In this document: piece after piece, positions 1 to 64,000 of the stretch
Numbering within the stretch: position 1 is the first letter of the stretch
Layout: each line of letters starts with the position of its first letter
NCBI GenBank assembly: GCA_965261605.1
Contig: OZ253466.1
Coordinates: 1,440,819 to 1,504,818 of the forward strand
DNA from: Dehalococcoidia bacterium
Lineage (GTDB): Bacteria > Chloroflexota > Dehalococcoidia > Lucifugimonadales > UBA2985
Direction of reading: 5' to 3'
Length of the DNA: 64,000 bases
Made by a program: the position numbers and the translations under genes
The notes under the pieces: model-generated
The model's database searches: none
What the model saw: the letters and a program-made list of their open reading frames with translations, nothing else
What the model was told of the DNA's origin: nothing

Positions 1-177
1 AAGGCGGACGTAGAGTCAGTAAAAGTAGATGTGGAGTCGGTGAAGGTGGCCGTGGAGGCGTTGAAGGTGGAAATCGCCCGCCAAGAGGCCCGGCTTATCA
101 AATGGATGGTCGGAACTGTGGTAACGGGTATCGCCACAGCAACGGCTGTTGTCATGGCAGTCGAGAGGCTCTTTTAG
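1..177 (+). CDS. 3' end of a hypothetical coiled-coil protein with C-terminal membrane anchor (5' end outside window)
   Basis: Frame 1 is open from the window edge to TAG at 175-177. Translation ...VEALKVEIARQEARLIKWMVGTVVTGIATATAVVMAVERLF: repetitive V/E/K segment followed by one hydrophobic helix. Confidence 0.35.
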   Translation, partial: KADVESVKVDVESVKVAVEALKVEIARQEARLIKWMVGTVVTGIATATAVVMAVERLF

Positions 178-203
178 GTTTGAACCCACACGCAGGGCCG
201 TGA

Positions 204-1439
204 ATGCAGGATAGAGGGGCCGCCGCGCCGGGATACGAAGAGTTGACCGCCGGTCAGCGCCGCACTCTGCTGGTTGTAGCGGTGGCAGGGCACGGCCTGA
301 AACACCTCTTCAATGCAGCCTACTTTGTGCTGCTCCCTGAGATCAAGGCTGGACTCGCGCTCACCAACTCCCAGATAGGTATCCTGTCCACCTTCCGCAA
401 CGTCCTGGGGGGCATCGCAAACCTCCCCGCGGGCTACGCAGGAGACCGGTTGAGCGCTCGCCGCGCCGAGATCCTGGGCGCTTCCATAGTCTTTCTTGGC
501 GTCTTTGCCCTGGCTTTGGGTCTGTCCACAACTTTCTGGACGGCGGTCATCTTCGCCGCCCTGTTCAACGTAGCCATAACTTTCTGGCACCCGGCCGCCA
601 TATCCTCACTCTCCAAGGAGTTCGAGTCACGCAGGGGATTTGCCATATCCCTTCACGGCACCGGTGGAAGCGTTGGGGAGACATTGGGGCCCGTTCTGGC
701 CGGGGCGCTGATAGGCATAGTGGGGTGGCAGATGGTGCTCCGGGGCAGCGTGGTGCCGGGAGTCATTGCCGGCATTCTCATCTGGGCGATACTCCGGACT
801 ATCCCGACCCGGGCCAACTCTGTGACGGACCAGGAAAGCTACTTGACTTCCCTGAAGGGGCTCCTTCGCAATCGCAGGCTGCTGCTGGTGCTCACCTTTG
901 CAGGCGGATTTGTGGGCGGGCAGAGCACCTTCCTGACCTTCTTTCCAATCTACCTGCGTGAGAACCTGGAATTCTCCAGTGTCACTGTGGGCTTTTATCT
1001 GCTCCTTGCAAACGTGGGAGGTATAGCATCCCAGCCTGCTATGGGGTACTTCTCCGATCGCTTGGGGCGTAAGGCCATCCTGTCCCCAAGCCTGGCAGTG
1101 CTTGGGGTGTGCTTCCTGCTGCTTCCCACCGTACCCGGAGGCTGGCCCCTTGCAGCCGTGGTCCTGGTTATGGGCGCATTCCTGTTCCCTCTCATGGCCA
1201 TCATACTGGCGGCGGGGGTGGACCTGGTGGAACCGGGGGCTCAGGCCACGACGGTATCCCTTGTCTTTGGCTCGGCGCTGGTTGTCTCGGCGATTGCTCC
1301 TGCCATAGCCGGGCTTCTGGCCGACACACAGGGAATAGAAGCAGCCTTGGTTCTAGGAGCGGGGATTGTCCTGGCAACGTCGCTTCTGTCGACAGTCACC
1401 CAGTGGCGTCCCAAGGTCCCTTCCGTTCAGGAAGGGTGA
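204..1439 (+). CDS. MFS transporter
   Basis: 411-aa ORF with about 12 hydrophobic segments. MFS motif-A-like GYAGDRLSARR in the first half and GYFSDRLGRK in the second half. Confidence 0.8.
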   Translation: MQDRGAAAPGYEELTAGQRRTLLVVAVAGHGLKHLFNAAYFVLLPEIKAGLALTNSQIGILSTFRNVLGGIANLPAGYAGDRLSARRAEILGASIVFLGVFALALGLSTTFWTAVIFAALFNVAITFWHPAAISSLSKEFESRRGFAISLHGTGGSVGETLGPVLAGALIGIVGWQMVLRGSVVPGVIAGILIWAILRTIPTRANSVTDQESYLTSLKGLLRNRRLLLVLTFAGGFVGGQSTFLTFFPIYLRENLEFSSVTVGFYLLLANVGGIASQPAMGYFSDRLGRKAILSPSLAVLGVCFLLLPTVPGGWPLAAVVLVMGAFLFPLMAIILAAGVDLVEPGAQATTVSLVFGSALVVSAIAPAIAGLLADTQGIEAALVLGAGIVLATSLLSTVTQWRPKVPSVQEG

Positions 1440-1729
1440 CCTTCTCACGATCCAAGCGCATCGCCAATAGCGATGCTTCGTATGGCGTTACAAATGGAGC
1501 GCAGCGAAGTGAGGCATTTAGGGCCTTGCCTGCAAAGCCAAGTTGCCTTGGATGTAACGCTCTGGATTCGTCGCTTTGCTCAGAACTACGGCGAATGGAG
1601 CGATGGAGCAAGTTGCGCAAAATCCCTTTGGCAAAGGTAGCGATGGCTAGACCTTAATTAACCCCGGTCCTACGCGAATTATCCCTTCCCTTGCTTGCGA
1701 GACCTTTGCAAAACTTCGACCTCAATAGT

Positions 1730-1773
1730 CCACCCCTGCGAAGCTTGTCCTCGTGGAAACGGGGAGCAGGGGT
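1730..1773. repeat. Family C palindromic repeat, copy 1
   Basis: ccacccctgcgaagcttgtcctcgtggaaacggggagcaggggt. Its reverse complement matches 35108-35151 with one mismatch across the 43 nt that overlap. Confidence 0.8.
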
Positions 1774-1867
1774 TTACTGGGACCGATCACGGGCGTTCTG
1801 GATTCCTGCTTTCGGAGACCTTTGCGTAACTCTGGTGCATCTCCTAGAAGAGGCTATCTTCTTCGTC

Positions 1868-1887
1868 ATTCCCGTGAAAACGGGAAT
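1868..1887. repeat. Family A hairpin (ATTCCYGY-N4-RCRGGAAT)
   Basis: attcccgt gaaa acgggaat: perfect 8-bp stem. Confidence 0.7.
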
Positions 1888-1936
1888 CTAAAGCCCTTAT
1901 TTCAAGGCGTCGTAGTCTTGCAGATAGCGTTCTTAG

Positions 1937-1956
1937 ATTCCTGCTTCCGCAGGAAT
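1937..1956. repeat. Family A hairpin
   Basis: attcctgc ttcc gcaggaat: perfect 8-bp stem. Confidence 0.7.
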
Positions 1957-2092
1957 GCCGGTGAGGGCAATTCTTGCGGTATGACGCTATGGGTTATTCA
2001 AAGGTCTGCTTTCGCAGGAATGGATTAAGAGTAGGCGTTTCCAGGAAAGGTACTGAGTTACGCAAACGTCTCGCTTGCGGGGGAAGGTCAGA

Positions 2093-2116
2093 GCTTGCCT
2101 CGTACTTGATACGGGG
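2093..2116. repeat. Family B hairpin repeat (degenerate copy)
   Basis: gcttgcctcgtacttgatacgggg versus consensus GCCTGCCCCGTACTTGATACGGGG. Confidence 0.6.
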
Positions 2117-2268
2117 ATTGGGACTAAAAAGGTCGGGGGAGAGCCTTTCCAGGTCTCCCCCCGAGTTGTGGTTGTACTTGCGCGAGTCCTGCGTCTCTAC
2201 GCTGACGCGTAGGGAGGACGCTCGTCTGCGTTCATGCCGCCGAACCGGCGGCGATGCTCTCGCATAGT

Positions 2269-2631
2269 TCAATTGTTCATTATGACCTGGACACCGGCTT
2301 CCTCGGCCTTCTTGGCCGCCTCCTCATGCTCCACACCGTCCTGCATCCAGATGTACTTGGCGCCAATCTCTATGGCCTCGTCCACCACGGGAGGCACGGT
2401 ATCCGACCGCCTGAAGACGTCCACCATGTCCACCGGCTCCGGTATGGACTTGAGGTCCGGGTAGCTCTTCTCACCCAGAATCTCGTCCGCCGTCGGGTTG
2501 ACCGGGATGATTCTGTAGCCCTGCTCCTGCAGGTATTTGGCGACGTCGTGGCTGTCCCTCTCCGGGTTCGGCGAGAGACCAACGACGGCTATAACTTTGC
2601 TCTTTGTGAGCTGCTCCTCCACTGCGTCCAT
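2269..2631 (-). CDS. CoA-binding domain protein (YccU-like)
   Basis: 120 aa. KVIAVVGLSPNPERDSHDVAKYLQEQGYRIIPVNP is the typical CoA_binding_2 N-terminal Rossmann signature. Confidence 0.8.
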   Translation of the reverse strand: MDAVEEQLTKSKVIAVVGLSPNPERDSHDVAKYLQEQGYRIIPVNPTADEILGEKSYPDLKSIPEPVDMVDVFRRSDTVPPVVDEAIEIGAKYIWMQDGVEHEEAAKKAEEAGVQVIMNN

Positions 2632-2762
2632 GTCTGCCCCCTTTCTTGTGCTCCGCTCCGTTCGATGGCGGATTTACGCCTGAATTGCCGCCTAGCGCTG
2701 TGCCGCGCGTTCGAGCGCTTAAACGCGCTTACATAGGCGCGCCAGTTCGCGGTGGCTGAAAT

Positions 2763-3647
2763 CTACCCTTTGCGCCTGAATTTCTGTACCCGCTGACCCT
2801 CCAGCACCTCGGCGACGTAGAGGTCGCCTTTGGAGTCGGTCCAGATGCCGTGGGGGCCCCAGAACAGGCCTGGCTCGTGGCTGCGCTCGTCGCCCCACCG
2901 GGCGAGGACGTTCCCCTGGAGGTCCAGGACGCTCACGCGGTCCCCCAGCTCGGCCACGTAGACGATGTCGTCGCTGTCGATGAATATCTTGCACGGCTGG
3001 AGGAAGCCAGGCCAAATCGCCAGGTGTCTGCCGTCCAGTGTGAATACCTGGAGGCGGTTGTTCTGGCGGTCGGCCACGTACAGCCTGTCCTTGTGCTCCC
3101 AGACGCTATGCACAAGCTGGAACTGGCCCGGGCCGTCGCCCGGCTCGCCCCAGGAGGCGAGAAGCTGCCCGTCCTGGGAGAACTTGTGGACGCGGCAGTT
3201 GCGATAGCCGTCGGAGATGTACATGTCGCCCTCCGGCGTCAGGGAGAGATCCGTGGGGTGATGAAAGGGAGGACCGGCATAGAGGACGGAGCGGTTATCG
3301 TCCGTGTAGCCCGTGTCCGACGGCTGGTCGCGGTTGCCCATTGTGAACAGGAGCTCGCCGTCGTGGGTGAACTTCATAGCCACCTGGGGGCTCCGGTCCA
3401 CCAGGTAGATGCTGTCGTCCGGCCCTATGCAGATGCCGTGGGCGTCATGGAGAACGCCCTCACCCCAGGAATAAAGAAAGTTGCCGTCCGTGTCGAACAC
3501 CATGAGGGGATGGTCGCTGCGGGTGAACACGTGGACGTGGTCGTGGGAGTCGACGGCGACGCCGCCAACCTGTCCCCACCGCCAGCCCTCGGGTAGCTTG
3601 CCCCAACCCTCTACTACTTCGTACTCCAACTGTCCGGCTGCTGCCAT
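2763..3647 (-). CDS. NHL-repeat beta-propeller protein (peptidyl-alpha-hydroxyglycine lyase-like)
   Basis: Repeated ...HG(I/V)xxDxxxxxYVxDRxNxRxQxF blades. Start placed at ATG 3647, preceded by AAAGGAGG; the ORF-track start at 3710 looks like an extension. Confidence 0.75.
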   Translation of the reverse strand: MAAAGQLEYEVVEGWGKLPEGWRWGQVGGVAVDSHDHVHVFTRSDHPLMVFDTDGNFLYSWGEGVLHDAHGICIGPDDSIYLVDRSPQVAMKFTHDGELLFTMGNRDQPSDTGYTDDNRSVLYAGPPFHHPTDLSLTPEGDMYISDGYRNCRVHKFSQDGQLLASWGEPGDGPGQFQLVHSVWEHKDRLYVADRQNNRLQVFTLDGRHLAIWPGFLQPCKIFIDSDDIVYVAELGDRVSVLDLQGNVLARWGDERSHEPGLFWGPHGIWTDSKGDLYVAEVLEGQRVQKFRRKG

Positions 3648-4003
3648 TTCGATCAGCCTCCTTTCATGCCTCGGATGTGCCACCAATCCTGCCACAAACC
3701 AGGCACACACCCCCCCGTGCGCGCCGTTTCTCGACTGCGGACATTATACCAGCAAAGGGGCGTTGCAGACACTCGCGGGCAGATAAAACATGAGCGCACC
3801 ACTATCCAATGTCCCTTCCGAGAAATCGGGAGTCCAAACCACACCACCCCTGGATGCGCGTCTGCACTGGCATGACGATGGCGAGCGCACGTAGCCATTA
3901 TCGCTCACACACGCTCGAATAGAAATGAACCCCGCTCGGGTGCCATCCAAGCAAGGATGATTACCTCCCGAATTCCGCCTCATACCCTTTGGGAGAGTCT
4001 TTT

Positions 4004-5827
4004 TTAACTTTCTAGTCCTCTGGAGGCAGAGTATACTCTTTGCCTTTCAAACAGTCTGAGTTGCTCTACTTTAGAGGAGTGTCCGTTCTCCTGACGCGTC
4101 TCAGACATGCCTGTGGTTCTCGCTGCAGCGCATACTTCTCCCCAGCTTACAAAATACTGGTCGTAATATTCTATGGGATATTTGCTATGCTGAGCCACTT
4201 CTTCTCGAGTTGGCAACCTTCCGAGGACGTTCGCTACTCGCTTAACTTCTAACTGAAGCGTCTTTTTGGGGATAGCATATCTCTGCTTTTGCATTCGACG
4301 GACACGGCTGTTCTTAGCTGTGGGGGAGCCCTCCATTTTTCTGAATGGGTCGATGCCTTCAGAGATCTCCTCATGCCGCGCCTGTGCGATATTGACGTAC
4401 TCTGGGGATTTTTCGATTCCTATGTATTTTCGGCCAAGTTGGTGAGCGGTAAGCGTGGTTGTCCCTGTTCCATTGAAGCAATCCAGCACAACATCTTCAG
4501 GATTAGTAAAAACAGAGATGAGGCGATGCATCAATTTAGGAGGAAGCAAGCAAGGATGGTCCACACGGCGGCTGTTGTGTTTCAGCCTGTGAATATCCCA
4601 CCAAATATCAGTTAGCTCTCCAGCGTCATTTATGTGCTTGAGATTCCTCTCTGTTATACATTGAGACCGTAGACAATATCCTTCGGATAGTGGTGTCAGT
4701 GAAGATTCTTCGAGCGACGCTATAAGTCCATTCGATTGTCTCGCGTAAGCATTTTGCCAGGGCAATTCCCTGGGAACGCCTTTGCTGAAGCAAAGGATCG
4801 AATAGTGGGCAGGCATTATCATGCGAACTGGTAGTGACAGGGCGTCCCATGTGATCCAGTTCTGGAGCTTTAGTACCCTTTCCATGTGAACGAAATGCCG
4901 GATAGCCCATAGGGGTATATTCAGTAGGGCACAGGTTCTTCCAGGACGCAAAACCCTGGCTAACTCATCTATCCACTCGTCGCACCACTTGAAGTACTCC
5001 TTAACTTCCAAGGCATCTCCGTAGCCGGTGTATTTCTTACCAAGGTTATACGGGGGATCAGCGAAGGCAAAATCAATAGAGTTGTCGGGTATCTTATGGA
5101 GTTCTTCAAGGCAGTCTCCGATTACCAGTCGGTTTAGTTGGTTCTCAGGTATATAGTTGATTTTGCTAGAAGTGTCTGAAGGAATTGCTTTCGTGGAGAT
5201 CTGGGTTATGTTGAATCTCCTGCAATCAACTACAAGCAACTCATGATACTGTTCGATTCCAAATAGATCTGCAAAACGCTCAATGATGGAACTTATGTCA
5301 CCGTTGACCTCGCAACTTATGTCTCTCCATACGTCGGACATCAATGTGCCGAATTGGTGATACGTGTGTTTCTTGCCTCCGTAATCTTTGGTAGTTTTGT
5401 TACAGGCTGGACAGTAGGTGTACTCTATTCTAGTTTTGGTGTGTTTGAGAGAAGACTCATACTTCGTGTGAACCAAAGCACCAAAGTGATGGCTTGGCAA
5501 ATAACGGTTGCTGACACTTACTTGGGGAGAGGTACGTTTTATGGCTATCCAGAGTTGATAGCGCATAAAATCGGATATGCTTGAGTGAGCGAGTATCAGG
5601 TCCTTTACTTCACCTAAGGTGATCAACGTTGCTCCTGCTCCCAAGTTATGTGCTACTCGGGACATCAGTCGTTCGATTCCTTCCACGCGAAGCTCTGGGT
5701 CGTGAGTAGGTAGTCTAACTATGCATACATCCGCGAATCCCCGGGTGTCTCTTAACAATCCTTCCTCATTGTGGGCTGTTATCTCCCTGATATTGAGCCG
5801 TTGGGAATCCTCCGAAAAATGAGCCAT
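4004..5827 (-). CDS. DNA methyltransferase, beta class (motif IV before motif I), probably N6-adenine
   Basis: 607 aa. FADPPYNLGKKY (motif IV, DPPY) lies upstream of VLDCFNGTGTTT (motif I). Extra ~230-aa N-terminal region and a C-terminal LGRLPTREEV...YFVSWGEVCAAA segment. Confidence 0.85.
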   Translation of the reverse strand: MAHFSEDSQRLNIREITAHNEEGLLRDTRGFADVCIVRLPTHDPELRVEGIERLMSRVAHNLGAGATLITLGEVKDLILAHSSISDFMRYQLWIAIKRTSPQVSVSNRYLPSHHFGALVHTKYESSLKHTKTRIEYTYCPACNKTTKDYGGKKHTYHQFGTLMSDVWRDISCEVNGDISSIIERFADLFGIEQYHELLVVDCRRFNITQISTKAIPSDTSSKINYIPENQLNRLVIGDCLEELHKIPDNSIDFAFADPPYNLGKKYTGYGDALEVKEYFKWCDEWIDELARVLRPGRTCALLNIPLWAIRHFVHMERVLKLQNWITWDALSLPVRMIMPAHYSILCFSKGVPRELPWQNAYARQSNGLIASLEESSLTPLSEGYCLRSQCITERNLKHINDAGELTDIWWDIHRLKHNSRRVDHPCLLPPKLMHRLISVFTNPEDVVLDCFNGTGTTTLTAHQLGRKYIGIEKSPEYVNIAQARHEEISEGIDPFRKMEGSPTAKNSRVRRMQKQRYAIPKKTLQLEVKRVANVLGRLPTREEVAQHSKYPIEYYDQYFVSWGEVCAAARTTGMSETRQENGHSSKVEQLRLFERQRVYSASRGLES

Positions 5828-5867
5828 GTTAAACCGATAACTCCCTTGTCAAATTTGTATGACGCCC

Positions 5868-6905
5868 TCAACCACCCAAGTAGAGACTGAGAAATTCACA
5901 GAGCACGTCCAATTCAGACTCTGTAAACGCAACAGAACAATGACTGAAAGTACAAAGCGTTCCGATAGCAGTCTCTCTTTGAAAATTTCCCGCGCCGTCA
6001 ATAACATAAGCGATTCTATGGCCAGCAGCTTCGGCCTGTTCAAACCTCGACATTGCTTGGCCAGCCTTTCGCTCGATGGTGCTGTTCGTCGTAACTTGGA
6101 AACTGACTTCTATAGCCACATACTTATCGTTTCGGGATACCACCAAATCGAATGTGGTAAGTGAACTGGTACTAGCCCCCGTGTGCGTTACTCCGGGCAG
6201 ATGACCGTTTGATTCGATTTGAGCGTCATCTAGGTTCAAGTTGTTCTTGATGTAATTCGCCACGAACTCTTGGGCGATGTGTCCCAAGGTGTTTGCTCTA
6301 GCTCCACGTGTGATACTACTGACCCAAATGTATCGCTGTCTCATGTATTGTGCTAGTTGTCCTGGTTTGCCAACGTAGCTACCTATTTCACATTTTGTCA
6401 AAACTTCGGCCACGTGTTCGTCTGTGGATGTACTCCCATGAAGTAGTAACACCACTACGTCTCTAAAAAGGCCATCAACTGGATAGTCCTCAAGAAGCGT
6501 TCTGCCACTGATTCGCAATCTGTTGTTGTTAAGGACTCCCTGAATTGGCAGTGTGGTGAATTGATAAGAGTAAGGTTGGGTGTCCCATGTGTAATAAAGA
6601 ATTTTCGAAGGGAACAATTCCGAAAATGCCCTGTTGATTCTTTGGAGCATCTCGCCACCAAAATCAGCAAGCACAACCAGGTGCTTGAGAAAAAGATTGT
6701 TGGAAAGCTTGGAGGATTCAACCACGTTGAAGAAGGCTTCCAGGCTGCTCACATCTACGCTGAGTATTGCTATAAACTGGTCTTGTGTTTCTAGCAGTTT
6801 CGGAATAACGCTTCGGTCTGCCTCTTGTTGGGAAAGTTCAGCAGGCCAGAACATGGATGCCAATTCCCTCAACTCCTCAACCGTTCTTCTATATTGATTT
6901 GACAT
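5868..6905 (-). CDS. Putative type II restriction endonuclease partner
   Basis: 345 aa, 40 nt upstream of and co-oriented with the methyltransferase, same low GC. Candidate catalytic core TTFDLVV...KYVAIEVSFQVTTNSTIERK. Family not recognised with certainty. Confidence 0.5.
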   Translation of the reverse strand: MSNQYRRTVEELRELASMFWPAELSQQEADRSVIPKLLETQDQFIAILSVDVSSLEAFFNVVESSKLSNNLFLKHLVVLADFGGEMLQRINRAFSELFPSKILYYTWDTQPYSYQFTTLPIQGVLNNNRLRISGRTLLEDYPVDGLFRDVVVLLLHGSTSTDEHVAEVLTKCEIGSYVGKPGQLAQYMRQRYIWVSSITRGARANTLGHIAQEFVANYIKNNLNLDDAQIESNGHLPGVTHTGASTSSLTTFDLVVSRNDKYVAIEVSFQVTTNSTIERKAGQAMSRFEQAEAAGHRIAYVIDGAGNFQRETAIGTLCTFSHCSVAFTESELDVLCEFLSLYLGG

Positions 6906-7079
6906 ATACAGATATGCAGACCTAAAGTTCTAATACTATGCTATCTTAGTCTTATAGGCGTTCATGTGCAAGCTAACTAATGCTTTAATTTGTTCAAATC
7001 GGCACGGGTATGACAAGGACCTTCTGAAGGCTAGCCGGATTCCATTACACACCGGAAGTGAGCGGGAACGACGGTGTAC

Positions 7080-7907
7080 TCACACCTGTTCCGTGCCAGC
7101 CGGCGCCTGGTCATCGCTGAGGAAGGCGTGTGTAAGGCCGGCGACCTCCGCCGCGCGGGTGCGCCGGACGGCGTGTCCGGTGCCCTCCATTATCACCAGC
7201 CGCGAGCCTGCGATGCCCTTGACCATCGATCTGGCGAACCGCATTGGCGTCATGACGTCATCCTCTCCAAAGATGAGCAGGGTAGGGCAGGAGATGCGGT
7301 GCAGCCTGTCCCTGGAGCGGTAGGCTATGGTGGCCTCCATTTGGCGCTCGTAGGCGTCTATCTCCTGGTAGAGGTGGTCCTCCATGCCGTCGCTGATTAG
7401 CTGCTCTATGAAGCCTTCCACTTCGTACTCTGCGTGGGTGTACACCCAGGGTATGGAGAGCCTGATGTACTCGTCTCGGGGCAAATCCCTCCTCAGGGAG
7501 GCGAAGCCCCTGAACAGGGCAGAACCCCTCGGGTCTCCGGCGTCGTAGGTGGCAAGCAGCGTAAGGCGGTCTGCAATGTGCGGAAACTCAATGGCGATCT
7601 CCTGGGCTATGGCGCCGCCCATCGAGTACCCCACGACGTGGGTCCTGGCTATGCCAAGCTCTCCCAGGACTCCAACGGCGTCCTCCGCTATATCCCGGAT
7701 GGCGTAAGGCGTCTGCGCCCGCTGGCTCAGGCCGCTGTCCCTGTTATCGATGACAACTACTCGGAATGAGTCCTGCAAGAACCGGGCCAGTGGTCTCCAG
7801 CCGCGGTGGTCGCCGCTAAGGCCGGAGATGAGCAGCACGGGAGGACTGCCGGACTCTCCGAAGGTCTCGTAGTAGAGATTGAGGCCGTTGGCATTTACGT
7901 ATGGCAT
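7080..7907 (-). CDS. Alpha/beta hydrolase
   Basis: 275 aa. Nucleophile elbow GYSMGG; HG-type N-terminal oxyanion region LLISGLSGDH. Confidence 0.8.
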   Translation of the reverse strand: MPYVNANGLNLYYETFGESGSPPVLLISGLSGDHRGWRPLARFLQDSFRVVVIDNRDSGLSQRAQTPYAIRDIAEDAVGVLGELGIARTHVVGYSMGGAIAQEIAIEFPHIADRLTLLATYDAGDPRGSALFRGFASLRRDLPRDEYIRLSIPWVYTHAEYEVEGFIEQLISDGMEDHLYQEIDAYERQMEATIAYRSRDRLHRISCPTLLIFGEDDVMTPMRFARSMVKGIAGSRLVIMEGTGHAVRRTRAAEVAGLTHAFLSDDQAPAGTEQV

Positions 7908-7923
7908 TGCGAGATCTCCCGGA

Positions 7924-8718
7924 TCACCGCCGCCACGCGAGTCCGTCGGTGGCGCGGATGAACTCGGCGTGAAGCTCAGCGCCGGAGGCTATGATGCCCT
8001 CGGAGTAGAGGGTGCCGGGGTTGCCGCGCTTGTCCGTGATGATGCCTCCCGCCTCCTTCACAAGCAGCAGGCCGCTGGCAACGTCCCAGGGGGACAGGTT
8101 GTGGTGGAAGTACATATCGACTCTACCGCAGGCGGCGTAGGCCAGGCCAAGGGCCGCCGACCCCATCATCCGCGTGCCCTGTATGTTGGGCCACAGGTGG
8201 AGCACCAGCTCGATGGCCCTGGACGCGGTTTCGTCCACGTAGCCCAGGTCGTAGCTCAGTAGCGCCTCCTCCAGCCTTCCCTTGCCGGAGACGCTGATGG
8301 GGCTGCCGTTTACGTAGGCCCCTTGGCCCTTGACGGCCTGGAACATCTCACGGCGGACGGGGTCGTAGGTCAGGCCCAGTTGAATGTCGTCTCCCTTCGC
8401 CAGGGCGATGACCAGGCAGAAGAAGGGTATGCCGAGGACGTAGTTCCGCGTGCCGTCTATGGGGTCGATAATCCATGTGTACTCTGAGCTGCCGCCGACG
8501 GGCTCCGACTCCTCTGCCAGGAAACCGGCTTCGGGGTACTCCAGGCTCAACTCCTGAATGATCAGGCTCTCCGCCAGCTTGTCCACGTCGCTCACCAGGT
8601 CGGCCCGCCCCTTGTAGGAGACCTCCTTCTCGGTGTGGAACCTCTCAAGCAGCATCTCTCCGGCCTCCTCCGCCACCCTTAAGGCCACCTGCAACGCGTC
8701 CGCTCCGCTTCGGGACAC
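7924..8718 (-). CDS. Inositol monophosphatase family protein
   Basis: Motifs FLAEESE, WIIDPIDGTRNY and WDVASG. The 368-aa ORF-track version overlaps trpS, so the start is moved to GTG at 8718 to keep the conserved first helix without overlap. Confidence 0.8.
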   Translation of the reverse strand: MSRSGADALQVALRVAEEAGEMLLERFHTEKEVSYKGRADLVSDVDKLAESLIIQELSLEYPEAGFLAEESEPVGGSSEYTWIIDPIDGTRNYVLGIPFFCLVIALAKGDDIQLGLTYDPVRREMFQAVKGQGAYVNGSPISVSGKGRLEEALLSYDLGYVDETASRAIELVLHLWPNIQGTRMMGSAALGLAYAACGRVDMYFHHNLSPWDVASGLLLVKEAGGIITDKRGNPGTLYSEGIIASGAELHAEFIRATDGLAWRR

Positions 8719-8744
8719 GGGCAGATTGCTCTGGGAGTCTATAC

Positions 8745-9755
8745 TCAGAGCGCCGCCTCCTGGATTCCCATTTTCTCGCGGACCTCGCCAAGGGTCTCCC
8801 TGGCGATGGCCTGGGCGCGGCGCGCGCCCTCCCGGAGAACCTCGGCGACGTACTCCGGCTTGTCCGCCAGCTCCCGCCGGCGCTCTCTCAGTGGCGCCAG
8901 CGTCCTGTTGATGCCCTCTGCCAGAAGGCGTTTGTCCTCCACGCAGCCCATCTCGGCTGCGGTGCACTTCTGATAAACCTCTTCCAGCCTGTCGGGGTTG
9001 AAGAACTTGTGCAGGCTGTAGACGTTGCACACCCAGGGTCGTCCGGGGTCCGAAAGGCGATGGCGCTGTGGGTCGGTGAACGCCGTCGCAACCCTGGCGC
9101 CGGTTTCCTCCGGTGTGGACGCAAGCTCAATGTGGTTGTCCAGGCTCTTGCTCATCTTGTGATCGCCGTCCAGTCCAACGATCACCGGATATTCAGTGAG
9201 CCTGGCCTGGGGTTCCGGGAATGTTTGACCATAAAGGTGGTTGAAGCGACGGGCAATCTCGCGGGCAATCTCCAGGTGAGGCACCTGGTCCTCGCCCACG
9301 GGCACGGTGTCCGCCTTGTACAGTATGATGTCGGAGGTCATCAGCACGGGGTAGCCCACCAGACCGTAGCTCACCGACTCCTCCGTCTCCTGCATCTGCC
9401 GCACCTTGTCCTTGAAGGTGGGCACCCGCATGAGCCAACCGAGTGGAGTGACCATGCTCAGGAGGGTGTGAAGTATCATCACCTCCGGTACGTGGGACTG
9501 GACGAAGACGATGCTCTTCTCAGGATCGATGCCCGCGGCCAGCCAGTCGAGAATCATCTCATGGATGTTGGGCCGGATCTCCTTTGTGGACTCGCCCTGC
9601 ATGTCTGTGAGGGCGTGAATGTCCACGGCGGAGTAGATGCAGTCGTACTCCCCTTGTAGGGCGACCCAGTTCTGCAGGGCGCCTAGGTAGTTGCCTATGT
9701 GCAGCCGCCCGGATGGGCGCATACCTGAAAATACGCTTTTTCGAGTTGTTTCCAT
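8745..9755 (-). CDS. trpS: Tryptophan--tRNA ligase
   Basis: 336 aa. HIGH-type motif LHIGNYLG, the KMSKS motif present literally, and an overall class I TrpRS-like sequence. Confidence 0.95.
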   Translation of the reverse strand: METTRKSVFSGMRPSGRLHIGNYLGALQNWVALQGEYDCIYSAVDIHALTDMQGESTKEIRPNIHEMILDWLAAGIDPEKSIVFVQSHVPEVMILHTLLSMVTPLGWLMRVPTFKDKVRQMQETEESVSYGLVGYPVLMTSDIILYKADTVPVGEDQVPHLEIAREIARRFNHLYGQTFPEPQARLTEYPVIVGLDGDHKMSKSLDNHIELASTPEETGARVATAFTDPQRHRLSDPGRPWVCNVYSLHKFFNPDRLEEVYQKCTAAEMGCVEDKRLLAEGINRTLAPLRERRRELADKPEYVAEVLREGARRAQAIARETLGEVREKMGIQEAAL

Positions 9756-9870
9756 AGCTCTTCAGTCGTAAAGTCTACCACACAAGGCAGGCGTGGAAAA
9801 GGGAAGGGGCGGGCATCATGTTCATCCGACAGATTATGCCCAACTCGGTGGTCGATTCAATATGTAACCG

Positions 9871-10202
9871 TCAGGTTTGACAATCTGCTCTGGCAGCTGA
9901 CTGTTCCTTACGGCATTCTGGCCTATGTTGAAATATCCGTTTGCGGCGCTGCGTAGGGCGGGCCACATTCCGTTCTTTGGTATAGCAGAGCGACCAAATC
10001 TCATCGCACTGGACATAGCGGGAAGGTACATCGCGTACCAGTTCATCGTGCAGTCACAGGCTAGCCTCGCCAGCGTCAACGAGGAGTTTGGTCACGGTGT
10101 TGATGGAGACTCCGACAACACGGGATACAGCCCGCACATTGAGGAGCCCTCCACCAACATATTGAGAATTTGGATTCGCTTGGCCGTAGGTAGCTTGTTC
10201 AT
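9871..10202 (-). pseudogene. Degraded N-terminal fragment of an IS-type (IS1/IS1595-like) transposase
   Basis: From ATG 10202: MNKLPTAKRIQILNMLVEGSS. After a frame change: (V)RAVSRVVGVSINTVTKLLVDAGEA. After a stop and another frame change: LHDELVRDVPSRYVQCDEIWSLCYTKERNV... This is an HTH plus the start of a DDE region split over three frames. Confidence 0.6.
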
Positions 10203-10281
10203 GCCCTAAGTGTAGGGCGTAACAGGCTATTTGTTAAGCATTTTGTTCAGTTTCCTTGAGCAGATTCGACACTGGAGATAG

Positions 10282-10548
10282 CTATCGCTCTCGCAAGGCG
10301 GCAATGTGTATGCTTTCATCATCTTGCACTCTATAGGTCAAAATGAAACCGTGATTGGCATACACACAAGTACCTGGACGGTATGGGAATCCGTCCAGGC
10401 TTATCTTTGAGTGACCGTCTGGCAGTGGATCTGTCGCTAGCAGTTCTAGTGCCGCTGTAAAATCCATCTTGCGTTGATCAGTGAGGGTTGCCAGAAGGCG
10501 CTTAGTATGCTCCGACAGGTGAATGCGTTTAGAAGAGGGGCTTGCCAT
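10282..10548 (-). CDS. Type II toxin, RelE/ParE superfamily (putative)
   Basis: 88 aa. C-terminal pattern ...GFILTYRVQDDESIHIAALRER is typical of RelE/ParE. Overlaps the upstream small gene by 20 nt. Confidence 0.55.
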   Translation of the reverse strand: MASPSSKRIHLSEHTKRLLATLTDQRKMDFTAALELLATDPLPDGHSKISLDGFPYRPGTCVYANHGFILTYRVQDDESIHIAALRER

Positions 10549-10717
10549 TCTTTAGAGACTCCCGCAATTCCTCAAGCGTTACGACCGAATTCTTGCCTGC
10601 CTCGATTTGCTGGAATCCCTCAATGGACTCCTGGACAAACTGCTCATCAGCGAGAACAGCTTTCTCCAAGGCGTTGCCCTGTAGTTCCTTCTCTTTTGTC
10701 CGACCTGGGTTTACCAT
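10529..10717 (-). CDS. Putative antitoxin
   Basis: Start moved to ATG 10717 (MVNPGRTKEKELQGNALEKAVLADEQFVQESIEGFQQIEAGKNSVVTLEELRESLKNGKPLF). Small, acidic, and directly upstream of and overlapping the toxin. Confidence 0.5.
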   Translation of the reverse strand: MVNPGRTKEKELQGNALEKAVLADEQFVQESIEGFQQIEAGKNSVVTLEELRESLKNGKPLF

Positions 10718-10748
10718 GTTTCTCTCCTTTCCCGTTGGCGGGCTAGTC

Positions 10749-10970
10749 CTAAGACCACCGTGCCCTAGCTGCTTCCCTAGCGATGTTGGTGCGTTCCTCG
10801 GAACTAAGCGCATTCGACCTGCTCGCGCCACCCGACAAGCCCCCATTTCGCTTGCCGGTATCTGGCAACTCCTCTTCCATCTCACCAGTGGCGATCTTTG
10901 CTACCTTCACAGCCGCGCCGACCGAATCCCCTGGTCGTTTCTCGCCTTTTGGTCCTCTCGGCATTGTCAC
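10749..10970 (-). CDS. Hypothetical small basic protein
   Basis: 73 aa, KRPGDSVGAAVKVAKIATGE...SSEERTNIAREAARARWS. Co-oriented upstream of the TA pair. Confidence 0.4.
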   Translation of the reverse strand: MTMPRGPKGEKRPGDSVGAAVKVAKIATGEMEEELPDTGKRNGGLSGGASRSNALSSEERTNIAREAARARWS

Positions 10971-11433
10971 CCCCTATCGCTTATCTAGGGACATCTGAAT
11001 AATGTGGTAAATTTCACAATGTTATGCAGGCGTATAACGCCCTACCATTTCCCGCCAGCAATTGCAAGGGGAATCCTCCTATTTGCTAGTATAACAGAAT
11101 GCTATTCATACTTCATGTGTCGGCAATGCGACGAAAATAGCCATGTGCAGAGATATACAATACGCATTGGCTGTAAGCAATATGCCCGAACGGCCAACTG
11201 TCACCACAATGCCGACGATATTGCTAGAAAAACCCTTGACATCAACTTGTTACAATTGGACAGCCTTTCAAACCGTCATAGCACTCATCACCAGGACTGC
11301 TACTTGACTCTGTTCCGATCAGGACCGGCAAACTGAGACACTACCGGCGACCGTCTTCAATTGCGCGGGTAGGCGGAGACTGCTAGAATTCCCTTAAGCT
11401 TCCCCAATCTGTAATCACTTGCAGGAGGGTTAT

Positions 11434-12003
11434 ATGGTCCTAAGCGACCGCACCATCAAGGAGGAGCTGGCTAAGGGCAGGATTGTCATCGAACCACTGG
11501 ACCCTTCCGACATTCAACCCGCCAGCGTGGACCTGCACCTGGACCGCAAGCTGCTGGTGTTCCGCAACACGCGGCAGCCCTACATAGACGTGCGGAAGGA
11601 CTTGCCTGACCTTACGGAGATTGAGGAGATCCCCGATGACACGCCTTTCATCCTGCACCCGGGCGAGTTCGTACTGGCTAGCACGATGGAGTCCGTCACC
11701 CTGCCCGATGACGTGGTGGCCAGGCTGGAGGGGAAGAGCTCCCTGGGAAGAATTGGCCTGCTCATTCACTCCACCGCCGGCTATGTGGACCCCGGCTGGA
11801 GCGGTCACCTGACCCTGGAGTTGAGCAACGTGGCCAACCTGCCCGTCACCCTCTACTACAGGATGAAGATCGGTCAGATATCCTTCCTGAGGCTGACCAC
11901 ACCGGCTGACAACCTGTACGGCTCTCCGGTTCTGGGCAGCAAGTACCAGGGGCAGGTGGAGCCCACAGCCAGCCGCTTTTTCAAGGACTTTAGCAAGGAC
12001 TAG
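11434..12003 (+). CDS. dcd: dCTP deaminase
   Basis: [11 protein letters not shown]..., [10 protein letters not shown] and [15 protein letters not shown] 11434 is preceded by AGGAGGG. Confidence 0.9.
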
Positions 12004-12011
12004 AAGCCTGT

Positions 12012-13094
12012 ATGGACTATATGAAAAGGGCCATAGAGCTGGCCCGAGAGGCCTTGGGTCGTTCCAGCCCCAACCCTCCTGTGGGCGCTGTGATAGTGAA
12101 GGACGGCCGGATAGTAGGGGAGGGCAGTACGATGCCCCGCGGCCAAGCCCATGCCGAGGTCATAGCTCTGAGGCAGGCGGGGCAGCAGGCCAAGGGCGCC
12201 GTCTTGTATACCACCCTGGAGCCGTGCTGCCACTTCGGTAGGACGCCTCCGTGCACAAGGGACATCATACAGGCGGGCATTGTCGAGGTGCACACAGCCC
12301 TCGTAGACCCCAACCCTCTGGTTAACGGCATGGGCCTGGCCGAGCTCAGAGAGGCCGGAGTCGAGACCCGCCTGGAGGAGGAGTGGGAAGAGGCCGTGGA
12401 AGTGGCGGAGGCCTACGTCAGGTTTGTTACTACAGGCCTGCCCTTTGTGATAGCCAAGTTCGCCATGAGCATCGACGGCAAGATAGCCTCCGCGTCGGGC
12501 GATTCCAAGTGGATCACGTCCGAGGAGGCCCGCTGTGACGCCAGGGTCCTGCGGGGGCAGGTCGACGCCGTAGCCGTCGGCATCGAGACTGCTCTGAGCG
12601 ACGATCCCAGACTGACCGCGCGTGACATGGACGGCAACACCGTCGAGAGACAGCCCCTGCGCATAGTGATCGACAGCTCCGCTCGCACCCCGCCGACTTC
12701 CCAGCTGTTTCGGGAGCCCGGCTCGGTGATGGTGGCCGTCGCCAATGCCACCGAGGAAAGCAAGGCTGGCCTGTGCGCCGCGGGCGCGCAGGTCGTTCCC
12801 GTACCCGCCGCCGATGGCTCCGTCGACCTCCAGTCCCTTCTGAAAGTCCTGGGGGAGCAGGAGATAACCAGCCTGATGGTGGAGGGCGGGGGTAGGCTGG
12901 TGGGGTCTCTGTTCGACCTGGGCCTGGTGGACAAGGTCATCGCATACATAGCCCCTGTGGTTCTTGGAGGGCGAGAGTCGCCGACGCCGGTGGCGGGCTT
13001 GGGAGCGGCCACTATGGAGGAGGCGCTGCGCCTCAAACGCACCAGGGTGGACGTAATCGGACAGGACGTCGTAATGACGGGATATGTGAGGTAA
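12012..13094 (+). CDS. ribD: Bifunctional riboflavin biosynthesis deaminase/reductase
   Basis: Zinc deaminase motifs HAEVIAL and EPCCHFGRTPPC, plus a C-terminal reductase domain. Starts 8 nt after the dcd stop. Confidence 0.9.
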   Translation: MDYMKRAIELAREALGRSSPNPPVGAVIVKDGRIVGEGSTMPRGQAHAEVIALRQAGQQAKGAVLYTTLEPCCHFGRTPPCTRDIIQAGIVEVHTALVDPNPLVNGMGLAELREAGVETRLEEEWEEAVEVAEAYVRFVTTGLPFVIAKFAMSIDGKIASASGDSKWITSEEARCDARVLRGQVDAVAVGIETALSDDPRLTARDMDGNTVERQPLRIVIDSSARTPPTSQLFREPGSVMVAVANATEESKAGLCAAGAQVVPVPAADGSVDLQSLLKVLGEQEITSLMVEGGGRLVGSLFDLGLVDKVIAYIAPVVLGGRESPTPVAGLGAATMEEALRLKRTRVDVIGQDVVMTGYVR

Positions 13095-13100
13095 GGTCGG

Positions 13101-13682
13101 ATGTTTACCGGTATCGTGCAGGAAGTCGGCAGAGCGAAGGAGAACGGCGGCTCCTCCCTCACCATTGAAGCCGCGGCATCGCTGGACGGCCTGAAGTTGG
13201 GAGACAGCATAGCCGTCAACGGGACGTGTCTCACGGTGACATCCCTGGACGAAGGGAGCTTCTCGGTGGACACCATGCCCGAGACCCTGAGACGCACCAA
13301 TCTGGGGCTTCTGACACCCGGCGCGCCGGTGAATCTTGAGCAGGCCCTTACCCTTAGTACGCCATTGGGAGGTCACATAACCCAGGGGCATGTGGACGCT
13401 ACGGGATCCCTGGTCTCCACCGACCCTGAGGGCGATGCCCTGATGATGCGGTTTGAAGCTCCGCCGCAGGTGATGAAGTACGTTGTGGAGAAGGGCTTTA
13501 TAGCCGTGGACGGCATAAGCCTCACTGTGGTGGAGTGGGACGAATCGTCCTTTACCGTATCTGTGGTAAGATATACACAGGACAATACCAATCTGGGCGT
13601 GCGTAAGCCTGGGGACGTGGTCAACCTGGAGGTGGACATCCTGGCCAAGTACGCGGAGAAGCTGCTGGCGGCTCGTCAATGA
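13101..13682 (+). CDS. ribE: Riboflavin synthase
   Basis: MFTGIV...[13 protein letters not shown] and the internal repeat [12 protein letters not shown]. Confidence 0.9.
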
Positions 13683-13742
13683 CTTGGCGGGCATGGGCCG
13701 GGTTGTCTGTAGATCAACCATCTTCTATAGGGAGGGGCGAAT

Positions 13743-14957
13743 ATGGCTCTGGCTAGCGTTGAAGAGGGAATAAAAGACTTCCAGGACGGGAAGATGGTCA
13801 TCATTGTTGATGACGAGGACAGGGAGAACGAGGGCGACCTTGCCGTAGCCGCGGAGAAGGTCACGCCTGAGATTATCAACTTCATGGCAACTCACGGTCG
13901 CGGCCTTATCTGCGCCCCCATTATCGGCCAGCGCCTGGAGCAGCTCAAGCTGCCTATAATGGTGGACGACAACACCTCCCGCAACACCACCGCCTTCACG
14001 GTGTCAATCGACGTGAGGAAAGGCGCCACAACCGGCATCTCGGCCTTCGACCGCTCCGCTACAATCCAGGCCATGATAGACCCCATGACCGAGCCGGAGG
14101 ACCTGGCGAGGCCGGGCCACATCTTCCCTCTGCGCTACCAGGAGGGGGGAGTCCTGGTGCGAGCAGGCCAGACGGAGGGGTCGGTGGACCTGTCCAAGCT
14201 GGCGGGTCTGTACCCTGCCGCCGTTATCTGTGAGGTCATGGCGGACGATGGCACTATGGCGCGGATGCCCCAGTTGGAGACGTTCACCGAGCGCTTTGGC
14301 ATAAGGATAGTCAGCGTTGCCCAGATAATCGCCTACAGGCGTCTCCACGAGACGATGATTGAGAAGGTGGCGGAGGCGAGGCTGCCCACCAGGTTCGGCG
14401 ATTTCACCGCCGTCGCATACAAGAGCACTGTCGACGCTGCGGAGCACCTGGCCCTGGTTATGGGCGATGTCGCCAGCGAGGAGCCGCACCTGGTCAGGGT
14501 GCACAGCGAGTGCCTCACCGGGGACGTCTTTGGCAGCCAGCGGTGCGACTGCGGCGCTCAAATAGACCTGGCTCTTCAACGCATTGCGGAAGAGGGCCGA
14601 GGGGTCTTCCTCTACATGCGCCAGGAGGGCAGGGGCATTGGCCTGCACAACAAGATAAAGGCATATGCCCTCCAAGACAGCGGTCTGGATACGGTGGAGG
14701 CCAACGTCCAGCTTGGCTTCAGTCCTGACCTGCGCCACTACGGCATCGGCGCTCAGATCCTTTCGGACCTTGGGATACGGAATATGCGATTGCTCACCAA
14801 CAACCCCAAGAAGGTGATTGGCCTGGAGTCCTACGGCATCAAGCTGGTGGAGCGTGTGCCAATCATCGTGCCCCCGAACGCCGAGAACGAGCAGTATATG
14901 CAGACCAAGCACGACAAGCTGGGCCATCTGCTGGGGTTGGAAGAGAGTAAGGGTTGA
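13743..14957 (+). CDS. ribBA: Bifunctional 3,4-dihydroxy-2-butanone-4-phosphate synthase / GTP cyclohydrolase II
   Basis: DHBPS motifs [10 protein letters not shown] and [13 protein letters not shown] zinc motif [18 protein letters not shown]. Confidence 0.9.
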
Positions 14958-15469
14958 AAGGGCCTTCCTTCGAGGATGCGCCACAGGGCCCGGGTCTCCA
15001 CACCAGAGGCAGCCTGGACGGTCTGGGGCTGAGGATAGGCGTAGTAGCCTCAAGCTTCAACCTTTTTGTGACATCCAGGCTGGTCGAGGGGGCCTGCGAG
15101 GGCCTGATGGCCCACGGGTTCGAGGAGACCGACCTTCACGTCTCATGGGTCCCGGGCGCTTTCGAGCTGCCCCTGGCGGCTGTGGAGATGGCCAGGAGCG
15201 GGAGATGGGACGCCCTGGTGTGCGTGGGTGCAGTCATTCGGGGCGAGACCTCCCACTTCGACTTTGTGGCCGGAGAAGCGGCCCGGGGCATTGCCGCCGC
15301 CTCTCGCGAGACGGGCGTGCCAATAGCCTTTGGCGTTCTCACCACGGACACGGAGGAGCAGGCGCTGGAGAGGGCCGGAGGCAAAGCGGGCAACAAGGGC
15401 TACGAGGCGGCTCTTACGGCGATTGAGATGGCAAACCTGCTGCGCAAACTGAGGGAAGCGAAGGGCTAG
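14954..15469 (+). CDS. ribH: 6,7-dimethyl-8-ribityllumazine synthase
   Basis: [11 protein letters not shown]...VPGAFELP...[17 protein letters not shown] start overlaps the ribBA stop (TTGA). Confidence 0.9.
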
Positions 15470-15522
15470 AGGCCGGTTTCCTAGTCGGTTTCCTCAAAAC
15501 CTTGTTGCCGCGCCGGACAGTC

Positions 15523-16380
15523 TCAGGCGCTGTCCAGGTCCTCGAAGAGGTCCGTGTACCTGACGCCCGCATCCAGGGGAGGCAGTACCTGGGAGAAGTG
15601 CTCCTTGGAGAAGAACTCTCGCCTGACCTCCTCTGGCAGTCGGTTGAAGAAGTCCGTGGGCTTGTGTTGGGTGCGGTGACAGGCAACCACCTCCATCTTG
15701 GTCTCGTACATGTGCCCCACGTCCATTACCACAGTTACAGCTTCGTCCGGCGTCCCGATCTCGTCGGGGTCGAGTGGCTCGTCTTCCGGCTGGTCCTCCT
15801 CAGGGATGGTCTTGGCCAGGGCCTCTATCCTGCTGTATGGAATGGCAACGTAGAACAGCCTCTGTGGTGAGTGAGGCTCTACCCCCCGACTTATCTGGTC
15901 AGGGTACATGTCCGGGTCGCCCGCCGCAAGGAAGGCCGCTTCCGCGTACCTGCTCATGGCCACGTGGTCCGGGTGACCGTAGATGTCCTCCTGGTCGTAG
16001 GTAACTATAACATCCGGGCGAAGCTGCCGTATCAGGTGCACCACCCTTCCTATCACGTCCTCCGAGCGCGCCATGTTGAGGGACTGGGGGTCTCGATTGT
16101 CCCTGGTGCCCGCCATGCCTGAGTCCCTGTACCCCAGGATGTGCGGCTGGTGAATTCCCATTGCGCGGCAGGCTTCCCTGAGCTCCTCCTCTCGCACCGC
16201 TCCCAACACGTCCCTGTAGGCCAGCTTCGGGTCGCTGATGGTGCCGGCCTCACCCTTGGTGGCGCAAATCAGGTGCACGTCCACGCCCTGAGCGGCGTAG
16301 CTTGCAAGGCTCCCGGCGGCGGCATAGGACTCGTCGTCCGGGTGGGCGAATATCGCCAGAAGAGATCTCTGTTGCGTCAT
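15523..16380 (-). CDS. PIG-L/LmbE family deacetylase
   Basis: LLAIFAHPDDESYAAAG motif (AHPDDE) and downstream HPDH. Confidence 0.8.
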   Translation of the reverse strand: MTQQRSLLAIFAHPDDESYAAAGSLASYAAQGVDVHLICATKGEAGTISDPKLAYRDVLGAVREEELREACRAMGIHQPHILGYRDSGMAGTRDNRDPQSLNMARSEDVIGRVVHLIRQLRPDVIVTYDQEDIYGHPDHVAMSRYAEAAFLAAGDPDMYPDQISRGVEPHSPQRLFYVAIPYSRIEALAKTIPEEDQPEDEPLDPDEIGTPDEAVTVVMDVGHMYETKMEVVACHRTQHKPTDFFNRLPEEVRREFFSKEHFSQVLPPLDAGVRYTDLFEDLDSA

Positions 16381-16458
16381 TGCTCGACACCTCTTTAGCT
16401 AGCTTGCGATTGTTTGTGACCGGAGCCTATAATGGGCGGCAGGAGGTAACCGAAAAAC

Positions 16459-17667
16459 ATGCGGATTATACTATACACCGGCAAGGGTGGCGTAGGAAAG
16501 ACCAGCATAGCCGCCGCTACTGCCCTCAGAGCCGCCGATATGGGGCACAGTACCCTGGTGATGAGCACCGACGTTGCCCATAGCCTGGCGGACTCCTTTG
16601 ACATGGAGCTTGAAGCCGAGCCAACCCCGATAACCGAAAACCTTTGGGGGCAGGAGATCGACGTCCTGAAGGAGATGCAGACCCACTGGAGCATTGTGCA
16701 GGACTGGCTTGCCGCCCTCATGCAGTGGCAGGGTATGGACGAAGTGGTGGCGGAGGAGGTGGCGGTGCTGCCGGGTATGGAGGAGATGGTGGGCCTGCTA
16801 AATATCACCCATCACTACGATAGCGGGCAGTTCGACACCATTATAGTCGACTGCGCCCCCACCGGAGAGACCCTGAGACTCCTGAGCTTCCCAGAGATGG
16901 CCCGCTGGTACATGCGCAAGCTCTTTCCCATCGAGCGGAGGGTAGCCACCGCTCTGGGCCCTATGGCCCGCGGCCTGTTCAACCTCCCGGTGCCGGACCC
17001 TAAGGTGTTCGATTCAATTCAGGACCTGTTTCAGCGGCTGGAGAGGATGAGGAGCATCCTGGGCGACCCGGAGCAATCCTCCGTAAGGCTGGTTATGAAC
17101 CCGGAGAAGATGGTGATTCGGGAGACCCAGCGCACCTTTACGTATCTGAACCTGTACGGCTACTACACGGACCTCATAGTGTGCAACCGCCTGTTGCCGG
17201 ACTCCGTAGAGGACGGTTTCTTCAAGATGTGGAAGGACTCTCAGTCCAAATACTTCCACCTCATCGAAGAGGGCTTTGCACCAGTGCCAATCCGCGTATC
17301 GTATCTCCTGGATCGGGAGGTGGTTGGCCTGGAACCCTTAAGGGAGATGGGTCTGTCCCTGTTTGAAGAAGACGACCCCACTGCCATTTTCTACGAAGGC
17401 TCCACCCAGACCGTGACCCGGGAGGATGACGGGCACGTGATGACCGTCAATCTGCCCTTCATGGGCAGGGATGACATCAACTTGATACAGCATGGGGACG
17501 AGCTGGTGATCCAGGCCGGGCAGCATCGCCGCAACATAGTCCTGCCGCGGATACTGGTGGACCTCCCCGTAAAGGTAGCCCGGATGGAGGGCTCGACACT
17601 GAAGCTGAAGTTTGAGGACAAGTCTCCGCGACCCCGAAAAAGGAATTCGAAAACGAAGAGCAGCTAG
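16459..17667 (+). CDS. ArsA/GET3-family ATPase
   Basis: P-loop GKGGVGKTS and switch region DCAPTGETLRLL. Confidence 0.8.
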   Translation: MRIILYTGKGGVGKTSIAAATALRAADMGHSTLVMSTDVAHSLADSFDMELEAEPTPITENLWGQEIDVLKEMQTHWSIVQDWLAALMQWQGMDEVVAEEVAVLPGMEEMVGLLNITHHYDSGQFDTIIVDCAPTGETLRLLSFPEMARWYMRKLFPIERRVATALGPMARGLFNLPVPDPKVFDSIQDLFQRLERMRSILGDPEQSSVRLVMNPEKMVIRETQRTFTYLNLYGYYTDLIVCNRLLPDSVEDGFFKMWKDSQSKYFHLIEEGFAPVPIRVSYLLDREVVGLEPLREMGLSLFEEDDPTAIFYEGSTQTVTREDDGHVMTVNLPFMGRDDINLIQHGDELVIQAGQHRRNIVLPRILVDLPVKVARMEGSTLKLKFEDKSPRPRKRNSKTKSS

Positions 17668-17676
17668 GAGTGAGAG

Positions 17677-17928
17677 ATGGCAAAGATACTTCAGGTGGAT
17701 TACGAGTCCGGTGATTTCGTGGTGCGTGTCAGCCCCAAGAATATAAAGCTCCTTCCACAGGAAACCCAGGAGCACCTGAAGACGGCCAACAAGGAGATGC
17801 TTATGGCCTTCAAGAGCTGTCTGGACTCAGCCCTGAGCCTTCTGGATCGCCCGAGGAAGTCCAATACCCCAACCAGGCGGACATATATCCGTCTGGAGGA
17901 GACCGAAGAGGAGGAAGCAAAGGCCTGA
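17677..17928 (+). CDS. Hypothetical small protein
   Basis: 83 aa, 9 nt downstream of the ArsA-like gene. No recognisable motif. Confidence 0.45.
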   Translation: MAKILQVDYESGDFVVRVSPKNIKLLPQETQEHLKTANKEMLMAFKSCLDSALSLLDRPRKSNTPTRRTYIRLEETEEEEAKA

Positions 17929-17938
17929 GACCTGTGTC

Positions 17939-19204
17939 TCACCCGTCGGCTTTCTCTCCTCCCACCTTCGTCTCGTAAAGCTCCAGGAACTCCTCTTGGG
18001 ACGAGACGGAGGCCACATCTCGGATGAAGTGGCCCAGGGTTGGGCTGGATGCCCGCAGCCGGCTCAGCTGCTCGAACAGGGGGCTGACGGAAGCCGGACT
18101 ATCGGCGTAGTTGCCGTGAAATGCGAAATAGGCCTGGTTGATCTTGCGGAGATAGTGGCCGTTCTCCCCAAAGAACAGCCTCCGCTCCTCCATATACGCC
18201 TCGGCCTCCTCAATCCTGCCCTCTGACAAAAGCTCCTCCGTAGTCAGGCGCGTCTCGCGCATCTCCCGGCGGAAGTCGAAGGGATCCTGCTGCGCCTGTG
18301 GCAAAATGCGCGGATTGAACGATACAGGCATTCTGGCCGCCGTTTCGTACTGCCGGTAAACCAAGTCTCCTATCTCGTTTCCGAAGATGTTGGCCACGGT
18401 CTCGTTGATGGCGGTCATGTCCGAGTTGCTTCCGTAGGTCTGGCCCAGCGGACGGAAGAACAGGTAATGGTGCAGCCATTCGTGGGCTGCTATTCTCAGG
18501 GTTGTCTGAAGGGAGTACCTGGCGTTTATGACAGCGGGGAACGTCGCCACGCCCCCGGTGCCTGCCACAAGAGCCGACACGTCCTCCTCCGTCAGGAGCT
18601 GCCTCTCCAGGGCATCCATCTCCTCCACCGTGATGTCGGGATCAAGCAGGGTTGCTGAGATGATCTCGATGCGGTCGCGTCGCGATATGATGAGCGCCTT
18701 GGGTGAGGGGGCCAGCCGAAAGTCCACGGGGGGAAGGTGAAGACCGAAAGCCCCAATTAGCCCTCCCGGAAACAGCCCTTCTTCGTCGATGGCTGCGTCG
18801 ACTGCCGCCTCCATAGCCTCCTCAACCTCGTTCCTGATCTCCGCCCGGGTCTCCTTTACGAGCATCAGCTCCTCTAAATAATCCTCCAGAGCCGTAGGAG
18901 ATTCTCTGTGGATCGGCAGGAGGAGTTCTCTGCTTCTCCTCTCCAGCCTCTCCTCCTCCTCTCCCAAGCGGAAGTACTCCAGGACCATGCCTATCTTCTC
19001 CTGCTCATCCAGGGAGTTGCCGGGAAGGAGAGACCCCAGTCCGTGCAGCCACTTGGCAAGGAAGTTCTCCGCTTCCCACTGCACCAGCGAATACTTGTAC
19101 GGCACGGCGTGACTCAGCTGCAGCGTGTCTCTCATCATCAGGAGCGCCAAGGAGATGAAGACGACAAGACCCACGCGGAGAGCGTCCTTAATGAGAGTCC
19201 TCAC
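17939..19204 (-). CDS. Hypothetical membrane-anchored protein with HExxH motif (possible zinc peptidase)
   Basis: N-terminal TM helix; AAHEWLHHYLF contains HExxH. Confidence 0.5.
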   Translation of the reverse strand: MRTLIKDALRVGLVVFISLALLMMRDTLQLSHAVPYKYSLVQWEAENFLAKWLHGLGSLLPGNSLDEQEKIGMVLEYFRLGEEEERLERRSRELLLPIHRESPTALEDYLEELMLVKETRAEIRNEVEEAMEAAVDAAIDEEGLFPGGLIGAFGLHLPPVDFRLAPSPKALIISRRDRIEIISATLLDPDITVEEMDALERQLLTEEDVSALVAGTGGVATFPAVINARYSLQTTLRIAAHEWLHHYLFFRPLGQTYGSNSDMTAINETVANIFGNEIGDLVYRQYETAARMPVSFNPRILPQAQQDPFDFRREMRETRLTTEELLSEGRIEEAEAYMEERRLFFGENGHYLRKINQAYFAFHGNYADSPASVSPLFEQLSRLRASSPTLGHFIRDVASVSSQEEFLELYETKVGGEKADG

Positions 19205-19246
19205 ACCACCTCCTTCGTCTAATCATAGCGTCCAGAGTGCATCGCG

Positions 19247-19278
19247 CTCAACTGCGCCAGGGGTTTGGCGCAGTTGAG
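19247..19278. repeat. Perfect 12-bp-stem hairpin in a divergent intergenic region
   Basis: ctcaactgcgcc aggggttt ggcgcagttgag. Confidence 0.7.
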
Positions 19279-19395
19279 CAGCCTTTGAATAGCATTGGTT
19301 CTGATGTTCCCCCTCTCTAACTCTCCCTGAAGGGGGCGAGAAGACACTGACTCGGCGCACACGGCCCCTTCCCCCGCTTGTGGGGGAAGGCTGGA

Positions 19396-19419
19396 GCCTG
19401 CCCCGTACTTGATACGGGG
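19396..19419. repeat. Family B hairpin repeat
   Basis: gcctgccccgtacttgatacgggg, identical to 58824-58847. Confidence 0.85.
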
Positions 19420-19461
19420 ATGGGGAGATGAAGAGATACCTAAAAGCCTCCCTGTACGGAT

Positions 19462-20379
19462 ATGGTATCATGCGCAGGTGATAATGAGGGCTGGATGCTG
19501 ATACCAGGGCTGCTGGTTGGGGCAGCCGCGGGCGCGTACATGGGGCTGTCCGGCTACATGGCCGGCCAGATGTCGCGGGCGCCCAGGACCTATCCGGAGA
19601 CCACACCGGACTGCCTGGGTCTGCACTACGAAGACGCGGTCTTCACAAACAGAGGCGGGTCGCTTGAGCTGAGGGGATGGCTGGTATGGGAGGGCGCTCC
19701 CGATTCCTGGGTAATACTGGTCCACGGCAGCGGAGGCAACCGCGCCCACAACGCGGTCAATATGCTCGGCCTGACCAGGGACCTAGTAAGGAGGGGAATC
19801 GGCGTCCTGACCTTCGATCTGAGGGCGCACGGCCACTCCCAGGGCAGCAGGATTTCGGTGGGCTACGAGGAGCGCACCGACCTGCAGGGCGCCATAGACT
19901 TCCTGGAGTCTGTGGGCATATCCAGGGACCGCATAGGGGCGTTGGGGTTCTCTCTGGGCGCCGTTATCACCCTGATGACCGCCTCCGAAGAGAGGGACCT
20001 CGCCGGGCTGGTGCTCGACAGCCCGTTCGCCAGTCTGAAGGAGATGGTGCAGCAGGAAACGTCCAGGCGCAACGGTATGTCCCGGGTCTTCCTCCCGGGG
20101 ATGGTGTTGATGGGCCGCCTCCTGTACGGCATCGACCTCTCGTCGGTGCGACCGCTGGAGGCCGTGAGGAGCGTGGAGTGTCCGCTGCTATTCATTCACG
20201 GCGCGGAGGACGCGATGGTGAATCCCTCCCACTCCGCCAGGCTGTTCGACGCGGCGGAGGGCAACAAGGATCTCTGGCTAGTGCCGGACGCGCGACACGC
20301 CCAAGGCTATAACACACGTCCTCTGGAATACGTCGACCGGGTCGCGGACTTCTTCGGCAGAGCTAGGCAGCGGCCGTAG
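19462..20379 (+). CDS. Alpha/beta hydrolase with N-terminal TM helix
   Basis: HGSGGN, nucleophile elbow GFSLGA, and C-terminal HGAEDAMV...H. The true start may be ATG 19495. Confidence 0.75.
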   Translation: MVSCAGDNEGWMLIPGLLVGAAAGAYMGLSGYMAGQMSRAPRTYPETTPDCLGLHYEDAVFTNRGGSLELRGWLVWEGAPDSWVILVHGSGGNRAHNAVNMLGLTRDLVRRGIGVLTFDLRAHGHSQGSRISVGYEERTDLQGAIDFLESVGISRDRIGALGFSLGAVITLMTASEERDLAGLVLDSPFASLKEMVQQETSRRNGMSRVFLPGMVLMGRLLYGIDLSSVRPLEAVRSVECPLLFIHGAEDAMVNPSHSARLFDAAEGNKDLWLVPDARHAQGYNTRPLEYVDRVADFFGRARQRP

Positions 20380-20734
20380 CCGGTATGCCTTCCTTAGCCG
20401 CGGAGGCCAGCTGTGCGAAGGTCTCCGAATCCCTGACCGCTATGTCCGCCAGGATCTTGCGGTCCACCTCCACGCCGGACTGGTGAAGTCCATAGATGAA
20501 CTGGCTGTAGGAGAGGCCGTTTTCACGGGCGGCGGCGTTGATGCGCGTTATCCAGAGACGTCGAAAGTCTCCCTTGCGCTCCTTGCGATGCCTATAGGCA
20601 TGGCTCAGGGCCTTGATGAGGGACTCATTGGCCTGCTTGTAGAGCTTATGCCTGCCGCCGCGATGACCCTTGGTCATCTGGAGCAGCCTCTTGTGTCGGT
20701 GCCTTGTGGTTACGCCTCGTTTGATTCTGGCCAC
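20363..20734 (-). CDS. rplT: 50S ribosomal protein L20
   Basis: MARIKRGVTTRHRHKRLLQMTKGHRG...FRRLWITRINAAAR. Confidence 0.95.
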   Translation of the reverse strand: MARIKRGVTTRHRHKRLLQMTKGHRGGRHKLYKQANESLIKALSHAYRHRKERKGDFRRLWITRINAAARENGLSYSQFIYGLHQSGVEVDRKILADIAVRDSETFAQLASAAKEGIPATAAA

Positions 20735-20752
20735 TTATATTACTCCGAGTGG

Positions 20753-20950
20753 TTACATATATGGCAAGGCTCGCCTGATGCCTGGCCTGTCGGCGGGGCT
20801 TGTGTCGAGCTTGCGATGGTACAGCCGATGCACACTGGCCGGTTTCTTGCGACGCAGGTGGCTTCTGTGGCCCTTCATGCGCAGTATCCTGCCAGTGCCT
20901 GTGATGTGAAACCGGGCTTTGGCGCCCTTGTGGGTCTTCAGCTTAGGCAT
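20753..20950 (-). CDS. rpmI: 50S ribosomal protein L35
   Basis: MPKLKTHKGAKARFHITGTGRILRMKGHRSHLRRKK. Start at ATG 20950, inside the longer ORF-track frame. Confidence 0.9.
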   Translation of the reverse strand: MPKLKTHKGAKARFHITGTGRILRMKGHRSHLRRKKPASVHRLYHRKLDTSPADRPGIRRALPYM

Positions 20951-21497
20951 TCGCCACCTCTTCGGGATCCTTCTCCACCTTGGCGCGCTGGCCCGTGGGC
21001 GCAATGATTATGCTCAACCTGCGTCCCTCCAGGGATGGGGTCTTCTCCGGCTTGGCCTCGTCCTTAAATGCCTCTGCAATCCCCCGGAGGAGTTCCACGC
21101 CTATATCCTGGTGGGTTATCTCTCGTCCTCTGAACATCACCGTCAACTTGACCTTGGCTCCTTCATCCAGCAGCTTCTTCACCTGGCGCTTCTTGGCCTC
21201 TATATCGTGGTCGCCGATACGAGGGCGGAACCTGACCTCTCGCAAGAGACTGGTTTTTTGGCCCTTGCGGGCCTCCCGTTCCTTCTTGGTCTGTAGGTAG
21301 CGGAACTTTCCGTAGTCCAGCAACCTGCATACCGGGGGCTTCGCGGCGGGGGCAACCTCCACCAGATCCACTCCCTTTTCCTGGGCAAGCTGAATCGCCT
21401 CGGAGGTTGGCATTGTACCAAGCTGCTCGCCCTGGTCGTCTACGACCAGCACCTCCCGAGAATGTATTTGCTGGTTAATGCGGTAATCTCTAGGTAT
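20943..21497 (-). CDS. infC: Translation initiation factor IF-3, probable non-canonical start
   Basis: The conserved RINQQIHSREV precedes the first canonical start (GTG 21452). In-frame ATA at 21497 sits 6 nt after GGGAG; ATT at 21479 is the alternative. Confidence 0.85.
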   Translation of the reverse strand: MPRDYRINQQIHSREVLVVDDQGEQLGTMPTSEAIQLAQEKGVDLVEVAPAAKPPVCRLLDYGKFRYLQTKKEREARKGQKTSLLREVRFRPRIGDHDIEAKKRQVKKLLDEGAKVKLTVMFRGREITHQDIGVELLRGIAEAFKDEAKPEKTPSLEGRRLSIIIAPTGQRAKVEKDPEEVANA

Positions 21498-21703
21498 GCG
21501 CTTCTCCCTGTAAAGGCTACTTAGCCGCCAGATTTAGGAGGCTAATATAGCACAGCCGCGACGGGTAGTCAATTGCGCGATGGCTCTCGTTGGCCCAAGT
21601 TGCCCCAAAAGTGGAAAGACGAACTCCGCGAGGTATCTGAACCTAATCATAGTGCCGATGGGTCGTTCTTGATACCTCTCTGCGTTCAGAAAGACCCAGG
21701 GAT

Positions 21704-21731
21704 GTAGGGGCGGTTCGCGAACCGCCCCTAC
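21704..21731. repeat. Perfect 28-nt palindrome (family D)
   Basis: gtaggggcggttcg|cgaaccgcccctac, between the divergent infC and the pterin dehydratase gene. Confidence 0.85.
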
Positions 21732-21825
21732 GGAAGACGCTGTCGTACGCGCCCAATAGCGCCTAACCCCCTTGAAAGCCCGGGGCCGCAATAGTAAGCT
21801 GTCATCAGGAAGGGAGGTGAAGAAT

Positions 21826-22164
21826 ATGATGGAGTTGGTACAGGAAAAATGCGTGGCGTGTCGCAGAGATTCGCCTCTGGTAACTGATCAAGAGGTGGCC
21901 GAATTGCATCCCAAGGTGGCTGATTGGGAGATGATGGACGAGGAGTCCATTCCGAGGTTGAAGCGCACATTCAGCTTCTCCAACTTCGCCGATGCCCTGG
22001 CCTTCAGCAACAGCGTGGGCGAGGCTGCCGAGGAGGAGGGACACCATCCGCGCATCGTCACGGAGTGGGGCAGGGTAACGGTCACCTGGTGGACCCACAA
22101 GATACGGGGGCTTCACCGCAATGACTTCGTTATGGCCGCCAAGACGGACCAGCTTTACGGCTAG
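21826..22164 (+). CDS. Pterin-4-alpha-carbinolamine dehydratase
   Basis: ...FADALAFSNSVGEAAEEEGHHPRI...V.WWTH. ATG 21826 is preceded by GGGAGGTG. Confidence 0.85.
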   Translation: MMELVQEKCVACRRDSPLVTDQEVAELHPKVADWEMMDEESIPRLKRTFSFSNFADALAFSNSVGEAAEEEGHHPRIVTEWGRVTVTWWTHKIRGLHRNDFVMAAKTDQLYG

Positions 22165-22859
22165 GTCTCCACAAGCTCCCTGACCCTCGCAAAGACGCCC
22201 TCGAACATCTCGCGGGTGAGCCTGCCGGTGTTGGTGTTCTGCTGGCTGGGGTGGTAGGACGACGCGAGGATTACGCCGCCCGGCAGTCGGTGTTCCGCGC
22301 CGTGTGAGAAGCGGGGCGCGGGTCTCGGCGTCTCGTAGCGTAATTCCCGTCGTGCCGACAGATAGCTGTCGAAGGCGATCTTCCCCAGCGCTACCACGAC
22401 CTTGACCTCCGTCAACAGCGACAACTCCTGCAAAAGGTAGGGGCGGCAGGCGGTCTTCTCTTCCGTGGACGGCTTGTTGGCCGGCGGGGCGCATCGCACT
22501 GCCGCCGTGACGTAGGCGTCCTTTAGCATGAGGCCGTCGTCGCGTCTCTGGGACGATGGTGAGGTGGCGAAACCGAACTTGTGGAGGGTCTCGAAGAGCC
22601 AGTTTCCGCTGCTGTCGCCGGTGAACATACGGCCCGTGCGGTTCCCGCCGTGGGCCGCCGGAGCCAGGCCGATAATCAACACCCGCGCTTCCGGGTCCCC
22701 GAAGGAGGGCAGGGGTCGGCCCCAATACTCCTGGTCACGGTATCTGGCGTGCTTCTCCAGGGCCATCCGCTCCCTGTGCTCCACCAGCCTCGGACACAGC
22801 CGGCAGTCTATAACCGACTGGTTCAGTGTCTCAAGGGCCTGCTGGATGCTCTGCGTCAT
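22161..22859 (-). CDS. Uracil-DNA glycosylase (family 4/5 type)
   Basis: LIIGLAPAAHGGNRTGRMFTGD and a C-terminal SYHPSQQN motif. Confidence 0.8.
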   Translation of the reverse strand: MTQSIQQALETLNQSVIDCRLCPRLVEHRERMALEKHARYRDQEYWGRPLPSFGDPEARVLIIGLAPAAHGGNRTGRMFTGDSSGNWLFETLHKFGFATSPSSQRRDDGLMLKDAYVTAAVRCAPPANKPSTEEKTACRPYLLQELSLLTEVKVVVALGKIAFDSYLSARRELRYETPRPAPRFSHGAEHRLPGGVILASSYHPSQQNTNTGRLTREMFEGVFARVRELVET

Positions 22860-22887
22860 GGGCGCGCCATAAGGGAGCCAGCCGCCC

Positions 22888-23664
22888 TTAAATCAATGAG
22901 CGGGACTGCCCACCGTCGACGGTGACGGACGTGCCGGTGACCAGGTCCGCCCGCTCCGAGCACAGGAAGGCCACCATCTCTCCCACCGGCTCCGGCCAGC
23001 CGAACTTCCCCATGGGTAGCTGCCGCTCGATGAACTGTTCCACTGCCTCCGGGCTGTTGGAGTTCACGAAACGGTCCCAGCTTCCTCCCGGAAACTGTAT
23101 CGACCCCGGCGCGACGGTGTTCACCAGCACGTTATAGGGGGCCAGGGACAGGGCGATGTGCTTGGAGAAGGCAATTACCGCCGCCTTGGTTGTCATGTAG
23201 CTGAGCCCTCCGCCGTACTCCCTGCCCCAGATGGAGGCGATGTTCACTATGCGACCCCATCGCCGCTCCTTCATACTGGGCGTCGCAAGCCGGGTGAGCC
23301 GCACGGTGGACAGGAGGTTCAGGTCAAGGGTGTCGTACCAGTCCTGGTCGGTGGTGGTGTCGAAGTCGCGGCCGCCGCGTGTGCCGCCGACGTTGTTCAC
23401 CAGGATGTCCACCTGCCCGAAAGCCGCTACCGACTCCTCGAAGAACTTCACGGCGCCCTCGGCTGTGGCCACGTCCGCCTGAGTGCCCCGGACGTCGTAT
23501 CCCAACCCCTTCATCTCCGCCAGGGCCTGGTCCAGGTCCTCGGCGCCGCGGCCGCATATTGATACGCGGCATCCCTCTCTGCCCAGCGTCAGAGCCGCCT
23601 GTCGGCCCAGTCCTCGGCTGCCGCCGGTGACCAGCGCCACGCGGCCCTCGATGCCCAGGTCCAT
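22888..23664 (-). CDS. SDR family oxidoreductase
   Basis: TGGSRGLG cofactor motif, NNVG, and the YMTTK catalytic YxxxK. Confidence 0.85.
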   Translation of the reverse strand: MDLGIEGRVALVTGGSRGLGRQAALTLGREGCRVSICGRGAEDLDQALAEMKGLGYDVRGTQADVATAEGAVKFFEESVAAFGQVDILVNNVGGTRGGRDFDTTTDQDWYDTLDLNLLSTVRLTRLATPSMKERRWGRIVNIASIWGREYGGGLSYMTTKAAVIAFSKHIALSLAPYNVLVNTVAPGSIQFPGGSWDRFVNSNSPEAVEQFIERQLPMGKFGWPEPVGEMVAFLCSERADLVTGTSVTVDGGQSRSLI

Positions 23665-23738
23665 TCTTGCCTCCTTGTGGTAACGGGGCGCTCGTGTCTC
23701 AGGCGCGCGCCTTCGGAAGTGTAATCGTTCTAGGCGGC

Positions 23739-24722
23739 CTACTCCTGAGGCCGGATGAGCAGGACTGGGCTGTAGGACGCCCTGAGAACGCGGTCGGCCA
23801 CGCTCCCCATAATCCAGCGTCCCAGGCCGGACCGGCCGTGGGTCGACATCACTATCAGGCGTCCTTCGCTCTCCGCGGCAAGGTCGATTATGTGGGCCGC
23901 GGGATAGCCGTTCTTCACCGTGGTCTCGACCTGAAATCCCTTCTGCTCAAGCTCTGTCTTCTTCTCCTTCAGGTAGCCGGCGGCCGCACTCTCCAGGTTG
24001 GCGGCCATCTGGGGGTCAAAGGCGTAGGGCTCCGTTGCCGGGTATGCCAAAGTGGGCGTGGTGATCACCTGTACCAGGGATATTTGGAGGCCCATCGCTT
24101 CCGCCAGCGCCTCCACGTGGGGCATCGACGACTCCGCCAGGGCTGAGCCGTCCAGGGGCACCAGCAGGGTGTCGATTGGCTTCCTCTCCAGGGGTTCGTC
24201 CCTGTCCTCGCCGGGTCTCAGCAAGAGCAGTGGAATGGACGTGGAGTGGAGCAGCTTGTCGGCGTTGCTGCCGTACACCCACCTGCCCAACCCGGAGTGG
24301 CCGCGGGTGGACATGGCTATGAGGTCGATGTCCTCAGCCTGGGACACGGTCATTATCTCCGTTACGGGGTCGTCCCCGTGGACTGCCCTTGCGGTTATCT
24401 TGAGCGAAGGGAACGCCGCGGCGACCTGGGCCAGGTACTGCTCCGAAGTAGTCATGGCGCGCTCCATCGCCTGTGCCCTCGTCTCCGCGACCGCGTCCGA
24501 CTGCTGCTGCGCACGTCGAAGGTAGGACGTTCCTGCCATACCGAACTCCCCCGTGGTCTCGTCAACCGTAGCCAGGGCCTCCAGCCATGTCCCGCCAATA
24601 CGGGGCTCCTCCACAACGCTGAGCAGGATCACCTCTGAGTCCGTAGCCTCCACAAGCTGCGCCACACGACCCATAATCGTTTCCGAGAGCTTGGAGCCGT
24701 CCAGGGGAACGAGGATCTTCAT
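23739..24722 (-). CDS. Tandem universal stress protein (UspA) domains
   Basis: Two repeats, each ending in ...STHGRSGLGRWIMGSVA / STRGHSGLGRWVYGSNA. Confidence 0.85.
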   Translation of the reverse strand: MKILVPLDGSKLSETIMGRVAQLVEATDSEVILLSVVEEPRIGGTWLEALATVDETTGEFGMAGTSYLRRAQQQSDAVAETRAQAMERAMTTSEQYLAQVAAAFPSLKITARAVHGDDPVTEIMTVSQAEDIDLIAMSTRGHSGLGRWVYGSNADKLLHSTSIPLLLLRPGEDRDEPLERKPIDTLLVPLDGSALAESSMPHVEALAEAMGLQISLVQVITTPTLAYPATEPYAFDPQMAANLESAAAGYLKEKKTELEQKGFQVETTVKNGYPAAHIIDLAAESEGRLIVMSTHGRSGLGRWIMGSVADRVLRASYSPVLLIRPQE

Positions 24723-24843
24723 ACGTACCTCCTGTGCTGTTTAGTCACGGGCTTCATTGCTATTATACCCTATTGCCCAGCCCCGCACTTACATTCTGGC
24801 TGTGCTAAAATACGGGTACTTGGACTCTGATAGGACTCTAGCC

Positions 24844-26187
24844 ATGCACATAGCGAAGATAGATATAGTCTCGTTGCCGCCCCTAGAAAGCGTTGCATTA
24901 GATTTTGATGAACGGGTCAACCTATTCGTTGGCCCGAACGCGTCCGGCAAGAGCACAGTGCTGCGAGCAATCAAGATGCTGCACTCCTTTGCAACTGGGG
25001 AAGCGTCCCCTCCCATCTGGTACGGCGATGCGGGAAGGATTACTAACGTTGCTGAGGACGATGAGAGCTATGGCGATCTCCATCTCAGTTATGCCAGCAT
25101 AAATCCTGACAAATCTCTAATTGCTATGATAGCGAGCGATGATTGGCCGCGAGATTCTACAGGTGCCAAATGGAATGCACTGCCATTCACTTATGTACCT
25201 GCGACGCGGATCAATCTGCCTGCAATGGACATTTTGGGTCAAATGACAGAAGAACGGCCGGATGCCTACTTCGGCACTCCACCTACACAGCTGATTGGCA
25301 TATACTCCAATGTCTTCAGTGCCAGCCAACTAGAAATGTTGATAAACTGGCTTCGGGATAAGGGAGACAGGCGACTCAGAAGAAGTTTGCAAATGGCTCT
25401 GCACCTTGGTTACTCCTGTACTAAGAGCATTTGTCCCGAGGTGATAACAGATCATGCTCCGTATCCATTTGTAGAGGAAATAGTCGAAGGAGCCTTCATT
25501 AGGGAAGGGACCGTTCGTCACGACATGGGGATTGGCACTAGCGACTCGTCTGTGTCTGGCCCGCTGTACGCGGGTGCACTGAGCTCGGGGACCCAGGGAA
25601 CTTTGCTATGGGTCTGGGCCATGGCCATCAAGATGGCCTATCATTATGGCTGGGAGCAGGGCTGGGAGAAGAAGCCCGCTATCCTGCTGATTGACGAGAT
25701 AGAGAATCACCTGCATCCCACCTGGCAACGGCGGGTCATACCGGCGCTGCTGGAGCACTTCCCGGGGTTGCAGATATTCGCCACAACTCACTCCCCCTTC
25801 GTGGTGGCCGGGCTGAAGGCCGGCCAAGTGCATCTGCTGGATCGCGATGAGAACGGCATTGTTACAGCTTCAACAAACACAGAGGACGTCGTGGGCTGGA
25901 CGGCCGACGAGATACTGCGAAACATGATGGGGGTTGACGACCCCACGGACAAAGATACTGCGGAGGCGGCCCGGGAGCTGCGGCATCTGCGTAGCGAGGG
26001 GCCAAGAAGCTCGCCCGAGGAAGAGCAGGCCCGCCAAGAGCGTATGCAGGAGCTGAGGCAGCGCGTGGATCGTGATCTGTTGGCCGGCGGCCCATGGAAA
26101 AAGCAAAGGGAAGTGTTCGAGGAGCAGTTCGCTGAGGCGCTTCAGAAATACAGGGAGTCCAAGGACATGAACCAGGAGAACGGCTGA
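24844..26187 (+). CDS. ABC/AAA-type ATPase, Septu PtuA-like
   Basis: Walker A GPNASGKST, signature-like LSSGTQGTL, Walker B ILLIDEIENHLHP, TTHSP, and a coiled-coil C-terminus. Start moved to ATG 24844. Confidence 0.6.
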   Translation: MHIAKIDIVSLPPLESVALDFDERVNLFVGPNASGKSTVLRAIKMLHSFATGEASPPIWYGDAGRITNVAEDDESYGDLHLSYASINPDKSLIAMIASDDWPRDSTGAKWNALPFTYVPATRINLPAMDILGQMTEERPDAYFGTPPTQLIGIYSNVFSASQLEMLINWLRDKGDRRLRRSLQMALHLGYSCTKSICPEVITDHAPYPFVEEIVEGAFIREGTVRHDMGIGTSDSSVSGPLYAGALSSGTQGTLLWVWAMAIKMAYHYGWEQGWEKKPAILLIDEIENHLHPTWQRRVIPALLEHFPGLQIFATTHSPFVVAGLKAGQVHLLDRDENGIVTASTNTEDVVGWTADEILRNMMGVDDPTDKDTAEAARELRHLRSEGPRSSPEEEQARQERMQELRQRVDRDLLAGGPWKKQREVFEEQFAEALQKYRESKDMNQENG

Positions 26188-26189
26188 CC

Positions 26190-26942
26190 TTGCACTCAGT
26201 GCCGCGCTCGCCGGAGCCGGAGTTCCTTGCTGAGCTACGCTCTGCATACACCAACTGGGACGACCTTGGCGGAGGAGACCGACGACGCATACGCGATGCC
26301 CTGGCACGTGAATTCGGGCTGGTCTGCGCTTACTGCGAGCAGTTCTGTCAACCGACCCAGTCACGGGCGCAGACAGGGGGTGAAGAATCACCGCCCCCGC
26401 CTGACGAGGAATCCATCGACCACCTTCGGCCCCGCAGCCTGTTTCCCAACTTGTGGCTGGATTGGCCCAACTTGATTTATGCCTGCTACCGTTGCAACCA
26501 GAGTAAGGGCAACGCATGGCCCTTTGCAGACGACGTGAAAAACCGGCTTCTTGCTGCTGCATATCGCCCCCGGTACACCCCGATTTCGGAATACGTGAAC
26601 CCGAACGAGGAGCAGGGTCTACGTGTGGCAAATGAATTCTTTGACTTCGACTTTGACACTGGTGAGATTGAACCGGCCGATCAACTTGATAATGTGGAAT
26701 GGTCAATGGCCCGCAGAACCATAGATGATATTGATTTGAACGACGAGCTAAGTGGGGTAGAAGCATACGACCCGGACCATCTGTTCAATCAGCGTCGGTA
26801 CAGTCTATATCTCTTCATAGAGCAGATCACCTCAGACCCTGGCTTGGGTTATCAGATTATGTGGGACGCCACGTTACCGGACAAACCCTTCTCATCGTTC
26901 ATCTCAGCGTACCTTAAACAAAGCTTTCCGGGATTCGCCTAA
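26190..26942 (+). CDS. HNH endonuclease, Septu PtuB-like
   Basis: CAYCE...DHLRPRS...NLIYACYRCNQSKGN (HNH). TTG start 2 nt after the ATPase stop. Confidence 0.6.
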   Translation: MHSVPRSPEPEFLAELRSAYTNWDDLGGGDRRRIRDALAREFGLVCAYCEQFCQPTQSRAQTGGEESPPPPDEESIDHLRPRSLFPNLWLDWPNLIYACYRCNQSKGNAWPFADDVKNRLLAAAYRPRYTPISEYVNPNEEQGLRVANEFFDFDFDTGEIEPADQLDNVEWSMARRTIDDIDLNDELSGVEAYDPDHLFNQRRYSLYLFIEQITSDPGLGYQIMWDATLPDKPFSSFISAYLKQSFPGFA

Positions 26943-27117
26943 GGGTTCCCCGCGGGTGTGGTTCCCCCACTAACCAGTTATGCCCGTGAAGGCTGGAATT
27001 CAGGAGCGAGGTCCCCTTGCCTTTTGTGCCTAAGAGTTGCCACCCAGCTACTCTGGAGACTACACTATCATGCAAGGTACTTGGTCTCCGTCAGTTCAAC
27101 AAACATAAGGAGGCATC

Positions 27118-28806
27118 ATGCAATCTTATACACGCAACGACAATATGAAACACAAGAGCCAGGCGATAACCGCAGGCCCTACGCGGGCCGGGTCTCGCTC
27201 CATGCTCCGGGCAACCGGCCTGGACGACACCGCGCTGTCCAACCCCTTCATTGGCGTGGCGAACCTGGCCAGTGACGTCACCCCCTGCAACGTTCACCTG
27301 GGGCCGCTGACCGCGCGGGTGAAGGAGGGCATACGCTCCGCCAACGGAACGCCCTTCGAGTTCGGAACCATCACCGTCAGCGACGGCGTGTCCATGGCTA
27401 CGGAAGGCATGAAGGCCTCCCTGGTCAGCCGCGAGGTCATCGCCGACTCCATTGAGATTGTCTCCATGGCCGAGTGGTTCGACGGCCTGGTGACCGTCGG
27501 CGCCTGCGACAAGAACATGCCCGGGTGCCTGATGGCCATGGCGCGTCTGAACATACCGTCGGTCTTCGTCTACGGCGGCACCATCATGCCGGGCATCTTC
27601 CAGGGCAAGGACGTGAACATTCAGGACGTATACGAGGCCATCGGCGCGCACGCCCTCGGCAACGTATCGGACGCCGATCTGGACGAGCTTGAGCGCGTGG
27701 CGTGTCCCGGCGCGGGAGCCTGCGCCGGCCTCTTCACCGCCAACACCATGTCCTCGGCCATCGAGGCCCTGGGCATGTGCCTCCCCGGCGACGCCTCCAT
27801 TCCGGCGATAGACCCGCGGAAGATGGAGGAGTGCAGGCAGGCGGGAGAGGCTGCGGTCAAGCTGCTGGAGCTTGGCATCACGCCTCGGGACATACTCACT
27901 CGCAAGGCCTTCGAGAACGCGATTACAGTCGTGGTGGCGATGGGCGGCTCCACCAACTCGGTGCTTCACCTGCTGGCTATAAGCTACGAGGCCGGCGTAT
28001 CCCTGTCCATAGACGACTTCGATTACATCAGTCGCAACACCCCTTACATCGCCAGCCTGCGTCCCGGTGGGGCGTACGTGATGACCGACCTCCACGCCGC
28101 CGGTGGCGTGCCCCAGGTGATGAAGCGCCTCCTGGGCGCAGGCCTGCTCCACGGCGATGTCCTCACCGTTACGGGGAAGACCGTCCGTGAGAACCTGGAA
28201 GGCGTGGTTGAGGAGACCGACCAGAAAGTCGTGTTCCCGGTGTCGGCGCCCCTAAGTCCGACGGGCGGACTGGCCGTCCTCAAGGGCAATATCGCTCCCG
28301 AGGGAGCGGTCATCAAGGTGGCCGGCAAGGAGAAGCTGTACCATCAGGGTCCCGCCAGGGTGTTCGACAGGGAACAGGACGCCTATCGAGAGGTGCTTGG
28401 AGGCGGTATCAAGCAGGGCGACGTAATTGTGATCCGCTACGAGGGGCCGAAGGGAGGCCCCGGTATGCAGGAGATGCTTGCGGTGACGGCGGCGATAGTA
28501 GGGCAGGGGCTGGGCGAGCATGTTGCGCTGCTCACCGATGGCCGGTTCTCCGGCGCAACCCACGGCCTGATGGTGGGACACGTGGCCCCGGAGGCGGCCT
28601 CTAACGGGCCCATCGCTGCGCTGCAGGACGGGGACACCGTGACCGTGGACGTGCCCAACCGCGTCCTGGAGGTGGCCCTCTCCGACAGCGAGATTCAGGA
28701 GCGGCTGGCGGTGGCGACGCCTCCTGAAACCCTGCACACTAGAGGCACACTGTGGAAGTACGCGAAGCTGGTGGGATCTGCGTCCGAGGGAGCGGTTACG
28801 GGGTAA
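27118..28806 (+). CDS. ilvD: Dihydroxy-acid dehydratase
   Basis: [20 protein letters not shown] and the conserved C-terminus [18 protein letters not shown]. Confidence 0.95.
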
Positions 28807-28854
28807 GGCGGACGCGACTGCCAAGCGCCCTCCGCTGGAAACAGGAGGCCAGGG

Positions 28855-30069
28855 ATGAGGTTGTCTTTAACCTCGGAGGACATTCAAAGGGCACGTAGCG
28901 TAATAGCTGACCAGGTGCACAGGACGCCCGTGCTGTCCTCGGTCTCCCTGGGCCGGATGGCAGGGTGTGAACTCCTGCTCAAGGCCGAGAACCTGCAGAG
29001 AGCGGGATCCTTCAAGGTGAGGGGCGCGGTGAACAAGATAGCTGGACTGAGCCCGGAACAGAAGGCCAGTGGAGTTATCGCCGCCAGCGCCGGGAACCAC
29101 GCCCAGGGGGTTGCCCTGGCAGCCGGGAACTTGGGCATAGACTGTACCATCGTCATGCCCAGAGACGCGTCCATTCCCAAGGTGGAGGCAACCAGGGGCT
29201 ACGGCGCAAAGGTGATTCTTCATGGCGAGGACTTCGACCAAGCCATGAGTCACGCCCGCCGCCTCATGCGAGAGAACGGGCTGACCCTTGTCCACGCCTT
29301 CGACGACCCCGCGATTATAGCCGGGCAGGGGACAATTGGCCTGGAACTGCTGGAGCAGGCGCCGGACCTGGACGTGTTAGTGGTGCCGGTTGGAGGCGGA
29401 GGCCTGATAGCAGGCATAGGACTGGCCGTGCGTGAAGCCATGCCCGGCGTCCGGGTCATAGGAGTCCAGGCCAGAGCGTCTGCGGCGTTTGTCGAGTCGT
29501 ACAGGGCAGACAGGCGTATCAGCGTGAAAGGGGAATCTACCGTAGCAGACGGGATAGCCGTCGGTACTCCTGGGCGGCTGACGCTGCCCTTGGCGGCGCG
29601 CTGTGTGGACGATATGGTGACGGTTGAAGAGGACGAGATCACCCAGGCCATGACGCTGCTACTGGAGAGGTGCAAGCTCCTGGTGGAGGGCGCCGGCGCG
29701 GTGGGCCTGGCCGCCGTGCTGGGCGGCAAGATCCGGGTCGATGGGAAGAGGGTGGCCGTGGTGCTCAGCGGCGGCAACGTGGACTCCAACCTGGTGGCGC
29801 GCGTGCTGGAGCACGGCCTCTCCCACGCAGGACGCTACCTGGTGCTACGTCAGCTGATTGAGGACCGCCCCGGCCGGCTGAGCCGGCTCCTGGGCATTGT
29901 GTCAGGCACCGGGGTGAACGTGCTGGAGATTGGCCACCTCAGGCACGGGCCGTCCGTTCCAATGGGGCACGTAGAGGTGCAGCTTACGCTGGAGACCAGG
30001 GACTACGCCCACGCGGAGGAGGTGCGGGAGCGCCTACGCGAGTCCGGGTATACCCTCAGCGAGGAGTAG
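28855..30069 (+). CDS. ilvA: Threonine ammonia-lyase (threonine dehydratase) with C-terminal ACT-like domain
   Basis: PLP lysine motif GSFKVRGA and the GGGGL loop. Confidence 0.9.
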   Translation: MRLSLTSEDIQRARSVIADQVHRTPVLSSVSLGRMAGCELLLKAENLQRAGSFKVRGAVNKIAGLSPEQKASGVIAASAGNHAQGVALAAGNLGIDCTIVMPRDASIPKVEATRGYGAKVILHGEDFDQAMSHARRLMRENGLTLVHAFDDPAIIAGQGTIGLELLEQAPDLDVLVVPVGGGGLIAGIGLAVREAMPGVRVIGVQARASAAFVESYRADRRISVKGESTVADGIAVGTPGRLTLPLAARCVDDMVTVEEDEITQAMTLLLERCKLLVEGAGAVGLAAVLGGKIRVDGKRVAVVLSGGNVDSNLVARVLEHGLSHAGRYLVLRQLIEDRPGRLSRLLGIVSGTGVNVLEIGHLRHGPSVPMGHVEVQLTLETRDYAHAEEVRERLRESGYTLSEE

Positions 30070-30094
30070 AGGCGGTCGCTGTCCCGGCGTCACA

Positions 30095-30184
30095 GGCGGG
30101 GCATGGGGCTATGTCACCTCCGGCGCGCTGGGGAAGTACGCGCGACTGGTGGGATTGGCGTCATCGGACACCGTCACGGTATGG
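30095..30184 (+). pseudogene. Relic resembling the 3' end of a dihydroxy-acid dehydratase gene
   Basis: Translation GGAWGYVTSGALGKYARLVGLASSDTVTVW versus the ilvD C-terminus [20 protein letters not shown]: 12 of 20 identities. DNA shares aagtacgcg..ctggtggga. Confidence 0.4.
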
Positions 30185-30329
30185 GCGGGGGTGTCTGCGC
30201 ACGTTTATAAGGCGGTTAGGACAGAGAATATATCGTAGAAGGCGTATATCTCTCTTAAAGAGAATGGTAGTAGGTTAATCTGGAACAATAGGTGACCTTG
30301 ACTGTCCAAGCCGTGGAATTGTAGAAAGT

Positions 30330-31856
30330 CTAGAGAAGCCGTGGAATCATTGGTATCTGAGATTCTGGGACACCTTCCGATAGGGAGGAGGAGGAAGGCT
30401 CTGGTAGTACATCTGTCCACATAGGAAGCGATACCTTGTATTCCTCGGCCAACCTACCCAGGTCTAGAGCAGATAGTATTTGGGTCGTTATGGGCCGCTT
30501 CGCATCCCAGAAGATAAGGGACATTAAGAGACCTCTAGCTGCTTCCGAGTTGAGTAGTTGCAAGATGAGTTTGGCGTCATCTTCGTTTTTGCACGGCAGG
30601 AAGTAGCAAGTGTCGTCGAAGACAACGGGTTTTTGATCTACAGGACCTATGCAGTGGAAGTCGATATGCTTGGAGAAGCCTGAAATTGCAATTTTCCAGG
30701 GAGCGAAGCTATAAGGTCCCACACCAAATATAGAAAACCGGGGGCGGTTCCTATAAATTGAGCTTAGTCGTCTGTCAAGAAGATCAGCGTGAGACTCGAG
30801 ATATTCCCAGGTGTAGGGGGTCTCTTTTCTGATCCACGAAGTATCCTCTCCCGTATATCCCTGAGTAACGAGCATATAGCGCGTGGGAGTCGGGTGCGGT
30901 TTCATCAGATCAGAACTCTTAATCAAAGGGTATAGCTTGTTTGACTCGAGTCTTACGATCTCTCCCAGTCCGTTCTGGAATTCACTCGTTCCCAAGCGAC
31001 GCAACTCAATCACACGAGAGCAGTCATGCTTTATTCCAGACCGCCACCTGAGAGGAGATATGCCTAGAAAGTGACCATATGTATTGAAAAGCTCCAAATT
31101 TGCAACTAATCGTCCATTATGGAATGTGAATGTAGAGTAGTCAGACACAGACGGATCGAGATTTGGATAGATTACACATTCTTTAGATGAAGTTCCAGGT
31201 TCAAGCATTGAGACTAGGAGACATGCATCAACAGAGGCCCCAAAGTGCTCGGCTGCATCAATCATATATATGGCCGACTTTGCAATTTGCAGGTTACGGC
31301 TCCAGGCATATCTGAGCACTTTCCGGGCTACTACGGTCTTGCAGAGCATCGCGAGCACAGCCTTCCGTCCGGATAGCCACTCCAGTAGGTGCTGTATCAT
31401 CGATTCGGAAATGTCGAAATTGCTCTTGCCAGTGATTGCTTCAAGTCCGTCGAGTCGGTTGAAATTAGACTTGTTGGGAAGGTTCGAGCCTCCCAGTGAT
31501 CCCATAGCAGAGTTAGTCACCCATGGTGGATTACCAATCAAAAGTATGGGCTCTTGTAGGTCATTCAGCGTTCTAGGCCAATCCTTCTCAAAGAAATCTT
31601 CGCAATATACATCCGCCTGTTGGACAGCTTTCGCTGAATGCACGTACTCTGGATTCACATCGAATCCGAGTATCTGTTTACAGTGTGGAAAAGCAACAGC
31701 AGAGGCCAAGAGAAACGATCCTTTCCCGCAGGTTGGTTCGACGATTGAGCCAGGGGATACACCTAAGTGATATAGTACATCGCAGGTTTTGCGGGCGAGT
31801 ACATAAGGAGTTTGAAAATCTCCGAACTCTATCTTCTGATTTGTCTTCGTAGGCAT
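30330..31856 (-). CDS. N6-adenine DNA methyltransferase (gamma class)
   Basis: Motif I IVEPTCGKGSFL and motif IV LIGNPPWV, plus a long C-terminal recognition region. Confidence 0.85.
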   Translation of the reverse strand: MPTKTNQKIEFGDFQTPYVLARKTCDVLYHLGVSPGSIVEPTCGKGSFLLASAVAFPHCKQILGFDVNPEYVHSAKAVQQADVYCEDFFEKDWPRTLNDLQEPILLIGNPPWVTNSAMGSLGGSNLPNKSNFNRLDGLEAITGKSNFDISESMIQHLLEWLSGRKAVLAMLCKTVVARKVLRYAWSRNLQIAKSAIYMIDAAEHFGASVDACLLVSMLEPGTSSKECVIYPNLDPSVSDYSTFTFHNGRLVANLELFNTYGHFLGISPLRWRSGIKHDCSRVIELRRLGTSEFQNGLGEIVRLESNKLYPLIKSSDLMKPHPTPTRYMLVTQGYTGEDTSWIRKETPYTWEYLESHADLLDRRLSSIYRNRPRFSIFGVGPYSFAPWKIAISGFSKHIDFHCIGPVDQKPVVFDDTCYFLPCKNEDDAKLILQLLNSEAARGLLMSLIFWDAKRPITTQILSALDLGRLAEEYKVSLPMWTDVLPEPSSSSLSEGVPESQIPMIPRLL

Positions 31857-31859
31857 AAG

Positions 31860-32513
31860 TTAGCTTATTCGCAAGATTCCATCGATCGTTCCTGCCGTCT
31901 CAATAACTCGCCTGTATTGGAGCCTCCATTGAAGTGCGTTTGAAATTGTCAGGTAACCCAACTTCGGTGGGTTCTTCAGGATTTCTCCGGCAAGTTTAAC
32001 GGCTTCAACGTCATCAATCGGTAGATTTCGGTCACTCATGAAGGCAATGAGATCGTCTAAGTTGCCTTCTCGCTCCAGTATATCGAGGATGCCGCGAGTC
32101 GTCTGGTAGTCAGCTGTACGCGACTCATCAACAAAGATAGTATGGGTGATATGAAGCTTCCCGGTTCGCTTCTCGTGGTCGTCAATTTTTTGATATACGA
32201 AAAGAAGTAATGAGTGACCGAGTCCTAGTACTTTCTGTCGTGCGGATTTAAATGGGGAAGATGACTGAGGCTGCCTAACGCTCGTAACCTTTATGTCAAC
32301 GTTTATATCTGGAAAGTCGATTCCTCTTGCTGAATTCCCCTCTTCGTAGATGTATTTGGTGCGGAGTAGGGTCTGAAAACTTCGCTCCAAATATGTGCCA
32401 ACTGCCTTGCCGTCTGTGACACCATATAGATCTGGCTCATCATGTGAAGATATCGCCCATGCAAAGGTAGCGGCTTCTGCTCTAAGAGCCTTTATAGTGA
32501 GAGGGAGATTCAT
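31860..32513 (-). CDS. Putative type II restriction endonuclease
   Basis: 217 aa, ending 3 nt upstream of the methyltransferase start. Candidate PD-(D/E)xK core GIDFPDINVDIKV. Confidence 0.5.
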   Translation of the reverse strand: MNLPLTIKALRAEAATFAWAISSHDEPDLYGVTDGKAVGTYLERSFQTLLRTKYIYEEGNSARGIDFPDINVDIKVTSVRQPQSSSPFKSARQKVLGLGHSLLLFVYQKIDDHEKRTGKLHITHTIFVDESRTADYQTTRGILDILEREGNLDDLIAFMSDRNLPIDDVEAVKLAGEILKNPPKLGYLTISNALQWRLQYRRVIETAGTIDGILRIS

Positions 32514-32866
32514 ACCATATTCTCAACTGGCATTCTGGTGAAACTTCCTGGTGTCTTGGTTCATGAATCTCGTTATCCCCCCTCTCAGATGTGTCCTTTT
32601 ACCCATTGCCCCGCTTCTGAAAGTTTGTTGTGAAGCAATCATCCTATAGTGGAGGAAGGGGAATTTTAGTGGACAAGACTGTAGGTAAAGTCTTCTGGGA
32701 TACTTGAAAATGAGCAGTGGCCGATCCTATGGTGCCTCTACTGTTTCTTCAGCGGTACTCTCTTCAAATGTCCTTTGAAGGGATCCTAAGTATCGCCGTT
32801 AGAGTATATGAGAGCCTGCTCCAATCGGTCAACGTATCACATAGCCGTCGGCGCGTCCTCCGTCGT

Positions 32867-32896
32867 TTGCTGGCAGGTCAAGCTGCGTGCTATATT
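32867..32896 (+). promoter_or_regulatory. Possible sigma-70-type promoter upstream of hdc
   Basis: TTGCTG (32867-32872), 18-nt spacer, TATATT (32891-32896), ~50 nt upstream of the hdc ATG. Pattern match only. Confidence 0.25.
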
Positions 32897-32945
32897 GGAA
32901 TTGAGGTCTTGAGACTACCGCAATCTACACAGTTGGAGGGCTGAG

Positions 32946-34049
32946 ATGAATACCGATATTCAGAAGCGTCTCGATCTTCTGCTGAAAAATATTGAGGAGT
33001 TTAGCGCGCAGCAGGTGGGCTACCCGTGCAACCAGGACTTCGACTACTCGGAGCTGTGGCCCTTCCTCCAGTACAGCGCCAACAACGTCGGCGACCCCTT
33101 CCATGGCAGCAGCTTCCAAGTCAACACCCACGAGATCGAATACGAGGTGATCAACACCTTCGCCGCCTTGATGCACCTGGAGCGGAGGGAGGCCTGGGGC
33201 TACGTCACCTCCGGCGGCACCGAGGGCAATATGTACGGCCTGTACATGGGGCGCGAAATCTTCCCGGACGGCGTGGTGTACTTCTCCCAGGACACCCACT
33301 ACAGCGTGGTAAAGATCATGCGTCTGCTGAAGGCCCGCAACATTATGATCAAGAGCCAGCCCAACGGCGAGATCGACTACGACGACCTCTACGAGACCAT
33401 CCGCATCAACCGCGACTCGCCGGTCATCTTCATGGCGAACATAGGCACCACCATGAAGGGCGCAATAGACGACGTTAGCAAGGTACGCGCAATCCTCAAA
33501 GACCTTGCCGTGACCAACTCCTACATCCACGCGGACGCCGCTCTTAGCGGCATGATATTGCCCTTCGTGGATGAGCCTCAGCCCTACGGATTCGACGTCG
33601 GCTTCGACAGCGTGTCCATAAGCGGGCACAAGATGATAGGCTCCCCATTGCCCTGTGGCATTGCTCTCACCAGGCGCGAGTACGTGGCTCGCGTCGCACG
33701 CTCCATCGAGTACGTCGGCGTCCTGGACACCACCCTGACAGGCTCCCGCAGCGCCATTACGCCGCTCATGATTTGGTATGCCCTTGAGAAGCACGGGCTG
33801 GGTGGCTTCAAGCGGATTGTAAATGAATGTCTGGACAAAGCCGAGTACGCGGTCACGCGCTTCAGGGATAGCGGCATACCCGCCTGGCGCAACAAGAACT
33901 CCGTTACGGTCGTCCTTCCGAAACCGTCCCCAGAAGTCATCTTCAAATGGCAGCTTGCCCCCTACGAGGATATAGCCCACATGCTGACAATGCCTCACGT
34001 AACGCGCGAGACTATAGACGCAGTCGTGGATGATTGCCTTAATCAGTAG
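32946..34049 (+). CDS. hdc: Pyridoxal-dependent histidine decarboxylase
   Basis: As I recall them, Gram-negative HDC sequences share long identical stretches with this ORF: QPNGEIDYDDL, ANIGTTMKGAIDD, HADAALSGMILPFVD and SGHKMIGSPLPCG (PLP lysine). Confidence 0.85.
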   Translation: MNTDIQKRLDLLLKNIEEFSAQQVGYPCNQDFDYSELWPFLQYSANNVGDPFHGSSFQVNTHEIEYEVINTFAALMHLERREAWGYVTSGGTEGNMYGLYMGREIFPDGVVYFSQDTHYSVVKIMRLLKARNIMIKSQPNGEIDYDDLYETIRINRDSPVIFMANIGTTMKGAIDDVSKVRAILKDLAVTNSYIHADAALSGMILPFVDEPQPYGFDVGFDSVSISGHKMIGSPLPCGIALTRREYVARVARSIEYVGVLDTTLTGSRSAITPLMIWYALEKHGLGGFKRIVNECLDKAEYAVTRFRDSGIPAWRNKNSVTVVLPKPSPEVIFKWQLAPYEDIAHMLTMPHVTRETIDAVVDDCLNQ

Positions 34050-34080
34050 CATCAAGAAAGAGATAGAGGAACACACTCAT

Positions 34081-34473
34081 ATGTCCAGAATCATGGTCAT
34101 GGCAAAGAACGAAGTCGGCGTAATCGCCGACATCAGCCGGGTCCTGGCTGACAACGGCATCAATATAGAGACCATCAGCACTGAGTCCCTCGACGACAAG
34201 GGCAGCATCTCCCTGACCACCGACGACTACGACGGCGCGTTGCGCGCTCTGACCGAAGCGGGGTTTAAGACGGTCACGGACGACTCTCTAATAGTCAGCC
34301 TGCGCGACGAGCCAGGGGCGCTGGCGAAGGTGGCGGAGAAGCTCAAACAGGGCGGCGTGAACATTCAGAGCCTGCACATAGTCGAACGCCGCGGCGACTA
34401 TACTACAGTCGCAATTCTACCGGACGACCGCGCAAAGGCGGAGGGTCTTCTGGACAGAGAGTCCATAGTGTAG
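34081..34473 (+). CDS. Tandem ACT-domain protein
   Basis: Two repeats of the ...EVGVIADISRVLADNGINI / DEPGALAKVAEKLKQGGVNI type. Start placed at ATG 34081. Confidence 0.7.
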   Translation: MSRIMVMAKNEVGVIADISRVLADNGINIETISTESLDDKGSISLTTDDYDGALRALTEAGFKTVTDDSLIVSLRDEPGALAKVAEKLKQGGVNIQSLHIVERRGDYTTVAILPDDRAKAEGLLDRESIV

Positions 34474-34532
34474 GTCTGCGTTGGGAGCTTGTGCTGGGCG
34501 CAGCCGACGCAAGTTTGTGCGAGCGCCAAGCG

Positions 34533-34949
34533 TCAGGAGAACGTGACGCACACGTCTTCCACAACCCGGAGCACGGACTCCTGACCGAATCTCCGCTTGT
34601 ACTCGTCTGACACCTTACCGGTCAGGCGCATCGCGTCGCCGCCCGGGGGCGCCAGTATTATGAGCAGCTTGGAGCGCTCCTTCAGTATCACGCCCTCGGG
34701 GCCGCGCCACTGACCCTGAGCGTCGAGAACGGTCAGACCGTCCGGGAACCGGGGGGTCACCGTATCCTCAAGAAAAGCGGCCCAAGCCGCGTCGTCAACC
34801 GCTTCACCGGACTGGTTGCTGCGACCCATGAAGAGCCTGTACTCCACGAATGAGTCAGTCCCCTCAGGACAGGCAGGCGTATCAGTGTCGGCGCAAGCGG
34901 CGGTCGCCACCAGGGCCAATGCCAGGCAGGCCAGTATTGCAATCCGCAT
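34533..34949 (-). CDS. Lipoprotein, DUF3574-like
   Basis: Signal plus lipobox (LVATAAC). Core EYRLFMGRS...WAAFLEDTVTPRFPDGLTVLDAQGQW. Confidence 0.55.
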   Translation of the reverse strand: MRIAILACLALALVATAACADTDTPACPEGTDSFVEYRLFMGRSNQSGEAVDDAAWAAFLEDTVTPRFPDGLTVLDAQGQWRGPEGVILKERSKLLIILAPPGGDAMRLTGKVSDEYKRRFGQESVLRVVEDVCVTFS

Positions 34950-35059
34950 CGGATCACCCTCCGGGCATGTTCTATCTACGGTTTTCCTGCGTACCCGAGG
35001 GGTCAGGCAGACGTACCGCAGTGGTCAGAGTATACAGGATAATATGTCTTTCTTACCCA

Positions 35060-35079
35060 ATTCCTGCGGAAGCAGGAGT
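35060..35079. repeat. Family A hairpin
   Basis: attcctgc ggaa gcaggagt, with the loop inverted relative to 1937-1956. Confidence 0.65.
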
Positions 35080-35107
35080 CCAGGATTCCTGTAGTAGTGG
35101 ACTATAG

Positions 35108-35151
35108 ACCCCTGCTCCCCGTTTCCACGACGACAAGCTTCGCAGGGGTGG
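35108..35151. repeat. Family C palindromic repeat, copy 2 (inverted)
   Basis: acccctgctccccgtttccacgacgacaagcttcgcaggggtgg = reverse complement of 1730-1773 with one mismatch across the 43 nt that overlap. Confidence 0.8.
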
Positions 35152-35297
35152 TCTGGCGCTGGGGCGGCGCTATTTGCTATTGCCAACACACACCGAGAAT
35201 ACCGAGGAGCGAGCGGTTGCGTATCCTACTCCTATTGTCGTGTATAATAAGCCATTCCCACCCTCAAACACCGTCCAGGTTAGAAAGAAGTCACGCT

Positions 35298-36845
35298 TTG
35301 AGAATTATACCCTTCATAACCACATCAGTTGCCGCGCTGGCGATCCTGGCAGCGCTGGCCTGCGGCGCGGAGTCTACGCCCGTCCCTCCCACGGCCACCG
35401 GCACGAGCGCCCCGCCGACGGTCCCAAACGCTCCCGTATCCCGCTCGGATGTTGAGACGACTTTCAATGAGCCTCTGTCCTCCGGCCTGTCCATAGCCGA
35501 CGTGACGGAGAACGCCCTGCCCAGCGTCGCTCACATAGTCACGGGGACCGGCTCAGGGACCGGGTTCATAGTCAACGAAAGCGGGCTGGTGGTCACCAAC
35601 AAGCACGTCGTGGATGGGAGCACGCAAGTCAGCGTCCGGATGGCGTCTGGAAGCGAGTACCGGGGCAGCGTGACACAGCGGCATCCCACCCTGGACCTGG
35701 CTTACATCAGGATAGACTCCAGCCAGACCTTCACACCCATAGCAGTCGGAGACTCCGATGAAGTCCGCGTTGGAGCGGAGGTCATCGCCATTGGGTTCCC
35801 ACTGGGTTCGACGCTTGGATCGGAGCCGACGGTCAGCGTGGGCATCATATCGGCCAAGCGGGACGACCGCCTGCAGACCGACGCTTCCCTGAACCCGGGG
35901 AACAGCGGCGGGCCGCTGCTGGATATGTACGGGCAGGTGATTGGCGTGGTGGTCTCAAGGGTGGAGGAGGACAGCGCGGGCAGGCCCATCTCAGGAATTG
36001 GGTTTGCCATTCCCATCAACGAGGTGAAGACGGAGCTAGGAGGCCAGGTATCCCCGGCTGGCAGGGCGCTGCCGACGCCAACGCCATTCCCGGCCATCGG
36101 GCCAACCCCGGACATAGAGGCTACCAAGACGGCGATAGACGCGATAGATGCCTTCCGGCGTGCTTCAGACCAGGCTACGCAGGCGGCAGTTGATGCCCAG
36201 GCCACAGCCGAGCAGTACGCCGCCGACCTTGAGGCCACCCGCGTGGCCGGGCTCCCCACCCCAACCCCGACGGCTACGCCAACTGCCACGCCTCTGCCCA
36301 CGGCCACTCCGACGGCAACACCAACGCCCACCCCTGAGCCAACACCTACTCTGACTGCCACGCCGCCGCCGCATCCGGCTACTTTCTGCACGATGTGGGA
36401 GACCCTGGTCCTGGACTGGATCAAGCAGGGGAACATTCTGCCCTTGGACTATCAATCCTGGCCAGATTCTGTACCTGAGCACCCGGGATTAGCCTTGGGA
36501 GAAGCAGCCTCCTTCTGTCTCACCGAATTTCCATTCGGTGTTTTTAGGAGTAGTACATACCGTGGATACAGCCCACCCGGCAGTTATGAGAGTGTTATCG
36601 GTTATGTAGACGTTGGACACGGAGCTTATAAGTTGCTGCCAGGTACCTATGAATACCGGCGGCCGGGGGATAATCGGGTTGAGGGACATGGTTGTGAAAT
36701 AGTTCTCAACCGTAATACTAAAGACCAAAGCCGGGTAGAGTTGGCTTACGGCGAACCGTTCACCTTTAGGTTTTATACGTACCACGGGCGTGTACAATTT
36801 GTTGGTTATGAGTGCGATGGTAACTTGTACCGGATAGGGGACTAG
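35298..36845 (+). CDS. Secreted/lipoprotein trypsin-like serine protease (HtrA-like core) with Pro/Thr linker and unknown C-terminal domain
   Basis: GSGTGFIV...VVTNKHVV (His), DLAYIRI (Asp), GNSGGPL (Ser), and a PTPTPTATPTATP linker. Start placed at TTG 35298, just before the signal peptide LAILAALACGA; the ORF-track N-terminus crosses repeat DNA. Confidence 0.7.
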   Translation: MRIIPFITTSVAALAILAALACGAESTPVPPTATGTSAPPTVPNAPVSRSDVETTFNEPLSSGLSIADVTENALPSVAHIVTGTGSGTGFIVNESGLVVTNKHVVDGSTQVSVRMASGSEYRGSVTQRHPTLDLAYIRIDSSQTFTPIAVGDSDEVRVGAEVIAIGFPLGSTLGSEPTVSVGIISAKRDDRLQTDASLNPGNSGGPLLDMYGQVIGVVVSRVEEDSAGRPISGIGFAIPINEVKTELGGQVSPAGRALPTPTPFPAIGPTPDIEATKTAIDAIDAFRRASDQATQAAVDAQATAEQYAADLEATRVAGLPTPTPTATPTATPLPTATPTATPTPTPEPTPTLTATPPPHPATFCTMWETLVLDWIKQGNILPLDYQSWPDSVPEHPGLALGEAASFCLTEFPFGVFRSSTYRGYSPPGSYESVIGYVDVGHGAYKLLPGTYEYRRPGDNRVEGHGCEIVLNRNTKDQSRVELAYGEPFTFRFYTYHGRVQFVGYECDGNLYRIGD

Positions 36846-36896
36846 GGGTGGCTGGGGGGTGGCAATAAAGTCTGCGAGGAATAAAAGGAGAAAGGC

Positions 36897-37058
36897 ATGG
36901 CTGAGAAAGAACAATATCACTCTTCGCTACATGAGGCGGATAACAAGTATCACACCGTCTCTGATTGCCCCCTGGCCACCACCATCATTGAGCGTTGCAG
37001 ATGCGAAAAGTGCCGTCCCAAGGACATCTGCGATTGGTGCAGGGGACAGGCAGTATGA
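36897..37058 (+). CDS. Small Cys-rich hypothetical protein (53 aa, below ORF-track cutoff)
   Basis: ATG 36897 is preceded by AAAGGAGAAAGG. MAEKEQYHSSLHEADNKYHTVSDCPLATTIIERCRCEKCRPKDICDWCRGQAV has 6 Cys. Confidence 0.3.
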   Translation: MAEKEQYHSSLHEADNKYHTVSDCPLATTIIERCRCEKCRPKDICDWCRGQAV

Positions 37059-37102
37059 AAGGCAGCGTCCGCTGGAGACGTTAACAATGAAAGGAGAAAG
37101 AC

Positions 37103-37306
37103 ATGGCGAAGATTTTACCATTACCGGGCTACGATACTAACATCGAGATTGGTACACAGGCCGACGATGCACGACTAGGTCCCAACTCTCTTTATCTGAT
37201 AATGGGGCAGGACAGGCGGGAGATTAGAGTATTGGCCCCGCAACAGGCGTTGCAGTTGGCCGCCGTGCTACTGGAAACGTTGAGCGAATTGCCCAATCTG
37301 AGATGA
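37103..37306 (+). CDS. Hypothetical small protein
   Basis: 67 aa. ATG is preceded by AAAGGAGAAAGAC. Confidence 0.4.
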   Translation: MAKILPLPGYDTNIEIGTQADDARLGPNSLYLIMGQDRREIRVLAPQQALQLAAVLLETLSELPNLR

Positions 37307-37343
37307 CCGACCCCAACTTCAAGGAAGACTAGGAGGTATAGAC

Positions 37344-37552
37344 ATGAGGTATTGGGTCTACAAGACATTGTGACCAACAAGGCCGTTGTACACTTGGAGT
37401 CCTGTCCTTCCTTAAAGAGCGGCATCCCATATAAAGAACCCGCCGATGGCGGGAGGTACAGCCCCATTCCGAATGAGCGGGTTGCGTGGGGCATTGCTCT
37501 GGCCTGTGAACGGAGAGAGATGCGACCGTGTGCGAGATGCATGACAGGATGA
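37344..37552 (+). pseudogene. Small Cys-containing gene apparently split by a -1 frame change
   Basis: AGGAGG, 7 nt, then ATG 37344 gives only MRYWVYKTL-stop. The -1 frame continues (IV)TNKAVVHLESCPSLK...RPCARCMTG to 37552. Confidence 0.35.
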
Positions 37553-37647
37553 AATGAAAAGCTCCATCCCCGGCTCTTGGGAGTTCACCGTCAAGCTGGG
37601 GTGCGGCCGTCTCTATCTCATAGGGGGCCAGGAAGTTAAGGAGAGCA

Positions 37648-38231
37648 ATGGGTCTGTACACTTACGTAGTAAGGTATGATCTGGGATTTGCTCCAAACCC
37701 ATATCATGGCTATTGCACACTAGCGGTCTGCATGACCAAGATACGCAAGGGAGTTAAGGTGGGAGATTGGGTATTAGGTACCGGCTCGGCACGTAAAGGC
37801 ATTCGTAGGGGAGGATACGCTGTCTATGCAATGCGGGTCACTGAAAAATTAAGTTTTGACCAGTATTGGATCGATAAGCGTTTCAGAAAGAAGCGTCCGA
37901 ACTTAGAGGCCTTACCCAAAAAGCTGCTGGTGACAATTTCTATTTCCGCGATCAAAAATCAGGCAAATGGCGTCAAATACCTGCATATCACTTAAACCAG
38001 ATGGAAAAAGACACAGCCGTTAACTGTGTGCTCATCAGCAACGATTTCGTATATTGGGGTGGTAGTGGGCCGCTGGTGCCTGAATTCCGTGGTGTAGACA
38101 TAGTCCATAGGAATAGTGGTCACAGCAACAAAAGGTTTAGCCCCGAGGTTGTCAAAGCGTTTGTCCGCTGGATTCGAGGTATTCAGAGCAGTGGCGAAAC
38201 CGGGCTTTGCGGGAAACCTTTGGGGAAATGA
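37648..38231 (+). pseudogene. Conserved hypothetical (possibly Nmad2-like) gene split by a 1-nt frameshift in an A5 run
   Basis: Frame 1: MGLYTYVVRYDLGFAPNPYHGYCTLAVCMTKIRKG...LEALPKK. Frame 0 continues AAGDNFYFRDQKSGKWRQIPAYHLNQMEKDTAVNCVLISNDFVYWGGSG... The junction is at cccaaaaagc (37915-37924). Confidence 0.6.
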
Positions 38232-38238
38232 GGGGAGT

Positions 38239-38523
38239 ATGGCCGTTTTCAATGCCAAGATTGGAGTCAGAGGCAAGAACGGGGGCGGCAGTGTAGAGGC
38301 GTCGGCTATGGTGGATACGGGAGCCACCGACACCGTGCTGCCGCCGTCGATACTCAGGAAAGTGGGTGTAGAAGTGGAGGCGAGGCGGCGATTCATCCTG
38401 GCCGATGGCAGCCATGTGGAGTTGGGGGTTGGTGAGGCGCGTCTATCCCTGAACAACCAGGAGTGGACCTGCCCGGTAGTCTTCGGGACAGATGAGGAGG
38501 AACCAAGGACATGCGAGAGTTAG
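38239..38523 (+). CDS. Retropepsin-like aspartic protease
   Basis: 94 aa from ATG 38239, with the catalytic signature MVDTGATDTVLP (D-T-G). Confidence 0.6.
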   Translation: MAVFNAKIGVRGKNGGGSVEASAMVDTGATDTVLPPSILRKVGVEVEARRRFILADGSHVELGVGEARLSLNNQEWTCPVVFGTDEEEPRTCES

Positions 38524-39271
38524 CGCATCGCATCGTACACGCGAGGAGGTTTGAGTACCTACTTGTTTTCCTCATCCTTGGAAGCGCGATATTACAGGGC
38601 GTTGCAATCTCTGTGCTACCTGAGGAAATTGGAACTTCTGACCAACCACTTGAGTGGTTCCACTACCTAATATTCACCTTTGCGATGTTCTGGCTCCTGA
38701 CGGTTGCAGTGCTCGTTTTGGAAGCGCTTCTCAAGATGATTGCGCTCTCGCCAAGGATCGACCGGTACTTCAGAAATGGTTGGAACGCCTTCGACTTCTC
38801 CGGGGTCTTTCGACCGTTCAGGACCTGCAGTTGATCCTGTCTACACTGTTCCGCTCCCTACCTGGCCTGGGACACATAGTGGTCCTGATGGGCATCGTCC
38901 TCTATTCGTTTGCTCTTGTTGGGTACTATACTTTTGGAGAGCACGACCCGGAAAACTGGGGAAGTTTGGGCGTTTCCATTTTGTCGCTGTTTCGAATGAT
39001 GACGCTGGATGACTGGGCCAAGATCATGCAACCTGCCGTCGAGTTGGAGCCGCTGGCGTGGGTCTATTTCGTCAGCTTTATCATTGTCAGTGCTTTCATT
39101 GTAGTGAATCTATTCATAGCCATTGTAATAAAAAATTTGGACGCAGCCATGCAGGAACACCCTCGATCGTTGAAAGCGCCCGCATCCAGGGAAGAAATCC
39201 TCCGGGAACTGCGCTCGACCCAGCAAGCGCTGCAGCGCCTGGAAGAACGCTTGCAGCAGCTCCCTGAGTAG
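38511..39271 (+). pseudogene. Bacterial voltage-gated (NaChBac/NavAb-like) cation channel with an out-of-frame internal deletion
   Basis: Frame A carries S1-S3 up to NGWNAFDF and then stops at 38834. Frame B carries RLLRGLSTVQDLQLILSTLFRSLPGLG, then S5, a pore helix with FRMMTLDDWAKIM, and S6. Most of S3-S4 is missing. Confidence 0.65.
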
Positions 39272-39316
39272 TCGTATATTGGTCCGGCCGGGCACACTCA
39301 CATCACGAGGTCAATA

Positions 39317-41792
39317 TTGAAGAGGTATTTATTCGTCGTCGTCTTGGCTCTAGCTGTTACGGCTGGTCTGGCCTGTCGCGATTCTGTGCCCACGCCAACT
39401 CAAACACTGGGGCCCGAGTTGACAGCGGCGCCGACCGCGACACCTACTTCTATTCCAATGCCCTCGCCCACCCCAACTGCTACTCCGACATCAACTCCGA
39501 TACCCGCGCCTGAGCCGACCCCGACCATTCCTTCAACGCCAATGCAGACACCCACGCCTACCCCGGCAGGAGAGCGGATAGACTGGACCCGGTGCGAATC
39601 ATCCGATCTTGAGTGCGGATTTATAGAAGTCCCCGCTGACTACCGTGACCCCGAGGCCGGCAGCATCAGAATTGCGGTCAACGTGCATCGGGCCACGTCT
39701 CCGCAGGAACGGATAGGTTATCTATTCTTCAATCCTGGTGGTCCGGGCGTGAGCGGAGTAGATTTTGTCAACTATCTTCCACTCCTAGGGTTCACAGATG
39801 AAATCGTCGCGCATTTCGACTTCGTCGGCTTCGACCCACGCGGAGTCGGAGCGTCCGAGCCTGCGTTCGCGTGTGGCGACCGCGGTGAGCAGCTCGCGCT
39901 GCTTGCCACGATTGACGGGAACATAGACACCCCCGACGAGATAGCGGCGGGGGAAGCGGCCGCCAACCTGTGCATCCAGTCAATGGGTCCGGTCGGCGGT
40001 CTGTTGCACAGCGAATATGTCGCCAGGGACATGGATGAAATACGCAAGGCCCAAGGCCCTAGGCGCCGATCAGATTTCCTACCTGGGATTCTCCTACGGG
40101 TCTGTGTTGGGGGTCTGGTATGCAACGCTCTTTCCCGAGTCGGTTAGGGCAATGGTTGTCGACGGCGCCGACAATCCGGTTGACCCGGCCGCCACCCAAC
40201 AGGAACGCATTGACGAGGCAATCGAGGAGGTCGCACCGTTAGCTGCCTTCCTGGAAAAGGCGCTGACAGCGTGCGCTGGTCCGGAATGCCCCATATACAA
40301 CGACGGCGACCCGGTTGACTACTTCAAGCAGGCTGCAGCGAAACTGGACCTTGTCAACGCTGCGGCGGACGATAATCCCGACGCGGGCCTAGCTGGGGTG
40401 ATCTCGACCCTGTACAGTGAGGAGGACTGGCCCGGCCTGTGGCAAGGCCTGTTCGAACTCAACGAGAACGACGACCCGTCTATTCTTCTCGATTTCGCCA
40501 GGAGAAACCTGCCCCCGGAACCCGACGCTGCCGACTTAACTGGCCACATCAATTGCCTAGACCGCTGGGTCTTGTATCCGGAATTGGACCGCACCATACA
40601 GCTGGACGACTCCATACCCATTGCCGCCACCATTGAGGAAATGTTCCCCTTGCTGGCGGCAATAGGGTTTCCCTTGGTGGCGGCAAGAGGCCCCTCGTTC
40701 CTCAGCCCCTGCCCGTTCTACGACCAGTTCGCCCCCGAACCGCTTGAGGGGACTCTCGACGGCGGAGGCGTGCCGATACTGGTAATCGGCAACCACTCCG
40801 ACCCTGTTACTTCGTTCAGTGAATCCGAAGAGCTCGTAACGGAGACGCTCAGCAACGGCTACCTGCTGGAAACCTCTCACTTTAAGCACACTGTCTACCC
40901 TGAGAACAACTGTGTTAACGACCATGTCCACAGGGCGCTGATTGACGGCGTTTACCCAAGTGAGCGTCGGCTCTTCTGCGAGGAGGAAGCCGGCCCAACT
41001 CCATCGGAGCCGACCGCCACTCCGGAGACTCCGCCGACCGGGGAGTTTGCCTCCGTCAGCGCCGGGGGAATCCACACCTGCGGCGTTAAGACCGACGGCT
41101 CGGTAGCCTGCTGGGGGTATGACGATTCTGGCCAGGCCACGCCACCGGCCGGGGAGTTTGCCTCCGTCAGCGCCGGGGGAGGCCACACCTGCGGTGTGAT
41201 GACCGATGGATCGGTGGCCTGCTGGGGCTATGATGATTCTGGCCAATCCACTCCGCCGGCCGGGGAGTTTGCCTCCGTCAGCGCTGGGGGATCGCACACT
41301 TGCGGCGTGATGACCGACGGCTCCATCGCCTGCTGGGGCATTGACATCTTTCGCCAGGCCACTCCGCCGGCCGGGGAGTTTGCCTCCGTCAGCGCCGGGG
41401 GATCGCACACCTGCGGGGTGATGACCGACGGCTCCGTCGCCTGCTGGGGCGATGGCGACTTTAGCCAGTCCACACCTCCGGCCGGGGAGTTCGCCTCCGT
41501 CAGCGCCGGTGGATTGCACACCTGCGGTGTGAAGACCGACGGCTCGGTGGCCTGCTGGGGCGATGGCGACTTTAGCCAGTCCACACCTCCGGCCGGGGAG
41601 TTCGCCTCCGTCAGCGCCGGTGTATCGCACACCTGCGGGGTGAAGACCGACGGCTCCATCGCCTGCTGGGGCAATGGCGACTTTGGCAAGTCCACACCTC
41701 CGGCCGGGGAGTTCGCCTCCGTCAGCGCCGGTGTATCGCACACCTGCGGGGTGAAGACCGACGGCGCCGTCGCCTGCTGGGGGGGCTACTAG
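39317..41792 (+). pseudogene. Lipoprotein alpha/beta-hydrolase (tripeptidyl-aminopeptidase-like) fused to RCC1-like repeats, disrupted
   Basis: Lipobox LAVTAGLAC, PT-rich linker, nucleophile GFSYGS, and seven 37-aa repeats. The frame is broken by the 7-bp tandem duplication at 40045-40058, and there is an in-frame TAG at 41790. Confidence 0.7.
40045..40058 (+). repeat. 7-bp tandem duplication (AAGGCCC)x2 causing a frameshift
   Basis: cgc aaggccc aaggccc taggc. Removing one copy gives [20 protein letters not shown] as one continuous frame. Confidence 0.85.
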
Positions 41793-41905
41793 TCGGCCAG
41801 TTCATGCTGACCGGCGGGGGTCGCCTCCGTCAGCGCCGGGGGATTGCACACCTGTGGGGCTACTGATGACGGCGACGTTCTCTGTTGGGGCGTGAAGACG
41901 CGGGG
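41040..41905 (+). repeat. Tandem 111-nt (37-aa) RCC1-like coding repeats: seven in frame plus an eighth beyond stop codons
   Basis: GGGGAGTT(T/C)GCCTCCGTCAGCGCC recurs at 41040, 41151, 41262, 41373, 41484, 41595 and 41706 (period exactly 111), with a degenerate copy near 41817. Confidence 0.9.
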
Positions 41906-42109
41906 CTGAGCTAGACAGGCCTGAAACGTACTCCCTCAGTTGGACCAGATAGGTTCCTCTGGCCAACCGAGGTCCTCCCTTGCCGGAGAGCGACAGATGA
42001 ACCCACGGCGGGGTCTACACGTGCAGAACGAACCTCAATGTGAAGGTTCTTGATTTTGTCTAGTTTGGTGGGCCAGAGTGTACCGTACTGCGAACTTTTC
42101 GGTGGGTGA

Positions 42110-43555
42110 TTACCCTGTGACTGCGAGTACCTGCCCCTTACTGCCCGCGTTCGAGCCGGTTCGGTGTAGAGCAGCATCCTCTACAGAGTCGCTTGGCACA
42201 TCTGCACCCAGTGCCGCTGTTGCGTCTGCGTCCCGACTGTGCCCGTTCGACGGTGATGACGACTCAGAGTAGGACAGTATCTGGGACAAGACCCGACCAT
42301 GTAGATAAGTGAAGTAAGTGGGGAACGCCTCCCCTACCAGATTCCGAACGAGGTAGGTCGTTCTATTCTCTCGTGCTCGTGTCCAGTCGTAGAACCTGGG
42401 AACGGTCTGTAGGTCGGCACACTCAAGGATGCTGAGAACCCTGTTCTCCCATGGATGAATTTTGAAGTCACTACCGACATGGCTTGAATTGGTAGTGATA
42501 GTGTACGCGGGCCTGCTGGGATTCATTCGTCGGTAGCTTGAGTGGAAGCCCCTAACCAATGACGGGGTCCCGTTTCTATCGACATACGGCCTGTTTCGCA
42601 TGATCCCGTTGCAAGAAGGGCATGTCGCCCAACCCTCTTCTACTGGCTGGTGATCGCACGAGGGACACATATCGTTCTCGTAGGCGCTCCGCCCAGAGTA
42701 CGGAGGAATTTGGCTGATCTGCTGGTAGCGGTCTGGGCCGTAAGCGGGAACGAAGTGCAGTGGGTGCGTACCATGCGCCGTGTCTTTGGACTTCGCGTCC
42801 AGCGGTTCGTACTTCATTGCTTCGAGCCATTGCCGCACACTCACCCACGATTGCATACCATTGGCCGGCTTCTCCTGGTGGGTCGGACTTGGCCAGGGAT
42901 GATGGTCTCGTGACAGCAATCGTTCGAGCCCTTGCTCGTCCTTGTGTATAGCCACGACCAATGCCCGCCTTCTGACCTGAGGTATGCCATAATCGGCCGC
43001 GTTCACCACCCCGGGAAACACTTTGTACTCGGGCAGAAGTTTGTGAAGAATATCAACTGCCGTGCCCTTTGTACCCTCGTACTCAACGTCGAGGGTCAAT
43101 ACCTGGCGAACGTTTTCGATGACGATTATCCTCGGCTTGAGTAGGCGTGCTATCGGGATGACTTCCAGCAACAGCCGGTTCTTTTCTTCCAGAGCCTTCG
43201 CCTGCGGCGTCTGCCGCTTGCCCCTACTTGGATTCGAGCTGCTCATGCCCTGGCACGGGGGAGTAGCTACCAGCAAGTCCAGCCGCCTGGTTGTGGACCG
43301 GCGATATGCCACCGTGATCGCACTCCCACTGTCGCGGGCGTCGCAAGTAAGCCACTGAGAAGTGGGGAAGTTATCGGCGCCAATGGCAGCTCGCCTCTGG
43401 TCGACCTCGACCTGGACGATGAAGCGGAACCCGGCCATCTCGTACCCCATGTCGCTCAAGCCGGCACCTGAGAATAGGGAAACGGCAGTCAAGTGGGCAT
43501 CATCCATCGGCCTTTCCCGTAGTATGAATTCACGAACGAGCTGGCTAGACACCAT
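42110..43555 (-). CDS. dcm: DNA (cytosine-5)-methyltransferase
   Basis: Motif I LFSGAGL, motif IV PPCQGMS, motif VI ENV, motif VIII QVRRRALV. Confidence 0.9.
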   Translation of the reverse strand: MVSSQLVREFILRERPMDDAHLTAVSLFSGAGLSDMGYEMAGFRFIVQVEVDQRRAAIGADNFPTSQWLTCDARDSGSAITVAYRRSTTRRLDLLVATPPCQGMSSSNPSRGKRQTPQAKALEEKNRLLLEVIPIARLLKPRIIVIENVRQVLTLDVEYEGTKGTAVDILHKLLPEYKVFPGVVNAADYGIPQVRRRALVVAIHKDEQGLERLLSRDHHPWPSPTHQEKPANGMQSWVSVRQWLEAMKYEPLDAKSKDTAHGTHPLHFVPAYGPDRYQQISQIPPYSGRSAYENDMCPSCDHQPVEEGWATCPSCNGIMRNRPYVDRNGTPSLVRGFHSSYRRMNPSRPAYTITTNSSHVGSDFKIHPWENRVLSILECADLQTVPRFYDWTRARENRTTYLVRNLVGEAFPTYFTYLHGRVLSQILSYSESSSPSNGHSRDADATAALGADVPSDSVEDAALHRTGSNAGSKGQVLAVTG

Positions 43556-44018
43556 CTTCTCCTATGTCGGAGGTAGGCTTCTCTAGAGAAGCAGCGTGTA
43601 TTACCGGAACCAGGCGGTCAACGGTCTCAGCGAGTTCCGCTTTGGTTCTGACTTCGTGCTCCGGAATACGAACCACTGTCCAGCCAGCGTCCGTAAGCCA
43701 TCTCGTGACTTGAAGGTCTCGGTCTCTATTGGCGCTTATCTTGTTCACCCAGAATTGGCCGCTCAGACCTGAGTGCTTGCGGCACTCGGGACAGCCGTGC
43801 CAGAAGCACCCGTCAACAAAGATAACAATCCTTTTTTTAGGTAATACCATGTCAGGGTTCCCGGGGAGTCGCTCACCTGTAACGGACTTGTAACCCTTGT
43901 GTGTAAAGTATCGCACCCCTCTGCGCCACAACCCCGACGCCAGTGCTCTCTCCGGTCGAGTTCTTCCTCGGTTGTGCGCCATCGCCTTGTGCCTCTGATG
44001 GGGCGTCATGATGTCCAT
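43545..44018 (-). CDS. vsr: Very short patch repair endonuclease
   Basis: ...TRPERALASGLWRRGVRY...PDMVLPKKRIVIFVDGCFWHGC...W.VVRIPEHE. Start placed at ATG 44018. Confidence 0.85.
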   Translation of the reverse strand: MDIMTPHQRHKAMAHNRGRTRPERALASGLWRRGVRYFTHKGYKSVTGERLPGNPDMVLPKKRIVIFVDGCFWHGCPECRKHSGLSGQFWVNKISANRDRDLQVTRWLTDAGWTVVRIPEHEVRTKAELAETVDRLVPVIHAASLEKPTSDIGEDGV

Positions 44019-44022
44019 TGGA

Positions 44023-45996
44023 CTAGGTATCGACCTCAGGGATAGTCTTATCGTTCTCTTCAACTGACGGGCTCCTGCTGACTCGCGTGACCTCTAACCA
44101 ACCGGTATGAAGTCGCTTGGTGTTCTCAATCACACTGTCCCATGTTTGAAACTCAAGCCTAACTTCTCTTACTTGCTCTAAGCTCCTTCTAGTCCTATCT
44201 GCCCTCTCAGTGTACCCACTAGCGACCATAAGGCCACTAACCGACGGAGGAGCAGTGTTTAAACTGTAGTTGGCGTAAACTCCGAGCACGTAGGAATGAA
44301 ACTTGTTGACCTCTTCTTCGCTCACCCTGTGTATGCTCCCGTTAGCTTTGACGCCTCGCTTGATCTCAACGACGAGTATCTCGTCGAAGGGAGCTGGTGC
44401 CTGCGGCCTCAAAATGAACAGGAAGTCTAGCCGTTGTCCAGTCTCGTCATCGAGAGTTGGTTCATAGTGTTCTTGTAAAGTCGCAGGGTCTATTTCGTCT
44501 CCTAGAAGGCTCCACCTCGGATCGAGAATCCAAGGGAATTCCTTGATGACGTTGTGTATTTCTGGAACCTCAGTGGCTCCCGCTTTTATTGCGGCACCTA
44601 GCCGGTCAATCGTGCCAAGCCTAGCTTGAATAATGCTGTAGTTCTTTCTGGCATCAATCAGTGAAAACTCTCGGACGAGTCCCCAAAAGTTGCTTTGAAA
44701 CCCTTCATCCTCAAATTGGACACGTTCCATGAGTTCCCGGACCGCCTTGTCCTTAAAACCATCGATTACTTCTACCATAAAATCGTGAACTTCACTTGGT
44801 TCAGGGTCCCCGATTTGAGATACTTTCCGTGCAATATCTCCGAGATGTCGCTGCTCGGTTGCAGTAAAATCCTTCAGCAATTCCAGGATGTCTGGAACGT
44901 CGATAGATTTTTCGGCTTTCTTCTGACGGAGGTTTTGTCGTTGAGACAAAGCCCAATTCAGCCTACGACGACCCCATTGCAATAGTTCCTGTACCCTGTC
45001 GTCTTCTAGCTGAAGCTGGTCCCGGTTTGTCTGGATCAAGTCGTCTTCAATATCAGTCCCAGTGTCCAACCAGTCCGCGACTACTTCACCAACTACATAC
45101 TCCTGCCCAAGTTGGCCTCTAACTCCTTGTGTGCGTTCGAACATAAAGGGTCTTTGGAGGAGTTTCCGTCGTCCGATAATAGAAATACCTCGCAAGTATT
45201 CCGCGTCCAATGGCTTCGGTGTAAAGCCGATCCACCAACGAACTTCTTTCCCGTCGGGCAATTGCTCTGTTCCCCACCCATCCTGTCCAACTACCACTGA
45301 ATATCCTGCGGGTGTGCCGTCCTTTGGGAATCGAAACTCTAAGTCCATGTCGAATCGTTGTAGTTGGTTCTCGTTGATGAATACAGTCATGTCAGTTTGG
45401 TCGATAGCGAAGCGGCGAGACATAGACCTCATGAACTGGTCTTCAGAAATGGCCCGCTTTAGCCGAAGACGCGACAGCCGAATCCTGGTTCCACTCGGAA
45501 GGTTCGATCCGTCTGGTGCGCCAAGCGGCCCTTGGGAGGCAGTTTCCTTCACCTCGCAATCGGCACCAGGGGCTGACCTCCGTATTTCTTGGTAATCGAG
45601 TTGAAACGACACTTCTTCGTCGCCACGTACCGAATAGCAGTCAAGTATTTCAGCTGTTCCGAAAGCCGCGAGCTTGCCTATCCCTTTGCGACCGTGAACT
45701 GGTCGGCCGCCCTGAGTTTGTCCTCCGTCCTGAAGCCGTCGCTTACGACCGACTATCAGGTATTGCGACTGGGCTTGTTCCCTGGTCATCCCATGGCCGT
45801 CGTCTAGAACTTCAATCTCGCCATCAGTGGTCCAAGACTGGCCGAAAGGGATCTTGACCCAAACGTTGTGGGCATCCGCATCCCATGCGTTAGATATGAG
45901 TTCAGCCACTGTCGCTGTAGCGCTTGGGTATAATTGGGCCCCCAATTGCTCGACAAGTGCCCCAACGAATTTTAGTTTGAGTGTCTCTTGAGCCAT
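44023..45996 (-). CDS. GHKL (HATPase_c_3 / paraMORC-like) ATPase fused to a C-terminal PD-(D/E)xK nuclease-like domain
   Basis: N box ELISNAWDA, G1 DDGHGMT, G2 GRKGIGKLAAFG. C-terminus EFPWILDPRW...GQRLDFLFIL...ILVVEIKRG. ATG 45996 is preceded by AGGAGG with a 5-nt spacer. Confidence 0.7.
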   Translation of the reverse strand: MAQETLKLKFVGALVEQLGAQLYPSATATVAELISNAWDADAHNVWVKIPFGQSWTTDGEIEVLDDGHGMTREQAQSQYLIVGRKRRLQDGGQTQGGRPVHGRKGIGKLAAFGTAEILDCYSVRGDEEVSFQLDYQEIRRSAPGADCEVKETASQGPLGAPDGSNLPSGTRIRLSRLRLKRAISEDQFMRSMSRRFAIDQTDMTVFINENQLQRFDMDLEFRFPKDGTPAGYSVVVGQDGWGTEQLPDGKEVRWWIGFTPKPLDAEYLRGISIIGRRKLLQRPFMFERTQGVRGQLGQEYVVGEVVADWLDTGTDIEDDLIQTNRDQLQLEDDRVQELLQWGRRRLNWALSQRQNLRQKKAEKSIDVPDILELLKDFTATEQRHLGDIARKVSQIGDPEPSEVHDFMVEVIDGFKDKAVRELMERVQFEDEGFQSNFWGLVREFSLIDARKNYSIIQARLGTIDRLGAAIKAGATEVPEIHNVIKEFPWILDPRWSLLGDEIDPATLQEHYEPTLDDETGQRLDFLFILRPQAPAPFDEILVVEIKRGVKANGSIHRVSEEEVNKFHSYVLGVYANYSLNTAPPSVSGLMVASGYTERADRTRRSLEQVREVRLEFQTWDSVIENTKRLHTGWLEVTRVSRSPSVEENDKTIPEVDT

Positions 45997-46010
45997 CAAT
46001 TCCTCCTGAC

Positions 46011-46616
46011 TCAACAAGCCCTTTCGAAATAGTCCAAGACATCGGTGTGTCTCACCACCCGCGCCCCTAAACCCCGCAGGTTAGCGTTCCCCGGGCTGTC
46101 CAGCGTCAGCATCGGCTTACCAGAGGCGGCGAGATTGCGAGCGAAGGCTTCCGTCTTGCTGCCAGGGGCGGCATGGGCGATGAAGACTTGGGCTGCTAGA
46201 TCGGCCACCAAGTCGTTGCGGCGAGCGGCGACATCCGCCTTTGGGCGGCGGACCGTCGCGGGGAAGGGCGAGAGGACCAGCAAGCGGTCTTCGTCTAGGG
46301 CTGTGCGCCAGTCGCGGGGGATGCGCATGTTGTCGATGCCCCGAGCGGGGCAGACGACCACTGGCTGCTCACCCCGGAGCAGCCAGCGCAGGCACTCCCG
46401 CTCCATCGGCGTTTGGAAGCCTCCGATGACCGGCACGCCGGCGTCGCGCATGGCCCTTGCGAGGTCGTAGGTCTTGAGGATGAGGTCGCCGGGGCAGCGG
46501 TTGGAGCAGAAGAGGGCCGTCAGCGGCTCGTCGAGCAGGCGCAGATTGCCCCGGGCCGCCGTATTCGGCGGCAGCGAAGTCATGGTCTGACAGCTACGGA
46601 CAGCGGGCGGTCTCAT
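46011..46616 (-). CDS. Stand-alone DprA/Smf-like (SLOG-fold) protein
   Basis: TALFCSNRCPGDLILKTYDLARAMRDAGVPVIGGFQTPMERECLRWLLRGEQPVVVCPARGI...LLVLSPF...RRNDLVADLAAQVFIAHAAPGSKT follows the DprA Rossmann pattern. ATGA overlap with the upstream gene. Confidence 0.6.
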   Translation of the reverse strand: MRPPAVRSCQTMTSLPPNTAARGNLRLLDEPLTALFCSNRCPGDLILKTYDLARAMRDAGVPVIGGFQTPMERECLRWLLRGEQPVVVCPARGIDNMRIPRDWRTALDEDRLLVLSPFPATVRRPKADVAARRNDLVADLAAQVFIAHAAPGSKTEAFARNLAASGKPMLTLDSPGNANLRGLGARVVRHTDVLDYFERAC

Positions 46617-46981
46617 ATCGGCAACACCCGGACCCGGTTTCGGCTTTCGTCAACCACGACCAAGGCTCCGGAGGACAGGTCGGCCTCATGCTGGTTGAGA
46701 GCCGCGATGACCGAGCTCTCCAGGTAGTCCGGCAGGACATTCTCGGCGCGGACCTGAAGCACACTTGGGCCGACGTTATGCGTCAGCGCCAGCATGGTGC
46801 CGAAGTCCAGGTCGTGGGTGAACACTACGCATTGGTGAGTAGCTGCCCAATCCATGATGTCCCTGTCGCTAGCCCTTGGATCGCCAACGTCGGACCAGTG
46901 TACTGCCTGCCATCCGTGCTTCTGCAGCGCCGGTACCCATTCGGGTGATAGGTTCATGTCAACGAGGAGCGTCGGCCTCAT
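46613..46981 (-). CDS. DUF5615-type PIN-like toxin (putative)
   Basis: MRPTLLVDMNLSPEWVPAL...VVFTHDLDFG. ATGA overlap with the DUF433 gene. Confidence 0.6.
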   Translation of the reverse strand: MRPTLLVDMNLSPEWVPALQKHGWQAVHWSDVGDPRASDRDIMDWAATHQCVVFTHDLDFGTMLALTHNVGPSVLQVRAENVLPDYLESSVIAALNQHEADLSSGALVVVDESRNRVRVLPI

Positions 46982-47223
46982 GACGTTGAGAGGGGGACTT
47001 CCCGTTCCTCCAGCCTCCAGGCGGCATAGGCCAGGGATTGGTCGATGTCCTCCCTTTCAAGATACGGATAGGCCTTGAGGATTTCGGTAGGTGAGCGACC
47101 GGCCGCCAAGAGACCCACAACCGTCCCGACCGTTACGCGCATTCCACGGATGCACGCCTTACCGCCCATGACGGCAGGGTCGATGGTAATTCTTTCCAGT
47201 GATTTCATGATCTCCCCTTCCAC
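46978..47223 (-). CDS. DUF433-type antitoxin (putative)
   Basis: ITIDPAVMGGKACIRGMRVTVGTVVGLLAAGRSPTEILKAYPYLEREDI. Confidence 0.65.
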   Translation of the reverse strand: MEGEIMKSLERITIDPAVMGGKACIRGMRVTVGTVVGLLAAGRSPTEILKAYPYLEREDIDQSLAYAAWRLEEREVPLSTS

Positions 47224-47271
47224 GATCAGATTCTTGCGGCTTTCCGTCCAGCGTGCCTGGTGTATCCTGGG

Positions 47272-47505
47272 TCAGCGGCCCCATGCTTCCTTCTCTTCTG
47301 CCAAGTAGGCCGCCACGTCTGCGGCCGTCTTGAAGACCAAGTGCCCTGGCGCTTCGTCCAGAATGTCAACGGCAGACCGGCGTTCTGACGCCGCCGACTG
47401 GCTAACAACCACGTCAACGGACTCCCCCACGGGAAGCCCCTGGTCCACGATCTCGATCTTGCCGCCCGGCAGTACCGTCGTTCTTATGTGCAGTACCTTT
47501 TGCAT
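47272..47505 (-). CDS. Hypothetical small protein (antitoxin-like)
   Basis: 77 aa, MQKVLHIRTTVLPGGKIEIVDQGLPVGESVDVVV... Its first 64 nt are repeated at 48031-48094. Confidence 0.4.
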   Translation of the reverse strand: MQKVLHIRTTVLPGGKIEIVDQGLPVGESVDVVVSQSAASERRSAVDILDEAPGHLVFKTAADVAAYLAEEKEAWGR

Positions 47506-47540
47506 GGTTGACGCCTCCCTTGTTCGGCGATTGTCACCGT

Positions 47541-47750
47541 CTACGCTTGGTCGAAGTCCTCCCGGCTGATGTCCAAGTCTCTTCGGATGCCGTGAAGGGT
47601 CCCCGTGGCCAGGTCCCGTTTGCCGTGTCTGGGAACGGTGGTTTCCTGGTTGTTGGCTGGGTTGATCCAGATTTCGTGCGATCCTCCTGCCTGGCGGTCA
47701 AAGGCGCATCCGAGCCTTCTGAGCTTCCTCGTCAGTTCTCTATAGGTCAT
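47541..47750 (-). CDS. hicA: HicA mRNA interferase toxin
   Basis: MTYRELTRKLRRLGCAFDRQAGGSHEIW...VPRHGKRDLATGTLHGIRRDL. Confidence 0.85.
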   Translation of the reverse strand: MTYRELTRKLRRLGCAFDRQAGGSHEIWINPANNQETTVPRHGKRDLATGTLHGIRRDLDISREDFDQA

Positions 47751-47992
47751 ACAGCCACAGATATCCTGCCCTCTCCGGTCTGGGATCGAGCTATCCCCGC
47801 AGGCAGGGATTTGCCCCGTTCCCTGTAGGAGAGGATGAATTGCTCAGCCACCGTGCACAGTTCGGCCAGGGTCTGGTTGGCGTTCTCCCCCCACGCACGG
47901 CACCCGGGCAATCCCGGTATCTCTGCCATGTAAAGCCACCCCTGGTCTTCACGGGGTTCGTGCAGTACATAGTCCAACTGGTACAGTTCCAT
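47747..47992 (-). CDS. hicB: HicB antitoxin
   Basis: ...GWLYMAEIPGLPGCRAWGENANQTLAEL... (UPF0150/HicB N-domain). ATGA overlap with hicA. Confidence 0.75.
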   Translation of the reverse strand: MELYQLDYVLHEPREDQGWLYMAEIPGLPGCRAWGENANQTLAELCTVAEQFILSYRERGKSLPAGIARSQTGEGRISVAV

Positions 47993-48019
47993 CTCGTCCT
48001 CCTTGGATCCCCTTAGCCT

Positions 48020-48094
48020 TCACCTCTCCCGGTCCACGATCTCTATCTTGCCTCCCGGCAATACCGTCGTCCGTATGTGCAACACTTTTTGCAT
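48020..48094 (-). pseudogene. Truncated paralog of the 47272-47505 gene (24 codons)
   Basis: MQKVLHIRTTVLPGGKIEIVDRER-stop. The first 21 aa are identical to the neighbour, and all ~8 nucleotide differences are synonymous. Confidence 0.6.
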
Positions 48095-48155
48095 CTACTC
48101 GTCCTCCTTGTAGCCTTGCCCCTTCACTCCACTGTCTGCCCCAAGGCTGTTATGT

Positions 48156-48674
48156 TCATTCAATTCCCAACCGCTTGTCCAGCAGCACTACGAATGATCG
48201 TGCCAAAGATGTCCCAACGAACGCTGTTTGGCCGATGGCGACCACACCAAATGCAACCAAGAATAGGTACTTCGAATCAATACCTAAGAAGACTGCTTCA
48301 GAGCCAACAGTCGCAGCATACCGATGGAGTGTCGAGTCGAGAGCAAAAAGCAGCCCCAGCAAGACACCTACGTAGAATGTCAAAACAAGTAAGACATAGG
48401 TGACATGCCCCATACTCCATATCGATGCTTGCACCAATGATAACTTTCGCATGGCATCATTCTCTGCAGTAGCCTCCCACCATCCTGACAGGCTTGCATA
48501 AAAACCTAGCGCCAAAGCAATGCCCAACCAAAGTTCCAGGAGTTCACGTGTGATAAATGGCATATCCGGGTTCCATTCGTAAGTGTGTTGAAACGCTAGC
48601 AGCAAGAGTGCTAGTAGAGAAAGAAGCCATATTACCCGGAAAAACCATGCAGTTTTTCTCCCGCCGTCGTTCAT
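48156..48674 (-). CDS. Hypothetical integral membrane protein (~5 TM)
   Basis: 172 aa and strongly hydrophobic. Co-oriented downstream of the methyltransferase. Lower GC (45-58% in sampled lines). Confidence 0.5.
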   Translation of the reverse strand: MNDGGRKTAWFFRVIWLLSLLALLLLAFQHTYEWNPDMPFITRELLELWLGIALALGFYASLSGWWEATAENDAMRKLSLVQASIWSMGHVTYVLLVLTFYVGVLLGLLFALDSTLHRYAATVGSEAVFLGIDSKYLFLVAFGVVAIGQTAFVGTSLARSFVVLLDKRLGIE

Positions 48675-48717
48675 CGCTCTCTGACACCTTTTTCGTTAAT
48701 GCTTAATGATTCAGTTC

Positions 48718-48996
48718 TCATCGCCTTCCCGTAAGCCTGTAGTAGGCGGGATAGACTACCGCCGCAGCCAGTAAGATACCAATGCCGCCCATTAGAACCA
48801 TGGCCATTCCGAAGTCTAGAACGTACAGAACAATCCTGTTCGCCAACTCCGCGTCTTTTGCCTGTTCCACCACTATGTTATGAACAAGTTCGCTCCACAA
48901 TTGGCGAGTCAATGAGAAGATAAACGCGTCGATGACTAGTCCCAAGACGATCGTAATTGCAAATAGTAGTCTTGCTTCGCCCACCATAACCTCCAT
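48718..48996 (-). CDS. Hypothetical small membrane protein (2-3 TM)
   Basis: 92 aa, starting 11 nt after the methyltransferase stop. Confidence 0.45.
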   Translation of the reverse strand: MEVMVGEARLLFAITIVLGLVIDAFIFSLTRQLWSELVHNIVVEQAKDAELANRIVLYVLDFGMAMVLMGGIGILLAAAVVYPAYYRLTGRR

Positions 48997-49007
48997 CCAG
49001 CGAGTAA

Positions 49008-52000
49008 CTATCCCTCCCGCCCCATGCGGTATTTGATGTCGTAGTTGATGATGAAGTCCAGTTCCTCATCCGTGAAGCCGTAGTGCTCGGCCAGCATCCG
49101 GTCAACGTTGTCGATGAAAGGCTTTGCCGATGCCGGACTGAATCGTTGGTACTCAACCGCCCCGCCGATGTTGTACGTCGCCGCCTGAATATCTGAGTTT
49201 TCTTCAAGGCAACTGATTATCTGATGTGCGGATTTCTGCAAGAGGGATACACCATCAGCAATCGAGTCCGGAATAGGTATCGACTCCAAATCAGAAGGGT
49301 TGAAGTCCCTGCAATTCGTGCGCGCTTGATACAGCCAGTAGTGAAACGTACTCCAGAGCAAGCAGAAGACGGTGTCTCTTATGAGTGGATTTGGAAAGCA
49401 GACGCTGCTTTCACGAGTAGACGACCCTTCTATTCCGTCCCGCCAGAATCGAGGTGGAGACGTTGTGAAGGTAAACCAGCGGTTCACTCCAGTGATCTTG
49501 TAATAGATGCGATGCTCAGTTGGCGTGGCAGAAATCAGACTTCCAAGGGTAGTGGGCAGACTTAGCACCTTGCGATAAATGTTAAGGTCCGTCTGTGAAC
49601 GAAGCTTCGGAATTACTTCGCCAGGAATGGCAACAGGAGCGAACTGATACTGCACAAGGTCGAGAAGACTTGGAGTCTCTTCCTTGTACCACTTGTGATA
49701 TCTAGTAGTGGCAGTGGTGCGATGTTGTTTAGAAGTGCCTTTGCAGTGCAAAACGATACAGACCCGACAGTTGTTCATACCTTGAAACAGCTTTGAAGGA
49801 CGATCATTAAATATGGCATATGAGGTGAATTCCGAATGCTGGTAGAGAAGCTCTCGCAATTGAGACATGCGCTGTGTTGAGACAACTGGAGCTTGCACGA
49901 TAAAGCCTAGTCGTCGACCTGAGCCAAGTAGATTGGAGCTCCTCTCCGCACAGAGAGCATAGAGATTGCCACACTGCTCTGTTTCGAACCCTCGAATCTC
50001 ATACTCCCTGCGAATCTTGCTGTATTCCACGTACGGCGGGTTGCCAATGACGACGTCAAAGCCACCCCTAGCCATGATGCCGTAGAACTCCGCGAACCAG
50101 TGGAAGGGCTGGTGGCCGTTGCGCCAGGCGTCGTAGGTGGCGGTTTTCTTGGGGTCCACGCCGTACTCGGCGGCTAGGAGACGGTCCAGTTCGTTACCCA
50201 GGCTCTGCAGGCGGTCGCGCAAATCCTTCTTGTGTTCGGCGGTGACCTCTCCGCCCAGCGCGGTCTGCTGCTCACGGAAGCGATCGAAGGCGCGGCCGGC
50301 CACGTCGGCGTCCTCCTCTATGCGGGCCAGCGTCCTTTGCTGCTCTTCGTCAAGCGCCCGGTATTGGCCGTTGGGCATAACCGTCATGGCCTGCCGCACA
50401 GCGTCCAGGGAGGTGAAGCCGACGAGGGTGTTGCCCGCGCGGATGTTGAAGTCTATGTCCGGCAGCGGCTCTATCTGGTCATAGGTTTCGAGCTGGGCCA
50501 CGAGCTTCAGGAAGAGGCGCAGTTTGCAGATCTCCACCGCCTCTTCCATGATGTCCACGCCGTAGAGGTTGTTGAGGACAATGGACTTGAGAATGAAGTA
50601 GCGCTCGCTGGGATGACCGTCCGCCTCATCCAGCACCTTGCGAAAGTCCTCCAGGAAACTCGCGCTGCGCTTGTGCTCGGACCTTTCGGCGTCGTCCAGA
50701 AAGCCGCGCATCCCCTCCAGACAGGCGGTATAGAGGGGTTCCAGAATGTTCAGGGCAGCGAACAGGAACGCGCCTGAGCCGCAGGTGGGGTCGAGGACCG
50801 ACACGTCGCGCATAGCGTGCCAGAAGGCGCGCAGGAGGTCATGCCCTGCGCTCTGGGCGATGACGTCCCTGGCGAACCGCTCAATGTCCAGGTTCAACGT
50901 GATGAGGTCGTTGACATTCTGCGCCTCGCCCGACGCGAGCTTGGCCCTAACCTCTTCATAACGGGTGCGGCGAGCCACGACCTCGCGCCAAGTCTCGGTT
51001 GGTAGCGCGTAGTCGTCCGGCGCGGGCCGGTTCCAGCCGCCGCGCTGCGACACATCGCCGATGCCGGCGGCGATGTCGTCCGGCAGATGGAAGGGAGTGT
51101 CGAGGGGCTTCGGGTCTTCGGCCTGCCGCGCGTTCCAGGTGATGCCGTGGCCAACGGCGGGGTAGATGTAGCGGTCGGGGTCGTCCCGCAGCAGCCGCCA
51201 GACGCCGCCGTCCGGCCCGAAAGCCACCGGGCACTCCTTCCGAGCGGCGTCGAACAGGAAGGGGATGACTGTGTTCCGCGAGATGTAGCCGGTGATGTCC
51301 TCCTTGGTGTAGTAGGCGCCCATCTGCTTCTGGTTGACGTACTTCTCGAAGATGTAGCCAAGCACGTCCGGGTTGATCTCGTTGTCCTTCTTGCCGGGGC
51401 GGTCGTCCAGGTGCCAGGTGTAGCCGTCGAAGAAATCGAAGACCCTCTCGAAGGCGGCGTCGGGGATGGAGATGTCCGGGTTGTCCTGCTCCAAGGCGTG
51501 CTGGTCGAACAGGCCGCCGTTGAGGAAGGGCACTTTGCCCAGCAGCGCGATGAGGTCGGGCGTGCGCTGGGCTTCGGGCAGCGCCAGGCCCTTGTGGAAC
51601 AGCCGGAGGAGGAAGATGCGATAGAACTGCTGGAAGCGCCCGCCACCGCTTTGGTTCCGGACCGTGCTCAGACGGTTGCGAAGATAGTCCGGGTCACCGT
51701 CCAGAAAGTTCTTCTTCTGGATGAAGTAGACGAACATCATGCGGTTCAGCATGAGGGAAGCGTACCAGTCCCGGTCGCCCTGGGCGGTGATGCCCTCGAT
51801 GAAGTTCCCGAAGGCGGTCAGCTCGGCCCGGAAGCGTTCATAGAAGCGCTTGGTGACCTTCTCAACGTCGAAAACCTTGCCGACGAGAGAGACAACGTCG
51901 GTAATCCCGATGCCCTTGGCCTCGTCCTCCAACGTAAACAAGAAGTTATCGAGGCGCTGCAAGAGTGGCTGCCCCGTTTGGCCGGCATAGAAGCGATGCT

Positions 52001-52349
52001 CTCGGCAAGCGGTTGGTTTTCCGGCCTGCCTCTTAACCCATTGCCAAACTTGCTGCGTGCGGGCTGCGTCGACAAAGATGATGAGGTGCTCAAAGGCCCG
52101 CTTTGTGACTTGGGTCTCTATCTTGCGCCGCAACGGGTAATCGGGAATAGCGCCATCGGACCCTGGGGCGCATTGAAAGACGGCGAACTCCGCCTTTTTC
52201 GCTACGGGCCTGAGCGCGTACTCGAAGCCGTCCACAGGGATGGCTAGTGATTCACCCTGGAAGTGGTCCCAACCCAGGCCCTCCACGAAGAGACGCGGAA
52301 AGTCGAAAGCCTGTAGGTGGGGCCGTAGCTCTTCAATGGAGACTGGCAT
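49008..52349 (-). CDS. Large Eco57I/type IIG-like N6-adenine DNA methyltransferase with C-terminal recognition domain
   Basis: 1113 aa. FLNGGLF, motif I VLDPTCGSGAFL, motif IV VIGNPPYVEY. Its ATG overlaps the helicase TGA by 1 nt (TGATG). Confidence 0.85.
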   Translation of the reverse strand: MPVSIEELRPHLQAFDFPRLFVEGLGWDHFQGESLAIPVDGFEYALRPVAKKAEFAVFQCAPGSDGAIPDYPLRRKIETQVTKRAFEHLIIFVDAARTQQVWQWVKRQAGKPTACREHRFYAGQTGQPLLQRLDNFLFTLEDEAKGIGITDVVSLVGKVFDVEKVTKRFYERFRAELTAFGNFIEGITAQGDRDWYASLMLNRMMFVYFIQKKNFLDGDPDYLRNRLSTVRNQSGGGRFQQFYRIFLLRLFHKGLALPEAQRTPDLIALLGKVPFLNGGLFDQHALEQDNPDISIPDAAFERVFDFFDGYTWHLDDRPGKKDNEINPDVLGYIFEKYVNQKQMGAYYTKEDITGYISRNTVIPFLFDAARKECPVAFGPDGGVWRLLRDDPDRYIYPAVGHGITWNARQAEDPKPLDTPFHLPDDIAAGIGDVSQRGGWNRPAPDDYALPTETWREVVARRTRYEEVRAKLASGEAQNVNDLITLNLDIERFARDVIAQSAGHDLLRAFWHAMRDVSVLDPTCGSGAFLFAALNILEPLYTACLEGMRGFLDDAERSEHKRSASFLEDFRKVLDEADGHPSERYFILKSIVLNNLYGVDIMEEAVEICKLRLFLKLVAQLETYDQIEPLPDIDFNIRAGNTLVGFTSLDAVRQAMTVMPNGQYRALDEEQQRTLARIEEDADVAGRAFDRFREQQTALGGEVTAEHKKDLRDRLQSLGNELDRLLAAEYGVDPKKTATYDAWRNGHQPFHWFAEFYGIMARGGFDVVIGNPPYVEYSKIRREYEIRGFETEQCGNLYALCAERSSNLLGSGRRLGFIVQAPVVSTQRMSQLRELLYQHSEFTSYAIFNDRPSKLFQGMNNCRVCIVLHCKGTSKQHRTTATTRYHKWYKEETPSLLDLVQYQFAPVAIPGEVIPKLRSQTDLNIYRKVLSLPTTLGSLISATPTEHRIYYKITGVNRWFTFTTSPPRFWRDGIEGSSTRESSVCFPNPLIRDTVFCLLWSTFHYWLYQARTNCRDFNPSDLESIPIPDSIADGVSLLQKSAHQIISCLEENSDIQAATYNIGGAVEYQRFSPASAKPFIDNVDRMLAEHYGFTDEELDFIINYDIKYRMGREG

Positions 52350-55300
52350 CAGCGGTTGTCCTCACTGTCGAACAGCCCCAGGGAGCAGATGATCTGCGGT
52401 TCCTGGGCCTCGGCAACTGCGTTCCCCGTTAGGCAGAGCCTGTCCTCCTCACGCAGCGACATGACGATTTCGGCCAACTGGTCGTCGGAGACGCCGCTGC
52501 GGAGCTGCCGGTTCAGGGTGTCCACTGCCGACGGGCGCAGAGGATAGCGGTAGATGTCGTCGATGGCCTTGTGCAGCGCCTCCACGTCGAACAGCTGGCC
52601 CTTGATGGCCTCCGCGTACTGCTTGAGACGGGTGTACGTGCGGAAGCGAGCGCCGGAGGGCCGCCCGAGCTGGCCGCCGACTCGCTTCTCCTCCCTGACG
52701 AGGTGACCGACCCCGTCGGCGACGAGGCGATGGTGGCTCTCGTGATGAGGCTGCGCAGGGGTGTCCGGCCTGCACTCGGCGGCGGCGAGGATTTCAAGCT
52801 GCGACTCGGTGATGCTGTGACCCTCGCGGTCCACGTAAGCCAGGGCGTCGTTCCCGTCCGCCGTGCGCATGAAGACGAGGACGCCTTCGGGCCGCTGGGC
52901 GATGGGCGTGTGCTGGCGAGACGAGAACACGACGTCGGGCAGGTCGGCGACGGCCTTCTCCAATCGCGGGTCCGCGCTCGTAGCGTTCTTCCAGATCTGG
53001 TAAGCGTGGGACGCCAGGTCAACCTCACCGTCGGGGTCGCCGTCCAGGATGCCGGCGCGCTCGTTGTAGAGGTTGACGATGGTCTGGCTATCGGATTCAT
53101 CTTCGAAGAAAGCCTCGTCCGCGCCAACGACCTCCGCGTTTTCCCGAAGCCGCGTCCGAACGCGGTTACGCAGGTTGATGATACGCTCTACGCCGTCGGC
53201 GGGCAGGAAGGAGTGGCACAGAATCTCCTCCGCCTTCTGCCCTATGCGGTCGACGCGGCCCGCCCGCTGGATAAGACGGATGATGGCCCAAGGCAGGTCG
53301 TAGTTGACGACGACGTGGCAGTCCTGGAGGTTCTGGCCCTCGCTGAGTACGTCGGTGGCGACCAGGACGCGAAGCTCCTGTTCCGGTTTGTCCTGGCCCG
53401 GCCGCTGGTTGCTGTTGGGGCTGAATCGCCGTGCAAACTGCGTGGGGTCGGCGGAGCTGCCGGTGACGCCCGCCATAGCCTCCACGCCTCTGCCCTTGAG
53501 CTGCGACTCAAGGTAGAAGACCGTATCGGCGAACTGGGAGAAGACCAGGACCTTCCGGTCCGGGAACGTCTCCATAAGGAGCGTGTGGAGCGCGTCGAGC
53601 TTGGCGTCGTGACGCGGGTCCCATGCGCCGTAGGTCTGGAGCAGGTCCAGGAGGGCGTTGGAGTCGGCCTGGAGTTCGCTCTCCAAGGAATCCCGAAAGA
53701 GGTCGGAGCGGAGCCACTTGAAGCGTCTCCTATAGCGGCCCTCGTAATCCGCGTATATAGCGGCGGCGCTCGCTTCGAAGCCGGCCGCAGTCCAAGCGCC
53801 GCCGGTCTCCTGGACTTCCTCTTCCTGCTCGTCATCGTCAGGGTCGAAGAGTGATCCCCTCGCCTGGTCTGCGTCTTCGTCGGTGAAGCGGGAATCCAGC
53901 ATCTCGGCGTCCTGCGTGCCAAGGGGCAGCGGCAGGCCATTCTGGAGGGCGTGAAGGAAGACATAGTTTCGGAGAACGTGACGTTCGACGGATTGCAGGA
54001 AGGCCGCGCCGCTGCTTTCCAGGCGTTTGAAGAGGTTCGTACGGCAGAAGCCCATCAGCCGCTTCCCGGCCCGTGAGAGGTCGTTTATTTGGCGATCCTC
54101 GGCAGTAGTGGGCGGCGTCCCCGGGTTGTCAGCGACGTAGTTGCCAAGGCCGTATCTTGGCAGATGCAGATTGTTCACCGTATCGACCACCTGTTGCGAG
54201 TACAGCTTGGCGTACTGGTCATCTGGATTGGACTCGTCGATGGCGAATTTGACTGTCTTAGGAATACGGGTGGGGAAGAACGATTGGGTTCCGTCCTCGT
54301 AGGTGAGGAACTTTCGCCCTGTCTCCTGTTCCGTCTCCGCGTAGTTGTCCTGGATGAAGCTGCGGGTGCGGCGCACGAGGTAGAGTCTCATCAGGTCCCG
54401 CCAGTCATCTGCGTGCTCACTGAAGTCGAAGGCCGCCAGGGTGCGCGGCGAGGCCTGGTGGCGCCTGCTGAACTCGATCTCGCCCAACTCTCGCAGGAGT
54501 CGTTCGGGGCGGATGCCCAGGTCTTGGTCTTCCTCAACGAAGATGCGCAGTTGGCTGGACAGGTCCAAGTACGTCTTGTTGTAGGGCGTAGCCGATAGGA
54601 GAATGCACTTGCTCTCGTTTGCGTGTACGTACTCTTGGATTGCCCGATAGCGGCGGCCCTCGCGGTTTCGAAGGTTGTGACTCTCGTCAATGACAACCAG
54701 TCGGTAGCGGCGTAGGGTGGGCAGCTCGCCGAGCACCCTGCTGAGGGACAGCACCCTGGCCCGCAGCTGGTACTGGTACACGTAGTCTTCCCACATGGGG
54801 ACGAGGTTCTTGGGGCAGATGATAAGCGTCTCCAGCCCGTAGTCGTCCTCGAAGATGCGAGCGACGGCGGTAGCCATGAGTGTCTTGCCAAGTCCCACCA
54901 CATCCCCGATGAGCACGCCGTTGCGCTTGTTCAAATGGTGGGCCGCGATCTTGACTGCGGCGGCCTGGAAGTCGAACAGCCGGTCGCCGAACACCTTGGG
55001 AATCCTGAACTCGGCAAGACCGGCGCGGGCCTCGTGAGAGAGGTGGTAGGCCATCTTGAGGTAGACGTGGTAGGGAGGAATGAGCGCTTCCCGCGCCCAA
55101 CTCTCTTCGATGATCTGAAGCAGCTCGTCCGTGATGTCAACACAGAAGCGGTCGCTCCACCTGTCCTCGAACCACTGCGTGAGCTTGAGAGCGGCGTCGT
55201 GGTCGAGCACGTCCACGTTCAACTCGCCTTGCCCGGAGAGCCCTGCGAAGGTCAGGTTGCTGCTTCCCAGGTAGCCGACGATGGGGTTGACGGGGTCGTC

Positions 55301-55744
55301 TCGGAACAACAGGTAGAGCTTCGCGTGCAAAGGATGACGTAGGAAGAGCTTGACAACGACCTTCTTGGCGCGAAGCTGCTCGGCCAACTGCCGTAAGGTC
55401 CGCTCGTCGGCGTTGGTAGGCGCACCCATGGTGAGCTGCTGGCGGAGTTGCTCGGCCAACTGGACTCTGAGGCGATGCGCCGTCTGGTTGTCCATGCCGG
55501 AGGGCCTGTCGACGAGGCTTAGCATCTCCCGGAGCTCCTCGTGGGGCAGACGCTGCATCCCGATGAGGACGCGGCACGGGCCGTCGTCGTCACTCCAGTC
55601 GTCCACGCACGGGGCAAGACCGCCCCAGCCTCGCAGGTTGAAGTAGCCGACGCAGAAGTCCGCACGCGAAGAGAGCGCCAGAGTCTCTTGCAACGCGGGC
55701 AGTAGGCTTGAATCAGGCGCAAGGTTGTCGAAGATACGCGGCAT
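52349..55744 (-). CDS. PLD-nuclease domain fused to SNF2-family helicase
   Basis: PLD HxK motif HAKLYLLF...GSSNLT. Helicase motifs GDVVGLGKTLMA (I), VIDESHNLRN (II), LLSATPYNK (III), QRAGRVDRIGQ (VI). Confidence 0.85.
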   Translation of the reverse strand: MPRIFDNLAPDSSLLPALQETLALSSRADFCVGYFNLRGWGGLAPCVDDWSDDDGPCRVLIGMQRLPHEELREMLSLVDRPSGMDNQTAHRLRVQLAEQLRQQLTMGAPTNADERTLRQLAEQLRAKKVVVKLFLRHPLHAKLYLLFRDDPVNPIVGYLGSSNLTFAGLSGQGELNVDVLDHDAALKLTQWFEDRWSDRFCVDITDELLQIIEESWAREALIPPYHVYLKMAYHLSHEARAGLAEFRIPKVFGDRLFDFQAAAVKIAAHHLNKRNGVLIGDVVGLGKTLMATAVARIFEDDYGLETLIICPKNLVPMWEDYVYQYQLRARVLSLSRVLGELPTLRRYRLVVIDESHNLRNREGRRYRAIQEYVHANESKCILLSATPYNKTYLDLSSQLRIFVEEDQDLGIRPERLLRELGEIEFSRRHQASPRTLAAFDFSEHADDWRDLMRLYLVRRTRSFIQDNYAETEQETGRKFLTYEDGTQSFFPTRIPKTVKFAIDESNPDDQYAKLYSQQVVDTVNNLHLPRYGLGNYVADNPGTPPTTAEDRQINDLSRAGKRLMGFCRTNLFKRLESSGAAFLQSVERHVLRNYVFLHALQNGLPLPLGTQDAEMLDSRFTDEDADQARGSLFDPDDDEQEEEVQETGGAWTAAGFEASAAAIYADYEGRYRRRFKWLRSDLFRDSLESELQADSNALLDLLQTYGAWDPRHDAKLDALHTLLMETFPDRKVLVFSQFADTVFYLESQLKGRGVEAMAGVTGSSADPTQFARRFSPNSNQRPGQDKPEQELRVLVATDVLSEGQNLQDCHVVVNYDLPWAIIRLIQRAGRVDRIGQKAEEILCHSFLPADGVERIINLRNRVRTRLRENAEVVGADEAFFEDESDSQTIVNLYNERAGILDGDPDGEVDLASHAYQIWKNATSADPRLEKAVADLPDVVFSSRQHTPIAQRPEGVLVFMRTADGNDALAYVDREGHSITESQLEILAAAECRPDTPAQPHHESHHRLVADGVGHLVREEKRVGGQLGRPSGARFRTYTRLKQYAEAIKGQLFDVEALHKAIDDIYRYPLRPSAVDTLNRQLRSGVSDDQLAEIVMSLREEDRLCLTGNAVAEAQEPQIICSLGLFDSEDNR

Positions 55745-55775
55745 AGACGCTCTTACCCTCTGCTCTCTGACGTTC

Positions 55776-56012
55776 TCACTTGGATTTTTCTTGTCCCGCC
55801 AAGAATGAATGGCTAGAGGAACGTACCTCTGGGCCGCTCCCTCCCCCGGTCTTCACCCACTCGTCTACCTCCGAGAGTCGGAAACGAAGGAGCCTCCCCA
55901 CCCTGTGAGCAGGAAAATCCTTTGTATCGACCCATCGGTAGATGGAGTCTCTGCCCACGCTCAGGTGGGCGGCCACCTCTCCGATGTTGACCCAACCTTC
56001 TTCAGACGCCAT
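55776..56012 (-). CDS. Excisionase/AlpA-type helix-turn-helix DNA-binding protein
   Basis: WVNIGEVAAHLSVGRDSIYRWVDTKDFPAHRVGRLLRFRLSEVDEWV. Start placed at ATG 56012. Confidence 0.7.
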   Translation of the reverse strand: MASEEGWVNIGEVAAHLSVGRDSIYRWVDTKDFPAHRVGRLLRFRLSEVDEWVKTGGGSGPEVRSSSHSFLAGQEKSK

Positions 56013-56258
56013 GTCCCAGTAACTCCTCATCAAGAAAGCCTATCACCTACAATGAAAATATAAGACTATAGACATGTATCGTCAATATCCTTGACCCTCT
56101 CCCAAGCAGCGGGAAAGCGGCATCGGGACTTCGGACAGCAAAAAAGGGCAGCATACACGGGAACACGGCCAGTCTGAAACGCAAAAAGGCCGCACACATG
56201 AACGAGCCAGGGGAGGCCTCCGCACTTGCAGCGACGACCTCCCCTGTATCTTAGCGGT

Positions 56259-58610
56259 CTAACGCCCCGCGCAGACCATCTCCTCCTTCCGTTCCTGCTC
56301 TAGGGCGAGCGCCCAATCGAACAGAGAGGCGGTAGCGGGCTGGGCTTGGCGGCCCCTGCCCTTCGGCTTGACCGGCTCCTCGGCCATGAACTCCGCCCAG
56401 GAGAACAGCGACTGCTGCGGCTCCGGGGCCTCGTCGTGGCGGCCGTTGCCGTTCCCGTTGGCGTGGCGGTCGTTGCCCAGGACCAGCTCGACCGTCGGCC
56501 CGATGGCTTCGGTGTGGTGGCCGTTCCCGTTGGCCCCGTTGCCGTTGACCGCGACGGCCTCCGGCTCCACCTCGACCAGCTTCCAGTCGTCGTCCACCAG
56601 GAACTCTTCCGAAACGGCCTCAGCGTCTCTGGCCTGGGCGAAGACCGCCTCCACCGTCTCGGCGTCGTCCTCCTCTCCGCTTATGACCTGCCGGGCCAAC
56701 GCCATCATCAGGTCGTCGCCGTCGTCGCCGTAGGCGGCCAGCCCGTCCTCCGGCAGCTCGCCCTCGACGGCGAGGGAGCTTTGCAGCTTCTTCGCCACCA
56801 GCTTCAGCGCATCGGCCTGGAGGGTGTTCCGGTAGGACATGAACACCACCTTCACCGGGCGGGTCTGCCCGATGCGCCACGACCGCCGCGACGCCTGCCG
56901 CATCACGTAGACCGAGTAATCGGTCTCGTACCAGCAGAGGGTCTGGAAGTCGATGAGGTCGAGGCCGGTCTGCACCAGCCTGGGATGGCAGATGAGCACG
57001 TCGATGCCCTGCTTCACCCTGTCGGCCACCCACGCCTCCCTCTGGTCCGGGGCCACGGCGTCAGCCTTCATCACCGCCACACGGAATCCGTGCCGGGTGA
57101 GCATGTCGTCCATCCGCTCGGTGATGTCCCGCGTTCCCGTGTGGGTGGCGTAGACCAGCACCCTTCGGCCCTCCATCCGCTCGGCGGCCACCAAGTCGAT
57201 GAGCGCCTGCTCCTTGGGGTAGAGCTTGTCCTCATGCAGGGGAGGGACCTGCACGATGACTTCGCCGCTCCTGGGGTCGAAGACCGTCTCCCCCTTGGTG
57301 CAGCCGTCGGGGTAGGCCAGGAGGGTTTGCAGGTAGGTCGCCAGCAGCCGCTTGGAACCCTTCTTCAGGGCCTCAGCCAGCTTCAGCCGCAACTCCTCGT
57401 ACACCGTGGTGTAGGCGCTGCGCTGAGAGTAGCCCGTCGAGTCCGCCTCCGAGTCCATCGAGGAGAGCAGAATCTGCTCCTCGTAGGGAGGCAGCCCGGA
57501 GGCCACGTCGGACAACCGCAGGAAGACGGTGTTGCCGATGATGTGGAAGAGGGCGCTCGGCACGAGGCCGGGCCTCTCCCTCACCACCTTGCGGTACTGG
57601 CGGCGGCGGCTGAAGCGCCCGTCCTCCACGGCATCGTCGTCGGGCTTGCCGACCGTGTACTCCTCGAAGCCGTAGCGCTGAATCCAGCGGTGCTCCTCGG
57701 AGCGCCCGAACTCCGTCCTGATCTCAGGCGAGAACCTGTAGAGCAGGTGGAACAGCGTCGAGCTGTAGCCGCCCATCAGCGTCCCGGACAGGCTGAGGGA
57801 CTTGCCGCACACGTCGGCGAGGACCCCGGCGGCGATGCCCTGGGCCGACCCCCGGCCCTTGTACTCGTGGACCTCGTCCGTTACGAGCAGGTCGAAGAAG
57901 CCCTTCATCCGGTGCTTCACGTAGTCCGCAAGCGGGTAGCGGGCTGGCCCGGACTTGTCCGCCTGCCACAGGGGGCCGCCGCAGTCGGCGCAGGTGTGCT
58001 TGCGGCGGTTCAGGTCGGCGTCCGTCAGGGGAACGCCATCCTTGTCCACGACCTGCGCCGTGCAGTCGGGGCAGCAGGGCACCCGGAAGGGCTCCCCCGT
58101 CTCCTCGTCCCGCAACAGCCTGCCCTTGGAGACGGCCCACCGCTGTATCACGGCGGGCATCCACCGGTAGGACAGCTTGGCCTTCTCCCGCGACATGACC
58201 ACGAAGAGAGGGCCGGAGCCGACGGAGATGCGCAGCCGCTCCAGGTCGGTGATGGATTTGACGATGACGGCGCGGGCGCCGGGCACCGTCATCTCCACTT
58301 CCCGCTTCCACTTGGGCACCAGGTGGGGCGGGCAGAGGATGAGCACCCTCTTGAAGCCCGCCATGTGAGCGGCGGCTGCGGCGATGAAGGTCTTGCCGGT
58401 GCCCATCTCGCCGACGACGGTGGTGCCCCGGTGGGCTTCAAGGGAGAGGGCCGCGCCCCGTATGGCGTCCTCCTGCGCCCCCAGGGGGGAGCGGAGCAGG
58501 CGGGGAAGCGTGTGGCAGTTCTCCGAGGGCCGGTAGAGCGGCGGGTAGGACTCCACCACCCGCTTGGCGATAGCGTCCTTGAACGTGTCGATGAATCCTC
58601 CGAGGTTCAT
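56259..58610 (-). CDS. SNF2/DEAD-like helicase with inserted zinc ribbon (mobile-element type)
   Basis: GEMGTGKTFIA (I), LLVTDEVHEYKG (II), RRSWRIGQTRPV (VI). Insert: CCPDCTAQV...HTCADCGGPLW. Confidence 0.85.
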   Translation of the reverse strand: MNLGGFIDTFKDAIAKRVVESYPPLYRPSENCHTLPRLLRSPLGAQEDAIRGAALSLEAHRGTTVVGEMGTGKTFIAAAAAHMAGFKRVLILCPPHLVPKWKREVEMTVPGARAVIVKSITDLERLRISVGSGPLFVVMSREKAKLSYRWMPAVIQRWAVSKGRLLRDEETGEPFRVPCCPDCTAQVVDKDGVPLTDADLNRRKHTCADCGGPLWQADKSGPARYPLADYVKHRMKGFFDLLVTDEVHEYKGRGSAQGIAAGVLADVCGKSLSLSGTLMGGYSSTLFHLLYRFSPEIRTEFGRSEEHRWIQRYGFEEYTVGKPDDDAVEDGRFSRRRQYRKVVRERPGLVPSALFHIIGNTVFLRLSDVASGLPPYEEQILLSSMDSEADSTGYSQRSAYTTVYEELRLKLAEALKKGSKRLLATYLQTLLAYPDGCTKGETVFDPRSGEVIVQVPPLHEDKLYPKEQALIDLVAAERMEGRRVLVYATHTGTRDITERMDDMLTRHGFRVAVMKADAVAPDQREAWVADRVKQGIDVLICHPRLVQTGLDLIDFQTLCWYETDYSVYVMRQASRRSWRIGQTRPVKVVFMSYRNTLQADALKLVAKKLQSSLAVEGELPEDGLAAYGDDGDDLMMALARQVISGEEDDAETVEAVFAQARDAEAVSEEFLVDDDWKLVEVEPEAVAVNGNGANGNGHHTEAIGPTVELVLGNDRHANGNGNGRHDEAPEPQQSLFSWAEFMAEEPVKPKGRGRQAQPATASLFDWALALEQERKEEMVCAGR

Positions 58611-58654
58611 GTCTTTCTCCTTTTATTAGAGTGTGTTGCGTTCCGTCCAAACAA

Positions 58655-58720
58655 GGCGAGGCCCCGCGGTCCCTCATGAACAACGGGGCCTCGTGGGATA
58701 CGGCTCGGTAGAGCCGTCTA
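58655..58720 (-). repeat. Intergenic stem-loop unit, subfamily I, copy 1
   Basis: On the coding strand: TAG, small hairpin acggct/agccgt, then GAGGCCCCG...CGGGGCCTC. Confidence 0.7.
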
Positions 58721-58936
58721 TGCGGCGTTGGGGAGGCGCTCCCTTGGCTTTGTGTCTTCGTAGCAGCGTCCCCGCAGGTGGTAGGACTTCACCGGGGTGG
58801 AGACGATCCTTCCGTCAATGATAGCCTGCCCCGTACTTGATACGGGGTCCACCGATGCGGTCTGCATGGCGGGTTCGCCGGGGGTGATGGGCTGCCCGCA
58901 GCGGGCGCAGGCTTCGAGGGTCATGTTCATCTGCAT
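58718..58936 (-). CDS. Hypothetical small protein (CxxC) carrying an in-frame family B repeat
   Basis: 72 aa, ...CARCGQPITPGEPAMQTASVDPVSSTGQAIIDGRIV...; the VDPVSSTGQA segment is encoded by the repeat at 58824-58847. Confidence 0.35.
   Translation of the reverse strand: MQMNMTLEACARCGQPITPGEPAMQTASVDPVSSTGQAIIDGRIVSTPVKSYHLRGRCYEDTKPRERLPNAA
58824..58847. repeat. Family B hairpin repeat
   Basis: gcctgccccgtacttgatacgggg. Confidence 0.85.
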
Positions 58937-58982
58937 CCTTCGGCCTCTCTTTCCTTTATTGGGTGTTTGCGTGTCCGATTGA

Positions 58983-59006
58983 CCCCGTATCGAGTACGGG
59001 GCAGGC
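58983..59006. repeat. Family B hairpin repeat (inverted orientation)
   Basis: ccccgtatcgagtacggggcaggc. Confidence 0.8.
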
Positions 59007-59008
59007 TT

Positions 59009-59079
59009 GGCGAGGCCCCGCCGTCCCCATTCACGGGAGCAGGCGGGGCCTCGTGTGTGGCTGTCCGTTCAGCCATCTA
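59009..59079 (-). repeat. Intergenic stem-loop unit, subfamily I, copy 2
   Basis: ggcgaggccccgccgtcccc...ggcggggcctcgtg...cta. Shares ggcgaggccccgc and cggggcctcgtg with copy 1. Confidence 0.7.
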
Positions 59080-60114
59080 TGCTGCGATGTCGGTGATCAC
59101 TCCGTCGTCCAGGTCCAGGGCCACCACCGTCGTCGTCAGCCGCTCGCGGTAGGTCTCCTTCTCCGGCGTCTCTTCCACCAGCGTCATCTCCTTGCAGGTG
59201 CGTCCCTTGACCAGGACGCGCCTGTCCTTGGCCTCCAGCACCAGGTTGTCGAGGAAGCCCGCCGCCACCAGCATCGCCATGTGTCCTCTTCTGAGGGGCA
59301 TCAGCGGGCGGGTGCGCAGGTCCTTCACGGGCCAGAGCGTGTCGGTTATCTCCGTGCTGGCCCACAGGCCGGAGCGTCTCGCCTCTGCCGCCGCCGCAAT
59401 GGGATCGACGGTGCGGGTGGCGAACAGGATGTCCCCGCTCGGCGTGGTCTCCGGGGTGAACGGCGGGTAGGGTTCGCGGCGCAGCGGCTCCGGTTCCCCC
59501 ACCGCCCACTCCAGCGCCATCCGCTCTGCGATGGCGTCGGGAACGGGGGCGGCCTTGCGGTAGCCCATCAGGACCACCTGGTCGAAGACCTGGCGCTCCG
59601 GGTCGGGGAAGGCCCAGCACCGCATCCGCCCGTAGTGGGTGGACAGGTAGCGGGCCGAGACCGCGAGCCTCTGCCGGGGAACGATGAACACTAGCAGGCC
59701 GCCGTCCGCCAGGTAGCGGGTGCAGTGGGTAAGGAAGGCGTGCTCCGTCCGCTTGTCCTCGGAATCAAAGTCGTATGGCGGGTTGAGCAGGAGCAACCCG
59801 AAGGCCCCGTTCGCTATCGAGGTCTGGAACAGGTCTGCGGCCAGGGCGCGGTCGAGCCGCTTCTCGGCCTCCTCCGCCCGGTCCCGGTGCAGCTCGACGC
59901 CGTAGGTCTGGATGGGGATGGCGTTGGGCCTGTCGAGGCACTCGGCCAGCTGCGCCAGCGCGTCCCCGCCCCCGCAGCAGGGGTCGAGGATGCGCAGCGT
60001 CTCCGTGTTCCGGTGGTAGGAGCCGGTGGGGGTGTGAATCAGCTCCGCGAGCAGGTCCACCACCCTGTCGGGGGTGGGGTAGTATCCGCCTTTTGCCTGT
60101 GCTGCAAGTCTCAT
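59077..60114 (-). CDS. Class I SAM-dependent N6-adenine DNA methyltransferase (orphan, mobile-element type, DUF6094-like)
   Basis: GGYYPTP, motif I ILDPCCGGGDAL, motif IV LLLNPPYD. No adjacent nuclease. Confidence 0.8.
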   Translation of the reverse strand: MRLAAQAKGGYYPTPDRVVDLLAELIHTPTGSYHRNTETLRILDPCCGGGDALAQLAECLDRPNAIPIQTYGVELHRDRAEEAEKRLDRALAADLFQTSIANGAFGLLLLNPPYDFDSEDKRTEHAFLTHCTRYLADGGLLVFIVPRQRLAVSARYLSTHYGRMRCWAFPDPERQVFDQVVLMGYRKAAPVPDAIAERMALEWAVGEPEPLRREPYPPFTPETTPSGDILFATRTVDPIAAAAEARRSGLWASTEITDTLWPVKDLRTRPLMPLRRGHMAMLVAAGFLDNLVLEAKDRRVLVKGRTCKEMTLVEETPEKETYRERLTTTVVALDLDDGVITDIAA

Positions 60115-60145
60115 GTCTCTTCTCCTTTATGGTCTTGTGCCGCCT

Positions 60146-60556
60146 TCAGGCGGCGATTGCCATGTCCTTGTGTCCATTCTTCTCTATGCCGACCACCTCG
60201 CCGATGCCCATGTTGCGCTGGTAGCAGAGGACTTGGTGTGTCCCTATGCTCTCGGCGCACGCCGTGCAGAAGGCGGTGACGAGCTCGGCGTGGTTGGCGA
60301 CCACCATCCGCCGCACCAGCACGTAGCCGCCCTGGGGAAGGGTGTAGCGGTAGAGCTGGGCCGAGGGGTCCCGCCGCTCCGCCTCCGTGGCGGGCCGGTA
60401 GAAATGGGGCTGCCCCGACTGGCAGAGATGCTTCGAGCCGTCGTGTTTGCAGTAGCGGCAGGTCGTCCCGTCCGGCGAGAAGCGCCGCCAGGCGCCCCCG
60501 TTCCGGTTCTGCCTGCGCTTGTTCTTCCGCGTGGCCTTCTTCAGCATCCTATCCAT
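60146..60556 (-). CDS. Hypothetical Cys-containing protein
   Basis: MDRMLKKATRKNKRRQNRNG...CRYCKHDGSKHLC...FCTACAE. Start uncertain. Confidence 0.4.
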   Translation of the reverse strand: MDRMLKKATRKNKRRQNRNGGAWRRFSPDGTTCRYCKHDGSKHLCQSGQPHFYRPATEAERRDPSAQLYRYTLPQGGYVLVRRMVVANHAELVTAFCTACAESIGTHQVLCYQRNMGIGEVVGIEKNGHKDMAIAA

Positions 60557-61205
60557 TGGTCTCTCCTTCCTCCCTGGGCAGGGTGAGCCAGCCCGACGCC
60601 ACGGCATCGGACAGGTCTTCCCGGAGCTTGTCGGCCTTGGGGGAGCACCTGTAGGCGGAGACGCCCACCGACTGGAGCGGGACTATCTCCCCTTCATGCA
60701 GACCACGCTCCCAGAGCCAGCCTGCCCAGGAGCCATGCAGGGGCAACGGGCTGCGCTTGTCCAGGAAGCGATGGTGCAGGCCGGGAGCTTCCTCCTCGCT
60801 GGGGGCCAGCAGCAGGAAGCTGTCCTTCTCGAATGAGAACTCCGCCGTCTTGGTATAGACCAGGGCGTGCCAGCCCCCGGAGACCGGCAGGCGGGCGATC
60901 TTGGTCGTCCACGTTCCCACCGTCTCGTAGGGAACAACGCACCGCTGATACCCGCCTGAGAGCGCCATCCCGTCCGCGCCCTTGATGATGTGGGCGACGT
61001 CCGGGGGCTGCTTGAGGAGCGACGCCCAGATCGCCTTGAGCGCCGTCTGGGAGCCGACCATCGAGACGAACCAGAGGCCGTCGGTCTCCTCGTCGCGGGC
61101 GAAGGCGTCGGCGGTGGCCGAGAAGCCCCCCGCCGTGATGGTGTACAGAGCCTGCCCCGTGCCGGATGCGGGGTCTTCGGGGTCGATGATGTGGGTTGCA
61201 AGCAT
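60549..61205 (-). CDS. Hypothetical protein
   Basis: 218 aa with a good SD (AAGGAAGGAG) before ATG 61205. No motif recognised. Confidence 0.45.
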   Translation of the reverse strand: MLATHIIDPEDPASGTGQALYTITAGGFSATADAFARDEETDGLWFVSMVGSQTALKAIWASLLKQPPDVAHIIKGADGMALSGGYQRCVVPYETVGTWTTKIARLPVSGGWHALVYTKTAEFSFEKDSFLLLAPSEEEAPGLHHRFLDKRSPLPLHGSWAGWLWERGLHEGEIVPLQSVGVSAYRCSPKADKLREDLSDAVASGWLTLPREEGETNG

Positions 61206-61323
61206 GGTGAATCTCCTTCCTTATGTGTGTTGTGTGATGCGCGGGGACTCGCTTCCCCGCGTGAGGGCCGGACAGCGTGGGCCGCCGGTCTTGGGCCGTC
61301 AGGAACCCGTATCGGGGTGCGGG

Positions 61324-61830
61324 TCAGGACATCAGGCCCCGCTCCTTGAGGCTGACGAACTTCTCGCCGCCGATGACCACGTGGTCAAGCAGCTCGACGC
61401 CCAGCAGCTTGGCCGCCTGCGTCAGGTCGCGGGTGCAGGCCACGTCCTCCGGGCTGGGTGTGGGGTCGCCACTTGGGTGGTTGTGGCTGACGATGATGCT
61501 GGGGACGGCCTCGATGACGGCGGGGCGCAGCACCTCGGCGGGCCGGACGATGGCCGAGTTCACGTTGCCTTGGTAGACGACCCGCTGGCCGACGACCTTG
61601 TTCCTGGTGTTGAGGAGCAGCACCCGGAGCTGCTCCTGGGCGAGCGGGGCCATCTCGGGTCCGAGCAGCCGCCGAACGTCTTCTGGACAGTTGATGGCGG
61701 GCAGGTCCTCCGGGAGTTCCGGCCTGGTCGCCACGTTGTAGCGCACCGCCAGCTCTCCCAGCAGGTTCATGTTGGCGCGCAGCGCCTCCAGCAGAACGGC
61801 GTCCTTGGTTGGGATCTTCTTCCTGGTCAT
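61324..61830 (-). CDS. radC: RadC-like JAB/JAMM domain protein
   Basis: VSHNHPSGDPTPSPEDVACT (JAMM motif). Confidence 0.85.
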   Translation of the reverse strand: MTRKKIPTKDAVLLEALRANMNLLGELAVRYNVATRPELPEDLPAINCPEDVRRLLGPEMAPLAQEQLRVLLLNTRNKVVGQRVVYQGNVNSAIVRPAEVLRPAVIEAVPSIIVSHNHPSGDPTPSPEDVACTRDLTQAAKLLGVELLDHVVIGGEKFVSLKERGLMS

Positions 61831-61863
61831 GTCGGCCTCCTTCGTTATCGGTTAGAAACAGAA

Positions 61864-61925
61864 GCGGGGCCGCCCCCTGTAGATGGAAGCGGCCCCGTGG
61901 TGCGCCTTCGGAGAGGCGTCGCTAT
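61864..61925 (-). repeat. Intergenic stem-loop unit, subfamily II, copy 1
   Basis: gcggggccgccccctgtagatggaagcggccccgt + gcgccttcggagaggcg. Confidence 0.75.
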
Positions 61926-61944
61926 GTGGTTGCCGGTTGACCGG

Positions 61945-62319
61945 CTAGAAGGGAGAGGCGTCGTCCGGCTGGCTGTCGTCGCCGCTGTCCCTGCCGTTGC
62001 GGGAGTCGAGGAACACGACCTCGGAGGCGTGAATCTCGGTGCGGTAGCGCCGCTGGCCGTCCTCGCCCTCCCAGGTGTTCTGGACCAGGCGTCCGGCGAC
62101 GTAGATGCGGTCGCCCTTGCCCACGTACTGGTTCACGGCCTCGGCCTGCTTGCCCCAGCAGATGACGTTGTGCCAGTCGGCCTCGACCTCCCCGTCCTGG
62201 CGGCGGCGCTCGGTGGCCAGCCGCAGCTGAACGACGGCGGTCCCGCCAGACGTGTACTTCATCTCCGGCTCCGTGCCGACTCTGCCCAAGAGCTCTACCT
62301 TGTTGATGGTGCGTGCCAT
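61945..62319 (-). CDS. ssb: Single-stranded DNA-binding protein
   Basis: MARTINKVELLGRVG..., an OB-fold pattern, and an acidic tail ending DDASPF. Confidence 0.9.
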   Translation of the reverse strand: MARTINKVELLGRVGTEPEMKYTSGGTAVVQLRLATERRRQDGEVEADWHNVICWGKQAEAVNQYVGKGDRIYVAGRLVQNTWEGEDGQRRYRTEIHASEVVFLDSRNGRDSGDDSQPDDASPF

Positions 62320-62373
62320 TTCGGTTCCTCCTGAATGGTGTGGCGCGGCGATGCCGCGCCCGGTTGAATGAGA

Positions 62374-62445
62374 GCGGGGCCGCGACCCCTGTAGAGGGAA
62401 GCGGCCCCGTCCTGCGCTCCCGCTTAGGAGCGTCTAGCTGAACCC
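62374..62445 (-). repeat. Intergenic stem-loop unit, subfamily II, copy 2
   Basis: gcggggccgcgacccctgtagagggaagcggccccgtcctgcgctcccgcttaggagcgtctagctgaacccg. Confidence 0.8.
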
Positions 62446-62516
62446 GATGTGCTGCGGTCCAGGCCCCGGCTCGTCCACTTTGTTTCTTCTCTGATTGCGT
62501 CTACGACCGCTGACCA

Positions 62517-62834
62517 CTAGGCCGCTATTCCCGACGACAGGCTCCTGATCTCGCCGAGGGTCTTCGGCTCCCAGTACAGGTCGCGCTCCACGGCGGGGAC
62601 GTTGCCGAACACGGTCGCCTCCGCCAGCTCGGTGAGGGAGAAGTAGCCGAGTTCAATCTCGAACCCCTCGACGAGTCCGAAGCACAGCCCGGTCTCGGCG
62701 TCCCACTCGGTGATGTACCAGCGCCAGCCGGTGTAGGGGCTGAACAGCTTGGCCGGGGCGAGAACGTCGTCGTTGTCTTCGACGTTCTCGTTGGCTCCTA
62801 GAGCGGGGATCTTGTCCCCGAGCTCCTTGGTCAT
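62517..62834 (-). CDS. DUF2958-like protein
   Basis: KLFSPYTGWRWYITEWDAETGLCFGLVEGFEIELGYFSLTEL. Start placed at ATG 62834, because the ORF-track N-terminus runs through a family B repeat. Confidence 0.6.
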   Translation of the reverse strand: MTKELGDKIPALGANENVEDNDDVLAPAKLFSPYTGWRWYITEWDAETGLCFGLVEGFEIELGYFSLTELAEATVFGNVPAVERDLYWEPKTLGEIRSLSSGIAA

Positions 62835-62875
62835 GAGCTTGTGCCTGCGGCGCCCGCTGTGGGCGTCCTGCCAGA

Positions 62876-62899
62876 GCCTGCCCCGCACTTGATGCGGGG
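62876..62899. repeat. Family B hairpin repeat (variant)
   Basis: gcctgccccgcacttgatgcgggg, with compensatory stem changes. Confidence 0.7.
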
Positions 62900-62970
62900 T
62901 CGTGCCGGTCGTGGCGTCTCTCTCTTGGTCAAGCATGGTGTCTCCCTCCTATGGAGTCGTATGAGATTCG

Positions 62971-63043
62971 GCGGGGCCGCCCCCTGGAGAGGGAAGACGG
63001 CCCCGTGGTTGCGCTCCCCTTGGGGAGCGTCTAGCTGACCCGC
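62971..63043 (-). repeat. Intergenic stem-loop unit, subfamily II, copy 3 (overlaps the stop codon of the upstream gene)
   Basis: gcggggccgccccctggagagggaagacggccccgtggttgcgctccccttggggagcgtctagctgacccg. Confidence 0.8.
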
Positions 63044-64000
63044 AGGTACTCGGAGACGTTCTCGGTGACGATCTCGGCGCGGGTCTCCGGGTCCAGCAGG
63101 TTGTTGAGCTTGCGGTAGTCCACCGAGTAGCGGCGGGACTTGACCATGCCCACGGAGCGGGTCTTCTCCCGCCCTTCGAGCTTCGCCTTGTCCACGCCCT
63201 GCTGCCCCAGCCAGGCCCGGAGCTTCTCCACCACCCACCGCTTCTCGTCCTCGAACTCCCGGATGGTGTCCTGTATCTCCTCGTACTCGTGGAGCGCATT
63301 GCGCGCTTCCTCGTCGGTCAGCGGCTCCTGTGGCTCGGTGTTCTCGGCGGGTTCCGCCTCCCCCTCGGCCTCCGCCGCCATCCCCGGCAGGCAGGCGTTG
63401 AGGAAGGGGCAGGACTTGCACTGCCAGTCCTTGGCGGTAAAGTCCCGTTCCGGCAGGGCGTCGGGGTCCGGTCCGTTGAGGACGAGGTGAGCGCCCAGCT
63501 CCCCCAGCCATTCGCAGGCCCGCTCCAGGGCCTGTCCCACCCGCTCGGCGGGGATGACCTCGTAGTCCCACTGGCGGCTGCCGGTGTCCATCGTGGCTAT
63601 CACCGCGTCTCGCAGCTCGCCATAGGTCCCCAGCGTGTAGAAGGCTGCCTGGGCCACCGACGCCGGGTGGCTGCGCTCCGCGCCCAGGGAGCGCCACCGC
63701 TTGAACGCCTCCGGCCCCCTGGTCTTCACCTCGATGACCGCCTCGCCGCCGAACAGTGGCAGCACTCCCGTGGCGTCGGGGTGTCCCGTCACCACCATGT
63801 TGGGATCGATGCTCACCGACACCTGCTGCGGGTCCTGGGAGTCGGCGGGAGCCACCACCCAACCGGCCCGCTCCATCGCCCCCAGCACCACCGGCTCCAG
63901 GGCATTGCCCGCTTCGAGCACCGTCAGCGACTCGGCGGTGGTGGGGTTGGTGGCTTCGTAGCCGGTCGCCGCGTACCAGAGGGCGCGGCGGCAGTTGCCC
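63031..64000 (-). CDS. PD-(D/E)xK exonuclease, Cas4/YqaJ-like with a four-Cys cluster (5' end outside window)
   Basis: The frame stays open to the window edge (GNCRRALWYAATGYE...). VTGHPDATG...EVKTR core. C-terminal CKSCPFLNAC plus the N-terminal C gives the C...CxxCx5C pattern. Confidence 0.65.
   Translation of the reverse strand, partial: GNCRRALWYAATGYEATNPTTAESLTVLEAGNALEPVVLGAMERAGWVVAPADSQDPQQVSVSIDPNMVVTGHPDATGVLPLFGGEAVIEVKTRGPEAFKRWRSLGAERSHPASVAQAAFYTLGTYGELRDAVIATMDTGSRQWDYEVIPAERVGQALERACEWLGELGAHLVLNGPDPDALPERDFTAKDWQCKSCPFLNACLPGMAAEAEGEAEPAENTEPQEPLTDEEARNALHEYEEIQDTIREFEDEKRWVVEKLRAWLGQQGVDKAKLEGREKTRSVGMVKSRRYSVDYRKLNNLLDPETRAEIVTENVSEYLRVS

Follow-up and report, generated by a model that had tools for sequence, protein, structure and literature searches.

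Six Tightly Packed Genes in a Dehalococcoidia Defense Island Likely Form a Mosaic of a Toxin-Antitoxin Pair, a DprA-like Gene, and an m5C Restriction-Modification Cassette

RESULTS

Gene Organization and Base Composition of the Locus

The DNA analyzed was a 64,000-nucleotide stretch of a Dehalococcoidia genome, referred to here as the window. ORF listing placed six open reading frames on its minus strand between positions 42110 and 47223. These and the neighboring features are listed below.

42110-43555, minus strand: dcm, m5C DNA methyltransferase of 481 aa (module 3, the restriction cassette, gene 3)
43545-44018, minus strand: vsr, very-short-patch repair endonuclease of 157 aa (module 3, gene 2)
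44023-45996, minus strand: GHKL gene, predicted restriction endonuclease of 657 aa (module 3, gene 1)
45997-46052, minus strand: left junction of the restriction cassette, comprising the GHKL ribosome-binding site (RBS) and the last ~14 codons of the DprA-like gene
46011-46616, minus strand: DprA-like gene, stand-alone DprA/SLOG-fold protein of 201 aa (module 2, the trio, gene 3)
46613-46981, minus strand: DUF5615/PIN_10 gene, putative toxin of 122 aa (module 1)
46978-47223, minus strand: DUF433 gene, putative antitoxin of 81 aa (module 1)
47272-47505, minus strand: u77, inserted gene for a 77-aa putative antitoxin, an orphan in the window
47541-47992, minus strand: HicB-like and HicA genes, inserted toxin-antitoxin pair
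48156-48996, minus strand: two inserted, low-GC hydrophobic ORFs of 172 and 92 aa
49008-52349, minus strand: Eco57I-like N6-adenine DNA methyltransferase with specificity region, 1113 aa (module 2, gene 2)
52349-55744, minus strand: PLD (HKD) nuclease-SNF2 helicase fusion, 1131 aa (module 2, gene 1)

All junctions between the six genes were re-read directly, and the near-zero spacing and overlaps claimed in the sequence-only reading were confirmed at each. ATGA overlaps join DUF433 to DUF5615 (46978-46981) and DUF5615 to the DprA-like gene (46613-46616). The TGA of the DprA-like gene is followed by GTC AGGAGG AATTG and then by the GHKL ATG at 45996, a gap of 14 nt (TTG at 46017 is an alternative start). 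The GHKL TAG lies 4 nt from the ATG of vsr, for which a TTG at 44063 is likewise open, and vsr shares 11 nt with dcm. No terminator-like site was detected between any of the six genes, including the DprA-like/GHKL gap. Given the 14-nt spacing and the lack of a terminator at this gap, transcription in the source genome probably runs on from the upstream genes into the restriction cassette, and some regulatory coupling between the DprA-like and GHKL genes is conceivable there. Neighboring genes in operons often overlap slightly, and such overlap alone is not evidence of common function.

Base composition is uneven across the cluster. The GC content of the DprA-like gene is 66.7% (GC3 0.80) versus 50.9% (GC3 0.51) for the GHKL gene, with 59.1% for the whole window, and the GC3 of the 49008-52349 methyltransferase and DprA-like genes (0.75-0.80) likewise differs from that of the restriction cassette (0.51-0.65). 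The modular assembly previously read from this mosaic was upheld.

The GHKL Protein Is a Predicted Restriction Enzyme Encoded with Vsr and Dcm

Each of the six domain labels assigned from the translations was backed by Pfam. The GHKL protein matched HATPase_c_3 (4.2e-17) and two PADLOC REase_II models (1.1e-32 and 9.2e-28), and it aligned over its full length with the NCBIfam model NF050001, "BbrUII/HgiDII family restriction enzyme" (E 2.8e-70), residues 14-637 corresponding to profile positions 9-645 of 659. This full-length match argues against the single novel module proposed in the sequence-only reading. It resembles HgiDII and BbrUII in length (~650 aa), in its N-terminal GHKL/HATPase_c_3 domain, in this collinearity, and in having a C5-cytosine methyltransferase as partner. 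Because its score of 237.6 bits is well short of the equivalog cut-off (550 bits), the protein is placed by sequence similarity in a clade sister to R.HgiDII and R.BbrUII, as a predicted restriction enzyme probably recognizing a different sequence. Eight GHKL relatives tested also aligned with NF050001 over their full length, and none of them reached the equivalog cut-off.

The protein begins with a MORC-like GHKL ATPase, continues through a helical middle section, and ends in a PD-(D/E)XK-like domain. The best PDB matches to the AF2 model were MORC3, MORC2, and MORC4, whose ATPase modules superposed on the N-terminal ~420 residues (E ~1e-11). In the C-terminal region, residues D524, E544, and K546 are invariant in the alignment and are located in the model on an alpha-beta-beta-beta-alpha-beta unit, consistent with a PD-(D/E)XK-like secondary structure. 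In 2008, Iyer, Abhiman and Aravind reportedly predicted from comparative genomics that a broad class of paraMORC/MORC-like GHKL ATPases functions in restriction-modification (R-M) contexts. The present protein resembles that class in its MORC-like N terminus and in its position inside an R-M operon, but it belongs to a subfamily that already contains named restriction enzymes. R.HgiDII itself has been described as a GHKL domain with an unassigned C-terminal domain, and GHKL restriction enzymes with m5C methyltransferase partners were catalogued by Orlowski and Bujnicki in 2008 (PMC2441816); the GHKL ATPase-nuclease family is thus a restriction-enzyme family known since at least that year.

Vsr scored 103.7 bits against TIGR00632, above the cut-off of 97.85 (Pfam Vsr, 2.6e-20). 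Dcm matched Pfam DNA_methylase (1.8e-33) and PADLOC MTase_II (8.4e-48), and its translation shows the motifs FSGAGL, PPCQG, ENV, QVRRR, and GEAFP together with a Zn-ribbon-like insert; its C-terminal tail is poorly conserved. This Dcm belongs to a longer lineage (436-481 aa, with the insert), which shares only ~25-29% identity with the Dcm of 365-372 aa encoded beside other GHKL relatives (loci L010, L011, and L023). By contrast with HgiDII and BbrUII, Vsr is intrinsic to the cassette here and is fused to Dcm in some relatives (L003, L007, L012-L014, L042, and L071).

Linkage was surveyed in 51 loci with a full-length GHKL relative. Dcm adjoined the GHKL gene in 49 of these and Vsr in 27, consistent with the earlier proposal of a Dcm-Vsr m5C R-M core with the GHKL gene in the restriction-enzyme position. 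The conserved linkage also proposed for the DprA-like gene and the toxin-antitoxin (TA) pair was not observed: a DprA-like gene was adjacent in 5/51 loci, two of these copies being remnants of ~92 aa, and a TA pair in one (L025), where it sits on the opposite side, beyond dcm. Upstream of the cassette, 15 of 20 close relatives carry unrelated genes, such as those for a CN-hydrolase or a 2-hydroxyacid dehydrogenase. Thus, positions 42110-45996 constitute an ordinary m5C type II R-M cassette (GHKL-Vsr-Dcm).

Fold and Boundaries of the DprA-like Protein

The DprA-like protein matched Pfam DNA_processg_A at 1.8e-07 (31.0 bits; cut-off 29.6). The best PDB matches to its AF2 model (pLDDT 84.6) were DprA Rossmann domains, with TM scores of 0.70-0.73, followed by ShosA (8zva; TM 0.71) as the best non-DprA structure; PADLOC PsyrA matched at 1.3e-11. 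The protein is thus similar to ShosA and PsyrA, the DprA-like antitoxins of ShosTA and PsyrTA, in being a stand-alone DprA fold within a defense locus. It differs in consisting of the Rossmann core only, which corresponds to positions 122-294 in the PsyrA model of 398 residues, and neither a PRTase (ShosT) nor a RecQ-like (PsyrT) toxin adjoins its gene, the conserved partners of which are instead a methyltransferase and an SNF2-PLD protein. ShosA binds ssDNA and RecA (PMC12961424), which, by analogy, suggests what the DprA-like subunit could sense.

Given that conservation within the family begins at residue ~14-17, that the N termini vary, and that a second ATG is present at 46583, the DprA-like gene may start elsewhere than at the ATGA shared with the PIN-like gene; the same 4-nt overlap recurs in L072. 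The conserved core stops near residue 188 and is followed by variable tails. Tail and leader co-vary with the downstream cassette, one version being shared by the window, L001, and L002 and another by L063, L072, and L074. The restriction cassette has evidently recombined in directly behind the conserved core, with the junction at ~46052, and the last ~14 DprA-like codons and the GHKL RBS are therefore cassette-linked.

The arrangement DprA-like-GHKL-Vsr-Dcm is found at 93% nucleotide identity in L001 (window positions 42040-46577), which lacks the TA pair, and is also present in L002 and L003; in L071, the DprA-like gene is followed by a divergent GHKL gene and a Vsr-Dcm fusion. GHKL, Vsr, and Dcm were found in none of 80 metagenome loci carrying DprA-like relatives. 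In other loci, the DprA-like gene has Hachiman, a QatC-like cassette, or housekeeping genes behind it, and GHKL-Vsr-Dcm is one among several cargoes that can occupy the site immediately downstream.

A Conserved PLD-SNF2/Methyltransferase/DprA-like Trio

The 49008-52349 methyltransferase matched Pfam Eco57I (6.4e-26) and, over its full length, PADLOC REase_MTase_IIG PDLC03628 (1054.7 bits), which carries the label Type IIG; its translation contains VLDPTCGSGAFL and GNPPY. A 9-sequence alignment revealed no conserved PD-(D/E)XK motif in its N-terminal domain. The PLD-SNF2 protein, whose gene shares 1 nt of its stop codon with the methyltransferase start codon, matched PLDc_2, SNF2-rel_dom, and Helicase_C in Pfam and 'HKD+Snf2' in PADLOC (2.3e-47), and contains HAKLYLL...GSSNLT and GLGKT.

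In 32 of 41 metagenome loci selected by the DprA-like protein and having at least 3 kb of upstream sequence, a methyltransferase homolog precedes the DprA-like gene on the same strand, and the PLD-SNF2 gene lies upstream of the methyltransferase gene in all 12 loci with room for it. Reciprocally, the full trio was present in 3/3 loci selected by the SNF2-PLD protein (L154-L156), all of which encode very close relatives of it (87-94% identity). The spacing between the methyltransferase and DprA-like genes in simple loci is 29 nt, 30 nt, or a 4-nt overlap. Metagenomes from sediment, freshwater, mat, and marine sites retain the adjacency at DprA-like identities of 44-63%, and at least nine cluster representatives (688-770 aa) are fusions in which a DprA-like domain forms the C terminus behind a methyltransferase-like region. 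Housekeeping genes border the trio on both sides in L154 and L155, and it therefore appears to travel as a unit. The DprA-like gene is thus the third gene of a conserved PLD-SNF2/methyltransferase operon extending outside the six genes first noted.

The closest comparison is with the Type-2 BREX-related (BR)/Hma systems, which comprise an HKD-SNF2 helicase, an N6-methyltransferase, a DUF499 ATPase, and DUF3780 (PMC12839542). The trio shares with these the fusion of an N-terminal HKD/PLD nuclease to an SNF2 helicase beside a large N6-adenine methyltransferase, and a predicted ATP-dependent, R-M-type action. By contrast, its methyltransferase is of the Eco57I/MmeI type, its conserved third gene is DprA-like, and the DUF499 ATPase and DUF3780 are absent from the window and from L154-L156; the BR/Hma paper makes no mention of DprA or SLOG (PMC12839542).

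Toxin-Antitoxin Genes Inserted within the Trio

The gap between the methyltransferase and DprA-like genes holds HicAB, VapBC-like, MNT/HEPN, DUF2283, or DUF2442 insertions in different loci. In the window, the DUF433 antitoxin gene (Pfam, 3.3e-25) precedes the toxin gene (DUF5615, 5.9e-25; PIN_10, 1.1e-06) with the 4-nt overlap described above, as in other putative type II DUF433/DUF5615 pairs, and nothing unusual sets this pair apart. The distribution of DUF433 tracks that of DUF5615. L072 carries the pair and the same TA/DprA-like junction in front of a different downstream cassette (a 260-aa protein and QatC-like/DpnII-MboI). The pair is considered an independent insertion that moves separately from its neighbors.

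An overlapping PIN-domain gene follows u77 in L003, L071, and L156; ORF listing revealed no such partner in the window. The 47541-47992 pair matched HicA_toxin (1.4e-15) and UPF0150-like (5.1e-06), and HicAB occupies the equivalent position in L063, L064, and L066. The 172- and 92-aa ORFs (GC 48-50%) gave no match in Pfam, NCBIfam, or PADLOC and are absent from the corresponding position in L001.

DISCUSSION

Taken together, the domains and families recognized, the linkage counts, the recombination junctions, and the fusion proteins make it likely that the six-gene cluster is a mosaic in which three independent units of a Dehalococcoidia defense island adjoin: a TA pair, the DprA-like gene of the trio, and a mobile m5C R-M cassette.

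It could be argued that the DprA-like gene is tied functionally to neither neighbor and is a conserved chromosomal marker at the edge of a recombination hotspot for defense cassettes, given that variable N- and C-terminal tails flank its very conserved core, that cassette junctions coincide exactly with the core ends, and that the cargo is diverse on both sides. This is improbable, however, in view of the methyltransferase adjacency maintained at 44-63% identity and across spacings from a 4-nt overlap to 30 nt, the single-polypeptide fusions, and the movement of the trio as a unit in L154 and L155.

Slightly less probable still is that the protein serves a minimal CBASS-like system of two genes (CD-NTase and SLOG) as its SLOG-type sensor or effector, the window copy being an orphan in which the TA pair has replaced the cyclase. 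In L002 and L003, a CBASS cyclase (Pfam SMODS; PADLOC Cyclase PDLC00790, 2e-97; NF041117, 227.6 bits versus a cut-off of 200) lies directly upstream of the DprA-like gene, with a gap of 16 nt and no other effector evident beside it, and two short ORFs at the equivalent position in L071 may be a broken cyclase. SLOG domains were reportedly predicted to be nucleotide sensors by Burroughs et al. in 2015. Against this, a cyclase occurs in only two, perhaps three, of ~100 DprA-like loci examined, and the core is 74-85% identical over more than 100 clusters without any cyclase. Conserved adjacency and fusion indicate the methyltransferase as partner; the gap between the two genes gathers unrelated insertions, as described above, and even the SNF2-PLD and methyltransferase genes are split by an IS21 element in L154.

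Least tenable, and already largely refuted by the linkage counts despite the tight same-strand packing and the conserved arrangement in L001-L003 and L071, is the original proposal of one novel defense module, in which a nucleotide- or ssDNA-sensing DprA-like partner would control a methylation-protected, ATP-dependent GHKL nuclease and a coupled TA pair would add stability. The sequence-only reading thus stands in its domain assignments, R-M core, and modular assembly, but not in uniting all six genes.

The following activities, including a role for the DprA-like protein, are proposed for the three units. The first unit (46613-47223) would be a DUF433/DUF5615 (PIN-like) type II TA module, one of several that have landed inside the second. 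The second, comprising the PLD-SNF2, methyltransferase, and DprA-like proteins, would be an ATP-dependent R-M-like system. In it, the methyltransferase would tag the cell's own DNA, and the SNF2-PLD protein would translocate along untagged DNA and cut it. The DprA-like subunit would cooperate with the methyltransferase; its most plausible means of doing so is binding to DNA or ssDNA, in the manner of DprA and ShosA. The third (42110-45996) would be a self-contained, horizontally mobile type II m5C R-M cassette, in which Dcm would methylate recognition sites at a cytosine, sites left unmethylated would be cleaved by the GHKL-ATPase/PD-(D/E)XK enzyme, and Vsr would repair T:G mismatches arising from 5-methylcytosine deamination. 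The six-gene cluster as first flagged is ordinary, and the trio is the more interesting lead.

Results

All six minus-strand open reading frames (ORFs) of the flagged cluster (42110-47223) were recovered by ORF listing as the sequence-only reading had described them, and Pfam agreed with the domain label given to each (DNA_methylase, Vsr, HATPase_c_3, DNA_processg_A, DUF5615/PIN_10 and DUF433). Direct reading of the junctions confirmed the ATGA overlaps at 46978-46981 and 46613-46616, the 14 nt containing AGGAGG between the DprA-like TGA and the ATG at 45996, the 4 nt separating the GHKL stop codon from the vsr ATG (44018) and the 11-nt overlap of vsr with dcm. The reported compositional mosaic was likewise borne out, with a GC content of 66.7% (GC3 0.80) for the DprA-like gene and 50.9% (GC3 0.51) for the GHKL gene against a window mean of 59.1%. 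The DNA_processg_A match lay barely over the Pfam gathering score. Given that the N-termini of DprA-like proteins vary, with family conservation beginning at about residue 14-17, and that a second ATG is present at 46583, the ATGA overlap with the PIN-like gene need not mark the true start of this gene. The Dcm protein matched DNA_methylase (Pfam, 1.8e-33), and motifs I, IV (PC), VI (ENV), VIII (QxRxR) and X could be located in its translation; Vsr scored 103.7 bits against TIGR00632, over the cut-off of 97.85. Promoter and terminator scans came out at or below shuffle expectation and do not delimit transcription units. Neither a tRNA nor an Rfam family was detected in the window, which thus has no obvious integration-site marker.

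The same reading had proposed that these genes form one novel six-gene defence module, and this did not survive comparison with other genomes. A one-genome-per-species scan for GHKL relatives returned 62 loci, of which 51 carried a full-length relative with at least 2.5 kb on both sides and were counted, neighbours being scored within 2.5 kb. Dcm was found beside the GHKL gene at 49/51 loci and Vsr at 27/51; the DprA-like gene was present at 5/51 and the DUF433/DUF5615 pair at 1/51, such that neither of the latter shows conserved linkage. The five loci bearing a DprA-like gene were the closest relatives (79-98% identity), two of their DprA-like copies being remnants of ∼92 aa, and in the lone case with the toxin-antitoxin (TA) pair, L025, the pair lies beyond dcm on the opposite side. 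Upstream of the cassette in other close relatives, unrelated genes were observed, for example those for a CN-hydrolase and a 2-hydroxyacid dehydrogenase. The six genes are three units placed side by side: a TA pair, the final gene of a trio that extends upstream, and a mobile m5C restriction cassette (GHKL-Vsr-Dcm, 42110-45996). The idea that L004 and L025 share a component, a ∼280-aa protein encoded upstream of GHKL, was considered and rejected, one of the two proteins being a CN-hydrolase and the other without matches.

The GHKL protein (44023-45996) proved to have a restriction-enzyme family match from end to end, which also counts against a new module. Residues 14-637 aligned collinearly with positions 9-645 of 659 in NF050001, “BbrUII/HgiDII family restriction enzyme” (E 2.8e-70), and matches were also obtained to two PADLOC models for “Type II restriction enzyme” that derive from REBASE. 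The score of 237.6 bits is below the NF050001 equivalog cut-off of 550, as are those of eight relatives from other loci (215-270 bits); these proteins are therefore best placed in a sister clade of the same architecture, and not as equivalogs or same-specificity orthologs. The clade is common in Dehalococcoidia and other metagenome-assembled genomes (MAGs), some with sponge-associated taxon names. Three related loci (L029, L032 and L045) come from MAGs of Candidatus Poriferisodalis, whose name suggests sponge hosts.

The N-terminal ATPase domain (HATPase_c_3, 4.2e-17 in Pfam) contains N, G1 and G2 boxes, and the tracts ELISNAWDAD, DDGHGM and GRKGIGKLA were invariant among 18 relatives. In the AF2 model (pLDDT 74.9) the N-terminal half is MORC-like, its closest PDB structures being MORC3, MORC2 and MORC4, in agreement with the paraMORC relationship suggested earlier; a PDB-chain sequence search gave weak Hsp90 matches and nothing useful. 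Towards the C-terminus (∼477-640), invariant D524, E544 and K546 lie on an alpha-beta-beta-beta-alpha-beta core; from this motif and the secondary structure, this part appears to be a PD-(D/E)XK nuclease. R.HgiDII has been described as an N-terminal GHKL domain joined to a C-terminal domain without an assigned fold, and four further GHKL-containing restriction-enzyme subfamilies have been catalogued (Orlowski and Bujnicki 2008, PMC2441816). M.HgiDII and M.BbrUII are m5C methyltransferases (PMC5867850). The BbrUII recognition site is absent from PMC5829577. Across 415 kb of loci bearing the cassette, observed/expected counts of palindromes pointed to no clear target site; GTCGAC occurred 225 times against 285 expected, a depletion no stronger than that of many other palindromes.

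Variants of the cassette were observed among the related loci. Vsr and Dcm are encoded by a single ORF of ∼580 aa in L003 (11962-13713), L007 (11962-13713), L012 (11956-13701), L014 (11970-13703), L042 (11954-13750) and L071 (7648-9384), and in the L071 gene call Pfam recognised a Vsr as well as a DNA_methylase domain. In L010, L011 and L023 (about 12400-13570), the restriction enzyme is 68-71% and Vsr 64-68% identical to those of the window, and Dcm belongs to a different, shorter lineage with 28% identity to the window Dcm. Here the methyltransferase is replaced inside an otherwise conserved cassette.

The boundaries of the juxtaposed units are visible in related loci. In L001, a Dehalococcoidia MAG locus, nucleotide identity is 93% over window positions 42040-46577 and the TA pair is wholly absent, homology stopping within codon ∼13 of the DprA-like gene and restarting at a 77-aa gene at 47271. 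By comparison, L072 has an identical TA/DprA-like junction, including the 4-nt overlap, followed by another cassette. The DprA-like gene is followed by variable cargo: GHKL-Vsr-Dcm in both the window and L001-L003, a divergent GHKL gene with the Vsr-Dcm fusion in L071, and a QatC-like cassette in L063-L074 (for example L072 5635-8291), consisting of a 260-aa protein without a family match and a 622-aa QatC-like/DpnII-MboI fusion. Hachiman (HamA and helicase) directly follows the DprA-like gene in L156 (17877-21384), and in L154 and L155, as in most of the metagenome loci, housekeeping genes occupy this position. When the 3′-ends were aligned, the conserved DprA-like core was seen to end at about residue 188 (window position ∼46052), beyond which the last DprA-like codons, the Shine-Dalgarno sequence and the start of the next gene co-vary with the cassette. 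From GC3 values of 0.75-0.80 for the methyltransferase and DprA-like genes and 0.51-0.65 for the cassette, the former look native and the latter looks foreign.

Genes have also been inserted on the other side of the DprA-like gene. Between the methyltransferase and DprA-like genes, HicAB, VapB-like plus PIN, MNT/HEPN, DUF2283, DUF2442 and a CBASS cyclase were found across the loci, and in L154 an IS21 element separates the SNF2-PLD and methyltransferase genes. The window insert consists of two low-GC hydrophobic ORFs, HicB/HicA, an orphan 77-aa antitoxin-like gene and the DUF433/DUF5615 pair, a putative TA pair with an ATGA overlap whose members both exceed their Pfam cut-offs (88.1 and 87.7 bits).

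The hydrophobic ORFs (48156-48996; 172 and 92 aa, GC 48-50%) have no family match and lie directly 3′ of the methyltransferase gene. A pair like the HicA toxin/HicB-like antitoxin pair of the window (47541-47992) holds the corresponding position in L063, L064 and L066. Given that an overlapping PIN-domain gene follows homologs of the 77-aa gene (47272-47505) in L003, L071 and L156, this gene looks like a VapB-type antitoxin, here with no toxin partner in the window.

Features of the trio in the window
52349-55744, minus strand: PLD(HKD)-SNF2 helicase; overlaps the methyltransferase start
49008-52349, minus strand: Eco57I-like N6-methyltransferase, 1113 aa
46011-46616, minus strand: DprA-like protein; third gene of the trio

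The trio (46011-55744) is a conserved operon, interrupted in the window by 2.4 kb of inserted small genes; its first two genes lie beyond the flagged coordinates, and three ways of sampling DprA-like contexts all led to them. Exact-protein look-ups returned the order Eco57I-like methyltransferase, small TA genes, DprA-like gene and variable cassette. At 80 metagenome loci with DprA-like relatives (44-77% identity), GHKL, Vsr and Dcm were nearby in 0/80. A same-strand upstream homolog of the 1113-aa methyltransferase was present at 32 of the 41 such loci with at least 3 kb upstream; in simple loci the gap between the two genes is 29-30 nt or gives way to a 4-nt overlap. The PLD-SNF2 gene preceded the methyltransferase at all loci with room for it (12/12). 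The full trio was also found at 3/3 loci picked by the helicase alone (L154-L156), two of which are flanked by housekeeping genes. Fusion proteins of 688-770 aa represent at least nine clusters (P0365, P0376, P0386, P0391, P0397, P0416, P0419, P0470 and P0473); in these a DprA-like domain forms the C-terminal end, joined to the N-terminal domain of the methyltransferase plus a methyltransferase-like region, which supports a functional link between the two proteins. Their N-terminal part was recognised as methyltransferase-like by BLAST against the window proteins and gave no Pfam match; NPPY is replaced in the two fusions inspected, P0365 and P0376.

The methyltransferase retains motif I and NPPY and matches PADLOC PDLC03628 (Type IIG) over its full length. 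No conserved PD-(D/E)XK (D...ExK) motif was present in its N-terminal domain across nine sequences, and the “Type IIG” label is therefore doubtful. The PLD domain of the overlapping upstream gene is the likely nuclease. PDB-chain searches gave nothing useful for the methyltransferase and generic SNF2 matches only for the SNF2-PLD protein. The latter (P0241-P0360) is at least 87% identical over more than 120 clusters (90% clustering identity), on contigs of genomes as unlike as 2.1 and 5.8 Mb, which suggests that the trio may have spread recently by horizontal transfer within one habitat.

The DprA-like family is large: one search gave 1592 matches, of which the best 120 were all at least 74% identical, and a 50%-identity library contained 333 cluster representatives at E≤1e-30. 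The AF2 model (pLDDT 84.6) has a DprA-type Rossmann/SLOG fold that ranks closest to DprA (TM 0.70-0.73), ahead of ShosA and then LOG-type and molybdenum-cofactor carrier proteins. Identity with canonical DprA was rejected, as the protein scored 29 bits against a TIGR00732 cut-off of 191.15; canonical DprA has flanking SAM and C-terminal winged-helix-like domains, whereas the 201-aa protein is the Rossmann core alone. A PDB-chain sequence search gave nothing useful, and a plasmid protein search turned up nothing relevant, its only product being canonical 398-aa DprA from two Neisseria gonorrhoeae records that are in fact chromosomal. In PsyrTA and ShosTA a toxin gene (RecQ-like PsyrT or PRTase ShosT) adjoins, whereas none lies beside this DprA-like gene; toxins of this type were absent from the window ORFs scanned and from the related loci. 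ShosA binds ssDNA and RecA (PMC12961424) and, by analogy with it and with DprA, the DprA-like protein most plausibly binds DNA.

A CBASS CD-NTase cyclase was absent from the window. Only in L002 (8547-9395) and L003 (8513-9352) does a CBASS-type CD-NTase, over the NF041117 cut-off, precede the DprA-like gene, at a distance of 16 nt; no effector could be recognised beside it. In L071 the cyclase position is taken by two short ORFs, of 116 and 138 aa, which may be a broken cyclase copy.

Elsewhere in the window, a 783-aa SF2 helicase (ResIII/Helicase_C) and a 345-aa DUF6094 methyltransferase (PADLOC mad2-like, 9.5e-16) are encoded on the same strand at 56259-60114; their homologs are adjacent in L033 (65-66% identity), and the pair may be another modification-based system. 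Convergent with dcm, a plus-strand gene (40017-41792) encodes an alpha/beta-hydrolase fused to seven RCC1 repeats, which give rise to long spurious opposite-strand ORFs (40557-41741).

Discussion

The flagged cluster is ordinary and opens no new defence class. The best-supported reading of the cassette is a conventional m5C restriction system, in which Dcm would protect the site, the GHKL/PD-(D/E)XK enzyme would cut unmodified sites and Vsr would repair deamination damage. By analogy it would work like the HgiDII/BbrUII systems, yet it falls short of the equivalog threshold; it adds a divergent clade to the GHKL restriction enzymes of this type. To our knowledge, these enzymes have received little enzymology so far and their C-terminal nuclease fold has never been assigned. 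The cluster also illustrates that tightly packed genes with overlapping starts and stops can arise through cassette insertion, and not through shared function.

As a lead, the trio is of moderate weight and outranks the flagged cluster. Type-2 BREX-related (BR)/Hma systems likewise have an HKD-SNF2 helicase beside an N6-methyltransferase (PMC12839542), but they include a DUF499 AAA+ ATPase and DUF3780, both of which the trio lacks, having a DprA-like gene instead. No Pfam match to DUF499 or DUF3780 was found in the window ORFs scanned or in the Pfam lists of L154-L156, and in PMC12839542 DprA and SLOG both go unmentioned. The literature searched, which did not cover the SLOG survey of Burroughs et al. 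2015, gave no description of the trio, so the novelty of the trio is uncertain.

The trio is predicted to operate as an ATP-dependent restriction-modification-like system with the SNF2-PLD protein as effector, the DprA-like subunit acting together with the methyltransferase. A tentative joint reading, which we would place a little short of even, is that the DprA-like protein is an integral third subunit of this compact, widespread trio, coupling recognition of DNA/ssDNA or of RecA to the methyltransferase/nuclease, and that the conserved 3′-end of its gene serves as a recombination anchor for swapped cassettes. If the DprA-like protein is a true subunit, the automatic “Type IIG” labels of these methyltransferases would be corrected, and the trio would provide a second defence context, after ShosTA/PsyrTA, where a protein of the DprA fold connects the sensing of DNA with an effector.

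Follow-up and report, generated by a model that had tools for sequence, protein, structure and literature searches.

The window analysed here, a 64-kb stretch (64,000 nucleotides) of DNA from a Dehalococcoidia bacterium, contains a minus-strand run of four genes, which encode, in this order, a DprA-like protein, a GHKL-ATPase/nuclease, Vsr and Dcm. Neighbouring genes overlap or leave only a few bases between them, and this tight packing fits a single operon. The GHKL-ATPase/nuclease gene (44023..45996, minus strand) is predicted to encode the restriction subunit of a system related to HgiDII and BbrUII. Its open reading frame spans 44023..46017, and translation from the ATG at 45996 gives a product of 657 aa, identical to a database protein (P0001). 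The gene is intact and has a good ribosome-binding site, with a perfect AGGAGG located 5 nt 5′ of the ATG, which itself lies shortly past the TGA of the upstream gene.

Immediately downstream (43545..44018, minus strand) lies the gene for Vsr, the endonuclease of very-short-patch repair that acts on T:G mismatches; its product matched Pfam Vsr (E=3.3e-20) and, with 103.6 bits, exceeded the TIGR00632 cut-off of 97.85. Translation of vsr probably starts from the ATG at 44018. A start at the alternative TTG, 44063, would make the gene overlap its upstream neighbour, and in the long Vsr reading frame the Pfam match sets in at residue 16. The vsr gene is followed by the gene for a 481-aa cytosine-5 DNA methyltransferase, Dcm (42110..43555, minus strand; Pfam DNA_methylase, E=1.8e-33; PADLOC MTase_II, E=8e-48). 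The motifs FSGAGL, PPCQ, ENV and QVRRR are seen in its translation, which also carries a zinc-ribbon-like insert at residues ~289-322. This Dcm is the predicted protective partner of the nuclease. The Dcm/Vsr operon setting described in an earlier note on this DNA, which had been made from the sequence alone, is thus borne out.

On the other side, a 201-aa DprA/Smf-like protein is encoded at 46011..46616 (minus strand; Pfam DNA_processg_A, 31 bits against a cut-off of 29.6; PADLOC PsyrA, E=1.3e-11). The stop codon of this gene lies 15 nt 5′ of the nuclease ATG. It was found only beside the closest relatives (loci L001, L002, L003, L007 and L026), and could be either an accessory specific to this clade or a passenger with no link to the system. 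A scan of 41800-48100 yielded no promoter-like sites, and the count of terminator-like sites in the same interval was not above the shuffled expectation. The G+C content of the GHKL-ATPase/nuclease gene is 0.51 compared to ~0.62 in its flanks, and toxin-antitoxin pairs and a Type IIG-like system are found in its surroundings. Both the low G+C content and these surroundings are as expected of a mobile defence gene.

The GHKL ATPase, middle domain and linker

The N-terminal GHKL (Bergerat-fold) ATPase domain comprises residues ~1-180 (45457..45996, minus strand), with the motifs E32xxxN36, D65xGxG69, G102-G113 and G169-T170. The strings from which the earlier note had read this domain, ELISNAWDA (32-40), DDGHGMT (65-71) and GRKGIGKLAAFG (102-113), are all present in the protein. 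Its reading was confirmed by Pfam HATPase_c_3 (PF13589), whose cut-off of 25 bits was clearly exceeded with a score of 62.9 (E=4.2e-17), and the GHKL boxes are far beyond chance. Residues E32, N36, D65, G67, G69, G105, G107 and G113 are at least 90% conserved among 54 diverse homologues, and the GHKL motif residues are invariant or at least 90% conserved in an alignment at 17-54% identity.

Foldseek comparison of the full-length model with the PDB retrieved TRAP1, Hsp90, GRP94 and MORC2/3/4 (E=2e-15 to 1e-12). The alignments with TRAP1, MORC2/3/4 and Hsp90 extended over 410-470 columns and reached past the GHKL core. The TM-scores were modest (0.31-0.36 on the query), as is usual when a model comprises several domains. 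At the sequence level, the full protein gave only weak Hsp90 matches in the PDB, and MutL models matched only ~50 N-terminal residues (TIGR00585, E=3e-5, a weak match).

The GHKL domain is followed by a middle alpha/beta domain (residues ~185-310; 45067..45444, minus strand), which was modelled by AF2 with pLDDT 85-94. The middle 245 aa had no Pfam match at E<=10. In the Foldseek alignments, this second alpha/beta domain superposes with the middle domain of Hsp90 and MORC, so within its putative boundaries it appears to resemble the Hsp90/MORC transducer. The helical linker that leads to the C-terminal domain (residues ~333-470; 44587..45000, minus strand) was assigned from AF2 secondary structure at pLDDT 36-70. 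Within the protein, conservation and modelling confidence are both lowest here, and identity between subfamilies falls to 22-32%.

The C-terminal nuclease domain

The C-terminal domain, of PD-(D/E)xK nuclease type, comprises residues ~476-641 (44074..44571, minus strand), with E476, D524, E544, K546 and Y569 as the nuclease-domain residues. It was modelled separately, because the full-length Foldseek search was dominated by the GHKL part and was uninformative on the nuclease domain. The resulting AF2 model (pLDDT 84.5, pTM 0.82) shows the order helix, three strands, helix and strand, with helices at 477-486 and 560-577 and strands at 498-502, 524-531, 539-546 and 585-592. The E...D...(D/E)xK residues are located on helix 1, strand 2 and strand 3 of a core of the restriction-endonuclease type. 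Residues D524, E544 and K546 are invariant in the homologue alignments and E476 is at least 90% conserved. The catalytic residues of the ATPase and the nuclease together are invariant or nearly so in homologues down to 17% identity. The C-terminal strings quoted earlier, EFPWILDPRW (486-495), RLDF...VVEIKRG (522-548) and EEVNKFHSYV (561-570), are present in the protein.

The C-terminal 229 aa of the window protein had no Pfam match at E<=10, and a scan of the clade alignment, in which the window protein is joined by its 40 closest relatives (41 sequences in all), gave only noise and no Pfam nuclease match. At the level of the family, matches appeared among the 54 homologues to HSDR_N_2 (35/54), SduA_C (22/54) and NucS_C (20/54). 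Moreover, the family C-terminal profile matched the solved NucS structure 2vld (E=4.9e-4), which was the best sequence match to a solved structure. The narrow C-terminal profile (A2) produced only spurious matches among PDB sequences. When the C-terminal model was compared with the PDB and BFVD by Foldseek, there was no match at E<=1e-3, and neither Shedu nor NucS was retrieved. The best matches were MUS81 and FokI (E=0.017-0.04, probability up to 0.94), and the weak matches were to restriction-fold proteins: FokI, MUS81, Nt.BspD6I, XisH, HamA, the RPB5 N-terminal domain and a 'restriction endonuclease'. The PD-(D/E)xK reading of the C-terminus in the earlier note is therefore supported through the wider family, by the AF2 topology, the E-D-ExK residues, the HSDR_N_2, SduA_C and NucS_C matches and the NucS match, but not by any Pfam match of the window protein alone. 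Sequence comparison places the domain on the NucS/SduA_C/HSDR_N branch of PD-(D/E)xK nucleases.

The window clade differs from the wider family in two inserts within the nuclease domain, QAPAPF (532-537) and ANGSIH (551-556), and in the motif IV position, where K565 replaces the Q of the family. These inserts, this lysine and the lack of a Pfam nuclease match would fit a protein that is decaying or already inactive, with a nuclease domain that no longer resembles any recognisable family. This is scarcely credible, however, as the reading frame is intact and preceded by a strong ribosome-binding site, none of the catalytic residues varies among 75 relatives (58-97% identity), and the public data hold at least 120 close homologues of the 657-aa protein, nearly all full-length.

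Relationship to Shedu nucleases

The earlier note had likened the C-terminus, by motif reading, to the nuclease core of Shedu (DUF4263). PF14082 (SduA_C/DUF4263; gathering threshold 27 bits) was absent at E<=10 from the window C-terminus and from all 41 clade sequences, so that a specific assignment to Shedu fails for the window protein itself. SduA_C is, however, matched by more distant homologues over whose full length the similarity extends. The colinear P0262 (BLASTP against the window protein, E=2e-28) scored 35.3 bits, above the threshold; others scored 17-26 bits, and several of them, such as P0153 with 26.4 bits, came just under it. Because P0262 passes this threshold, the nuclease domain is best regarded, on sequence grounds, as a diverged relative on the NucS/SduA_C branch. 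Among PDB sequences, P0262 matched only the N-terminal parts of Hsp90 and MORC and no Shedu, and no solved Shedu structure was found in the Foldseek PDB top 50 for the C-terminal model. Of the motifs of Bacillus cereus Shedu, motifs I-III (E, D and ExK) are present in the window protein, and the Q of motif IV is changed to K565.

GHKL-Shedu fusions (Shedu type I-D) were catalogued in 2023/2025, and one of them, VcSduA of Vibrio cholerae, was validated in 2025 (PMC12137116); mutation of either E27 in its GHKL domain or K557 in its nuclease domain abolishes defence (PMC12137116). Gu et al. (2023/2025) also reported 602 Shedu genes inside R-M loci and regarded the Shedu nuclease as structurally closest to EndoMS. 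VcSduA and the window protein share the order of GHKL ATPase, middle domain and PD-(D/E)xK nuclease. In contrast to VcSduA, which acts as a single gene, the window family almost always adjoins Dcm.

Relationship to HgiDII/BbrUII and pairing with Dcm

The best full-length family match of the window protein was to named Type II restriction enzymes. Residues 14-637 aligned with positions 9-645 of the 659-position NCBIfam profile NF050001 'BbrUII/HgiDII family restriction enzyme' (E=2.8e-70). At 237.6 bits, the match falls far short of the 550 bits that the equivalog cut-off requires, so neither function nor recognition sequence is directly transferable; other relatives tested scored 176-304 bits. 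PADLOC Type II REase models also matched the window protein (REase_II, E=1e-32; a further model, E=9e-28). R.HgiDII has been described as having a GHKL N-terminal domain and an unassigned C-terminal domain (Orlowski & Bujnicki 2008, PMC2441816), and for BbrUII, a Type II system that has been characterised, interference with DNA transformation is documented (bioRxiv 10.1101/2023.09.16.557782). Like the window protein, R.HgiDII and R.BbrUII have about 650 aa, are colinear over the aligned region, carry a distinctive C-terminal domain behind the GHKL ATPase, and have a partner C5-methyltransferase. They differ in that the window's partner is another, longer type of Dcm with its zinc-ribbon insert, and in the two inserts and K565 of the window clade.

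Among the related genome loci, 61 gave a match; a C5-methyltransferase lay beside the gene in 58 of these, and Vsr was also present in about half. The taxa represented are Chloroflexota, Actinomycetota, Acidobacteriota, Longimicrobiales, Rhodothermales, Limisphaerales and Gammaproteobacteria, and neither the order nor the orientation of the genes is constant. Homologues on plasmids (Pantoea, Pseudomonas and haloarchaea) also adjoin a 'DNA cytosine methyltransferase'. An adjacent methyltransferase, as expected of a Type II R-M system, is therefore conserved. The pairing across phyla and arrangements points to functional dependence and not to chance co-location. It stands against a self-contained Shedu type I-D nuclease like VcSduA, in which the GHKL module would sense infection and the Dcm-Vsr pair would be an independent neighbour. 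The SduA_C matches of distant full-length homologues, the validated single-gene GHKL-Shedu defence and the Shedu genes in R-M loci speak for this explanation, but the lack of any PF14082 match in the window protein and its clade, together with the full-length match to named restriction enzymes, also argues against it, and we consider it quite improbable. A Type IV (modification-dependent) enzyme was likewise considered and rejected, because nearly all relatives are paired with Dcm.

The position of the gene directly 5′ of vsr raises the possibility of a MutL-like helper of very-short-patch repair, which would recruit or stimulate Vsr at Dcm-derived T:G mismatches and have no role in defence. 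MutL stimulates Vsr in E. coli, a parallel drawn by Iyer et al. (PMC2292703), and both the weak MutL N-terminal matches and the placement of the nuclease domain on the branch of the mismatch endonuclease NucS/EndoMS agree with such a role. Nevertheless, about half of the related loci have Dcm without Vsr, related members of the family are catalogued as restriction enzymes, and the protein retains an intact nuclease site of its own. Furthermore, a second nuclease would be of no use to repair because Vsr already incises. A repair helper is thus very improbable. MutL, acting with Vsr or MutH, does resemble the window system, in that a GHKL ATPase cooperates with a nuclease of restriction fold in the processing of DNA marked by methylation; in the window protein, however, the nuclease is fused to the ATPase and the MutL C-terminal dimerisation/endonuclease domain is absent.

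Nucleases that are 66-76% identical to each other were found to pair with unrelated Dcm families (26-32% identity among the Dcms). Strict co-adaptation of nuclease and methyltransferase would make this unexpected, except where the methyltransferases are isospecific. A comparison of nucleases with different Dcm types revealed no localised divergence that would mark a specificity-determining region. In the window, GTCGAC occurs 16 times compared to 28 expected (z=-2.3), a mild depletion that is no stronger than that of many other palindromes.

Discussion

We consider it likely that the 657-aa protein is the restriction endonuclease of a cytosine-5-methylation R-M system of the HgiDII/BbrUII type. 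The adjacent Dcm would methylate the host copies of the target sequence, and Vsr, encoded between the nuclease and the Dcm, would repair the T:G mismatches left by deamination of 5-methylcytosine. The 657-aa protein would cut unmethylated incoming DNA with its C-terminal PD-(D/E)xK domain (E476, D524, E544 and K546), and we infer that it does so with sequence specificity and under gating by ATP. By analogy with MutL, MORC, Hsp90 and VcSduA, the GHKL ATPase and the transducer-like middle domain probably dimerise upon ATP binding, and the dimer would clamp DNA, positioning or licensing both nuclease domains. HgiDII, however, was used like any common Type II enzyme that requires Mg, and this speaks against a strict need for ATP.

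The relation to NucS/EndoMS (PDB 2vld and 5gke) is limited to the catalytic core of ~75 residues, where the D, the ExK and then a Q..Y motif align with the family C-terminal profile. The window family is without the NucS N-terminal domain, and its biological context is different. The paraMORC3 family has been described as occurring in Dcm/Vsr operons and as combining a GHKL domain with an S5-like domain and a C-terminal restriction-endonuclease fold that bears E-D-ExK residues (Iyer, Abhiman & Aravind 2008, PMC2292703). All of these described features are present in the window protein. paraMORC3 was reported mainly in Proteobacteria and Bacteroidetes (PMC2292703), whereas the window protein comes from Dehalococcoidia (Chloroflexota). 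The view in the earlier note that such a fusion in a Dcm/Vsr operon newly links two defence paradigms was mistaken, as both paraMORC3 (PMC2292703) and R.HgiDII (PMC2441816) were described in 2008. We found no explicit link between HgiDII-type enzymes, GHKL-Shedu and paraMORC3 in the literature, and Shedu is the subject of none of the 10 papers in which HgiDII or BbrUII was found to be named.

A broader reading, which we hold to be unlikely, is that HgiDII-type enzymes and the GHKL-Shedu (type I-D, VcSduA-like) nucleases form one continuous family of ATP-gated clamp-nucleases. The window clade would then be a branch that has diverged beyond Pfam recognition, through its two inserts and the change of motif IV from Q to K, and that freely swaps unrelated Dcm partners. 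If so, a co-evolved recognition sequence might matter less for self/non-self discrimination than it does among classical Type II enzymes; the nuclease might, for example, read cytosine methylation in a looser context. Single-gene Shedu I-D proteins could, in that case, be R-M enzymes minus their methyltransferase.

The window protein is a new, divergent member of an enzyme family known before. Its gene is therefore one of routine defence and does not represent a novel type of system, and the understanding of these systems is unchanged by the present result. Its value is chiefly one of annotation: a restriction function is assigned to a gene that is nameless in the databases, and the HgiDII-type enzymes are tied by sequence to the GHKL-Shedu and paraMORC3 proteins.

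Operon structure and gene integrity

The nuclease gene lies in an ORF at 44023..46017 on the minus strand. Its ATG at 45996 is located 5 nt past a perfect AGGAGG, just beyond the TGA of the upstream gene, and its 657-aa product is identical to database protein P0001. The flanking genes on the same strand encode a DprA-like protein (46011-46616), Vsr (43545-44018), and a C5 DNA methyltransferase (Dcm, 42110-43555), and adjacent genes either overlap or are separated by only a few bases. The G+C content of the nuclease gene is 0.51, compared to about 0.62 in its flanks. A decaying gene would be one reading of this locus, but the ORF is intact, its catalytic residues are conserved and its homologues are many.

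The Vsr and Dcm genes share 11 nt, which they read in different frames, and in six related loci (L003, L007, L012, L013, L014, and L041) Vsr-Dcm is one fused ORF of 577-611 aa, at about 7950-9750 in each. The DprA/Smf-like gene (minus strand) encodes 201 aa, matched Pfam DNA_processg_A (31 bits) and PADLOC PsyrA (E=1e-11), and ends 15 nt ahead of the nuclease ATG. It was seen only with the five closest relatives (L001, L002, L003, L007, and L026), and no RecQ-like PsyrT partner was found near it.

Restriction-enzyme family and pairing with Dcm

The best NCBIfam model for the protein was NF050001, "BbrUII/HgiDII family restriction enzyme" (residues 14-637, E=2.8e-70), which aligned end to end, with a score of 237.6 bits that is below the 550-bit equivalog cut-off. 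PADLOC matches were to two models of Type II REases. When one genome per species was scanned, 62 related loci were obtained, 61 of which had matches in the neighborhood comparison. They come mostly from metagenome-assembled genomes of Dehalococcoidia and other Chloroflexota (the closest is 98% identical, which places the window in a Dehalococcoidia genome), and the remainder from Actinomadura, Acidimicrobiia, Vicinamibacteria, Longimicrobiales, Rhodothermales, Limisphaerales, and Gammaproteobacteria. A C5-methyltransferase adjoins the gene in 58 of the 61 loci, where it can lie on either side and on either strand, and about half of the 61 also carry Vsr. Distant homologues on plasmids of Pantoea, Pseudomonas, and haloarchaea are annotated as "ATP-binding protein" and adjoin a "DNA cytosine methyltransferase".

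An m5C restriction-modification system, with the window protein as its restriction subunit, is thus the most likely reading. An autonomous Shedu-type defense gene would be one alternative, but the pairing with Dcm is near-universal. A MutL-like helper for Vsr repair is likewise opposed by the loci without Vsr, which make up half, and by the protein's own predicted nuclease.

Nucleases that are 66-76% identical to each other pair with unrelated Dcm proteins, which fall into four clusters with only 26-32% identity. Such swaps were found in two separate subclades (L010, L011, and L022 versus the window group; L030 and L037 versus L028, L029, and L040), and no localized divergence was seen in nucleases paired with different Dcm types. 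Replacement by an isospecific methyltransferase, of which EcoRI and RsrI are a known case, explains this most simply. There is also a low probability that these nucleases discriminate between targets less strictly than classical Type II enzymes do.

Domain architecture

The GHKL ATPase proposed in the earlier note is borne out by a Pfam HATPase_c_3 match well beyond chance (62.9 bits, cut-off 25, E=4.2e-17), and the motif strings read there were all found in their places. In an AlphaFold2 model built with 75 homologues as input (mean pLDDT 77.7), the GHKL domain spans residues ~1-180 and is followed by a second alpha/beta domain (~185-310), a helical linker of low conservation (~333-470), and a C-terminal alpha/beta domain (~476-641). 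Foldseek aligned the whole model with Hsp90/TRAP1/GRP94 and MORC2/3/4 (E=2e-15 to 1e-12). Because these alignments span 410-470 columns, the first two domains form a GHKL-plus-transducer module.

C-terminal nuclease domain

When the C-terminal domain was modeled alone (pLDDT 84.5, pTM 0.82), its secondary structure followed the helix/three-strand/helix/strand order typical of restriction-endonuclease-fold proteins. Strands 2 and 3 carry D524, E544, and K546, and E476 sits just ahead of the first helix. Across aligned C-terminal domains only 20-53% identical to that of the window protein, conservation is complete for D524, E544, K546, W489, and Y569 and at least 90% for E476.

The window protein itself provides weak direct evidence for a nuclease. 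Its C-terminal domain had no Pfam match even at E<=10, and none of the 41 clade-alignment sequences (close relatives, window protein included) matched a nuclease family. Foldseek gave nothing at E<=1e-3, but the best matches were all restriction-fold: MUS81-EME1 (E=0.017), the FokI cleavage domain (probability 0.91-0.94), Nt.BspD6I, XisH, and HamA. In a viral structure library, the RPB5 N-terminal domain and "restriction endonuclease" entries matched with similar strength. The failure of the Pfam nuclease models on this clade is probably explained by two clade-specific inserts on the minus strand, QAPAPF (44392-44409, residues 532-537) and ANGSIH (44335-44352, residues 551-556), together with K565, which occupies the position of the motif IV Q found in the wider family and in Shedu.

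The decisive evidence is transitive, through the wider family's sequences. The C-terminal profile of the clade, searched against 1.84 billion representative proteins, retrieved only 180 proteins, and nearly all full-length ones have 590-700 aa with the domain likewise C-terminal. In a diverse set of 54 (the window protein and 53 homologues from this search), Pfam matches were HSDR_N_2 in 35, SduA_C in 22 (best E=1.7e-8), NucS_C in 20, and HSDR_N in 19. The homologue P0262 exceeds the SduA_C gathering threshold (35.3 bits versus 27, profile positions 5-158 of 159), and in its colinear, full-length alignment to the window protein (BLASTP E=2e-28) D524, E544, and K546 are matched; P0153 (26.4 bits) and several other homologues fall just under this threshold. 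Against solved structures, the broad-family profile matched NucS (2vld, E=4.9e-4) and EndoMS (5gke, E=0.013), and the D, ExK, and Q..Y motifs line up in these matches. Gu et al. identify EndoMS as the nearest structural relative of the Shedu nuclease. Since homologues match the SduA_C, NucS_C, and HSDR_N families and the NucS structure, the domain is a predicted PD-(D/E)xK nuclease of the NucS/SduA_C/HSDR_N branch, and the window clade is a diverged offshoot. The Shedu-like nuclease of the earlier note is therefore partly supported: relatives match SduA_C, but the window clade has no Pfam nuclease match, and neither Shedu nor NucS was in the Foldseek top 50.

Proposed mechanism

Dcm would shield host sites, Vsr would repair T:G mismatches arising from 5-methylcytosine deamination, and the C-terminal nuclease would cleave unmethylated DNA. 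Judging from other GHKL enzymes and from VcSduA, the GHKL-Shedu protein of V. cholerae, the nuclease is probably controlled by a dimeric clamp that closes on ATP binding. VcSduA loses its defense activity with either E27A or K557A, and it is predicted to form a dimer whose middle domain is clamp-like (PMC12137116).

Wider window

The wider window is a defense island. Two toxin-antitoxin pairs, DUF433 with DUF5615/PIN-like and HicA/HicB-like, lie directly upstream of the operon (46613-47223 and 47541-47992, minus strand). The DUF433/DUF5615 pair recurs downstream of Dcm in locus L024 (77-90% identity) and thus behaves as a mobile module. A second cluster (49008-58610, minus strand) encodes a Type IIG-like methyltransferase-nuclease of 1113 aa (PADLOC REase_MTase_IIG, 1054 bits; DrmMI and PglX weaker), a PLD and SNF2 helicase protein of 1131 aa, and a ResIII/helicase protein of 783 aa. 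Base 52349 belongs both to the stop codon of the PLD-SNF2 gene and to the start of the Type IIG gene. This gene set resembles DISARM or a related system.

An alpha/beta-hydrolase (TAP-like) gene (39317-41792, plus strand) is apparently split into overlapping ORFs (39317-40147 and 40017-41792), which could reflect a frameshift or assembly error. Several tandem RCC1-like repeats (Pfam RCC1_2, 6 matched stretches, E=1e-49) are present in the C-terminal half of this gene. Further low-G+C patches lie at 30000-33000 and 4000-7000 (0.45-0.49 versus about 0.60); in the first, ORFs 30330-31856 and 31860-32513 (minus strand) had no Pfam match at E<=1e-5 and may be further horizontally acquired genes. 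The 4-mer palindromes most depleted in the window relative to expectation are GATC (153 observed, 252 expected), CGCG, and CTAG, and GCATGC is missing (0 observed, 9 expected). The 64 kb contained no detected tRNA genes.

Relation to known enzymes

The earlier note saw in such a protein a link between two defense paradigms, and every element of this idea was already published. R.HgiDII was described as a GHKL domain with a C-terminal domain of unassigned fold (Orlowski and Bujnicki 2008, PMC2441816), and paraMORC3 as GHKL, S5, and a restriction-fold domain with E-D-ExK motifs in Dcm/Vsr operons (Iyer, Abhiman and Aravind 2008, PMC2292703). Shedu type 1D, with HATPase_c_3 and an Hsp90/MORC-like middle domain, was catalogued by Gu et al. 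(2023/2025), and VcSduA was experimentally validated in 2025 (PMC12137116). The observation itself is confirmed, and its interpretation is partly supported. The window protein is a new, divergent representative of a known kind of enzyme. [quoted passage not shown]

Follow-up and report, generated by a model that had tools for sequence, protein, structure and literature searches.

What is encoded at a locus in which a fused PLD nuclease-SNF2 helicase, a large adenine methyltransferase and two small membrane proteins follow one another on the same strand? The locus lies in the window, the 64,000-nucleotide stretch of Dehalococcoidia DNA analysed here (contig OZ253466.1). All four ORFs (1131, 1113, 92 and 172 aa) are on the minus strand and were confirmed at the coordinates of the first-pass annotation, as were their PLD, SNF2 and NPPY motifs. 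The overlap between the stop codon of the helicase gene (HEL) and the start codon of the methyltransferase gene (MT) was read in the sequence as TGATG at 52349. By coordinates, 11 nt separate MT from the 92-aa ORF and 43 nt separate the latter from the 172-aa ORF. To judge from their sequences, HEL, MT and both membrane ORFs are real genes and not chance ORFs, because HEL homologues form at least 8000 protein clusters, at least 555 relatives of MT were confirmed in species-level genomes of many phyla, and the membrane genes have dN/dS values of 0.26–0.66 when compared with their few homologues. The same counts contradict the earlier view of the arrangement as atypical, if this is taken to mean rare: the pair was found in at least 555 species-level genomes and forms a conserved operon that is widespread.

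The description of both membrane proteins as polytopic was borne out by hydropathy analysis, which gave two membrane segments for the 92-aa and about four for the 172-aa protein. In contrast, the length of 92 aa and the spacer of 11 nt probably do not hold. Because a GGAGG is located 4 nt before the second ATG and gene callers assigned 87–89 aa to homologues elsewhere, the first membrane protein probably comprises ~89 aa, with a spacer of ~20 nt to the MT stop. The features of the locus are listed in Table 1.

Table 1. Coordinates of the features in the window.
Feature	Position	Strand	Description
HEL	52349..55744	-	1131 aa; N-terminal PLD/HKD nuclease and SNF2-family helicase; predicted restriction effector
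PLD/HKD nuclease domain of HEL	55157..55414	-	aa 111-196; single HxK (H140, K142), GSSN aa 160-163
SNF2 helicase core of HEL	53135..55015	-	aa ~244-870; GLGKT, DESH, SATP, QRAGRVDRIGQ
MT	49008..52349	-	1113 aa; gamma-class N6-adenine DNA methyltransferase, PglX/Eco57I type; predicted modification and specificity subunit
MT hypervariable region	49200..49949	-	aa ~800-1050; presumed target-recognition domain
MT conserved C-terminal tail	49011..49199	-	aa ~1051-1113; duplicated remnant copies recur at cargo boundaries
Low-GC block	48200..50000	.	GC 47-50% vs 60-69% around; MT recognition region, tail and both membrane genes
Small membrane protein, first cassette gene	48718..48996	-	92 aa ORF, probably ~89 aa; 2 predicted TM; treated as cargo
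Membrane protein, second cassette gene	48156..48674	-	172 aa; ~4 predicted TM; treated as cargo
HicB/HicA toxin-antitoxin pair	47541..47992	-	slot cargo; Pfam HicA_toxin, UPF0150
77-aa gene, DUF433 gene and DUF5615/PIN-like gene	46613..47505	-	slot cargo, toxin-antitoxin type (Pfam)
DprA-like protein	46011..46616	-	201 aa, Rossmann domain only; third conserved member; module's 3' boundary
HTH_17/AlpA-like (excisionase-type) DNA-binding protein	55776..56033	-	31 nt upstream of HEL; possible controller
Sigma-70-like promoter match TTGACG-17-TATATT	56057..56085	-	upstream of HTH gene

The helicase-methylase pair

HEL matches the Pfam families PLDc_2, SNF2-rel_dom and Helicase_C, and contains HAKLYLLF (aa 140-147) and GSSNLT (aa 160-165) as well as the Walker A motif GLGKT, DESH and QRAGRVDRIGQ. 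In 27 diverse homologues, H140, K142 and G160-S161-S162-N163 are invariant, and the helicase motifs, including SATP, are invariant or nearly so. The HxK motif occurs only once in the entire protein, and sequence conservation is even along its full length. The family profile matches RapA and SNF2 structures, with the motor being closest to RapA.

The active-site motifs of MT (DPTCGSGAF; NPPY at aa 770-773) are intact and invariant. The protein matches Pfam Eco57I (6e-26), and the closest solved structures, as matched by the family profile, are those of PglX/BrxX (8c45, 9ewz). Among 72 homologues, identity to the window residue amounts to 19–33% in the hypervariable region and to 60–86% in the methylase core; the C-terminal tail is conserved despite its hypervariable neighbour. 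Such a combination of a variable recognition region in MT and a constant HEL is typical of a specificity subunit that is paired with a constant effector. The N-terminus of MT lacks a conserved PD-(D/E)XK triad: D70 occurs in just 40 of the 72 homologues, and an ExK motif is lacking. For the N-terminal 125 residues an alpha-alpha-beta-beta-beta-alpha-beta-beta-beta fold is predicted (pLDDT ~90), and a fold search with this segment yielded no significant match, nuclease or other. Since the triad is missing, the nuclease would most simply be supplied by HEL.

In 73 of the 76 loci with enough flank, which stem from many phyla, a HEL homologue directly precedes MT on the same strand. A stop/start overlap or a gap of at most 3 nt is frequent. 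The pair is also present in all nine IMG/VR loci and on plasmids of Synechocystis and Pelobacter. On the Synechocystis plasmid, the HEL homologue is upstream of slr6050, whose product (M.Ssp6803IV) is 46% identical to MT over the full length. The motif GAm6AGGC, an asymmetric 6-bp site, has been assigned to Slr6050 tentatively (PMC6105098). Upon deletion, slr6050 was not fully segregated out and thus behaves as essential (PMC6105098), as would be expected of a methylase gene whose cognate restriction partner is active. The first-pass annotation had asked whether the pair matches an already typed restriction-modification or defence family. This is the case for one half of it: MT is matched from end to end by a Type IIG model derived from REBASE (PADLOC REase_MTase_IIG PDLC03628, 1055 bits), and its relative M.Ssp6803IV carries a name.

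A DprA-like gene and a variable slot

The coordinates given in the first-pass annotation, 48156 to 55744, miss a DprA-like gene and a variable cargo slot in front of it. The DprA-like protein matches Pfam DNA_processg_A (31 bits; cutoff 29.6) and PADLOC PsyrA (1e-11), and its family profile matches the DprA structures 4ljr, 5mll and 3uqz. Among 80 MT-centred loci, 43 have the gene downstream of MT in the same orientation, as do 6 of 9 IMG/VR loci. When the search was started from the DprA side, 14 loci had an upstream flank of 7 kb or more, and MT and HEL were detected in 12 of them. Where the gene is part of the module, it is always downstream and on the same strand, and a scan of the neighbours of related loci gave no recurrent gene beyond it. 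It also survives in two loci (L085, L086) in which an IS element has destroyed HEL-MT. This conserved position identifies the DprA-like gene as a new third member of the predicted module, situated at its 3' boundary. It is not obligatory, because it is absent within 6 kb in about one third of the loci with a full 6-kb downstream flank and the parts of the Synechocystis and Pelobacter plasmids that were retrieved showed no copy of it.

The slot between MT and the DprA-like gene spans 0–5.7 kb, and its contents vary. In the window it holds the two membrane genes, HicBA, the 77-aa gene and the DUF433/PIN-like pair. The slots of relatives contain PIN toxin-antitoxin pairs, SMODS with Cap17-like, SIR2-DUF4020, Mrr-STAND, Schlafen/AlbA_2, MTaX1-HNH or Vsr-Dcm. 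HicBA is bracketed by a 67-nt direct repeat (47439-47505 and 48028-48094), and the 77-aa gene recurs in the slots of seven loci (L001, L004, L007, L009, L014, L081, L085). Extra copies of the MT tail occur downstream of the intact MT in 12 of 80 loci. The low-GC block is compatible with uptake in a single piece by recombination.

Upstream of HEL, the HTH_17/AlpA-like protein was assigned by Pfam and by a PHROG annotated as excisionase and transcriptional regulator. Homologues precede HEL in 11 loci, nine of which are close matches in Dehalococcoidia MAGs; the protein, found in the closest relatives only, is a possible controller of the module. The promoter match is the only sigma-70-like one on the minus strand, in a match count not above shuffled expectation. 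A search of the minus strand from 45800 to 56400 gave no terminator-like site.

Relation to known defence systems

The gene content places the module outside DISARM, BREX and MANTIS/Gao_RL, because the DrmA/B, PglZ/BrxC and DUF499/DUF3780 genes are absent. For DISARM and BREX this agrees with the first-pass annotation. Class 1 DISARM (DrmD, DrmMI, DrmA and DrmB, with or without DrmC) likewise has an SNF2 helicase beside a large Eco57I-type adenine methylase and a PLD nuclease, and partial PADLOC matches to the DrmD and DrmMI models were obtained. However, neither DrmA nor DrmB (DUF1998) was found, and the PLD domain, which is fused to the helicase here, is encoded separately in DISARM. The NCBIfam DrmD score of the helicase is 141 bits compared to a cutoff of 610. 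Its top PADLOC match is 'HKD+Snf2' (2e-47; partial, aa 333-868), so that the closest defence relative of HEL, by profile comparison, is the effector type of Gao_RL/MANTIS and not DrmD.

In MANTIS (Gao_RL; BREX-related (BR) type 2, MtsA-D), the effector likewise joins an HKD/PLD nuclease at its N-terminus to an SNF2-like SF2 ATPase, and N6-adenine methylation, as predicted for MT, serves as self mark. MANTIS hemimethylates asymmetric 6-bp sites, its MtsD dimer has one PLD site, and the HKD-SF2 protein is needed for restriction in MANTIS/BR type 2. The DUF499 AAA+ ATPase (MtsA) and the DUF3780 protein (MtsB) were found neither in the window nor among the scanned recurrent neighbours. A possible further difference is that MT matches Eco57I/PglX-type families and has its own variable recognition region. 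Moreover, a DprA-like gene is conserved here, and the searchable text of the BR-system paper makes no mention of one.

With BREX (PglX; BrxHII in type 3) the locus shares the nearest structures of MT and the RapA-like motor of HEL, as BrxHII of type 3 BREX has been described as RapA-like. A methylase paired with an SNF2 helicase is common to BREX and ARMADA (ArmA SNF2, ArmB PglX-like); in contrast to both, HEL bears a nuclease. PglZ, BrxC, BrxA, BrxB, BrxL and a YprA-type helicase were looked for and not found, and the NCBIfam PglX scores of MT are all far under cutoff (63 compared to 500).

The inferred logic resembles that of Type III and Type ISP enzymes, which combine a methylase/specificity part with an SF2 ATPase-nuclease part and have hemimethylated asymmetric sites. 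In Type III enzymes, the nuclease of Res is a PD-(D/E)XK domain at the C-terminus and Mod belongs to the beta class, and a Type ISP enzyme is a single chain whose nuclease is of the Mrr type. The present locus instead encodes two polypeptides, with a nuclease of the PLD type and a motor of the SNF2 type. Compared to Type IIG/IIL enzymes (Eco57I, MmeI), MT belongs to a Type IIG-catalogued cluster and its methylase core is of the same class, whereas its N-terminus has no conserved catalytic PD-(D/E)XK motif; the Type IIG definition does not include an obligate helicase-nuclease partner. A DprA-like Rossmann protein is also known from ShosTA and PsyrTA, where it acts as antitoxin and is paired with a DNA-damaging partner. 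With ~200 aa, the protein studied here has no room for the additional SAM domain described at the N-terminus of ShosA. Its partners are a helicase-nuclease and a methylase, not a PRTase or RecQ-like toxin, and they are often several kb of cargo away.

A restriction-modification model and its rivals

The locus probably encodes a restriction-modification module that depends on ATP and comprises three conserved genes, in line with the restriction-modification-like character attributed to the pair earlier. The model is built on the directly observed gene content, linkage, motif integrity, variability pattern and cargo turnover, and it predicts a methylation specificity, a restriction activity, a HEL-MT contact, a site-orientation logic and a role for the DprA-like protein. 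MT would read a short, probably asymmetric DNA motif via its hypervariable C-terminal recognition region and methylate one adenine, whereby host DNA would be marked as self. HEL would be the restriction effector, with its SNF2 motor spending ATP on DNA; because of its single HKD motif, it would have to dimerise to form one PLD nuclease site. MT may recruit or license HEL at unmethylated sites, where HEL would cut foreign DNA. By analogy to Type III, Type ISP and MANTIS, HEL probably needs two inversely oriented unmodified sites, as hemimethylation of asymmetric sites would require a site-orientation rule. The DprA-like accessory would most likely bind single-stranded DNA and engage RecA, comparable to the DprA-like antitoxin ShosA; it may limit self-damage or serve as a sensor.

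An unlikely alternative is that MT works alone as a Type IIG enzyme, with an N-terminal nuclease of its own, and that HEL is an independent neighbour, e.g. a SauUSI-like Type IV enzyme attacking modified DNA. The Type IIG match of MT, the weak HSDR_N similarity reported for Slr6050 (PMC6105098), the modelled N-terminal alpha/beta fold with its invariant charged residues (K52, R74, E87, H88), which may hide a cryptic nuclease, and the SauUSI-like PLD-helicase architecture of HEL would all fit. However, the N-terminus offers neither the catalytic triad nor a significant nuclease match, and the two genes are nearly always adjacent and often overlap. The even conservation of HEL leaves no variable recognition region of its own, and a nuclease that depends on methylation would, if coupled to a methylase, be toxic to its own host. 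Service to a mobile element rather than to the host appears similarly improbable; in this case, the methylase would protect or mark transferred DNA while the helicase and the DprA-like protein would process incoming single-stranded DNA during conjugative establishment. DprA ordinarily loads RecA onto such DNA, genes for SSB, RadC, DUF2958, a DUF6094 methylase and a helicase are located just upstream in the window, and VirB4, coupling-protein and relaxase genes lie beside the remnant module of L085. The element in which the window lies carries conjugation-associated genes, and a role of the module in its establishment is possible. Nevertheless, the three genes recur across many phyla while neither of their flanks is conserved, a hypervariable recognition region plus a conserved nuclease motif typify restriction and not establishment, slr6050 behaves as essential, and the slot cargo is of the defence type. 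An epigenetic regulator without a restriction role, in which a phase-variable methylase of the 'phasevarion' type would act together with a remodelling helicase, has very little probability. Eco57I-domain methylases are enriched among programmed-inversion targets according to the literature, and the recognition region is indeed highly variable, but HEL has invariant PLD catalytic residues, complete deletion of slr6050 did not succeed, and the module is located in defence islands and itself carries defence genes as cargo.

The two membrane proteins had been regarded as possible effectors or unrelated cargo. Only the second option is supported: a role as effectors or co-factors of the helicase-methylase, e.g. 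in membrane-disrupting abortive infection, is largely refuted and retains hardly any credibility. It could be argued for by the common strand, the short spacers, the lack of a terminator-like site between MT and the pair, the position of the pair directly after an MT 3' tail, intact or remnant, in most recovered contexts, and a few Poribacteria loci with other small 2-TM genes after MT. Yet conserved linkage to helicase-methylase pairs, for which the first-pass annotation had proposed a check, was not seen: homologues were not found in any of the 80 related HEL-MT loci. The family is tiny, with eight clusters among 5.8 billion proteins and 14 matches among 1.84 billion representatives for the 172-aa protein, while the 92-aa protein has no family match in Pfam, PADLOC, NCBIfam or PHROGs; its homologues always precede a 172-aa homologue. 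Other genes separate the pair from MT in L081 and L084, the pair is intact beside an MT reduced to a remnant in L085-L087, and relatives in L082 and L181 have no HEL or MT nearby. Because they are missing from all 80 loci and persist where MT is destroyed, the membrane genes are treated as a rare two-gene passenger cassette, i.e. as cargo. Recombination at the MT tail accounts for their position next to it; a remnant of the tail immediately precedes the pair in L081, L085, L086 and L087. The variable slot explains their presence at the locus.

To the extent that comparative sequence data allow, the MT-to-DprA-like slot is a recombination-prone site, described here as new, that collects changing and unrelated defence cargo, and HEL and MT are a conserved, often translationally coupled pair, the predicted core of a widespread and unstudied restriction-type defence module.

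The helicase-nuclease and methylase genes

The four ORFs that the first-pass annotation had described were recovered with the same boundaries, all on the minus strand, and the motifs it had quoted were seen in the translations. HEL, a PLD(HKD)-SNF2 helicase protein, contains HAKLYLLF at residues 140-147 and GSSNLT at residues 160-165, and also GLGKT, DESH and QRAGRVDRIGQ; Pfam assigned PLDc_2 (residues 111-196), followed by SNF2-rel_dom and Helicase_C. MT, a PglX/Eco57I-type N6-adenine methylase, contains DPTCGSGAF and NPPY (residues 770-773) and matched Eco57I (6e-26) and MmeI_Mtase. The overlap of the HEL stop with the MT start (TGATG) was read directly in the sequence.

Features of the locus in the window and in related loci (L numbers)
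Sequence	Feature	Coordinates	Strand	Description
Window	HEL	52349-55744	minus	1131 aa
Window	MT	49008-52349	minus	1113 aa
Window	Small membrane gene	48718-48996	minus	92-aa ORF
Window	Second membrane gene	48156-48674	minus	172 aa
Window	Low-GC stretch	48200-50000		GC falls from 60-69% to 47-50%
Window	67-nt direct repeat	47439-47505 / 48028-48094		87% identical
Window	DprA-like gene	46011-46616
Window	Separate restriction-type module	42110-46017	minus	GHKL (HATPase_c_3) ATPase (664 aa), Vsr endonuclease, C5 cytosine methylase; overlapping genes
Window	Genes on the low-coordinate side of the array	38654-41792		Ion-transport (PKD-channel-like) protein; 591-aa alpha/beta-hydrolase with RCC1 repeats
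Window	HTH_17/AlpA-like gene	55776-56033		Excisionase-type; immediately 5' of HEL
Window	Upstream genes	56259-63862		783-aa SF2 helicase, DUF6094 methylase, RadC, SSB, DUF2958
Window	777-aa ORF	56346-58679	plus	Antisense to the 783-aa helicase gene; no Pfam match
L008	Extra MT tail	10429-10542
L028	Extra MT tail	9780-9863
L066	Extra MT tail	9823-9915
L040	Three MT-like genes or fragments	2270-5581, 6001-9339, 12821-15319		31-48% identical to the window MT
L085	IS3-family element	7090-8666		HTH_Tnp_1 plus rve; adjoins MT remnant
L086	IS3-family element	4064-5640		HTH_Tnp_1 plus rve; adjoins MT remnant
L088	HEL	3894-6326		Called at 810 aa
L089 (pSYSX)	Ubiquitin-like conjugation operon	12793-15414		Multiubiquitin, E2/UBC, ThiF-type E1, DUF6527

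The arrangement had been taken for an atypical architecture, a view that has to be given up, as the operon is conserved and widespread. In a collection with one genome per species, at least 555 relatives of MT were confirmed, and HEL homologues form at least 8000 clusters at 90% identity, the best 120 being 87-94% identical. The best 80 of the at least 555 MT relatives (46-73% identical to MT) were kept for comparison of their loci. These come from Chloroflexota, Nitrospirota, Planctomycetota, Acidobacteriota, Poribacteria, Latescibacterota, Pseudomonadota, Cyanobacteriota, Verrucomicrobiota and others; among the matches listed, the closest MT relatives are from Dehalococcoidia metagenome-assembled genomes (MAGs). 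Of the 76 loci with enough upstream sequence, 73 have a HEL homologue immediately 5' of MT in the same orientation. In 23 of 36 loci with abutting genes, HEL and MT overlap by 1 or 4 nt or leave a gap of 3 nt; in the others they are separated by small genes, including those of PIN toxins, a Schlafen/AlbA_2 protein and an RNAP-alpha-CTD-like protein. The pair also occurs on plasmids pSYSX (Synechocystis PCC 6803) and pPRO1 (Pelobacter propionicus), where it is annotated just as "helicase-related protein" and "DNA methyltransferase".

A 15-kb stretch of a Ktedonosporobacter MAG (L040) carries three MT-like genes or fragments, perhaps paralogous systems in tandem or a reserve of recognition cassettes. 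Among database proteins matching the N-terminus of MT, many comprise just 380-840 aa, and HEL is likewise short in L088, which represents the element of the window in another, low-coverage assembly. Frameshifts in long-read metagenome assemblies or genuine pseudogenes seem to account for these products, and a census of the family at the protein level will count too few intact genes.

The two proteins differ in their pattern of conservation. Among 72 MT homologues, 60-86% of the window residues are kept in the methylase core and 19-33% in the hypervariable residues 800-1050, and conservation returns in the last 60 residues. HEL is evenly conserved over its full length. The catalytic residues of both proteins are invariant in diverse homologue sets. 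Judged from sequence, a variable MT beside a constant HEL is the pattern to be expected if the methylase carries the specificity and the effector does not vary. According to the family profiles, the HEL motor is nearest to RapA and other SNF2 proteins, and the MT core is nearest to the BREX methylase PglX/BrxX (8c45, 9ewz). HEL possesses a single HxK motif. In PLD nucleases such as Nuc and BfiI, one active site is formed by a dimer. Given this chemistry, which also applies to MtsD, HEL must dimerise in order to form one active site.

PADLOC model PDLC03628 (REase_MTase_IIG, derived from REBASE) spans residues 11-1112 of MT with 1054.7 bits. Because it covers MT end to end, the MT family is already catalogued, namely as Type IIG. 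A nuclease was sought in MT itself. The N-terminal domain conserves K52, R74, E87, H88, W102 and W104; a conserved PD-(D/E)XK triad was not found in this region of the 72 homologues, D70 being kept in just 40 of them. An AF2 model of residues 1-480 (pLDDT 75) is confident for residues 1-125, with the layout alpha-alpha-beta-beta-beta-alpha-beta-beta-beta. A PDB fold search with this model gave no match at E < 0.1. A single-sequence search of MT against PDB sequences was also negative, whereas the family profile did match. The PLD domain of HEL is the likely cutter, and a cryptic nuclease inside MT is unproven.

Relation to known defence systems

The annotation had placed the pair outside DISARM and BREX, and both statements hold. 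Neither DUF1998 nor DrmA was detected when all ORFs between 40017 and 63862 were scanned with Pfam and PADLOC, and the genes that recur around the 80 related loci include neither DrmA nor DrmB. HEL scored 141.5 bits against NCBIfam DISARM_DrmD (cutoff 610) and 74 against DrmD_b (cutoff 950). Membership in DISARM fails because of the missing DrmA and DrmB and this low DrmD score. Similarly, the pair is not BREX, since PglZ phosphatase and BrxC/PglY ATPase were not found in the window neighbourhood and MT reached 63 bits against BREX_1_MTaseX (cutoff 500) and less against other PglX models; PglX structures align with the methylase core of MT only. Closer is the relation to MANTIS. The best PADLOC match of HEL is "HKD+Snf2" (2.3e-47, partial alignment), behind which the DrmD models rank. 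An HKD-Swi2/Snf2 effector is the defining feature of BREX-related (BR) type 2 systems, alias Gao_RL (PMC12839542), and Gao_RL-type systems were recently characterised as MANTIS, in which MtsC leaves asymmetric sites hemimethylated, the PLD-SF2 protein MtsD is needed for restriction and is a dimer with one PLD site, and restriction is best at inverted site pairs (bioRxiv 10.64898/2026.09.23.753747). HEL shares the MtsD layout, an HKD nuclease fused N-terminally to an SNF2-type helicase. MANTIS, however, requires a DUF499 ATPase and a small co-regulator, and a DUF3780 protein (MtsB) is present in 98% of BR type-2 loci. No DUF499 AAA+ ATPase (MtsA) was found among the window neighbours or the large recurrent downstream proteins of related loci, and no scanned neighbour, in the window or in related loci, matched DUF3780. 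Large genes 3' of MT in some loci (about 1000-1200 aa) were considered as DUF499 candidates, which would have made the system MANTIS. Pfam disagrees: those with a match are SIR2-DUF4020, DEAD-HIRAN helicase and Mrr-STAND proteins, and those of L031 and L036 belong to no Pfam family.

Like the catalogued Type IIG proteins, MT has methylase and recognition domain on one polypeptide. In Type III systems, Res combines an SF2 helicase with a C-terminal PD-(D/E)XK nuclease and is accompanied by a beta-class Mod. Here, in contrast, the nuclease domain is of the PLD type and lies at the N-terminus, the helicase is of the SNF2 type and the methylase of the Eco57I/PglX type, with no Mod-family match. 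A survey of programmed inversions lists in passing a "Type II R-M CDS" beside a CDS with phospholipase D and SNF domains (PMC9881135); our literature search found no paper naming or testing the HEL-MT system. The locus is a member of a widespread, catalogued but uncharacterised restriction-type family and is best described as a new variant of methylase plus helicase-nuclease systems; its relatives are MANTIS, DISARM, BREX and Type III/ISP systems. The logic of the family is probably familiar.

A precedent is Slr6050 of Synechocystis, which is 46% identical to MT over its full length. Upstream of slr6050 lies a HEL homologue (WP_011153866, 52% identical), and a VapBC pair is inserted between the two genes. 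Slr6050 is M.Ssp6803IV according to REBASE and Hagemann et al. 2018 (PMC6105098). These authors tentatively assigned GAm6AGGC to it and called the gene essential, because the deletion mutant did not segregate fully; the adjacent helicase was not discussed (PMC6105098). A restriction-modification system whose partner nuclease is active would be predicted to show both traits of Slr6050, namely an asymmetric 6-bp m6A site and a methylase gene that resists deletion; the support from them is indirect. Just 3' of the pair on pSYSX are a ubiquitin-like conjugation operon and an HTH plus ImmA/IrrE pair. This copy of HEL-MT is within a defence island as well.

A third gene and the cargo slot

Clustering of all neighbours of the 80 loci yielded one dominant family of about 200-250 aa, which is homologous to the DprA-like gene of the window and is always located 3' of MT on the same strand. 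By means of a family profile, it was detected in 43 of the 80 loci, where its distance from the stop of MT ranges from 0 to 5.7 kb. In several distant phyla (L042, L048, L056, L073, L074, L026) it directly adjoins MT, and it is present in six of nine IMG/VR loci, including divergent ones whose MT is just 39% identical. In the reverse search, 14 metagenome contigs extended 7 kb or more upstream of the DprA-like gene, and 12 of them had MT and HEL 5' on the same strand. No gene recurs beyond the DprA-like gene (55 loci) or upstream of HEL (among the neighbours at the 80 loci), so that the module is bounded by these three genes. As the stop of the DprA-like gene overlaps the start of the GHKL gene by 7 nt, it was considered part of the downstream GHKL-Vsr-Dcm operon and, alternatively, element backbone. 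Both assignments were rejected, because nothing downstream recurs in the 55 loci, whereas MT and HEL recur upstream.

The DprA-like protein scored 31.0 bits against Pfam DNA_processg_A, just above the cutoff of 29.6, and partially matched PADLOC PsyrA (1e-11). A single-sequence search against PDB sequences gave no match; the family profile matched the DprA structures 4ljr, 5mll and 3uqz at about 1e-4. The invariant R133-N134 aligns with the DprA "ARNR" segment. The third gene is predicted to encode the DprA-type Rossmann domain with RN(R) motif that marks DprA/SLOG proteins. The antitoxins of PsyrTA and ShosTA are DprA-like proteins, and ShosA binds single-stranded DNA and RecA (PMC12961424). 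In those systems the antitoxin gene stands beside a PRTase or RecQ-like toxin gene, whereas the window has no adjacent gene of either kind. About a third of the loci with a full 6-kb downstream flank lack the DprA-like gene over this distance, and no copy was detected in the analysed stretches of pSYSX and pPRO1. It persists in L085 and L086, where HEL-MT is destroyed. Being not universal and outliving HEL-MT in these two loci, it is a conserved accessory.

The contents of the slot between MT and the DprA-like gene differ between loci and are rich in defence genes: PIN toxin-antitoxin pairs, SMODS with Cap17-like nucleosidase, SIR2-DUF4020, Mrr-STAND, DEAD-HIRAN helicase, Schlafen/AlbA_2 with HATPase_c_4, TPR with AAA_21, MTaX1-HNH, a Vsr-Dcm fusion, HTH with Peptidase_M78, and DUF4411. 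In 12 of the 80 loci, an extra copy of the MT tail (residues about 1076-1113) follows the intact MT in the same orientation at a distance of a few hundred to about 2,300 nt, which points to the tail as a recombination anchor where cargo enters. The extra copies comprise the last 28-40 codons or so, or a displaced larger 3' piece of MT, and an interruption of 2-2.5 kb splits the MT gene itself in L001 and L014. In the window, the low-GC stretch coincides with the recognition region and tail of MT and both membrane genes, which fits acquisition as one block. The 67-nt direct repeat, which is the 5' end of the 77-aa gene, flanks HicBA and resembles a recombination scar left when this pair entered the slot.

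Several loci (L001, L007, L009, L015, L081, L084, L085) have a SMODS nucleotidyltransferase gene in the slot, just 5' of the DprA-like gene. In L007 it is followed by a gene for a Cap17-like N-terminal domain, which has homologues in L009, L015 and L057; in other loci it stands alone beside a PIN pair. The slot SMODS may be a minimal CBASS-like unit. Four Poribacteria loci (L045, L046, L055, L058) have other small proteins with two predicted membrane segments (113-160 aa) just 3' of MT, accompanied by a TPR plus AAA_21 protein and present as several paralogues in L058; BLAST revealed no similarity between them and the window membrane genes.

Hydropathy analysis indicated two membrane segments in the 92-aa protein and about four in the 172-aa protein. 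The second ATG of the 92-aa ORF is its probable start, given a GGAGG 4 nt upstream and homologues called at 87-89 aa. Neither protein belongs to a family of Pfam, PADLOC, NCBIfam or PHROG, and IMG/VR contains no relative. The 172-aa protein has eight clusters among 5.8 billion proteins, and a full HMMER pass over 1.84 billion representatives gave 14 remote relatives. In the contexts recovered for close homologues of the 172-aa protein, a homologue of the 92-aa protein comes directly before it; the two genes therefore form a cassette. Values for dN/dS of 0.26-0.66 indicate that both genes are under purifying selection.

The annotation had left open whether these genes are effectors or unrelated cargo and had proposed conserved linkage to helicase plus methylase pairs as a check. 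Homologues are present in none of the 80 related HEL-MT loci, which favours cargo and speaks against effectors; the observation of the first-pass annotation stands, and its interpretation is supported in part. Besides the window and L088, the cassette occurs within the slot of L081 and L084, with other genes between it and MT and, in L081, an MT-tail remnant just 5' of it. In L085 and L086 it follows an MT remnant (residues 976-1113) left by an IS3-family insertion beside conjugation genes, and in L087, which has no MT, a 26-residue remnant of the MT tail. L082 and L083 contain the cassette without HEL or MT within about 3 kb. A 38%-identical relative (L181) lies in a different island with SIR2-STAND, also without HEL or MT. 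The membrane-gene pair is a rare autonomous passenger, and its position next to the MT tail reflects the route of cargo entry into the slot and not a shared function. In L085 and L086, VirB4-like, coupling protein and relaxase genes lie just upstream of the IS3 element and MT remnant; HEL and most of MT are lost, and the cassette, a PIN pair, SMODS and the DprA-like gene are kept.

No terminator-like site was found between MT and the membrane genes, and the sole promoter-like match on the minus strand is upstream of the HTH gene; promoter and terminator counts are at or below shuffled expectation and carry little evidential weight for transcription. Read-through into the membrane genes appears plausible. 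The genes form an uninterrupted co-directional array from 56033 down to 42110, in the order HTH_17/AlpA-like gene, HEL, MT, two membrane genes, HicB, HicA, 77-aa gene, DUF433, DUF5615 (PIN-like), DprA-like gene, GHKL ATPase, Vsr and C5 methylase. An HTH_17/AlpA-like gene is also directly 5' of HEL in L001, L006, L008, L010-L012, L014, L015 and L057; its close homologues are confined to Dehalococcoidia relatives, and it could be an operon controller or an element excisionase. The upstream genes, with a DUF6094 methylase that is mad2-like according to PADLOC (1e-15), suggest the leading or establishment region of a conjugative element. An integrative element probably carries the defence array. 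In the 64-kb window, neither a tRNA gene nor an integrase was detected, and ordinary metabolic genes (IlvD, a PALP-ACT enzyme) are located at 27-30 kb. The 777-aa plus-strand ORF was rejected as a gene and is almost certainly a high-GC shadow ORF. The separate restriction-type module resembles paraMORC-type systems (Iyer et al. 2008) and PADLOC "REase_II" models, and L010 is syntenic with it at 85-98% identity. RCC1-repeat paralogues, like the one beyond the array, also occur near the remnant modules of L085 and L086.

Possible mode of action and implications

With Slr6050 and the PglX/MmeI class as guides, MT would methylate one strand of a short asymmetric motif. At unmethylated sites it may recruit or license a HEL dimer, whose SNF2 motor would spend ATP and whose shared PLD site would cleave the DNA. 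After replication, a hemimethylated asymmetric site would leave one daughter duplex without a mark; a two-site orientation rule is therefore to be expected, as in Type III, Type ISP and MANTIS. The DprA-like protein may buffer self-damage via RecA or sense single-stranded DNA. By analogy, the locus would be a restriction-modification system in the functional sense that methylation protects from the cognate nuclease, for which the support is indirect.

Three points are newly added here: a third, DprA-like gene, a cargo slot marked by recombination scars, and the view of the membrane genes as cargo only. We tentatively propose, giving it somewhat less than an even chance, that HEL, MT and the DprA-like protein constitute an undescribed three-gene family of methylation-based, ATP-dependent restriction, which is kin to BREX and MANTIS without an AAA+ loader and has a DprA-like partner engaging single-stranded DNA or RecA as an integral part. 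The conserved ends, i.e. the MT core and tail and the DprA-like gene, would serve as homology arms that swap recognition domains together with embedded defence cargo between strains.

If this is true, the family would be among the more abundant uncharacterised restriction-type systems of environmental bacteria, given at least 555 species-level MT relatives. Present annotation displays just a "Type IIG methylase" and a "helicase-related protein", such that the partnership, the nuclease and the third gene are overlooked. The pair would be a simpler two-protein counterpart of MANTIS and BREX, and a model for the handover of unmodified sites from methylase to motor nuclease without an AAA+ loader. 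A DprA-like protein would join a methylation-based system, which ties it to the DprA-like antitoxins of ShosTA and PsyrTA. Furthermore, the interior of the operon would be an exchange site for other defence genes, which bears on the prediction of defence islands and on the reading of small orphan genes like those of the two membrane proteins. The family is abundant and testable.
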